Below are positions 1-41,010 of a stretch of 41,010 bases of DNA, piece after piece. The stretch is taken from assembly GCA_049999805.1 (NCBI GenBank), contig JBNGIO010006314.1:54834-95843 (forward strand). Reading direction: 5' to 3'. Source of the stretch: Folioceros fuciformis (lineage: Eukaryota). Under the pieces are notes generated by a model. It was not told the origin of the DNA. It ran no database searches and was given only the letters and a program-made list of their open reading frames with translations. The position numbers were made by a program, and so were the translations under genes. Numbering within the stretch: the first letter of the stretch is position 1; every line of letters begins with the position of its first letter.

Positions 1-1
1 C

Positions 2-523
2 GTTGGACTCTTTTATCAATCTGGATCACCATCAAGTCTCAAATTATTTGCATATACCGATGCTGATTGGGCTACAGACTCTGAATCTCGGAAGAGTCTT
101 TCTACATACTGTTTCCTCTTAACTGGTGCTGCAGGTAATTGGTCCTGTAAAAAGCAACAGTCAATTGCATTATCTTCAACCGAAGCCGAATATATTTCAC
201 TTACTGATTCTGCAAAAGAGGCGGAGTGGGAGCGTGCTTACCTGAAGGATCTGCATGTTGAGCAACTCGAACCCACTGTTCTTCACTGTGATAACAGCTC
301 AGCAATTGCCTTAGTGGCAAATCCACGTTTTCATGCACGGACAAAGCATTTTGAGATTAAACATCACTATATTAGGGACACTGTATCAAGAGGAGTGATC
401 AAGCTAACCCATGTGCCTACAGCTGACAACACAGCAGATATCTTAACAAAGGCACTGCCCAAGTTGAAGCATAGATTTCATATGGAGTCCCTAGGACTCA
501 AGGACTTCAGTCACTTACTTTGA
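2..523 (+). mobile_element. Ty1/copia LTR retrotransposon pol, RT end + RNase H (5'-truncated by window edge)
   Basis: Open frame from nt 2 reads AYTDADWA...SWxCKKQ-like (NWSCKKQQSIALSSTEAEY)...CDNSSAI...HARTKHFEIKHHYIRD...ADILTKAL, the canonical copia RNase H motifs; no internal stops. Confidence 0.95.
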
Positions 524-646
524 AGGCATGTGAACTTACCTGGAGTGTGTGGGAGGGCAGGGGACCTTAGTTCCCTTCTCTGGAAACTGTTTATAGTTCA
601 TGTTTACACAGTTCTAGCCATAGCTGTTGGTCCTTCCCTACACTGC

Positions 647-1264
647 CTACTTAGGTATATCCTGCGATATACACACATCCTCCTCACGTGCACATGTTAC
701 AGTTTTCCCTTTGGTCACACTCAGTGGATGAAGCCATGTAGAACATTTAATCATGGGTGTGTCCATCTTACCATAGCCCAGTTGCTCCAGTCTCTCGATC
801 ATTGCTGCCAGTTCGTCCGTTGTGAGAGGGATGTCGAAGCCACAGTTGTCCGATGTTGCTGACAATATGTCTCTCAGCTCCAGCACTTTGGTTCGCGCCG
901 TCTCCATCGCTACCTGAGTTTCTTCACACTTCTTGGAAGTCCTACGAAGGTGGCGCAACAACTGCAAGTCGGCCCTTCGGAGCTTCATCATTTCTGCCTC
1001 AGTTGCTTCCCGTCTTGCAGATTCAGCCGAAGATTCTGGTGAGTGCGGACGCGCCTTCCCTTTCTTTGTGCTGCTGTCTGCTTCGGCGGTGATGCAACTT
1101 TCTTCGACGAGTGCTTGTGGCGGCATCCATCCTCTCTGATATGTCAATCTGGAGTTTGGGTGTGTGCGCGCCATCCTCCAAGTGACTGTGACAGATACCA
1201 AAAGTGATGCTGCTACAAGTCCGCTGGCGATCCAGCTTAAAACGACACACACAGCGAGTTCCAT
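647..1264 (-). CDS. Hypothetical 205-aa protein (N-terminal hydrophobic/TM segment + coiled coil), antisense, downstream of copia pol
   Basis: ORF 647-1330, first ATG at 1264; MELAVCVVLSWIASGLVAASLLVSVTVTW hydrophobic stretch followed by basic residues, then an E/K/R/L-rich helical segment (ESARREATEAEMMKLRRADLQLLRHL...KVLELRDIL). Confidence 0.5.
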   Translation of the reverse strand: MELAVCVVLSWIASGLVAASLLVSVTVTWRMARTHPNSRLTYQRGWMPPQALVEESCITAEADSSTKKGKARPHSPESSAESARREATEAEMMKLRRADLQLLRHLRRTSKKCEETQVAMETARTKVLELRDILSATSDNCGFDIPLTTDELAAMIERLEQLGYGKMDTPMIKCSTWLHPLSVTKGKTVTCAREEDVCISQDIPK

Positions 1265-1528
1265 GTGATCTGGCCAGGAATTCAGATCGACCCCACTTGC
1301 TTTGGTTGTTGACGCAGTGTTATGTCGCACGCGTCGAGATGCCCCGCCAGAGTCTGAGGGAGTCTTCTCGTAATTTTCTCCTTTTAATCTGGCACGCGTT
1401 GCTTTGAAGACGTGGTACTGCTATCGCCTTTCGCTTATACCTTGCGCGTGGAGTGAAGGCCGAGACTTGAAAGTTGATCTCGTTTTTATGAGTCCCGTTT
1501 TTAATACAGCCTAGGTTATGTGGGAGTA

Positions 1529-1636
1529 TGAAAAATATACGTTTTAGTATATATGTTTAACCTAGGCGTATTAGGTTTAGATTATATAAATTACACTTTT
1601 TTTTATTTCAATAATTGAATCCATTTTATGATTTCA
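1529..1636 (+). mobile_element. Candidate short 3' LTR of the copia element, preceded by a PPT-like tract
   Basis: GTGGGAGTA immediately precedes TGAAAAA at 1529; TTTCA ends at 1610 and 1636 (inverted termini TGAAA/TTTCA); internal TATATAAA at ~1583-1590. The 5' LTR is outside the window, so this is unverified. Confidence 0.4.
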
Positions 1637-2453
1637 AGCTTGCTGGCTCTCACACACACATCATGTCAAGCTGCCTTGATACTTTTCTAGCATTTCTTAT
1701 TTTTCTTAAACAACTTTGAATTGTCGAAGGGCGAGGCAAAGCTGCCGGTTCAATCCCTTCTCCACCCCGTGACCTCAATCTTTCCCAATCCCCATTGCTC
1801 AGCCTGTGCGCCCATCCATCCAGCCTACCTCCCAGACCCACTCCCTCTAATCCACAGCCTAGCCTACCTCATCCATCTAGCTAGCACTTTGACCTCGCGG
1901 TGACCGCCTATCGTATTCCATGAGAGCAGTCGTATTCCATGGCCCTGCCATCTCAATTTGCTCCCTCATCACCTCGTGGTCAAATATCTAGCTCTATCAG
2001 TCCTCTACAACAAGCGCCCATTCTGCCCGACCTAATCTCGTTATTAAATACCGGTGCCCCAACCTAATTCTTAGCCAGCCTCACTCCCTATGCACCCTTT
2101 TCAATCTTCCCCTGTGCTCCACATTCACCCGCACATCCCAACTAGCCACTACCCAACTAGCTATGGATGTACTTCCATACCCCATTAGCACACCCCCTCC
2201 CATCCCTCCAGCCCCTTCTAACTCCCTCTCTGAAGCTCCAAAGTTTGGGGTTGTGGTTTGTTTTGGTTGAAAAAGAGTTAATAGTGGTATGGTTTGGTTT
2301 TCTTTTCTTTTTTTACATATTTTCTCTAATTTTCCTTTATTTTCTTATGTTTCTTTATACTAATTAGGTTTATTGATCAATAAATAATTGGTTTGGTTAT
2401 TAGAATGGGTATAGGTTTGGTCCTAGACCTGGAAAAGTCTATGGAAAATGGAA

Positions 2454-2553
2454 NNNNNNNNNNNNNNNNNNNNNNNNNNNNNNNNNNNNNNNNNNNNNNN
2501 NNNNNNNNNNNNNNNNNNNNNNNNNNNNNNNNNNNNNNNNNNNNNNNNNNNNN
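2454..2553. other. Assembly gap (100 N)
   Basis: Run of exactly 100 N. Confidence 1.
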
Positions 2554-3319
2554 ACCATAGGGTCAGGTTTGAATTTAGGTTTGATGATTGATTTAATATT
2601 AATTAAAGATAGATAGTATTAAATAGTATTAAATAATAGAATAATTAAATACTGGGTTGAACCTGGGAGCGGGAATATGGGATATGTGAAGGTGCTATGT
2701 CAGGGTGGTCTGGTTGCCCGACAGGGTTCCACAATTAACTAAACGACCATGAGAGCTTCACCCTAGATAGGGCAAAAGTAGGGCTGCTCCCATCCCCATT
2801 CCTCTCCCTCCCTTTCTTCCTTCTCCTACATTTGTCATTCCCCGCTTCCTCTTTTCCCTCTTCCTTCTTAATCTCTTTGCCTCGTTTCCTTCATTGGATC
2901 CAAGCTACAGGCATAAGCACCCTCGGGAGTTGGGATTTGAATGCACACCGGAGGAGCTTTAGCCGAGCTGTAGGACTTGGGCATTGCAGGAACCAACGGC
3001 GGCACAACCCATTGGGTCTCCTGATCCAGCTCCGTCCCCGATTTCCTTTATTCAGTTCCCATTGGCATCCTCTCCCAGCCACATACCCGATCCAATCCCT
3101 CCCCACTGTTGTCCCTTCCCGTTGCTGCAGATTGCTGGGCGATCTAGCTCGATTTCCAGCCCACCCCAACCTGCCCTGCCGGTTTCAGTCTCCTCTCTAC
3201 CCTATATTTTTTTTCCGTTGATTTCCTGCTAATTTCCCTTTTCTTTTACAACATTCTAGGTAAAGTTAAGGACCTTTACCCGACTTTCAAGGAGTACCAT
3301 AGTCTAGTTGAAGACACAA

Positions 3320-3393
3320 CTTTAAATCTTGACTATGGGCCAATAATTATGGGTGCTTTAAATCTGGACGATGGGCCAATAATTTTCGGTGCT
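3320..3393. repeat. Imperfect tandem duplication, ~36 bp x2
   Basis: CTTTAAATCT.GAC.ATGGGCCAATAATT.T.GGTG occurs twice in tandem. Confidence 0.8.
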
Positions 3394-3980
3394 CGCTTCT
3401 CCCTGTGTTGGTTAGTACCCCTAGAATTCAGGTTAAGACTTGTTTGATCACGAGAAAGTTCGTAGGGTAGGCTAGTAATTATTGGATGCCTACGATTAGT
3501 GGACTAGTTTGCTTGCACATCCTACACTGCCAATAGCTCTTGGTGCATATATACGTGAATGATGATTTACCTTCGATATGCGTTGCGGCAAGGTAAAGTC
3601 GCAAAGGATTTGAAAGGATGGACGAATGTTATATGCTCAATTTGCATCTTTCTTGGTCAATCTTGCTAAGTTTAGGATCGTGGGCCATAAATATGATAAT
3701 ACGTCCTTTGTTCTTTACATGAGTACCTTGTCGGAGGTTGGTGAGGAGTGCAAGGTCCTGAAGGACGCCTAGTCCTAGTGGATTGTTAAAGCTGAAGCTA
3801 AGCCTTTTGTAAAGATACAAAGTTTGGGAGAGAGAAAGTCATATTGGCTATTGGGTTGGTGTTCAAACCCCATCTTGGGCTATTGAGATGGCTTGCTTTT
3901 GCACTAATAATATCTTTGCCATGTGCTTGGGAGTTCAAGGAGAAGGAGTAATTGGATCATGAGAGGGTAATTCCAATGGT

Positions 3981-4018
3981 GGTGAACTCGTGGGAGGGGT
4001 GAACTCGTGGGAGGGGTG
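3981..4018. repeat. Perfect tandem duplication, 18 bp x2
   Basis: GGTGAACTCGTGGGAGGG repeated directly. Confidence 0.85.
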
Positions 4019-6242
4019 CATTGTTTTGGTAAACTCATAAACAGACCTGAAGCCAACCGACAAACGAATCTTCGGGAAACGGGTTTTTTCCATTTCCTGG
4101 TTTGTGCCTAAACGGGTACTCAAAACGAGTCCTGTTTCCAACATCACAACATCTCGGATGAGGATGCCGAGCCTATTTTGGCAATACATACAACATACCT
4201 GATATTTGTGGAACGTGATCCTTAAGGCCCCTGAAGAGGGTACGGGGAGTTTGAACCACGTACAGTAACAATACAGGTCACGGGGAGCTCCTAATGAATT
4301 TGAAATAGCACGTCGTTGACGTCTCAAACATTTTATGAAGGGGAAAATGATCTTCAGACATCTTCCACCGCCGGTGCTAGACCTTGAGACGGCCGATGCC
4401 TCGACCACAAATTGCCTTTAGGACGCCTGGATGTCAGGATATGCCGAGCATAATTCGGCAGTGCCTGGCCGGGCTCGTGGTATGGATGTCCCACCCTTTC
4501 TGTGGAGGGCAGGGCACCCCATCCACAGCCCCGAGGTGGGCCATGGGGGAAGGCCTACTCCATCAACCAGACGAGACCTGGAACCAGAACCATCATAGTT
4601 CAATCGATCCGGCTTCAGCTCCAAGGTGGCCCGAAGTTCGATGCAAAATTCCACACGCCCCGATAAGGCACTCAGTATTTGGTATGCACTCCGCTCCGAG
4701 GCTAAGATTAGCTGGTACCAAGCACGACACGGAAGGGCAGAGAACGGCAGAGTGGTGAAACGACTGAAATCGAGTCGGTGGGACGTCTCATGGGCTGCGT
4801 ATGTTAGCGCTAGGGTTGCGCACTCGGCGTCCGATTCCGGAGTGGTTTGGGACGTTGGTATTTTACAGCGCAGGTACAGAGATCGAATTCCGTCGCGGCG
4901 TCGTCGATATGATTTGATTCTGTGTGCTGATATGTTGCGCCATGATCGGTTGGATGGGCAGTGGCGCAGGTTATAGGCATCATGGCGCCAGCCCGCACGA
5001 CGCGCATCCCATCCCATCCCGTCGCAGGGCAAGTTAGTATAGGGCCACTTGGGTAACGGAAACCCGCGCAACCGGACGCGCCGGTGGCCACGCAACGCCA
5101 CGCTAGGCGTGCCGTTGCAAAAGATCTCGGCCCACCGTACGGTGCTAACGTCACTGGCCTTATCGCGCGACCTATGTCTGTGCATCTGGGAAAGAAAATG
5201 AATGCAGCCCTTTACTTCTTCGTCTCCATCTCTCGACCCGCAGTTCGAACCACGGTATCGGCATGGGAGGGATGTGGTCACCCCCCGAATGTGCCACCGC
5301 CACGTGCGGACCAAGACAGTACGAGGCCATGATACCGCACTACTCTACCCGAATGCGGCCCAACGGCGAAACCTGTGGCGAATACATCGCCACTGCCCGC
5401 TCCAGGCTCCCGGTTGAACGCGCACTTGCCGTTGTGCGGGAACCGGGACGGAAATAGAAGGGGCCGGGATACCGGGGGTTCAAAAATAAGCAAGTAAAGA
5501 AAAGAGGAAAACTCCACAGTTGAAACCCCCTGCCAGGCCTGGACAGCATTTTGCCGTGTGCGAGAGGGGAACATAGCACATTAACAACACAACTGGGTAC
5601 TGGACACGGTGTATGTACTTATCGTCCGGCGTAATGAATAGCAAGGGTTTCGCCCCGCCTGTTCAGTACGGAGCGAGGTCAGGGCGGCCCGGGAATTTCG
5701 CCGACCTTGATGCGGCTTACAGCTTTATTAACATCGAGAGTTGGGTGTACAAGTACGCTGGGTGTCTAAGAGAGGGCGTCATCTGTGTATGTTTGGCTTG
5801 TGCGACTCTGGGAAAGGAGGAAAGCTAGCAGCACGGTCTGCGAAGGTCGCTGTAAGCGAGGTGTTGCGAGACCACGCGGAGACCGCCCCCCTGGTGAGGA
5901 AGGCTCGCACCGCGTTCTCCTGGTGCGTTATTCATATGTGCCTTGGCTGTGGCCGGGTGTTACGCAATGCGCGGCTGCTGCACCACCTCCCCTTCTGTGT
6001 CTTTTCTTCTTACTTTTGTTGTCGGTCCTCTGCGTGCGCTTTGGTTTTGTTTTGGCACTCTGCTCCCTCGTCGGGTCTTGGTAGCGCTGGGCTTTGAGAT
6101 ACTTTGAGGTGCCGCGTGCTTCTGGAAGCGGGAAGGGGAAGTTTGGCATTGGAGTAACAACGGCTTACGGAGGTGTGCGTGTGTACACCAGGGAAGGAGG
6201 TGCAGAGAGGAAGGCAAACTGGAAGACCGAGGTACGGGAGTT

Positions 6243-6939
6243 ATGGCTGTGAAGACACCCTTGGTGTCGACGCTGAACCCGAACGCGCCGTTGTACGTCC
6301 CGGCTGCGTTCGCTGCAGCCGAGGAGTACTCGGTGGAATGGTATCGTTTGATGGAGACGTCGCCCGCCTTCCAGGAGTACTGGCTGTCGCAGTGCTACGA
6401 CGACAGCAACAACGGGGAGGCGGCGCTCCACAGTTTCGTGGACGATGATTACCTCTACTTCGAAGAGCTGGAGAGGGAAATTCTGGAGGCCGAGCGTGAG
6501 GAGCAGGAGCTCTTGATGCAGGCCAAGAGCGACAACAGTTCCGAGAGTTTGGAGATTTTTGAGCTCATGATGCAGGCCAAGAGCGACAACGGTGGGTAAA
6601 GTCTCGCTACGCTGTTCTTGTGCGACTCCTGGCAGGGTTCCGGATGAGGTTTTCTTGTGTTGGCTGGGTGAAGTTTCTTGTTTCCCTATCATGGGGCCGG
6701 CATGGCCGGCTGCAGCTTCTTGCCCGCCTTTCCTTACCGTGTCTTCGTTTGTTTCGGCAGGGGCCGATCACGCGTTTCTTTGTTCGACTAATCAGTCTCT
6801 TATCAAGGAGACGGATGTGAAGAATGTCAAGAAGGTTTGGCCTGACCAGGTGAAGTATTTTGACAAAGTGCCGGCTAAGCTGGCAAACAGTCCGAGGAAG
6901 GTGGCCATTACGCAGCGCATCCAGCAGCCTCGCCCGTGA
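6243..6939 (+). CDS. ERD15: ERD15/CID-like PAM2-motif (poly(A)-binding-protein-interacting) protein, 2 coding exons (~6243-6591, ~6761-6939)
   Basis: STLNPNAPLYVP PAM2 motif, EEYSVEWYRLMETSPAFQEYWL motif, acidic middle, C-terminal KY..K.PAK...RIQQPR; phase-matched GT(6592)..AG(6760) intron. Confidence 0.88.
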
Positions 6940-7370
6940 GTGCCTCCTGGGACCATCATTGCGCAAGGCTGACGGACGAATTGTGTGGAAGTGGAAAAAG
7001 TTTGTCGAGCGGGACCGTTTGTTGGTCCCGCTGAGGACTTTACGCCTGTGAATAGACTTAATAGGATAGGTTTATGATCAGGACGGATCCTGGAGGGATA
7101 ATTTTCCGGGAGCTGTGCCTGTTCAAAACAAAAAGTTGTACATTTTTGTACTTTACCTTGCTCATGCAGGTCCAATTTCTTTACATCAATGAATGTGTAG
7201 TGAAATTCCCAAGAACAAACGCACCAAAATTGTTGGACGTTTTGTTTCGTTCATTGAACAATTCTCGTAAAAACATCAGGCTACGATAGCTACACTTCTT
7301 ACTACTGTTCTTACTTGCTGTAACATATGTTCACCACTTTCTATCAAAACTAGAGCCGCGCACCTGTATC

Positions 7371-10279
7371 CTACGCAGCTAATGCTTCTATGTCACGCAG
7401 ACGGAGAGTTACAGCTCGCTTATGGGCATCCAGGCCTTCAACTTCAGCCATCTTCTCAACAGATGGCCCAAGCAGCTGGAGGCCTTCTTTTGTCAAGGAT
7501 TGCACAGTCATGTACCTTACAAATGAATCCAGGGACACACCAGCATACATCCTTGCGTATCCGTAAGTGGGCAATACATGATTAGTGCCACTGGCATAGT
7601 CACCCACACTCTCTGGTGTCCACTTGCCGAGAAACACAGAACCTGAGAGGAACAATACATCATGTCATTCTTTTCGAAAAGGCAAATGGGAGAACCTAGC
7701 TCGGTATGCCCCTGGTAACCGAATTATCTATCTGGGTTCACTGTTTACCTGCATTCTCCAACTTGTCTAACCACTTCTCAGCATCATCCACGTTAACAAT
7801 GAGGTGTTCTGGTGCATAAAGGTTTGAAAACACACATGCCTGGAAGAGATTGCACCAGTGAGCACAAGCCACTGGCAGCACCAATCTTTGGTCTGTTCTG
7901 CTGTTGTGGGTAAGGGACGAAGAGTTCGGGGGGTACGTAGGATTCCGTACCTCATCCATGTCAGCAGCAATGACTGTGAAACTATGAGCCAGAGCCTGTG
8001 CAGCCGTATCACCTCTGGGAAGAGCATTGCATTGCTTTTCAAGTTCACGCTCAATGGCTCCAATATCCACCTCGCCGACAGCCACTAATACGACCTGACT
8101 GTCAGGGCCATGCTCTGCCTGCACGAGGGTAAAAAAAAAAGTCTTCAATGTAGGCTGAGCAAAAAGGAAAAAAAGAAGCTCTTAGAGCTTGCTGTTAGAA
8201 AAGCTACCTGAGAAAGCAGATCTGCTGCGAGATGAACTGGGCTTGCATGCTTGTCTGCGATAACCAGCACTTCTGAAGGACCAGCTGGCATGTCAATGGA
8301 TATCATTGCTTCACTATTCTGCCAACAAGGAAGAAGAGGTGCCCTTGAGGACAAAACATCCCAGCAGTACAGCCTGGCGGTAGAAAATATTGCCAAAGAC
8401 ATGTTAATGACCTGCAGCAGCATCTTGGCGGCAGTGACATACTGATTTCCTGGCCCCAAAATTTTGTCAACCTGAAGGCAGATCAACCATAACACAAACT
8501 TCAGGAGACAGATGAGGAAGTTACAACAAACGCCATGAGCACCACCACTACACAGCCCTCAGTACATGTAACATTCCTCACCTTGGGACATGATTCTGTG
8601 CCCCAAGCCATGGCAGCAATAGCCTGCAGATTCACTAATATGTAGTCAGTGGATGCTCACAGTGTCTCTACATACAAGAACAGGCAGGACTTCGACACAG
8701 CATGCATAAGGAAAGCCTTGCCTGGGCTCCACCAGCCTTCAGAATATACTTGGCACCAGCCTTTTTAGCACAATACAGCACTTCCTGCATGTTTTGAACA
8801 AGTCTAAGGAGAGAGCTTCAGCCGACTGCCGCTGCAGTTTCCATAAGCAGTGAAAAGATCACATACCGGACATATGGAACCATCAGGCCGAGGAGGAGTA
8901 GCAATTATCACAGTTTTGCAACCAGCAATTTGAGCAGGCTGCACACTAACGACACTGGTCAGCACCTGGAGCGTGAAGGACAGCAACGGCAAACACTAGA
9001 TGGCGATCGTAGAGTCTCACAATGGCCAGCATCAGTGCAGTTGATGGAAGCACAGCGGTGCCTCCAGGGACATACAATCCAACAGAGTTGATACTTCTCG
9101 CCACCCTTCGGCATGATACCCCCTGCAGCAAAGAGGACAGTTTTTTTCGAGTTTAGATTAAGCCCATCAGAAAGCGCTGCCGAAGATTCCTCGTGCCTAA
9201 AATATTAAAAGTGAGCAGCTTGACTCGACAGCCTTGCGCACCATCCATTGTCCTGCCTACCCACTTGCATTGTGCTGACTTCAAGCTGTTGAGACTTTTG
9301 CTGGGCTGCATGGAATTTGTAAATATTGGCATAGGCAACATCAAATGCCGCTTGCACATCTGGATCCAGCTGCACCCGACAAGAAATCACAACAGAATGT
9401 CAGCCCCTAAAGAGTCGTGACTGACAAAACAGAGATGCTCAAAGATAATTCGCGCAGCCTTACCACTGGGTCTGGCAGTTCATCTACGAGGTCGACGACG
9501 TTGTCCAATTTCACCTTATCAAATTTGACTGTGTAGCTGCCAACACGCGAGAAGACGTTTCAACATACCACTCACAGAAACTCGGGAGGAACTCAGGAAA
9601 ATCAGGTGCTGTTTGATACTGGTCTCAAAGTAAGGAACTCACTCTTTCACCGCCGCATCTCCTCGAGTACGAACATCGTCTATGATGGGACGCACCTGCA
9701 CACAGGCAATGGAGACACAAAAGACAACACGCCATGCTTCAGCCACGCCATGCTTCAGCATGAGCCAAATGACATAATGCTGGTTGCCCAAACTCTTGCC
9801 CAGATGCCACTGAGCTCGGAAAGTATCATACCCTGTCATAGACGGTGGTGAAATCTATGCGGGGTCGAGCTTGAAGGCCCTTCAACTCGGAATCGCTCAG
9901 ATCCGCGAACGTATAGCTCCGCAATACAGCCTTGCTCTCATCTCGAACTGCTGCGCGAAGAGATTCAGTGTGGAAACCGAGACTCAACATCCTTTCCCCT
10001 TCCCGCTTCTCCACAGCCAGCAGTCAAGGTCACAATTTGGGTACCTGCGATCTGAGCCACAACACCCACGACCCGGTTGTCTGGAGCCTGAGAATTGACG
10101 GGAAGATGCCCCATCGATGACAGCTGCAGACCTCTACACAACCCAAAACCACTTCCAGAGCAACAGGGCCAGGCTCTGCCGCCCAACTGGGTGCCTGCAA
10201 AGCTGCTGCCTGGAATTCGATTTGGAGCGGTGACAGCACAGGAACCAGCAGCAGGAGAACGCCACACGGATGCTTCCAT
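7371..10279 (-). CDS. HISN8: Histidinol dehydrogenase, plastid-targeted, 14 exons
   Basis: Motifs [95 protein letters not shown]; Ser/Ala/Gly-rich N-terminal exon resembles a transit peptide; splice sites traceable by eye. Confidence 0.96.
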
Positions 10280-10596
10280 CGCTGGATCCCCTAGGGCTAG
10301 CAGTATGCCTGGGAAAAGTATTCCGTGCTGATGCTGGACTCAAGTGCGCCAGGAGACTACAGACGCACATATTCCTTCCACGGTTTCCGACCGAAATCTT
10401 TCTTGCCAGGGTGAAATCCGTTGGTGATGGGCTCTCTCGGGACAGCTGGTCAACGCGCATCCTGATCGCTTTAACTCCTGGACATTGGGGTAGATCTGGA
10501 TGGGGTCAGCAGGCGTTGTGGGGGCGGATACCTTCCTCTGGTAGCTTAGTAGCTATAAAGCTGGGCTGCTAGCGGCTGGTAGCCTTGGAGGTGGGA

Positions 10597-13500
10597 ATGG
10601 CCAGCTCGGATGTCAGCAAAACGGCACTAGCCGAGGTCGTGCGTCAGGCTATCAGCCCTGTGGTGATGGTTATCTCTACCGAGCAAGCGGAGGCGTCATG
10701 TCGCAAGAATTATCTCAGCTTTGCAGACTTGTTGCGGCCTTTCTGCATCCTGGAGAATGTCAACGGTTGCCGTCTCTCATTGCAGCTTGCGCAGAATATA
10801 TTTTAATCTGGTCTTGCCGTCCATGTTGTGCTGGTGCTGATCCGACTATGTGTCTGCTCTGCTCGCAGTTCCCGTGCGAACTGCGAGCGATCAGCCTTAC
10901 CGACTGCAGGAATTTCAATTAAGGTTGTTCAGTTCGTTGGAAATCTCTCAGCCTCGCGTGAAGGTAATCAACAATTGTGCCGCATCCATCTGTGGGGATT
11001 ATTCGATTTTGCTATTGCTGTCTTCCAGGCTTTACCACTTTCCAGCTGATTTGGTTTCACCATCCCAGAGGAATGTTTGGATCTCCGCAGAACATATATT
11101 TAGTTTGTGGGTGAAATCTTAGTTCACATCACTCCAGGTCGGGGTTTGCCATCTTACATGTTGTTTCTTGTACTGATACAGACTGCAGAGGAGTACTTGA
11201 CACAAGCTGTGACTGACTCAAGTGATGATGCGCTGGCAGAGCTTAAAGGAGACCCCCGAGATATTAATGTTGTCCGAAAGAGTATGGTCATCTCTCTGTC
11301 TGTGCGAATGGGAAATCATTTATGAGGAACAGATGCATCTGCAGTTGTTGGGTACTAACTGTCCTGTCCTGTACCTGTAATTCTTCAGTGGCAGAGACAG
11401 ATTCTCCGACATCGTGGTACCATAAATATTGCAGGGAATTCATGCGGACGTTGGTCTTTTCTGAACATGAAGCAATTGATCATCCTGTTGCATGTAGGTA
11501 ACTACTTTCAGGCTTGAAACTTTTGTTTTCGTAGTAGTCCTTGTGAGGTGACCATCAGCCAGCATAGGCGGATCAAGTGTAGTTCCTCAAAGCTATGAAT
11601 TTTTGTGAGGCCTTTTGAAGTTGGACACTGTTCATTCTCTGAGATGTCACCGTGGCCATCCGTGTAACTTGATATCCTGCTCTGTTTCATCACTAGGCCT
11701 GCTAGTGGTGTCTTCAAGCGATGAGAGCCCTCTCAACAAGTTTACGGAGCTTTTTAAGCCGGAAAAACTTCCGGCTCTTCTGAATGAGGGAGCGATGGAT
11801 CCAAATCTGCTGAAGCACTACATACTTCTCCATGACATGCAAAATGGCCCGTCTCAGAGGTGTTTTAATTACTGGAATGCCACATGAGTTAGAGGCGGGA
11901 TTTGTCTGTGAGACCTTTTCGTTCATGCCATTGCTTGAAAGTTGATTCCGGCTGATGCAACAGGGCTGCAGAGCTCTTGGCGGAAATGAGGGCAGCCCTG
12001 GGACAGAGCACTTGCACCTTGCTGTCTATCAATTCAAGCTCTCCAGAGACTGATTCTGAACGAGAGGATCTCTGGTCGGCCCACTTGTCAGTGCCAATGG
12101 TCCCTACCTCTAGAGATGAAACTGCCCAGGTATTTTGGTTGCATAGCTGCAGGAACTTTTGCTGGGCTAGGTAAGGCCATGCTTGAAAGTATCGTACGGG
12201 CTTGTGTTCCATCAGCAAGATCCCAAGGCTCAAAGGCGAGGAGGCTACATCAGCAACAGTGACATTGATGAGGTATGGATCTTTTCTGGTCTTGGAGTGT
12301 CTAATCAGCTTAGCAGTCAGCAGGGACGGATTTGAATTTCTTGTGGCTATGGCAGATCGTTGAATTTGTATTGGACTTCTCTCTGAAACAAATCATACCT
12401 TTTATGGAGCAAAAAATCAGAGCTCTTAATCAGCAGGTGAGCCCTTCATGACCGCAGCGGGCTGGTTTTGTTAGACAGTGAGCTAACTCTTAGAATCTGT
12501 CTTCAGGGACACGGGCTTTGGATTTTGTGACATTTAGGCTGCTTTTCCATGTACTGGTTAGGATGTTGTCACTTAAGTTTGCTCCCTTTAGGATCTCACA
12601 GTCACGTCACATTTGGTTAGGTCACTGCGACGAGGAAAGGGTTGAAAAATCAAATCAAGAACTTGTGGTGGCGCAAGGGGAAAGAAGAAGTGCCTGAGAC
12701 ATCAACTGGTGCCATGTACTACTGTTCAACCTTCAAAATCTTCCCTTTGACATGACATTTCCCCAAATTACTGCTATGATGGATGATTCATGTTGGTAAT
12801 ATCAAGCTGTCCATGCTTTGCAGGTATGCCCACAGCTCAATTGAGTCACAAATAAGAGTGCTCGCTGACTATGCATTTATGTTGCGTGATTACGAGCTCG
12901 CAGCATCAAACTTCCGGCTTCTTGCAGGCGACTACAAGACGGACAAAGCATGGAAGCGCTATGCTGGAGTGCAGGTTTACTTGCACTGCTCTCTCTGGCC
13001 TCGCTTGTTTGTTCATGGCTTTTGAGGTTATAGTAGCATCATGTAACAACCTCAGTTGAATATGTATGGGTATAATTTGTTCAGCATTTTTAACATTGTC
13101 AATAGATCTGCAAGTAGCGAAGGAGTTGTTGTTAGATGGTCTGCTGATTCTTTGGACTTGGCTTACAGGAAATGTTGGGGCTTGTATTGTTCATGATGGA
13201 TCAAAATCGTAGGGAGGCTGAGGGCTGCTTTGAAGCAGCTTATCTACACTATCTGGTTAGCTCTTGAATAACCAATGATTGGCAAGTAGGCGCTCCTGCC
13301 TGAGGATGACTTCTGCAATGTTTTTGGTTAACAGAAAGGTGGTACTACCTGTGGACGATATGCAACTCGTGCAGCAATGTGGTCAGCTGAGGTGCACAAG
13401 GCACGGTTCCAGTTTAAAGAGGCTGCTAGTGTCCTTTTCCGTGCATCGTCAGAGGTTGGTCTGCTGCATCCTCCCTTAGATTTGAAGACAGTTTGAATCA

Positions 13501-16500
13501 TGTAATACCCATGTTGACCTTCTCCTGCAACTAGGAAACAAGTCTGCGCTCAGCAGTTCTACTGGAGCAAGCTGCTTACTGTTACTTGCGGACTATGCAA
13601 CCAATGCTGCACAAGTACGGTTTTCATCTAGTGCTGGCTGGGAATCGCTATACACACTGTAATCAGGTATTTTGACTCTAGGAATCAGCAGTCGAGGGGG
13701 AGGTGGTGCAGTTACTGTAGCCTGTTTCAAACTGCCCCTCGAGCAATGATTTTCTTGTGTCCCTGAACCATCTGGCTCATGTTGATGTCTTGGAACCGAG
13801 GTGAAGTAGTACTGACTGTGCGTTTCCTACTGAATCAGAAAGACCATGCCATCAGAGCGTACACAAGTGTCACAAGCATATACGGGGATGGATGGAACTT
13901 TGTTGCTGATCATGTACATTTCAACCTCGGAAGGTTAATTTGCCAGTTTTTTGCACATGCTGTGTGGATGTAGAAGTAACAGATGTTGTGTACTCATGAT
14001 TTGAACCGCTCTCGCTGTCCAGGCTTTGCGCCCATGTTGGGGATTTCACCACATCTGTATTGTACTTTCTGAAACTGCTGTCTTGTAGCCATCAGTCTAC
14101 AACAAATCAAACCACTTTTCTCCGAGAATTTTTAATTGTCATTCAGGTAAGCATCTGCTTGCTGGAGTAGGTCTCAGTGGATGGGCAAGATCAATGATAA
14201 AAGTGTTTTCTTTTTGGTCAGAACATAGTTGGTAAGAAAGAGATGTTGGATCTGGGTCTTCCTGCCATCAGTGCAGACCAGTATTTTGTGAATTTCGAGG
14301 ACCATCGCGTTTTCTCATCAGCATCAGCTGTAAGTTTTTCAGAATTGTATTTGCCCATAAGTTCGGTAGAAATAGGGGTCTAGCATTTCGACCATTGGAA
14401 AATGCCAAGACAATATATTGTCAACAGGCTCATTCTCTGCTTTTGGTTTAGGCTTCACTTCCTGAAGGCGTTTGGGCATCTCTTGAAGAAGGTGTCATCC
14501 CTGCTTCAACTGTGGCTGTAGCAACATGGTTGGATGCACCAAAGACTGTGGGGAAGGTCAAGGATACAAACATTTGTGTGGCAGGAGGTGAACCTTTCTA
14601 ACTGGTAAAAGTGTCAGTTTTGTATTGAAGATTAAGATCTGTTTCAACTAAAGACACCCTTATTGTTACAGAGGAAGTTGGTGTCGACGTGGAATTCAGC
14701 AATCCCCTGCAAATATCGATTGACATTTCATCTGCTAGCCTTATATGCGAATTTAATGTGCCTAGCCATGTGACCCTGGATGGTAACTTTCAAAGGATAC
14801 TAAAAGCTGTCGGTTAATTGGGATGACTAAGATCAAATTTGCTGAATTTGTGCAACCCTGCTTTCAACTTTCTGGTTCTAAGGAGTGATTCAACATCGTT
14901 GAATGCAGGAAGTAGATCCCCTGTGGAGGACAGCACATCAGATGCGAAGGATTCGACAAGAATGTAAGTGACACATCCTTTGTTGGAATAGATAGGGACT
15001 CTTGAAAGGCAGCGTTACAAGGCATTTTCTTCATCCAATGCAGGGCAGAAATGGAACAACCAGTTGAGGCTGAACTAGTTCTCCCCGAACAAGCCTTCTC
15101 CCTGAAACCCGGTGAAAAGGTTAAGGTACTGACCAACTTAACAGCCGTTAAAATGTCTCATCTTTTTCGTCCCGGGACGGTATGGGGAAAATACGAACTA
15201 AGTTGATTTCCTCTCGTGTCACGTTCTTGCAGATCCGATTGAAAGCAAGGCCGGGTAGGAAGGGATTCTTATCAATAGTGGGGGTAAAGTGGATCTTGTC
15301 AGACGTTGCAGTTGGTTACAAGCACTTCACCTTACCTGGAGCAAAAAGACCAGCGACCAAGTCAAAACCAAAGGACCCGCCCCCTCATCAAAGACTAAAG
15401 TTTAGTGTTCTGGAGGTACTTTTGTTCACGTGGAGGTCAAATTGTGGCTTTTCAGGGTGACAAACCTGACATGATGTTGCACATGTTAGAGAATGCCTCG
15501 ACTTGAAGTTTCACTCCATGAATTACCTGCAACTTTGAAGGCTGGAGAGCTGCGTCGTGTTGTGTTAGAACTATTCAATCCATCATCTGCCACTTTGAAG
15601 GTACTTGCTTTTTCCATAAGGTGTCGCACTGGGTTAGGTGCCGACTCAGCCGGTGACCATTACATCGCCTATGCTCTGGACTCTGTGGCAGAATTTCAAG
15701 CTCAAGACAAGCCATCCCAGCTACCTACTGGTTGGAGATCAAGGAGATCTGGAAGGAGAGTTTCCCAGCTGTCTGGAGGCCCAAAAGAACTTTCGACCTG
15801 TTCTAGAAACGATGAATTCTTCACATGATCATTCAAGTACCGAAGGCTTTATTTTCAACTTCCCCAGTGTAAAAGTCCTGCAGAAGCTGTGGATGTTGGT
15901 TTAGACTCAGCAATCTCCTTAAGAAGCAGATCTCTGATTAATAATTGCTTGTGCCGTTTATGCAGGCAACTGTGCTGGAAGGTAATTCAACACTACTTTG
16001 GCCCTTGTGGATACACGCGCGCCATGCTGGTTCGGTGACGATCAAGTCTGTAATCTATTATGAGACTCAGGAAGAGGTTGAAGGGCTGCATTTTCGAACA
16101 GTACGGATGGTCCACAGTCTCCAGGTATTGCTTCAGTATAGAGGCTTGAAGATGTGCATTTGACTGCCTGAACAATACCATTAGGCTTGATCTCATGTTA
16201 ACTAAGGACGTGGCTGTTGTGACTCCAGGTTCTTCCATCCCTTCGAGTTTCTGTTGGTATTTCACCCTGTCCACTACAGCTTCAAAGGTTTTTGTTACGA
16301 TTGGATGTGGAAAATGAACACTCCACTGAGAGTTTCTGGCTTCGCCAAGTGTCTTGCGCTGGCAACTCTTGGTCTTTAGCTCCATTGTTACCACCATTCG
16401 TCGAGCAGAATTCTGCTAGTGGTGACACTCTAAAAGCAGAGTCTGCTGATGTGAGAGCTGCATTTCTTTCAGCTTCAGTTTCCCCTTCCCAATTGCTGCC

Positions 16501-17835
16501 AGCTGGCCAAAAGCTATCACTTTTTTTTCAGCTTGTGGTAAGTGGTTCACAGTTTACTCACCTGTTATTCGGTTGCTGCCCTAATGCCACGGTGTTGTAC
16601 TTGCTACTGAGTCCCATGAAATTAGTGCAGAATTCTCTCTCACATGGTCCGACGAGAGGCACACTTCAAGGGCAAAGTATGGAGGAGATTACGGGTGACA
16701 TAAGATTAGGACCACCCAGTAGTAGAGAACCACTTATTGACATATCGTCTGGGCCCCTGTTTATTTTCCATTTGCGCGAAAGGCTGTATCAACCAAAGCC
16801 CAAGTTGCCATCATTTCTGGAAGAGGTGCTTGATACGTTTGTTTCCGGCTCTTAAGAAGCGTTTGTCGCATGTCATAACTCCATTCGTGTGTCTCACTTG
16901 CAGGCTGCAAGGGTCCAGGCCCCTGAGCCTTTGTTGGATGCTCAGATGGCTGACATTGTGCTCATCTCAGAGCAACAGGACGGCATGAGCACAGAGAAGT
17001 CAGGATCCCCACATAGCCACTTTCACTTTAGTACTCATCATATCTGCCATTCCAGGTGGGCTCACTCAACTAGTGCTTTGTTCTTGACGTGACTGAATAG
17101 TTATGTTAAAAGGTTGTCCTTCTAACCATGCGAACACTGTCTTCCTTCAGTGTGCATGGCTCGCAGCCACTAGTGTGGGTCTTGGAAGGGCCAAGCAACG
17201 CTGTCCACGACTTTTTCAGTCAGCCCTTTTGTGAGGTTAAGTTTGTACTGACCATCAGGAACATCTCCCGTCGTCCAGCATCCGTGAAAGTCGAGACCTT
17301 CGATGCAAATGCCTCACAGCCAAACTCTAGTGTATCCAGCTTGGCTGAAACTCGTGAAGTATTGGGTGGGTGGTCCTTGCTAACAGCTCAGGACGCTCCG
17401 ATATCAGGGCCTACCGCACCTGCGCCCCTCAGAACTCTGTCTCCATCCCTGGATGAGCACGTTCCAAGGAAGATAGCCTCTTGCAGCCCATACATGTGGT
17501 GCAACTTGAGGTCAAAAGTGATACCACATCTGGAGGCTGGGACATCGGTGCAAGTTCCATTGCATGTTGCTTTCTTCACACCTGGTATGTATGATCTGTC
17601 AAGATACAGGATAACCTGGAGTCTGCAAGGAGAGGCATCTCTCCCTGCCCCAGTAGAAAAGCCGTCTCCTAAAACCACTGTCATCACACGATCCGCAAGC
17701 ACGGTTGGACTTCCGGCGGATCTCCCAGAGAACAAGCCTGGTGCAGGTCCTGGAGCCACACGGCGTGACAACGTGGGAGCTGGCCATCCTTGGCTGCTCA
17801 GAGTTCTTCAAGCTAAGCCGGCAGGTACGTTTTAG
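10597..17835 (+). CDS. TRS85: TRAPP III subunit TRS85/TRAPPC8, ~28 exons
   Basis: N-terminus ISPVVMV...LRPFC...VPVRTASDQPYRL; FSEHEAIDHPVACLLVVSS; RKGLKNQIKNLWWRKGK; ESQIRVLADYAFMLRDYELA...DKAWKRYAG; KYGFHLVLAG; C-terminal PGMYDLSRY; consistent GT-AG exon chain. Confidence 0.92.
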
Positions 17836-18370
17836 GAGCCACCATACGCATTTTTTGGCCACCTCTGTTGGAATATTGGCATCCTCTTGTGTGGCGAGCT
17901 CGGGGCTACCATCGAGGTGGCGGTGTATTAAAGCGGGCGGCCTTGACTGGAAATCGAAATTACTTTCTCTTAGAAGACGGTCCATTGTTGTTTCTTGCCC
18001 CCTGGATTCTATTATCTCCACGGTCATCCCAGTTGCCCCTTGGAGCCTCATCTCTTTATCGCCCGCGTTTCGCCAGTGCCTTGAGTCAAAATGATTTTAG
18101 CATTGACATGCACAACACGCCAAGGACTAGAGGGAAACGAATGGTAAAGAAAGTCCGATCAAACAATGTGAAGTGTTCATAGGCGCCTGGGTTGGATTCG
18201 AGTACCTTTACATTGCACGGGATCCCATCTGTTCTATTGTAGATGAGCTACGCTGCGTACACGGTGATCTACCTGGTTTGGATATTGTAGTGACCCGGCG
18301 ATAGGATGCCATTCCAAGCAATGTTGATAGCCGGAACTTTGCGCTAGACCACTCTTCGTCCTGCCAGTTC

Positions 18371-21300
18371 ATGGGCCATGTGCCTGCCAATGCTGATGGT
18401 GTGGTAATGCAAAGTCTGTGGGCATCCTGCACGGGCGGCGCAGAGTGTTGTGTGTCTCATCTTCCAAGAGCGGTGCCTGCGAGATGGCTACATTATGGCA
18501 ACCGGATTCGATGCGGACCCATCCAACAGGTGGGTGTGCAGAGGGTCCTAAGGCAGCTCCAGGTCTCCTCTCTGTGGGGAATCAGACGCCGGCAAAGAAT
18601 CATGCCTCCAGGTGCAGCAGTGTTAGGAGCCCAGCGCTTGCGAGCAAATGGATGGCTGGGGAAGCATTTTTCAGAGATGCTGGTCGGGGAACGGGAGCGA
18701 GAGCCGGAGGTGGAGAGGGATCAGGAGCGCTTGTGGCGACAATTTTTTGTGGACCCTTCTATGTGGTGGGATGAGAGGCGAGGCAAGAAGAGCTCCCGTT
18801 CGCCTGATTTCCGGCGGAAGGGGTCCGGCAAGGTCCTCCGATTAAGTAACTTGTCCAATCCAGCGTGGGTGGATGAGCAGCTCGTTGCTTTGGATGTGCA
18901 GATGGGTCAGGGCGACTCTCCTTCCAACTCGAGGTCGCCGGGTGATTTTGTTCCTGGTAGGTGTGCAGGATTGGTCAAGGGCGTCGGCGCCGTGTCGGCG
19001 GATAGCGTGAGCATTTTGTGTCAGCAGGGGAAGCTTACTGAAGCCGTTGGAGCCCTGGAAGCTCTAGCAAAGACAGACGGGCGTATTTCTCCGTCTCTCT
19101 TGTACACTGTGTTGAAAGAAGGACATGTTTGTAGGGCGACAAGTGCATGATCTCAGTGTGAAACTACGATATGAGTCAAATACGTTCTTGGGAAACCATA
19201 TCTTGTGCATGTATGCATTGGGAGGCAGGCTACAGGAGGCCATGGATGTGTTCACCAGGGTGCACAAACCAAATGCCTTCATGTGGTTTTCCATCATCTC
19301 AGCCTATGCTAAACATGGGAGACCAAATGTGGCCATACAACTGTACAATGAGATGCTGAGCACAGGTGTGGAGCGGGATGCCCACATCTTTGTAGCGGCC
19401 CTTCAAGCTTGTGCATTTGCTGCCGACCTGGAATCTGGCAGGAAAGTGCACTGTGACGTGTTGCAGAGTGGCATTCCTCCTAGCTTGTTTGTTGGCAACT
19501 GCGTGGTGGACATGTATGCAAAATGTGGCCAACTGGACGATGCACCCAGGGTCTTTGACAGTTTGATCTCAAAGGATGTGGTGACATGGACGGCCCTGAT
19601 ATCTGGGTATGCAAATCGTGGCCTTGGCCCAGAGGCGCTGCTTCTGTACGGACACATGGAGGAGGACGGCGTAATCTTAGGTGACCATGTTACTTGTCCT
19701 TGCCTTCTTAAGGCCTGTGCAACCGCCGGTGCCCGAGAAAAAGGCAGGGAGCTGCACTCGCAGATTGTGGAAAGAGGACAACTAGATAACGCACTCGTGG
19801 GCAACTGCCTGGTGGACGTGTATGTAAAATGTGGTGAGCTGCCAGATGCTCGCAGGGTTTTTGACAACCTGTCTGCAAAGGATGTGGTGACATGGACCAC
19901 CCTGACAGCTGGGTATGCAAATCATGGGCTTGCCCATGAGGCGCCGGCTTTGTATGGACAGATGGAGCTGGAGGGCGTGATTGTGGCTGACCATGTTACC
20001 TTGCTGGGCTTCTGAAAGCCTGTGCAAGCCCTGGTGCCTCACATAAAGGCAGGCAGCTGGACTCACAGATTGTGGAAAATGGTCAATTAAAGAACGTACT
20101 GGCTGGCAACTGCCTGTTGGGCATGTATGCAAAATGTTGTGAACTGTCAGAGGCACGCCAGGTCTTTGACAGCTTGGCCACAAAAAATGTGATAACATGG
20201 AATGCCTTGATTGTGGGGTATGTGCAGCAAGGACTCGGCCAAGATTCACTGCACCAAAAAATGGAGGAAGAGGTCCTCATTGTGGCTGACGAGGTTACGT
20301 TTGCTTGTGTTTTGAAGGCGTGTGCAAGTGCTAATTCTTTACAAACGGGCAGGCAGCTGCACTTACAGATTGGGGAAAGAGGGCAGCTACAGAACATGGT
20401 CTTGGCTAACTGCCTGGTGGACATGTATGCAAAACTTGGTGAACTGGAGGAAGCACGCCAAGTTTTTAACAGCTTGGACACAAAGAATGTGGTGACATGG
20501 ACGGCCCTGATTGCTGGGTATGCACGAGAAGGTCTGGACCAAGCGGAACTTGCTCTGTATGGACAAATAGAGCATGAGGGCCTGATTGTGGCAGACGAGG
20601 CCAGTTTTGCTTGCCTTCTTGTGGGAGTGCTGGTGCCTTACAGAAGCGAAGGCAGCTGCACTCACAAATAGTGGAAACTGGACAGCCAGGGAGCAAAGTT
20701 TTGGGCAACTGCCTGGTGGATATGTACGCGAAGTGTGGCGAACTGAAAGAGGCACGCCGAGTTTTCGACAGACCGGCCACCAAGGATCTAGTAACTTGGA
20801 CCGCCCTGATCGGCGAGTTTGGTAGTTGTGATGAAGGTCACAACGCACTAGCTTGCTCTGGGGAGATGTTAGTGGCCGGTGTTCAGCCTGATGATGCTAC
20901 TTTCACTTGCCTTCTAGTGGCCTCCAGTCACGGGGGACTGGTGAAAGAAGGTTGCAAGCACTTCGATTCCATGGTTGAACAGCATGGCATCAAACTTACA
21001 GTTGAGCTTTACAATTGCATGATTGACCTTCATGGGCGTGCAGGCCAGTTAGATGATGCAGAGGACATGCTATTATCATGTGAGAGCCAAAGCAATGCCG
21101 TGGGTATAACGTCTTTGCTGAATGCCTGCAAAAATCACGGAGACATATACAGGGACCAGGTGTTTCGAACGCCTGGTGCGACTGGAGCCTCAGTGTGCAT
21201 TGGCATATGTGCTCATGGCCATTGCCCATGCGGATTCAGGCCGGAGGACCGACGTAGAAAGGATTGAAGCACATAGAATTGCAGCAGGAACTAACAAGAA

Positions 21301-21694
21301 ACCCGCTGTGGCGAGCATGGAGGTGAAACAGAAGGTCCATACATTTTTGGTGGGAGCACAGATATGACCTTGCACTCAAGCTAGAGAGCGTGAATGCTCG
21401 TCTGAAGCGTGAATGTGGGCACGTGCCACGCACAAACTTGGTGTGGAAGCCATTGTCGGAGCAAGAAAAGGAGGATGTGGTTTGTGGGCATGCTGAGAAG
21501 CTAGCTCTGGCTGTCGGTCTTTTGAACACTCCCAGCGGCACACGTGCACTCTGGTGTTAACGAATAATCTACGCACGTGCAGTGACTGCCACTGTGCTAC
21601 CGACATCATGTCAAGGGTTGATAAGGGAGACATTGTTATAAGGGATGGGCACGGATTCGCAGATGGATGTTGCAGCTGTGCGGGTCGACCGTGA
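18371..21694 (+). pseudogene. PLS-class PPR pseudogene with N-terminal PDF motif and C-terminal E1/E2 + DYW:KP 'GRP'-type domain
   Basis: P-L-S triplets spread over consecutive frames; KKPAVASMEV (~21296), CGHAEKLALA (His at 21489), NLRTCSDCH, CCSCAGRP-stop(21692-21694). About six frameshifts (~19120, ~20005, ~20620, ~21150, ~21358, ~21548) plus small in-frame deletions. Start codon uncertain (18371 or 18407). Confidence 0.88.
18731..18883 (+). other. OSB-type PDF motif coding segment inside the PPR pseudogene
   Basis: LWRQFFVDPSMWWDERRGKKSSRSPDFRRKGSGKVLRLSNLSNPAWVDEQL matches the W..FF.nP..WWD.R..K.....PDF..K..g..L.L....P.WV pattern of plant organellar ssDNA-binding (OSB) proteins. Confidence 0.8.
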
Positions 21695-22745
21695 GTTATG
21701 GTGAAGTAGTAGCCAGTGTTGAGCAGGCTGTGACTTGTGGAATAGGGGAGTCGATGTTGCCTGTGAGCAGATATCAGCTGCAGTGGGAGAAGGGGGCTGT
21801 CACACGGGTTCCACTGCAGTACATCCGGTGTATGTACTCTGTACTGGTACTTTTAAATCGTTATTCCTCTGATGTTCAAGTGCACTTGTCCACGACGAGC
21901 TTATTGGTACGAGTCAGGCTGGACTTGTTATGTCTACAGTTTAGGGTATTAGACACGACGACTGGCTGCAGAACATGATGCATGTTCTGTAGACGCCATT
22001 TGGTACGTGGTTGGTCATGTGTAACATTTTGCCGGGGCACCCTCTGCGGAGATGGCATGTGTACTCATATTTTGATAGATTTGCTGGCGTTCTAGTCCAG
22101 GGCTGTCTAAGGCAGGGCTCTCTAACTCGTGGTGAGTGGAGTCTGCGATTTGGAGCTTCACTGACTCGATGTATCTGGATGCTTCGGAATAGACTTCATG
22201 CCCTCTCCGGAGCTGTTGGTCAGTATTTTTAACTGCTTTTGGATATGGTGGAATGCTTCTGGTCCTAAACAACTACCTGTTGAATGGTGGAATGCTTTGG
22301 TCAGTAGATTCAACCCTTTTGGTCATGGTGGAATGGCGTTACAAAATGAATACTCCAATCTCCTTGTTGGGTGCGTATGTAGGAAACCTTTTGTACCTTG
22401 AATGTATTGCTGATAGACCGTCACCTGCACCAAGGCAAAAGTGATTGATTGCCTTCAGTGAACTTTGTTCAGAAGACGCAGAAGAAGACTACAGTCACCA
22501 AGCGGTTCTCCATCTGCAGAGTTCTCCGGAGGTCCAGCAAACTGAGGATAACCCTCCAGACCAGCGACGCCCGCAGATCTCGTGAAGAGGTTGATATGAA
22601 CATGCGTCCCTTAACTCCATGCATATCGTCAATTCGTGAAAGGAAGGGCGTTGCAGGCCTGATCTCATATCTGGCAATCAGCTTTCGCCCTTTGATTCGG
22701 AGGACTGGAATCTGCCTGTCTTCGTTCAAGATTTCAATAACCCGT

Positions 22746-25700
22746 TTATGATGCGGAAGCTAGAGTTTGGAGCTCCCCCGAAACTGTTCCTTGCGGGATA
22801 CCAATTGCTGATAAATAATACCCTTCTGTCATGATTTCTGGTACCAGCTGTTTCAGGCCTGCACGTACATCATCACCCTCCGCTAGCTTGCTATCCCCAA
22901 CCACAAAACTGTGTACCAAACCATCCATGTCCGTCCACCAGCTTTGCCCTGGCTCCTTCCACGCCCCGTTTCCTTTTCTCCTCTCATGCATCTCAAATGC
23001 CTCCTCCCACATTTGGGCACCCTTGTATATGTTCGCCATCGCCACATACGCTCCAGCATTCTTGTCATCTAATTTCAGGGCTTCATGGAATGCATAGCGC
23101 CCTACCTCCATATTCCCCCACTTCCTGCTAGCGCCCAATAAAGTGTGCCAAACTGCATCAGCAGGCTCCACAGGCATTGCCCTGGCCACTGCTAGTGCGT
23201 CATCAAGCTGGCCAGCACGACCCATGAGATCCACCATGCACGCATAGTGTTCGGCAGTGGGAATGATGCCATACTCTCTACTCATGGCCTCAAAATACTC
23301 TTGTCCTTTTTGCACGGAACCAACGTGGCTGCATACTGTGAGTACCGAAAGGAAGGTGATGCCGTCGGGCTGCAGGCTATCCTCTCTCATTCCATGAACC
23401 AAGTCAAAGACAGCTTCACTGTCTCCTTGACGGGTGTATCCGGCAATCAGTGCATTCCATGCGATCATCTGCCTTTCCGGTAGTGAATCAAACACCTTTT
23501 GAGCATCAACCATGCTCCCACACTTTGCATACATGTTTATCAAACTGTTGCCCAGAGCTAAATCATCTTGAAGACCTTGTTCTTCAATCTGCACATGCAG
23601 CTGCCTTCCTGCATACAAGGCTGCCGCACCTGCACAGGCCTGAAGCAGGCAAACAAACGTCACAGAATTAGGGGGCCCAGTACCTCCTTGTTGCATGGCA
23701 CTGTAAAGAGCAAGGGCTTCGTGACCCATGCCCTGCTGGGAATATCCTGCGATCATAGCATTCCATGTCACCACATCCTTGTGCACCAGCCCGTCAAATA
23801 AACTCTGCGCAGCTCCAAGGCTGCCACACTTTGCATACATGTTTATCAAACCGTTGGTTACAAACTCATCGGCATCAAGCCTCTGTTCTCTAACCTGTGC
23901 ATGCACCTGCTTACCCTTCTCCAAAGCCGGGGCTCCTACACTTGCACACGCCTGCAGGAGGCAGACAAACGTTACAGAATCAGGTGCTGTGATGCCCTCT
24001 TCTTGCATAGCACTATAGAGACTGAGGGCTTCCTGGCCCATGCACTGCTGTGAATATCCTGATATCATAGAGTTCCATGTCACCACATCTTTCTGCACAA
24101 GTCCGTCAAACAAACTTCGTGCATCCTCCAGGCATCCACATTTTGCATACATGTTAATCAAACTGTTGACAACAAATTCATCTGCCTGAAGCCCTTGCTC
24201 TCTGATTTGTGTGTGAAGTTCCCTGCCCTTCTCCAGAGCCGGGGCACCGACACTTGCACATGCTTGCAGGAGGCACACAAATGTCAGTGGGTCTGGCGCA
24301 ATGGCCCATTCCTGCATGGCACTGTACAGATTAAGGGCTTCCTGGCCCATGCCCTGCTGGGAATAACCTGCTATGATACCATTCCAAATTACTACATCTT
24401 TGTCAACAAGTTCATCAAACACACTCCGAGCAACCTCCAAGTTGCCACACTTTGCATACATCCTGATAAGACTGGAACCTATGAATGCATCGGTCTGAAG
24501 CCCTTGTTCCTCAATCTGCAAGTGAAGTTGCTTCCCCTTGTCCAAGGCAACAGTACCCAAACTTGCGCATGCCTGCAGGAGCCGGACAAATGTGACGGCA
24601 TCGGGTGCAGCAGTGCCTTTTTCTTGCATTGCATTGTACGCTTCAAGGGCCTCTTGACCCATGCCTTGCTGGACAAGTCCTGCTATCATGCTATTCCAAG
24701 TGACGACATCCTTTTCATCGAGCCCATCAAACACGCTCTGGGCATCTTCCATGCTGCCACACCTGGCATACATGTTCACTAGCCTCCAGCTGATATCCAC
24801 ATCAACATGAAGTCCACGTTGTTTGATCTCTGCATGAAGCTGCTTCCCCTTCTCCAATACTGGGGCACCAGCACCTGCACATGCCTGCAAGAGGCACAGA
24901 AAAGTCACAGAGTTAGGTGTGGTGGTAGCTTCTTCCTGCATAGCGTTGTATAGATGAAGGGCTTCTTCACCCATGCCCTGCTGACAGTATCCTGCTATCA
25001 TGGCATTCCATGTAATCACGTCTTTTTTACCCATTCCATCAAACACCCTCTGCCCATCCTGTACACTGCCACACTTCACATACATGTGCACTAGGCTGCT
25101 ACCAACGACCACATCAGCCGCGCATCCTTGTTCTTCGATCTGTGCATGAAGATGCTTCCCCTTCTCCAATGCCGAAGGACCTATACATGCACATGCTTGG
25201 AGAAGGCACACAAATGTGACAGAATCAGGCACAACACTGCCTTCTTCTTCTATAGCAGAGTACAGGCGAAGGGCTTCCTGACCCATTCCCTGTTGGGAGT
25301 ATCCAGCTATCATCGCGTTCCACATCACCACTTCCTTTTGACAGAATTCATCAAACACAATTCGGGCATCCTCTAGGCTACCACACTTTGCATACATGTT
25401 TAACAAACTGTTGGCTACAAATGGGTCAGCATGAAGACCTTTTTCTACAATCTCTGCATGTAGCGCCTTCCCTTTCCCCAAAGCCATTCTACCCACACTT
25501 GCACAAGCTTGCAATAGAGACACAAACGTGACAGAATCGAGGGCACCAATGCCATCTACTTGCATACCGCTGAAAAGTTGAAGAGCTTCCTGACCCATCC
25601 CATGCTTAGAGTATCCTGCCATCAGGGCATTCCACGTCACCACATCCTTTCTGCCAAGTCCATCAAAAAGTCTCTTGGCGTCTTCTAGGCTGCCACATTG

Positions 25701-28118
25701 TGCATACATGTTTATCAAGCTGTTGGCTACAAACACATCAGCTTGAAGCCCTTGTTCTTCAATCTGCACATGAAGTTGCTTCCCAGTCTTCAAAGCCTCG
25801 GCCCCCAAACTTGCACATGCCTTCAGGAGGCACACAAATGTGACAGCATCCGGATCAACAGAGCCTTCTTTCATACTAGTGTACAAGTGAAGGGCTTCCT
25901 GACCCATGCCCTGCTGGGAGTTTCCTGCTATGATAGCATTCCAGGTCACAACATCCTTGTGCACAAGTCCGTCAAACACGCTCTGAGCATCCTGTATGCT
26001 GCCACACTTTCCATACATGTTCACCAGGCTGCTCCCTACAACTAAGTCACCCTGAAGTCCTTGTTCTTCTATCTGTAAATGAAGCTGTTTTCCCTTCTCT
26101 AAAGCTGCACCACCCAAACTTGCACAGGCTTGCAGGAGGCAGATAAATGTTACAGCATCAGGTATGGTGATGCCTTCTTGTTCCATAGCCCTGAAACAAA
26201 GAAGAGCTTCTTGACCCCTGCCCTGCTGAGAATATCCTGCTATTAGGGCATTCCACATCACAATATCTTTGGCAGGAAGTCCATCAAACACGCACTGGGC
26301 ATCCTCTAGGCTGCCACACTTTGCATACATGTTGATCAAACTGTTGGCTACGACAGCATCAGTCACAAGCCCTTGTCCTTGTATTTGTGTGTGAATCTGC
26401 TTGCCCGTCTCCAATGCTGACCATCCTAGAGCCGTACAAGCCTGCAGGAGGCAAACGAATGTCACAGAATCAGGAGCAGTATTGCCTTCTTTTTGCATTG
26501 CGCTGTAAAGATCAAGGGCTTCCTTAGGCATGCCCTGCTGGAAATATCCTGCTACTAGGGCGGTCCACATCACTGCATTTTTTTGAGGGAAGCTGTCAAA
26601 CACAGTCTGAGCATCCTGCACGCTGCCACACTTTGCATACATGTTTACCAGGCTGCAACCTACAACTATGTCATCCTCCAGTTCTTGTTCCTTTAGCTGT
26701 TCATGAAGATGTTTACCCTTTAGCAAAGCTGAAGCACCCACACTTGCACATGCCTGCAGGAGGCACACAAACGTGACAGAATCAGGTGCAGTGATTCCTT
26801 CTTCCAGCATAGCACTATAAAGGTCAAGCGCTTCCTGGCCCAGGCCCTGCTGGGTATATCCCGCAATCAAAGTGGTCCATGTCACAACATCTTTTTTACT
26901 AAGCCCGTCAAATGAGCTACGAGCATCCTCTAAGCTGCCACACTTGCTATACATGTTTATTATACCGTTGGCTATAGACACATCAGCTTGAAGTCCTCTC
27001 TCTCCAATCTGTGCGTGTATCTGCTTTCCATTCTCCAAAGCAGGAGGACCCACAGTCGCACATGTCTGAAGAAGGCACACAAACGTCACACAATTTGGTG
27101 CAGCTACGCCTTCCTCTTGCATTGCACTGTAGACATGCAGGGCTTCCTTGCCCATGCCCTGCTGTGAATATCCTACAATCAGAGCTGTCCAGGTCACCAC
27201 GGTTTTTTGAGAAAGACAGTCAAATACACTCCGAGCAGTCTGAAGACTGCCACACTTTGCATACATGTTCACCAGGCTGCAACCTACAGACACATCAGAC
27301 TCAAGTCCACGTTCTTCAATCTGCCTGTGGATCTCCTTTCCCATCTCCATGCCTGCGCTGCCTAGACTTGCACATGCCTGAAGGAGGCATACGAACGTGA
27401 CAGCATCCGGCACAATGATGCCTTCTTGTTGCATACTAGTATAAAGGCAAAAGGTCTCTTGCCCCATTCCCTGCTGGGAATACCCTGTCAACATCGCATT
27501 CCATGTAACCGCATCCTTCTGAGAAAGCCCATCGAACACCCTTCGAGCATCTTCCAAGCTGCCACACTTGGCATACATGTCTACCAAGCAGGTGCACAGG
27601 GACAAACTGGGCTCCACCTCACTGGCCAACAAGTCAGCATGGACCTGCTTGCCAGCTCTCAAGCCGGCTCCCCTCGCACAAGCCTGGAGAGCTGCAACAA
27701 ACACATGGGAATCCGGCTTCACACTCGACCTGCCCATCTCATGATACAGCTTCATGGCCTGCTTCGGTTGCCCCTGCCTAACATGAGCAGATATTATGGA
27801 AGACCACATGAAGGCATCCGGACTTGCAACCCCGGTGAACACATCCATCGCTTCTTGTAACCTGGCATGAGCAGCATACATCCGAATGATATGGTTGCAC
27901 AAGAAGGTATCCGACTCATACCCCTGGTCCACAGCAAGAGCATGAACACGGCGTCCCAGAACCAGATCCTTGGTACAAATGCACTTCTTCAACACTGTAT
28001 ACCAAAGAGACTCGTATATTCGGCAGTGGGTCAGCACCAGCATACCCAACGCGTCAACGGCCTCGGCCAGCTGCCCTTGCTGGCATAGCCTGCTAACGGT
28101 CTCAGCTGTTACACCCAT
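22746..28118 (-). CDS. Very long PLS-class PPR protein (~47 motifs) with E1/E2 and truncated WW-type DYW region (E+-like); 5' exons possible up to ~28629
   Basis: Uninterrupted ~1790-aa ORF (first ATG 28118); 15 S motifs (MYAKCG-like), 14 P-L pairs, P2-L2-S2, E1/E2, KEPGQSWWTD..G.VHSFVVGD; ends without HxE or CxxC. Confidence 0.95.
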   Translation of the reverse strand: MGVTAETVSRLCQQGQLAEAVDALGMLVLTHCRIYESLWYTVLKKCICTKDLVLGRRVHALAVDQGYESDTFLCNHIIRMYAAHARLQEAMDVFTGVASPDAFMWSSIISAHVRQGQPKQAMKLYHEMGRSSVKPDSHVFVAALQACARGAGLRAGKQVHADLLASEVEPSLSLCTCLVDMYAKCGSLEDARRVFDGLSQKDAVTWNAMLTGYSQQGMGQETFCLYTSMQQEGIIVPDAVTFVCLLQACASLGSAGMEMGKEIHRQIEERGLESDVSVGCSLVNMYAKCGSLQTARSVFDCLSQKTVVTWTALIVGYSQQGMGKEALHVYSAMQEEGVAAPNCVTFVCLLQTCATVGPPALENGKQIHAQIGERGLQADVSIANGIINMYSKCGSLEDARSSFDGLSKKDVVTWTTLIAGYTQQGLGQEALDLYSAMLEEGITAPDSVTFVCLLQACASVGASALLKGKHLHEQLKEQELEDDIVVGCSLVNMYAKCGSVQDAQTVFDSFPQKNAVMWTALVAGYFQQGMPKEALDLYSAMQKEGNTAPDSVTFVCLLQACTALGWSALETGKQIHTQIQGQGLVTDAVVANSLINMYAKCGSLEDAQCVFDGLPAKDIVMWNALIAGYSQQGRGQEALLCFRAMEQEGITIPDAVTFICLLQACASLGGAALEKGKQLHLQIEEQGLQGDLVVGSSLVNMYGKCGSIQDAQSVFDGLVHKDVVTWNAIIAGNSQQGMGQEALHLYTSMKEGSVDPDAVTFVCLLKACASLGAEALKTGKQLHVQIEEQGLQADVFVANSLINMYAQCGSLEDAKRLFDGLGRKDVVTWNALMAGYSKHGMGQEALQLFSGMQVDGIGALDSVTFVSLLQACASVGRMALGKGKALHAEIVEKGLHADPFVANSLLNMYAKCGSLEDARIVFDEFCQKEVVMWNAMIAGYSQQGMGQEALRLYSAIEEEGSVVPDSVTFVCLLQACACIGPSALEKGKHLHAQIEEQGCAADVVVGSSLVHMYVKCGSVQDGQRVFDGMGKKDVITWNAMIAGYCQQGMGEEALHLYNAMQEEATTTPNSVTFLCLLQACAGAGAPVLEKGKQLHAEIKQRGLHVDVDISWRLVNMYARCGSMEDAQSVFDGLDEKDVVTWNSMIAGLVQQGMGQEALEAYNAMQEKGTAAPDAVTFVRLLQACASLGTVALDKGKQLHLQIEEQGLQTDAFIGSSLIRMYAKCGNLEVARSVFDELVDKDVVIWNGIIAGYSQQGMGQEALNLYSAMQEWAIAPDPLTFVCLLQACASVGAPALEKGRELHTQIREQGLQADEFVVNSLINMYAKCGCLEDARSLFDGLVQKDVVTWNSMISGYSQQCMGQEALSLYSAMQEEGITAPDSVTFVCLLQACASVGAPALEKGKQVHAQVREQRLDADEFVTNGLINMYAKCGSLGAAQSLFDGLVHKDVVTWNAMIAGYSQQGMGHEALALYSAMQQGGTGPPNSVTFVCLLQACAGAAALYAGRQLHVQIEEQGLQDDLALGNSLINMYAKCGSMVDAQKVFDSLPERQMIAWNALIAGYTRQGDSEAVFDLVHGMREDSLQPDGITFLSVLTVCSHVGSVQKGQEYFEAMSREYGIIPTAEHYACMVDLMGRAGQLDDALAVARAMPVEPADAVWHTLLGASRKWGNMEVGRYAFHEALKLDDKNAGAYVAMANIYKGAQMWEEAFEMHERRKGNGAWKEPGQSWWTDMDGLVHSFVVGDSKLAEGDDVRAGLKQLVPEIMTEGYYLSAIGIPQGTVSGELQTLASAS

Positions 28119-28860
28119 GTCACACGGTTCAGAATACACCACCCAAAAAACCCACCAATTCGTCAGTCCAGAAAGCCTGTCCCAGCAACGATCTCACCAC
28201 CCAACTTCGACATTGAATGTGGTTCGTGCAAGATGGCTTGAAAGGACAAGTCCAACCAGTACACCCCGTGATTCGTCCTCTTCTTCATCATCCGCCATCT
28301 CTGCTGGTGGTCCGGATGTTGGAGCGGCCTCGTGGTGCATATCCAGGCTGTCTATTCCCGATTGGAAGTATGCACATGCTCCGGTTCGTGGGCAGCATCT
28401 CCGAGTCACGGTTAGTTGTGCAGAGAGCGCCTGTCGCAGACAGAGATTATCTAAAACGTATTCTACGTCCCATTACCAGCCGTGCTTATCTTACGCCTAA
28501 CACGGGGAATGGCCTGCCCGGTCCTGCCCTCGCTTGGCAAACGCGCGGAAGCTGCGGGGGCTGCGCCTCGGCCTGCGCTGCCGCGTTGATGAGATGGTGC
28601 GAGTGGAGGGGCTGTGATTTAGGCGGCATCTGCAGCGATAGGGGCTTGGTGAGACTGCGGGGAGGTGCTACTTGTCACGAACCCCTCAGCTCGAGCATTT
28701 TGGTGCGTCTGCGGGTTACCTCGCCTGCAGCATGGTACAGGCGTTTCTCTTCAGGGCATGGTGCAAGACTATAAACTGGAGATCGCTATCCAGTGCGCCA
28801 TGTATTTGGGCGTCGGCGATGCACCCGACAGCTGCTTGTGAGTGAGCAAGCGAGGTTGCG

Positions 28861-31800
28861 ATGGCGATGTCGGGCGGGGCTCGGACTCTCCCCAAGCACT
28901 ACCTTGCAGCCAAGTCCAAGAGGCTGAACAAGCGCAGGCAGGCATTTGCGCAAGGCCAGGTTGTTCGGGCAATCCTTGCTGCCGCCGTGCTCTTGTTTGT
29001 ATGGGGCCTGTACCGTGCCTTCTCCTCCTCGTCTTTTAGACCGATTGCCTCTGAACATTATCCGATGCCAGTGTTGTCAATTCCGCGTTTGTATACGGAA
29101 CTGGGGGACAAGGCTCAAGTGGATATTAGCATGAGGGAGCTGTATGACAAGATAGCATTCCAAGATGTGGACGGCGGAGCTTGGAAGCAGGGCTGGGACG
29201 TGCGGTATCGGGGAGATGAATGGGATCAGCTGAAACTGAAAGTATTTGTTGTGCCACATTCTCATAATGACCCAGGATGGATCCGAACGGTCGAGCAGTA
29301 TTACCAAGAGCAATCCCGTCACATCATTTCCACAGTAATTGAAGCCCTGCATAAGGTGGTAAACGTCGTGTTATTTCAGTGGACTGTGACGTGTGGAGAT
29401 GACCGGTGTCTAATGATACAGAGTGTGTGGAATAGGACAAGCGTCGAAAGTTTATTTGGGAGGAGATATCTTACTTGCAGCGATGGTGGATGGATGCTTC
29501 GGACACGGATAAGAAATACCTGACTGACCTGGTGAAGAATGGTCAGCTAGAAATTGTGGGCGGTGGATGGGTCATGAATGACGAGGTGTGGCCTAATTGG
29601 ATCCAATTCAAATGAATCATGTGATTTCCGTCGGGTATTTTTTGTGTGGTAGCTGACCCAGTGCGTCTTTCAGGCAAATTCACATTACTTCGCAGTCATT
29701 GAGCAGGTTATACTTTACGAGATTCTCCGTTACGCTTCTTTTACTTGGCTGAGCAAGTATCTTGTCTGGTTCTGGAGTAGGTTGAATGCTCCTAACGCTC
29801 ATCTTCTCCTCTCTGCAGATGACGGAAGGGAATTTGTGGTTGTATGACAATCTGGGCGTCACTCCAAAGAATGCTTGGGCCATCGACCCCTTTGGATATT
29901 CGCCTACAATGGCATATCTTCTAAAGAGAATGGGCTTCAAGAACATGCTCATTCAAAGGGCTCACTATGAGGTGAAGAAGGCACTCGCAGAGGAAAAAAA
30001 CCTTGAGTTTATATGGCGCCAAAGCTGGGACTCTGGGAATACTACAGATATTTTCTGCCATATGATGCCGTTTTACAGTTATGATATCCCGCACACCTGT
30101 GGTCCTGATCCGGCTGTCTGCTGTCAGTTTGACTATTGGCGCTTACCTGGCAAAGGTGCTGCCCAGTTCTGTCCATGGGGCAAAAACCCCATTGAGATCA
30201 ACGCACAGAATGTGCAAGAAAGAGCCGAATTGCTCCTTGATCAGTATAGGAAAAAATCAACTTTGTACAGAACTAACTCGTTGTTAGTACCATTGGGGGA
30301 TGATTTTCGCTATATCACATCACAAGAAGCAGAGCTGCAGTACAGCAACTACCAAGCAATTTTTGACTATATTAACTCACATCCTGAACTGAAGGCAGAA
30401 GCACAGTTTGGGACTTTGGAAGATTATTTCACATCATTGAGATCCGAAGTAGCGGAAAGGAGTGGACGGAGAGACTCCAGTCCCCTGGTGCTGCCTGGCT
30501 TTCCTGTTCTCTCTGGTGACTTTTTCACCTATGCAGACAGGGAGAAAGATTACTGGAGTGGGTATTACGTCTCAAGACCTTTCTTCAAAGCAGTTGATCG
30601 TGTGTTGGAGCAGACCTTGCGTGCTGCAGAAATGCTGTTTGCGTTTTCTCAAGCTTTCTGTCGGCGAACGGATTACACCATCTTTCCATTATCCTTCAGT
30701 GAACGTCTTGTGACAGCTCGACGGAATCTGGCTTTGTTTCAGCATCATGATGGAGTGACTGGGACAGCCAGAAACCATGTTGTCCAGGACTATGGAAATC
30801 GCATGCACACATCCCTCAGCGATCTGCTCCAATTTATGAGCTCCAGTGTGGCTGTCCTCTTGCACAAGGGGGAGTGCAATAGTATGTCAACAGATTTCTT
30901 TGAAGCAGAGCAGAAAAGAACACAGCACGATGTTCTGCCTTCCAAGTTAGTGATTGACATGAAGGAGGATGCATTTGTTCGTCGAGTCGTTGTCTTCAAC
31001 TCTCTTGAAAGAGCCGTTGAGCAGGTGGTGACAGTTGTGGTAAGTGACCCCGTTGTATGTGTATTTGACTCCGAGTGGACTCCAATTAAAAGCCAGGCTA
31101 GCCCAGATTGGCAAGTAAAATCTCATGGACTCTCCACTGGCAGGCATAGGCTTCATTGGCAAGCTTTTGTTCCTCCAATGGGACTGCAGACTTATTTCGT
31201 TGCAAAGTTTGATCATAAGGATTGCAAGGTTGCCTCTCTCGCGAGCTTGCAGGTGTTTAATGGTCCACCAGCATTCGCATGTCCCCCTCCTTATACCTGC
31301 GTCCCTGGACATGGTGACGAGACAGAGATAAAGAATCAGCATGTGACAGCTGCGTTTAGCACTAGTGATGGTTTGTTAAGGCGCATCACTATGGATGGCG
31401 GTCCAGACCTAGTGGTGGAAGAGGAGGTTCGTGCTTATTCTAGTCGAGGCAGTGGTGCGTATCTGTTCCGGCCTACGGGTGAGGCCACATCAATTGTCCG
31501 GCAGGGTGGGCTTGTGTTGGTGACTGTAGGCCCAGTAATGCAAGAGGTGTACACCGAACCTCGGACAATCTGGGATAGTTACCCGCTAGTTCAAAGTGCT
31601 CGCCTCTACAGTGGAAAATCCGTGCAGGCAAATGTAGTTGAGATAGAGTACCATGTTGAGTTTATGGAGAATCAATACAACAACAAGGAGCTGATTGTCC
31701 GCTTTAATACTGGGCTTAAGACGGACAGGGTGTTCTACTCAGACTTGAACGGATTTCAGACCATCAGACGACAGACTTATGACAAAATTCCAACGCAGGG

Positions 31801-32584
31801 AAACTATTACCCCATGCCACAGCTTGCTTTTCTACAGTGCCCTGGTGGACGGCGTTTCTCCGTACACTCGCGACAAGCCCTGGGGGCTGCAAGTCTTCGG
31901 GATGGCTGCCTGGAAGTGATGCTGGAGAGGCGCCTTACTCAAGACGATAATCGTGGACTTGGGCAAGGTGTTATGGACAACCATCCGACAGACATAGTCT
32001 TTCATTTGGGTCTGGAGGCCAACAAAACCCAACTCCTGGAGTCTCCTGGGTCCAATGTCTTACCTTCACTGCTTTCCCATCAGGTGGGTGCTGAACTCAA
32101 CTATCCTCTTCATTTATTTGTGGGTAAACGGGAGCAGAAGTCGAGCCCAAAGCATGTTGCCGAGAGGGGGTCGTTGACGACCACATTTACACCCTTGGCT
32201 GTGAATATTCCATGTGATGTACATATCGTGCACATGAAGATCCCACGACCACTGGGGTTTGGCACGTCGTCCCAGTCCACAGATTTCGAGTACAGCCTTT
32301 CTTTGTTGCGCATGGGATGGGACAGTGCGTACAGCCCAGACCGAACCCTGCAGAGGCACTGTACACCTATGGCAGACGACAAGCTAAGCTTTCTGGACTT
32401 GTTTAGGAATTATGACATAACTGGGTTAAGGAACACTTCACTGACGCTACTGCACGATGATATGTCTCAGTTTCGGTACATAGCGCAGGCTGGCAGGAAG
32501 GTCAGGGCGGGTGCTACTGAGAAGAGGACCTTGGCTCCTATGGAAATCATGGCACTGAAGTTTGGGCTGTCTGCCTCAGAATAA
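28861..32584 (+). CDS. GMII: Golgi alpha-mannosidase II (GH38), 4 exons: 28861-29355, 29436-29585, 29674-29706, 29819-32584 (1147 aa)
   Basis: Type II membrane anchor, VFVVPHSHNDPGW, GGGWVMNDEAN, WAIDPFGYS, PHTCGP, LLVPLGDDF, FQHHDGVTGT, FYSDLNGFQ, GNYYPMP, DDNRGLGQGV; three phase-0 GT-AG introns give a continuous frame. Confidence 0.96.
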
Positions 32585-32672
32585 ACATGCGACCTTTGCA
32601 GGGAATTACTGCCTAGTACAACGGCTGAAGTAGATATTGGGAAGCCACAGCTGGGATGAGTTAGATCTGATG

Positions 32673-32745
32673 CATCTTATTGGTACTGCGCATCACACAT
32701 CACACATCTTATTGGTATCACACATCACACATCTTGTTGGTACTG
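32673..32745. repeat. Short imperfect tandem repeat in GMII 3' region
   Basis: CATCTTATTGGTA..CATCACACATCACA units occurring about 2.5 times. Confidence 0.7.
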
Positions 32746-33132
32746 CTCTGTTGGCCTGCGTAGTGATGGAAAATTAAGGTCACTTGCAGTGCTCTTAGAA
32801 TTCCAGTCACTAGTCATGAGATCGTGTGGAGACGCCTCCCCAGTTCATGAAACATTCATCACACAGCGCGGCTCCCTCTCGTCCAGCGTAAAGGGGCCCT
32901 GATGGCGCAAGATGCGAAAAAACGTGGCAAAGAAGAATTTTGTTATTTACAAACTTACACTGCTCTGGGCTTTAAAATGCAGCATTTCATCCGAATTTCT
33001 ATCCGACCACAGCGAATCGGATGCATCGAACATAAACCCATGACCACATTGCATGCCCAGGAGGGAAATGAAACCCTCGAACACCTAGCTAGGCTCGACT
33101 AGGACTAATCAAAATTGCTAGTCGAACAGAAT

Positions 33133-34127
33133 CTACTCCAACGAGGGTGCTGAACCCCCAAACCCACCGCCGCCTCGGCCAAAGCCACCTCCTCTTCCAC
33201 CCTGTCACAAGACAACAAATTCCGTAACCCGTGACAAAGACGCCGGGGTTAAGAAAAACCTGCCGTAAGAACACCGGATCCATTCTACATACCCCGCGAA
33301 ATTCAGGACGGTATTCCCCTGGAGCTCCACCCTTGTCAAAGCCTCCAGGACCCCTAGGCGGGCCCCGGCGGTAGCCTTCCCTCTCACCGTCATTGAATCG
33401 CGGTGGGCCCCTGCGAGGGCCATCACAAAGGAGCCCGCCCATGTGAGCAGCAACCGATGCATGAGGAGATTAGGTCACAAGGACAAGGAGGAGAGAAATG
33501 AGGGCAACCGACCTTGGTCTATCCCCACCGCCAGGAGGTCCCATGGGCCTGCTTGGCGGACGAGCCGACTTCTTCAAGGTGGCGGGGACAATCTCCGATG
33601 GCAAGTTGAGGTACGTCCGCAAATACTCAATTCCATCGTTTGTTAGGTACCAGTAGTAATGCCTCCACGCAAAGGACTCCTTCACATACTCCTTGGATTT
33701 GAAGCTCTGCATCAACTTGATGACCTACAGCACAAATAATTAGGGTAGCCGCCAACTGTGCGAAACGCCTGGATACAGCTTTGCTCACATCGAAGTGCAA
33801 AAATACCTCCAGATTCGGGACATCGATCTCAGGATGCTTGGGAGCATTGAAGTCCTTCTTAGCATATAGGACACCCTCTGCACCCGGCCACCATAGCAAA
33901 TCAGCAACAAAATCACGTTGTACACACACACGCACGACTCTCTCAGTGAACGAAACACTGCGCCACGACGATGAACCTTTGAAGAGGTACTTGTACACCT
34001 CCACTCGGTTCTTCTTCGGAATCAGCTGCAGCAGGAAACGATTGTGCTCCGACATCAGTGACAAGTGATCCAACAAACAAAAGAAAAACCAAACAAACAG
34101 GCAGTAATGCATCGACGCACTCACCAT
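33133..34127 (-). CDS. RPS10: 40S ribosomal protein S10 (eS10), copy A, 6 coding exons (first exon contributes only ATG)
   Basis: [95 protein letters not shown]-rich tail, stop at 33135-33133. Confidence 0.96.
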
Positions 34128-34284
34128 CTTGCAAGACTTCACGAGATGGCAACTCTCAGGCACCTGGTGCTACGCTCAACACACGCAGTCCACACGAACC
34201 CAACTCGCAGACACCCGTCGCATCGAACGATAGCTACACCGTCGACAGCCGCTGGAACCGCGAAACATGTGACTTAGCCTGAGA

Positions 34285-34328
34285 TATATAGATGGTAACT
34301 TATGAAGGCGTTAGTTACCATATATATA
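34285..34328. promoter_or_regulatory. 16-bp-arm inverted repeat with TATA-like ends in the RPS10 intergenic region
   Basis: TATATAGATGGTAACT (34285-34300) pairs with AGTTACCATATATATA (34313-34328), 1 mismatch; a site II-like AGCCCA follows at 34341. Confidence 0.45.
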
Positions 34329-34849
34329 GGCGACACGGTAAGCCCATCTCGGTTTAACCAGAGATCGCCTAGAAGTCGGTTTTATGGAGGGGTTGGGGAA
34401 AGAAGAACAATTCTACTAGGGCAGAGATGTGAGGACTCCCCAGATTATTTTTCTCAAGTTATTCATCATTTAACGTTTATAGATTGGCTGAAAACCATTA
34501 GACTTTCTTGGGTGACCCGATTTTTCTCAATAAGTGTATTTTTAGCTCACTGTCATCCAATCACCTAATTAGTAAGGTCACGAACGTAAAGTACATACAT
34601 ACTATATCTAGGTGTGCAAAAGCCACATACACACTATATTTAGGTGTGTGAAAGTTGTTCTACCGATTGGGGAACCCCTTGCCTATATATTTGAGTACGG
34701 ATGACATAATAGTATCATGCAACATGGACTTTAGTTACTGCTGATGACTGCACCACATTGTTTGCCGCACTATTTGCACGCAAGTCGAGCTCCTATCTCA
34801 AGTCGTGCAACAAGTTTTTCTGGGTTGAGCTCATGTGAAGTCTTGGAAG

Positions 34850-35879
34850 ATGGTGAGTGCATCAATGCATCGTGGTTGTGGTGTTTGTTTGTTGGATCAC
34901 TCATCACTAATGTTGGAGATCACTCATCACTAATGTTGGAGATCACTCATCACTAATGTTGGAGAACAATTGTGTTCTGTTACAGTTGATCTCGAAGAAA
35001 AATCGGGTGGAGGTGTACAAGTACCTCTTCAAAGGTTTGTGAGCTTGTCCTAGCCTTTTCTACACCACATAGTTGCATGTGTCTGTGTTCAATGTGATTT
35101 TGTTGCTGATTTGCTATGGTGGCCGGGTGCAGAGGGTGTCCTATATGGTAAGAAGGACTTCAATGCTCCCAAGCATCCTGAGATCGATGTCCCGAATCTG
35201 GAGGTATTTTTGCACTTCAATGTGCGCAAAGTTGTATCCGTGCGTTTCGCACAATTGGCAGCTACCCTAATTATTTGTGCTATAGGTCATCAAGTTGATG
35301 CAAAGCTTCAAATCTAAGGAGTATGTGAAGGAGTCCTTTGCGTGGAGGCATTACTACTGGTACCTAACAAATAATGGAATTGAGTATCTGCGGACATACC
35401 TCAACTTGCCATCGCAGATTATCCCTGCCACCTTAAAGAAGTCAGCTCGTCCGCCGAGCAAACCCATCGGAGCTCTTAGCGATATGGATAGGCCAAGGTT
35501 AATTGTCGTCACCTCTCTCCTCCTTGTATTTTTGACCTAATATCTTCCTACATTTGTTGTTGCTTACATGGGGCTCATTTGTGACGGCCATCGCAGGGGC
35601 CCACCACAATACAATGACAATGAGAGGGAAGTCTACCGCACGGGCATGCTTAGGGGTCATGGAGGTATTGATAAGGGTGGAGCTCCAAGGGAATACCTTC
35701 CAGAATTCCGAGGAGTACGTAGAATGAATCCAAGGCTCTTGGAGCAGGTTTTGCTTGTGTTCTGCATCTCTATACTTGGTAACGGAATTTGATGTCTTGT
35801 TTTATGTTAGGTTGGAAGAGGGCGTGGCTTTGGCCGAGGCCGTGGTGGTTCTGGTGGTTCAGCACCTTCACTGAAATAG
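34850..35879 (+). CDS. RPS10: 40S ribosomal protein S10 (eS10), diverged copy B, same 6-exon layout
   Basis: Same exon/intron layout as copy A with alignable introns; spliced frame is open to TAG 35877-35879; several amino-acid changes. May be a decaying or untranscribed copy. Confidence 0.8.
34895..34963. repeat. Tandem repeat 23 bp x3 in RPS10 copy B intron 1
   Basis: GATCACTCATCACTAATGTTGGA at 34895, 34918 and 34941; a single unit is present in copy A. Confidence 0.9.
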
Positions 35880-37164
35880 ATTTTCCTTCATGTACAATTT
35901 TAATTAGGTCTTGCAGTTGTAGTGTAGTTGTCTCATGATCTCATTACCGTATTGGGCATACAAAAACATTCAAGTGACCAAGGGCTATCAAGCCTGCTTC
36001 ATCAAATAGAAATTTGGATGAGTACTATTCCAATGTAACGAACAATTGAGAGATAGAGTAAAGTTTGGCATCGATGCACTTGTCATCCTTTTCCTTTCTC
36101 AATACCATTTTCAGTGTCCTAAGGCCACTTTTCTTACATAGAACAACAACAACTCAATGGTCAAGGTGAGGACATCCCACTTTTGCCTTTCCAACTCCCA
36201 AATTATCCTATTATAATAGGCAACATGACATTGCTTGTTCATATGCAATAGAAGCCAGATGTTGGAAGTAAAGCCAACACATAGTATAAGTGAAATTAGG
36301 GTTACTGGTGATAGGCCCAAGATGAAACGTCATCTGGGTTTTAGTATATAAGTAACACTTATAGACTTTTTCAATACACAACTCATTCTTTGTTTTTCCA
36401 CAATATAAAGTTTGATTGAGCCAAACTGCTCTCTGCAATTTTCATAAGAGCCATGGTTTTCGTTTTAGTAGCACCCTCCAAAACCTTTCAATCAACTTGC
36501 GTTGTAGACGTATTTATTAAGGCTCATTGATGTGTAGACACATCTACCTAGTAGATGTGTCAAACCAAATACAAGATTTCATGATTACAGACAAAGAAGT
36601 ACCTACCTAGTTTGTTATGTATCTCGCAGAGGATGTCAAAATAAATGAAGGGCCTACTTAGTTCTGAAGCCAATGAAGCTTCTAGAACTAGACTAGTTGT
36701 GGACCTATATATGTACTACCTTAGTCACATATATATTCTACATCTGTTAGAGATTTTTCATGAAGACGCCACACCAGCACAGTCTAGTTGACAATTAGTA
36801 TATTGTGTTTGCTGGAGCTCTTTGGAACGCAATAGGGCCAAATTAAGAGTTTTGAACTATCAATTTGCAAAGTGTTAGAGTTGCCATGTCCAAAGAAGGC
36901 CACCACTTGAATCAATGGGTCTCTACATTACAAACATGTTATGAAGAGAATATCACAGCCAAGAAAAGGGGTTATACTTCTTGTACATAAGCTTTACACA
37001 CTTCTTGACAAGTCTCTAAAAGTCCTAAATATTCAACGAAATACTGTTCACTATACCATGCGTAACGATCCCAAGATTAGACTCATCATAAGAAATAATA
37101 GAAACTTCTGCTACACGAGGTGGTGTCCTATTCATTGATCTCATTAAATGTGTTTAGATGCTTT

Positions 37165-37437
37165 ACCTTACTTCCTATCCTTAGGCTTCATAAAATACCC
37201 TCTACTTCTTTATGTTATTTAATGTATTTATGTACCCTGTTGGGCGTCGAGGACGTTTGGAAAAATGCCCCTATTTACTTCTTATTCCTCTTCAATGGCT
37301 AGTTACTTATTATTCCTCTTCAATGGCTATTTACTTATTATTCTTCTTTAACGGCTATTTACTTATTATTCCTCTTCAATGGCTATTTAATTATTATTTA
37401 TCTTTAATGGTTTTATAAGCCTTACTCAATGTCTTAG
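37165..37437 (+). repeat. Dispersed direct repeat copy 1 (matches 40286-40450), containing a 28 bp x5 minisatellite at 37271-37410
   Basis: CCTTAGGCTTCATAAAATACCCTCTACTTCTTTAT.TTATTTAATGTATTTATGT is shared with copy 2; unit CTATTTACTTATTATTCCTCTTCAATGG occurs five times. Confidence 0.9.
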
Positions 37438-37439
37438 AT

Positions 37440-38930
37440 AATTATGAAATCACCATCAAAGGAGTGGGAACGATAGAGGTTGCCTTGTCTGGTGGAGGAA
37501 CTTTTAGGCTTGAGAAACCCTTGCATGTACCACAGTTGGCTAAAAACTGGGTCAACGCTATGGCACTTAGCAAGACTAGCCTCTATAGGATCACTTTTGA
37601 AGAAACGTCATGTGTGATATCTATGGTGGATTCTTCTTCAAACAGTCATAGCTCGGGGATGTTCCTTGTATGCCTTATACCTATTGGATTTTATCCCACT
37701 TGCTTCCTCTCCTACATCTCAGGTCAAAGGAGTTAAGACAACTGTAAGTCAAGCTTTCACATGGCATTGTGGATTAGGCCATCCAAACATCCGGGCAATG
37801 AGAAGGCCACTCAAAGAGAAAATGTTGACAAGATTTATTGAATTTGAGTTACCTGACCTGGAGTTGTGTGTGGCCTGCATTCATGGGAAACAATTTAGGT
37901 CTCATTCTGGTAGTGGCAAGCCAAGAAAGGAGACAAATACTCTTGATATGTTTCACACCGATATTTGCAAGCCTATATCCGTTTCTTCTTGGCGAGGTGC
38001 TCACTACTTTGTGATTTTTGAAGATAACAAGACAGACTTCACGGTCACTGAACCTCTGCAACGTAAGAGCGAAGTTTTTGATAGTTTTAGAAGGTACCTT
38101 GTCTATGCAAGGCGTTAGACTTGAAGGCAGTTGAAGTGCATCAGATTTGATAATGCAAAACAATATGTCTCTAAGACTTTTTAGCAGTCTTGTCAAGAGA
38201 GAGGAATCACATGGCAGCTCACCATTCCTTACCATTCATACATGAATGGATGTGCTGAGAGGCAGCATCATACTATTCAAGATGCTGCACGCTCCTTATT
38301 GTTTCAGGGGAGGGGAGGGGAGGCTGCCAATCCATTTTTGGGCTAAAGTTGTCAAGGTTGCAACATATTTACATGATAGGGCTGCTGTTTCATTCCTCCG
38401 TGGAGTTATTCCTTTTGAAGTGTGGACAGGCACCAAACCTAATCTTGGTCACCTTTGAGTTTTTGGCAGCTTTGCATCTGCTCATGTTCCTGACACTAAA
38501 TTCATTACAAATCCAAAAGATATGTTTTTATTCAGTATACAGCTGGTATTCATGGGTAGAAGTTGTTTGAACCCACCTCCCACAAAGTGATTCATCCTCG
38601 GATTGTTGCTTTAGATGAATGCCCAGTCTTGCCAAATGTTACTTTGGATGCTTCCTCTTCATTCTATTTTCTAGTTTTGGAATCAATTTCAAATGATATG
38701 GTTGCGTTAGAAGAAGATTTGGATGTTGCAGCCTTTCCTACCGTTGACCTATCTTTTGTTCCCTTTGTTTCTCCTTCTCATCAAGGATTGGGGGAAGTGC
38801 TCACTATTCTGTGCAATTATTCTTTAGGTGAAATCGCTGTAGGTAGGTCTTCAAGTTTGCGCCATCGTGTCACGATTAAGCTTCCTTACGGGCGCAGCAA
38901 CTGGGCTCTTTGGTGGTTCTTCAGCTCATA
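37440..38930 (+). mobile_element. Degenerate Ty1/copia fragment (protease, GAG-pre-integrase HHCC, integrase core)
   Basis: KGVGTIEV...LHVPQLAKN; WHCGLGHPN...CVACIHGKQ; HTDICKP...YFVIFED; IRFDNAKQY; LPIHFWAKVV..A.YL.DR; PFEVWTGTKPNLGHL. Multiple stops and frameshifts; no gag or RT seen. Confidence 0.9.
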
Positions 38931-39244
38931 GGCTGCTCACAGGTCAAGTGTCGTGCTTTAAGAAGTCTTGCCTTTCAACATCGGAACATACATAACCCTA
39001 GGCCATTTAAACATATATATTTTATATATTTAGCATACATTCATGTATATATATGGGGTGGCCAGCTCCTATATGATATACGCGTATATTCTTGCAATAG
39101 TGCACATAGATGCCTCCCTTTCTTCCTCCCTGTCATGCACACCAAGGCTACTGGTCATCCTACCACTCTTTGGTGGTTTACTACACACGAGATCGACGAA
39201 AGGAGTAGCTTTCCTCTACTCCTCCTCCCTCGTTGCCACACCAT

Positions 39245-39348
39245 CACTTAACAAGATTTAAGGAGTAAAATTGACTATGCTTTGCGTCACGTCACCAACA
39301 CTTAACAAGATTTAAGAAGTCAAACTGACTATGTTTTGCGTCACGTCA
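39245..39348. repeat. Tandem duplication, 54-bp period x2
   Basis: CACTTAACAAGATTTAAG.AGT.AAA.TGACTATG.TTTGCGTCACGTCA occurs twice. Confidence 0.85.
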
Positions 39349-40285
39349 TTGCATTGTTCTCCTAGGTAGTAATTCATGCAAATGCAAAGTTGTAACTCAA
39401 AACCATTGATTCAATGGTTCAGTTTGCCATAAGCTTCTAAATTGAATGGATGTATAACACTTTGTGCATTGTCCTTATGCCAAGCTTTCTAAGCGAACTA
39501 TCAAAAGAATGTCTGATCATTCCCTCCCAATCACTGTATACCCACAACATTCCGTTACCAACCACCTAGATGGCCCTTCCCAAACTGTTATCAACCGTAC
39601 ACAAAGTTAACTACTAAAACACGCACTCTCCAACTCTTCTTTCATGAGAAATTTTCACTCTTCACCCTAAAACACAAGAGATTTACCCTTTCTACAAACA
39701 TATTTATCATGAGTAAATAACTTACGTAGTCACGATCTGCACAACAAGTTCACACAGGTCCAAAACTCTAACAAACTTTCTAAGTCATGACACAAGTCTT
39801 CTATACGTGCGTGACTTCGGCTCCATCTTGTCTTCAACTGAACACTTGTGGAGATGGCGCACACATCTTTTCCGATTATTATCTATTCTGTTTCTTTGAT
39901 TGGGGTTTCGTTATGGCACAATGTGAGGTTTAGGGTTTTGATTTCATTAATTTAGGCTTATTTATTTAAATCCTACTCAACTAAATGCTAGCAATGAGTG
40001 AGAGTCTTAGAAATAATATACTTTACTTAAGCTACAGTACTACCATTTAGGGTTAGTGGTAGTTGAGACAATTACTTTTAGTTTTTGCATGAATACTGTT
40101 ACTTTTTTACATATATGTAAACACATAGAGAATATATGCTTCTCTGATGGAGAATGTGTGTGTCAAATTATCCATGTTTCTTAATTTCATAATCCCCTGT
40201 AGGTCCACCTAGAGCATGATGTTGTGATGTTGCGATTGGAGATAACAAAGGGCCTATTTGTATTTACGGTGCGACACCTTATCTT

Positions 40286-40630
40286 ACCTTACCTCCTTTC
40301 CTTAGGCTTCATAAAATACCCTCTACTTCTTTATCTTATTTAATGTATTTATGTGCCTTGCTCCGCGTCCTTGATGTTTAGCCCTAAAATGCCCCTATTT
40401 ACTTATTATTCCTCTTCAATGGCTTTATAAGCCTTGCTCAATGTTTTAGGGTTCAACAATCACTCTTCCACTTTTGGCATATATACGTGTATATTATATC
40501 TACTATTATATTACGTGGCTTTATAAGCCTGGGTCAATGTCTTAGGGTTTGACAATTATTCTTCCACTTAGGGTTTAGGAATTAGGGCCTATACATGTGT
40601 ATATTCTATCTACTATTATATTACTTGAAA
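40286..40630 (+). repeat. Dispersed direct repeat copy 2 (40286-40450) plus local duplication (~40420-40513 vs ~40517-40623)
   Basis: Aligns to 37165-37437 with only one 28-bp unit; GGCTTTTATAAGCCT.G.TCAATGT.TTAGGGTT..ACAAT and TATCTACTATTATATTAC are each duplicated. Confidence 0.85.
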
Positions 40631-40649
40631 GCACCACTCTACCACAATG

Positions 40650-40930
40650 GCACCATCAATCGTCTACTCTCTATTGTAGCACCATCAATCGTCTACTCTC
40701 TATTGGCGGAGAATGTCTACTCTTTCCACACGACATCAAATTAACATCACCGATTCAAGTAAAGTGGCGGAGAATGTCTACTCTTTCCACACGACACCAA
40801 ATTGACATCACTGATTCAAGTAACGTAACACACAAGTAAAGTAACACAGCAAATCGGCATCATAGAATCGAGAATTAACATCATTGATTCAAGTAAAGTA
40901 ACACAGCAAATCGGCATCATGGAATCGAGT
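40650..40930. repeat. Cluster of three consecutive short duplications (~29, ~61, ~57 bp periods)
   Basis: GCACCATCAATCGTCTACTCTCTATTG x2; GGCGGAGAATGTCTACTCTTTCCACACGACA x2; AAGTAAAGTAACACAGCAAATCGGCATCAT x2. Confidence 0.85.
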
Positions 40931-41010
40931 AACGTAACACCACGTTGTTACAAAGCAAAGGGAGGCGCACCACCACGTTGTTGGCTCCAAACTAAGGAGC
41001 AATGATGCAA

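Follow-up and report, generated by a model that had tools for sequence, protein, structure and literature searches.

Anatomy of the locus

The window, as we call the whole 41,010-nucleotide stretch of Folioceros fuciformis DNA analysed here, holds at 18371-21694 on the forward strand a broken gene in which a PDF motif, a module also found in single-stranded DNA (ssDNA)-binding proteins that maintain organelle genomes, precedes a PLS-class PPR array and a deaminase-like domain. We are highly confident of the identity and anatomy of this locus, whose parts are as follows:

18371-18718 (+): possible N-terminal presequence, putative and poorly conserved, in frame with the PDF motif and without a Pfam match
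18719-18895 (+): PDF motif, OSB-type (OSB-only HMM, alignment A1)
18896-18994 (+): linker from the PDF motif to the first PPR-like helix (BLASTP HSP with P0147)
18995-21147 (+): PLS-class PPR array, in frames 2, 0, 2 and 1 in turn (Pfam and tblastn)
21148-21367 (+): E1/E2 motifs, ending in KKPAVASMEV (21296-21325) where the PG box would be expected (Pfam and sequence)
21327-21694 (+): DYW:KP deaminase-like domain, GRP type, with two frame changes inside (Pfam, sequence and PDB sequence search)

The PDF motif, of about 59 residues, lies inside a stop-to-stop open reading frame (ORF) at 18305-19150 (+) whose first ATG is at 18371. The residues of this ORF include LWRQFFVDPSMWWDERRGKKSSRSPDFRRKGSGKVLRLSNLSNPAWVDEQL, followed in the same frame by LCQQGKLTEAVGALEAL, where the PPR region starts. 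PDF motifs are defined by a length of about 50 residues and a conserved Pro-Asp-Phe signature (PMC6963530, in excerpt), which here is P30-D31-F32 of 18716-18910. An HMM built only from OSB sequences (52 PDF segments from 31 Pfam-SSB-positive, OB-fold proteins) matched the ORF with 72.2 bits (E = 1.1e-21), its positions 2-60 of 62 aligning with residues 139-197; 5000 shuffles reached at most 9.0 bits and the next best of the 841 window ORFs 5.2, so that the whole window contains a single PDF match by this profile. A phmmer search with 18716-18910 against 1.84e9 proteins returned 440 matches at E<=1e-3, 76 of them at E<=1e-10. Among the best 150 of the 440, 31 carried the Pfam SSB domain and are OSB-like (4 of 28 plus 27 of 122), and 10 carried PPR domains. 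The highest identity of the window motif is 53%, to P0004. In alignment A1 every one of the 9 invariant columns is retained and so are 8 of the 9 near-invariant ones, 17 of 18 in all; the exception is W42, the near-invariant W of 'LWL', which is R here.

A Pfam scan of the ORF gave no match in the PDF region or the presequence. There is no Pfam model for the PDF motif and a standard domain scan therefore comes back empty, as it would if non-coding or transit-peptide sequence happened by chance to resemble the motif. Against this, the shuffled sequences and the other ORFs scored far below the window motif, and 76 database proteins matched it at E<=1e-10; we give the idea virtually no credence and rejected it on the phmmer matches together with the OSB-only HMM score. 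These comparisons support the segment as a true homologue of the OSB PDF motif.

The resemblance to the AtOSB1-4 family is confined to this module. The motif has the same length of roughly 55-60 residues, shares the conserved W, F, P, WWD, R, K, PDF, K, LW, P, W and L, scores well on the HMM made from OB-fold proteins and is likewise predicted to form a compact helix-hairpin-helix unit: the AF2 model of the window PDF has a pLDDT of 90.3 and the order helix-strand-strand-helix. OSB proteins, as described in the excerpted texts of PMC6963530 and PMC13393729, have an OB-fold-like domain, N-terminal or central, and behind it, at the C-terminal end, one or more PDF motifs, whereas the window PDF stands at the N terminus, ahead of a PPR array and a deaminase-like domain. 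No OB fold (Pfam SSB) was found in ORF 18305-19150, even at E<=1, and the upstream ORF (17110-17835, where its frame closes) encodes the C-terminal domain of TRAPPC8; for these reasons we do not regard the locus as an OSB gene despite its PDF motif.

Downstream, Pfam PPR, PPR_2 and PPR_1 matches cover three pieces (19116-20015, 19991-20671 and 20578-21267; E values from 1e-10 to 1e-36), and tblastn with the neighbouring PPR protein, P0130, P0172 and P0202 follows the array in frame 0 over 19077-20006, frame 2 over 20009-20620 and frame 1 over 20611-21147. The Pfam E_motif in 21122-21367 scored 27.0 bits (E = 5.6e-6), slightly below the 27.3 cut-off, on a fragment, and DYW_deaminase was matched in both halves of the terminal domain (21327-21560, E = 8.4e-9; 21497-21694, E = 1.5e-11). 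Tandem PPRs followed by E1/E2 and a DYW deaminase-like domain with HxE...CxxC(H) give the locus the composition of a PLS-class editing factor.

The signatures of the terminal domain are KKPAVASMEV, HAE (21489-21497), CSDCH (21578-21592) and GRP (21683-21691), the last followed by the stop codon (21692-21694). In the GRP subtype of DYW:KP domains, KP replaces the PG box, Ala occupies the middle of HxE, a C-terminal GRP replaces DYW, and three residues conserved in PG-type domains are missing (PMC9478123, in excerpt). A PDB sequence search aligned the DYW region to the DYW domains 9kfx, 7w86 and 7o4e with a 3-residue gap before H-G-F, and on its sequence the window domain is of the GRP subtype. 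The locus thus shares with hornwort PPR-DYW:KP GRP proteins, the natural candidates and the basis of the synthetic U-to-C editors KP2 and KP3, the PLS array and E1/E2 motifs as well as KP, HAE, CxxCH, the terminal GRP and a length 3 residues shorter than PG-type DYW. U-to-C activity has been demonstrated only for synthetic consensus proteins, and the excerpted descriptions of the hornwort proteins mention no N-terminal PDF module (PMC9478123). The window copy also differs from them in its six frame changes, with which it cannot encode an enzyme.

That the PDF segment and the PLS-PPR/DYW:KP(GRP) body are the same gene is supported because one ORF holds both the motif and the first PPR sequence, because the upstream frame closes at 17835, and because P0147, a PDF-PPR protein from Pteridium, gives one collinear 131-residue BLASTP HSP across the PDF, the linker and the first PPR helix. 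The initial annotation had called the segment an OSB-type PDF motif, proposed scoring its ORF with a PDF profile, followed its frame into the PPR motifs of one gene and read a KPAxA...HAE...CSDCH...GRP ending; the profile search, run with the OSB-only HMM, gave a significant match, and the other readings agree with what we found.

Loss of the reading frame

Frame reading and tblastn together place six frame changes between 19116 and 21545, and no intact ORF covers the gene:

19116-19125 (+): frame change 1, frame 2 to 0; ...SLLYTVLKEG (frame 2) passes into KKDMFVGRQVH... (frame 0); exact X1 contig 19024-19253
20000-20010 (+): frame change 2, frame 0 to 2; exact X1 and X2 contigs 19750-20182
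20611-20620 (+): frame change 3, frame 2 to 1; exact X1, X2 and X3 contigs 20496-20855
21145-21152 (+): frame change 4, frame 1 to 2; exact contigs 21109-21510 (X2) and 21111-21510 (X1, X3)
21345-21365 (+): frame change 5, frame 2 to 0; near a T5 run at 21344; contigs as for frame change 4
21535-21545 (+): frame change 6, frame 0 to 2; exact X2 contig 21483-22370

The contigs come from three runs (X1, X2 and X3) belonging to two studies, with X2 from a different study. Exact X2 contigs span five of the six frame changes, with no indel differences listed.

The locus at 18371-21694 (+) is a pseudogene, broken as had already been noted in the initial annotation, and can no longer make protein. 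Homopolymer runs are prone to indel errors in long-read assemblies, and two of the six junctions do lie near runs of 5 (at 21130 and 21344), as might be expected if the gene were active and the frame changes were assembly errors or short introns. We find this scarcely credible: the other four junctions are away from homopolymers, the contigs of three runs from two studies have 0 differences and 0 gaps over the junction zones and no indel entries, and homology resumes within a few codons at each junction, which leaves no space for introns.

The X2 contigs also cover the intergenic sequence at 21708-22792, but not 16500-18452, and an RNA and a DNA origin of X2 are indistinguishable.

PDF motifs ahead of PPR arrays in other land plants

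The initial annotation had supposed a family of editing factors that carry this module. Intact PDF+PPR(+DYW) proteins do exist in other land plants: we recovered PDF+PPR proteins from Sphagnum spp., Diphasiastrum complanatum, Selaginella, Adiantum and Pteridium, which are not annotated as such and, unlike the window copy, have open reading frames. In a search with the PDF region of P0130, all 34 matches had PPR Pfam domains and 19 of them had PF14432. In each of the 44 PPR-class proteins, many of them from the moss Sphagnum, the PDF motifs are N-terminal (residues 4-227, one to three copies); 15 of the 44 have HSE...CxxCH, 17 end in DYW or NYW, and none has HAE. Every complete DYW domain among them is of the canonical C-to-U (PG) type, and for that reason the PDF module is, on the proteins recovered, not specific to U-to-C factors. 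The supposed family is supported as regards its architecture, and the part of the proposal that tied it to KP-type, U-to-C factors has to be amended.

The window copy is the only KP-type PDF-PPR among those recovered, and no intact one was found among the 44 or by word-index searches. With the window N-terminal ORF such a search gave no scoring match, and with residues 30-95 of P0004 it returned only P0004 itself and one transcript, P0202.

The PDF+PLS-PPR+DYW:PG proteins of Sphagnum and Diphasiastrum (P0146 = CAM6033764.1 and P0130 = KAJ7558666.1) have one to three N-terminal PDF motifs straight before the PLS array. Their complete DYW domains have HSE, the PG box and a DYW end, where the window has HAE, KP and GRP. 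In the full-length AF2 model of P0146 (Sphagnum), the PDF shows the same elements as the window PDF and stands about 10 residues ahead of the first PPR helix, compared with a linker of about 33 residues in the window; its residues 1-88, the counterpart of the presequence, have pLDDT values below 50. This model comes without an inter-domain error map, so that it shows the PDF folding beside the array but does not let their packing be read. In alignment A2 (30 Sphagnum and Diphasiastrum proteins), 21 of the 24 invariant columns fall within the PDF, a conservation that is partly ascertainment given that the set was retrieved through the PDF region. Judging from the proteins recovered, the architecture with a PDF motif before a PLS-PPR array is old and is spread widely among non-seed land plants.

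A FastTree phylogeny of 162 PDF segments (59 columns) was largely unresolved. PPR-linked PDFs cluster in it (7 label changes, against a shuffled mean of 32.7), yet they do not form one clade, and the PDF tree cannot tell one origin of PDF-PPR proteins from several. The window motif has no supported placement and does not group with the PPR-linked PDFs; the nearest rows by path are OSB PDFs. PDF motifs also occur elsewhere, in arrays that reach 12 copies and have no Pfam domain beside them (P0001) and in a kinesin (P0051).

The PDF-PPR junction might be a local chimera that arose once, for instance through capture of a PDF exon beside a decaying PPR gene, and not a trait of a family in this organism. 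The paralogous PPR gene next to it, at 22746-28193 (-), lacks a PDF, the window has a single PDF match, and an intact KP-type PDF-PPR was not recovered, all of which would suit such an event. We nevertheless hold it to be very unlikely, given that fern, lycophyte and moss proteins are collinear with the window gene in architecture and spacing and that the summed depth of look-alike contigs (at least 90% likeness) is far above the flanks in the bins of the PDF (363-662) and the linker (260-467), the flanking depth being 7.5-14 in X1 and X3 and about 34 in X2. The depth climbs only from about 18453-18669 onwards, within the putative presequence stretch. This excess hints at many paralogues in the source organism that have the PDF, linker and array start in common. 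One broken copy and the depth signal, taken together, hint at a link between the PDF motif and U-to-C-type factors.

A possible role for the PDF module

As a whole, the locus is probably best explained as a pseudogene derived from a nuclear PDF-PPR editing-type family. Its ancestor would have belonged to a nuclear gene family whose products, PPR proteins of the organelle RNA-editing type, carry an additional PDF at the N terminus; the order is presequence, PDF, linker, PLS PPR array, E1/E2 and DYW:KP of the GRP subtype. The PDF-PLS-PPR part is joined to a C-to-U (PG) DYW domain in other plants and, in the window, to one of the U-to-C type (KP/GRP).

A PPR array lies on its RNA target with the N-terminal motifs on the 5′ side, so the PDF module would lie just 5′ of the PPR footprint. 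There it may add sequence-independent binding to single-stranded nucleic acid, its partner being either the RNA itself or the single-stranded DNA of the nucleoid or transcription bubble; with either partner, affinity would be raised or editing would be brought near nascent transcripts. We put this helper role forward tentatively, as a possibility at somewhat less than an even chance, by analogy with OSB1: the PDF motif of AtOSB1 is alone sufficient for ssDNA binding (PMC6963530, in excerpt). The initial annotation had proposed, likewise as a possibility, that the module tethers editing to nucleoids or unfolds RNA.

The PDF of PPR proteins may instead act off the target RNA, as a protein-protein or localisation module that docks to OSB-coated or other nucleoid components or mediates oligomerisation. 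A generic adaptor of this kind would fit the diverse contexts of the motif, such as the P0001 arrays and the P0051 kinesin, and the motif's invariant residues, most of them aromatic (W, F), could be no more than the core of a small domain. The ssDNA binding of the AtOSB1 motif argues against it, as do the conserved R21, K24 and K35, which fit nucleic-acid contact, and we consider this alternative rather unlikely. Fold searches with the predicted PDF structure yielded no nameable structural analogue and give no support for a nucleic-acid-binding fold: Foldseek against the PDB found nothing at E<=0.001 (best E 3.7), and the wide VIA-align search gave a flat list with a best Z of 3.3 (rmsd 3.1, 48 residues aligned). 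A PDB sequence search with the PDF had 0 matches at E<=1, and an ESM Atlas search gave no usable match for it.

PLS-PPR editing factors are commonly pictured as a PPR array joined to E/DYW domains, with helpers that act in trans in seed plants (MORF, ORRM, OZ). If the PDF module is a nucleic-acid-binding helper, it would resemble MORF/RIP and ORRM proteins by functional analogy only, as an accessory that raises RNA binding by PLS-PPR proteins. It has no sequence relationship to them, is fused in cis and is seen here only in non-seed plants, whereas MORF proteins are separate polypeptides restricted to seed plants (PMC13386178, in excerpt). More broadly, PDF-PPR proteins could be an ancient, overlooked class of editing factors in hornworts, Sphagnum, lycophytes and ferns, whose cis-fused helper grips 5′ single-stranded RNA or nucleoid ssDNA and makes editing efficient or co-transcriptional without MORF, serving PG and KP domains alike; in this full form we think the proposal unlikely. 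If it were true, the PDF would be an obvious module to add to engineered PPR base editors.

Many PPR proteins of the editing type, from mosses, lycophytes and ferns and apparently also from hornworts, carry at the N terminus a conserved module that organelle ssDNA-binding proteins have too, which extends the use of the PDF motif beyond OSB proteins and makes it a candidate accessory domain for synthetic PPR editors, C-to-U as well as U-to-C. It also raises the questions of how sites are recognised efficiently in lineages without MORF and whether editing there is physically tied to the nucleoid or to RNA still being transcribed. Because the window copy is dead, the objects of study would be intact paralogues or the Sphagnum and Diphasiastrum proteins. 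In the literature searched for the PDF motif or OSB together with PPR or DYW we found no description of a PDF-PPR fusion. The one co-occurrence of OSB and DYW in that literature is in an Arabidopsis localisation survey.

The PDF motif and the gene that carries it

The stop-to-stop ORF at 18305-19150 (+; first ATG 18371) holds the PDF-like stretch quoted in the initial annotation; its translation runs on in frame into LCQQGKLTEAVGALEAL, where the PPR region starts. A Pfam scan placed no domain on this stretch because Pfam has no PDF model. A phmmer search with its 65 residues (18716-18910) against 1.84 billion representative proteins returned 440 matches at E<=1e-3; 76 of them reached E<=1e-10, and 9 reached E<=1e-30. 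Many of the best 150 of these 440 contained 2-12 matched stretches. When those 150 were scanned with Pfam (28 proteins at E<=1e-5, 122 at E<=1e-6), 31 had the SSB/OB-fold domain that marks the OSB architecture, 10 had PPR repeats, one was a kinesin, one had two odd weak matches and 107 had no Pfam domain at all. PDF motifs also occur outside OSB and PPR contexts: a 1160-aa Kingdonia uniflora protein (P0001) has 12 matched PDF stretches and no Pfam domain, and in a 1526-aa Coptis chinensis kinesin-motor protein (P0051) the motifs lie N-terminal to the motor.

The check proposed in the initial annotation, an HMM built from OSB proteins, was made from 52 PDF segments, all taken from the 31 SSB-positive proteins (seed P0144), with the PPR proteins left out, and scanned against the 841 six-frame window ORFs of at least 30 aa. 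It matched ORF 18305-19150 at 72.2 bits (E 1.1e-21), with HMM positions 2-60 of 62 aligned to aa 139-197 (nt 18719-18895). The runner-up ORF scored 5.2 bits, the maximum among 5000 shuffles of the PDF ORF was 9.0 bits, and a single PDF motif was found in the window. In a 41-sequence PDF alignment, none of the nine invariant columns (W7, F11, P14, W17, D19, R21, K24, P30 and W51) is lost in the window motif, and eight of nine near-invariant ones are kept too, an R replacing the W of 'LWL'. On this score and the kept columns, the window motif is a genuine homologue of OSB PDF motifs, as had been claimed.

From the same 41 rows, AF2 predicts a compact unit (mean pLDDT 90.3) with a helix at residues 2-12, short strands at 17-19 and 32-34, and a helix at 50-64. 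The full-length model of the Sphagnum compactum protein P0146 (30-row alignment, mean pLDDT 70.3) has a disordered segment at 1-88 and the same helix-strand-strand-helix PDF unit spanning 91-146; its first PPR helix begins at 157. Neither sequence nor fold searches found a solved structure resembling the PDF module.

The PDF could instead have belonged to a separate gene. Exons of the upstream gene occupy 16223-17835 (+), and its ORF 17110-17835 encodes a TRAPPC8 C-terminal Ig-like domain (PF24542, E 6.6e-12) whose frame closes at 17835, 535 bases before the ATG at 18371. Pfam finds no OB fold near the PDF, and one collinear 131-residue BLASTP alignment to the Pteridium protein P0147 spans PDF, linker and first PPR helix. 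The single frame and this alignment bear out the claim that PDF and PPR region lie in one gene, and we rejected the two-gene reading.

Decay of the window copy and its C-terminal domain

Downstream of the PDF ORF, coding similarity spans six overlapping ORFs in changing frames.

Features of the PDF-PPR locus
19116-20015, 19991-20671 and 20578-21267 (+): ORFs with PPR repeats (Pfam)
21122-21367 (+): ORF with E motif (Pfam E 5.6e-6, 27.0 bits, cut-off 27.3)
21296-21325 (+): KKPAVASMEV, in the PG-box place of canonical factors
21327-21560 and 21497-21694 (+): ORFs with DYW_deaminase (Pfam)
21489-21497 (+): HAE (translated sequence)
21578-21592 (+): CSDCH (translated sequence)
21683-21694 (+): GRP plus stop, the C-terminal end

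A KP signature, HAE, CxxCH and a GRP end are described as marks of DYW:KP domains, GRP being one of two hornwort variants, and three residues conserved in PG domains are absent from most KP domains (PMC9478123). Against the solved PG-type domains 9kfx, 7w86 and 7o4e, the window domain has a three-residue gap, which together with the motifs listed confirms its assignment as KP-GRP. Judged by these marks, the window probably belongs to the nuclear genome of a hornwort.

Three intact homologues and the neighbouring PPR protein served as tblastn queries to fix the frames; the PPR array lies in frame 0 for 19077-20006, 2 for 20009-20620 and 1 for 20611-21147. When the frames are translated side by side, six frame changes appear near 19120, 20005, 20615, 21148, 21350 and 21540, with net shifts of +1, -1, -1, +1, +1 and -1. 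Introns are ruled out, since homology picks up again within a few codons at each. A homopolymer of five is close to only two of the six. Contigs from three public runs of two studies (X1, X2, X3) showed no differences, no gaps and no listed insertions or deletions relative to the window.

Exact contig cover
19024-19253: X1
19750-20182: X1, X2
20155-20498 and 20496-20855: X1, X2, X3
21109/21111-21510: X1, X2, X3
21483-22370: X2

Five of the six changes recur in a run that belongs to another study; for the first, cover comes from X1 alone, and X1 may be the sample that was assembled. We conclude that this is a pseudogene, in line with the initial annotation, which called the copy broken.

PDF-PPR proteins in other land plants

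Two complete proteins, P0130 (Diphasiastrum, KAJ7558666.1) and P0146 (CAM6033764.1), have a PDF, a PLS array, an E region and then DYW. Other PPR-positive PDF proteins came from Selaginella (P0098, named 'At3g09040-like'), Adiantum (P0018), Adiantum nelumboides (P0107) and Pteridium (P0147, P0096, P0093, P0143), and no seed-plant PDF-PPR was among the best 150 of the 440 phmmer matches. A second search, scored on the P0130 PDF region alone, gave 34 matches (proteins of 526-1675 aa), all with PPR Pfam domains and 19 with PF14432; the named ones were all from Diphasiastrum complanatum or Sphagnum species.

In all 44 PPR-class proteins the PDF is N-terminal (start residues 4-227), whereas in OSB-type proteins PDFs follow the OB fold; 35 have one copy, seven have two and two have three. 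Tabulated by C-terminal class, HSE...CxxCH is present in 15 of the 44 and a DYW or NYW end in 17, while HAE is found in none; in mosses and lycophytes the PDF module therefore sits on ordinary C-to-U-type editing factors. The proposed family of PDF-bearing editing factors has complete members in P0130 and P0146, and the window copy is the sole KP-type member among the proteins recovered.

When 30 members from Sphagnum and Diphasiastrum are aligned, the PDF holds 21 of 24 invariant columns, although some of this conservation reflects the fact that the PDF itself was used to retrieve them. There a conserved ...M.PGTVQ...F.WN... directly follows the PDF and connects it to the first PPR motif; the linkers of the window, fern and Selaginella proteins are longer and unrelated to this segment. 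The junctions may form two subtypes.

We found no description of a PDF-PPR fusion in the literature searched, although an earlier mention is possible. In their accessible text, a 2026 OSB-evolution study (PMC13393729) lacks the words PPR and pentatricopeptide, and a survey from 2026 that covers the editing factors of 364 genomes (PMC13386178) and has a domain-fusion section lacks OSB, PDF and 'single-stranded'. The interest lies in this family rather than in the dead window copy.

Possible role, paralogues and neighbouring genes

Motif homology, the fixed N-terminal place before PLS arrays, the module's association with both deaminase types and the decay of the window copy are established here; a role for the module can be proposed. 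PPR arrays run parallel to the RNA they bind: their N-terminus faces the 5' end, and the DYW domain lies at the base to be edited. The PDF would sit immediately 5' of the PPR footprint and add sequence-independent affinity for single-stranded nucleic acid, its partner being RNA or else ssDNA, in the nucleoid or in a transcription bubble. We hold this placement and affinity tentatively, as a reading somewhat short of probable. Two papers report that the PDF of AtOSB1 alone is enough for ssDNA binding (PMC6963530) and that PDF domains are held to be the main ssDNA-binding part of OSBs (PMC13393729). The main rival, in which the PDF is instead a protein-protein or localisation adaptor, we consider somewhat less likely than the binding role. 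MORF helpers are described as confined to seed plants (PMC13386178), and the PDF-PPRs recovered here come from non-seed plants only, which makes it attractive to view the PDF as a 'built-in helper' of their editing factors.

Source-organism contigs placed on the window at >=90% likeness give a summed depth, which is not a copy number. It is 7.5-12 in the flanks (X1), 363, 592 and 662 in the PDF bin 18670-18886 and 260, 378 and 467 in the linker bin 18887-19103 (X1, X2 and X3, respectively). Alternative letters occur on several distinct contigs over PDF and linker (e.g. 5-7 contigs at 18887). We take the raised depth as a hint of many paralogues that have the PDF, the linker and the PPR start in common. 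Depth reaches 5189-9349 at 19321-19537 and 2382-6180 at 20406-20622 (single-copy flanks about 7.5-34), and the look-alike contigs have many 'joints' between different PPR repeats: together, these are the mark of a PLS-PPR family that is very large and has expanded recently in the source organism.

Convergent with the pseudogene, an uninterrupted 1815-aa PLS-class PPR ORF (22746-28193, -) is 52% identical to it in the N-terminal PPR region. This ORF ends after E1/E2 and a PG-type box (...WKEPGQSWW...VHSFVVGD...), with no DYW domain downstream and no PDF motif upstream. A GH38 alpha-mannosidase gene follows at 28846-32584 (+; Glyco_hydro_38N, Alpha-mann_mid, Glyco_hydro_38C), one of whose exon-like ORFs is unusually long (932 aa, 29786-32584). 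The window start (2-523, +) reads as a copia-like polymerase C-terminal fragment, by reading only (no Pfam match at E<=1e-4), and an ORF at 37618-38118 (+) with a GAG-pre-integrase domain (PF13976, E 2e-11) is a second retrotransposon remnant.
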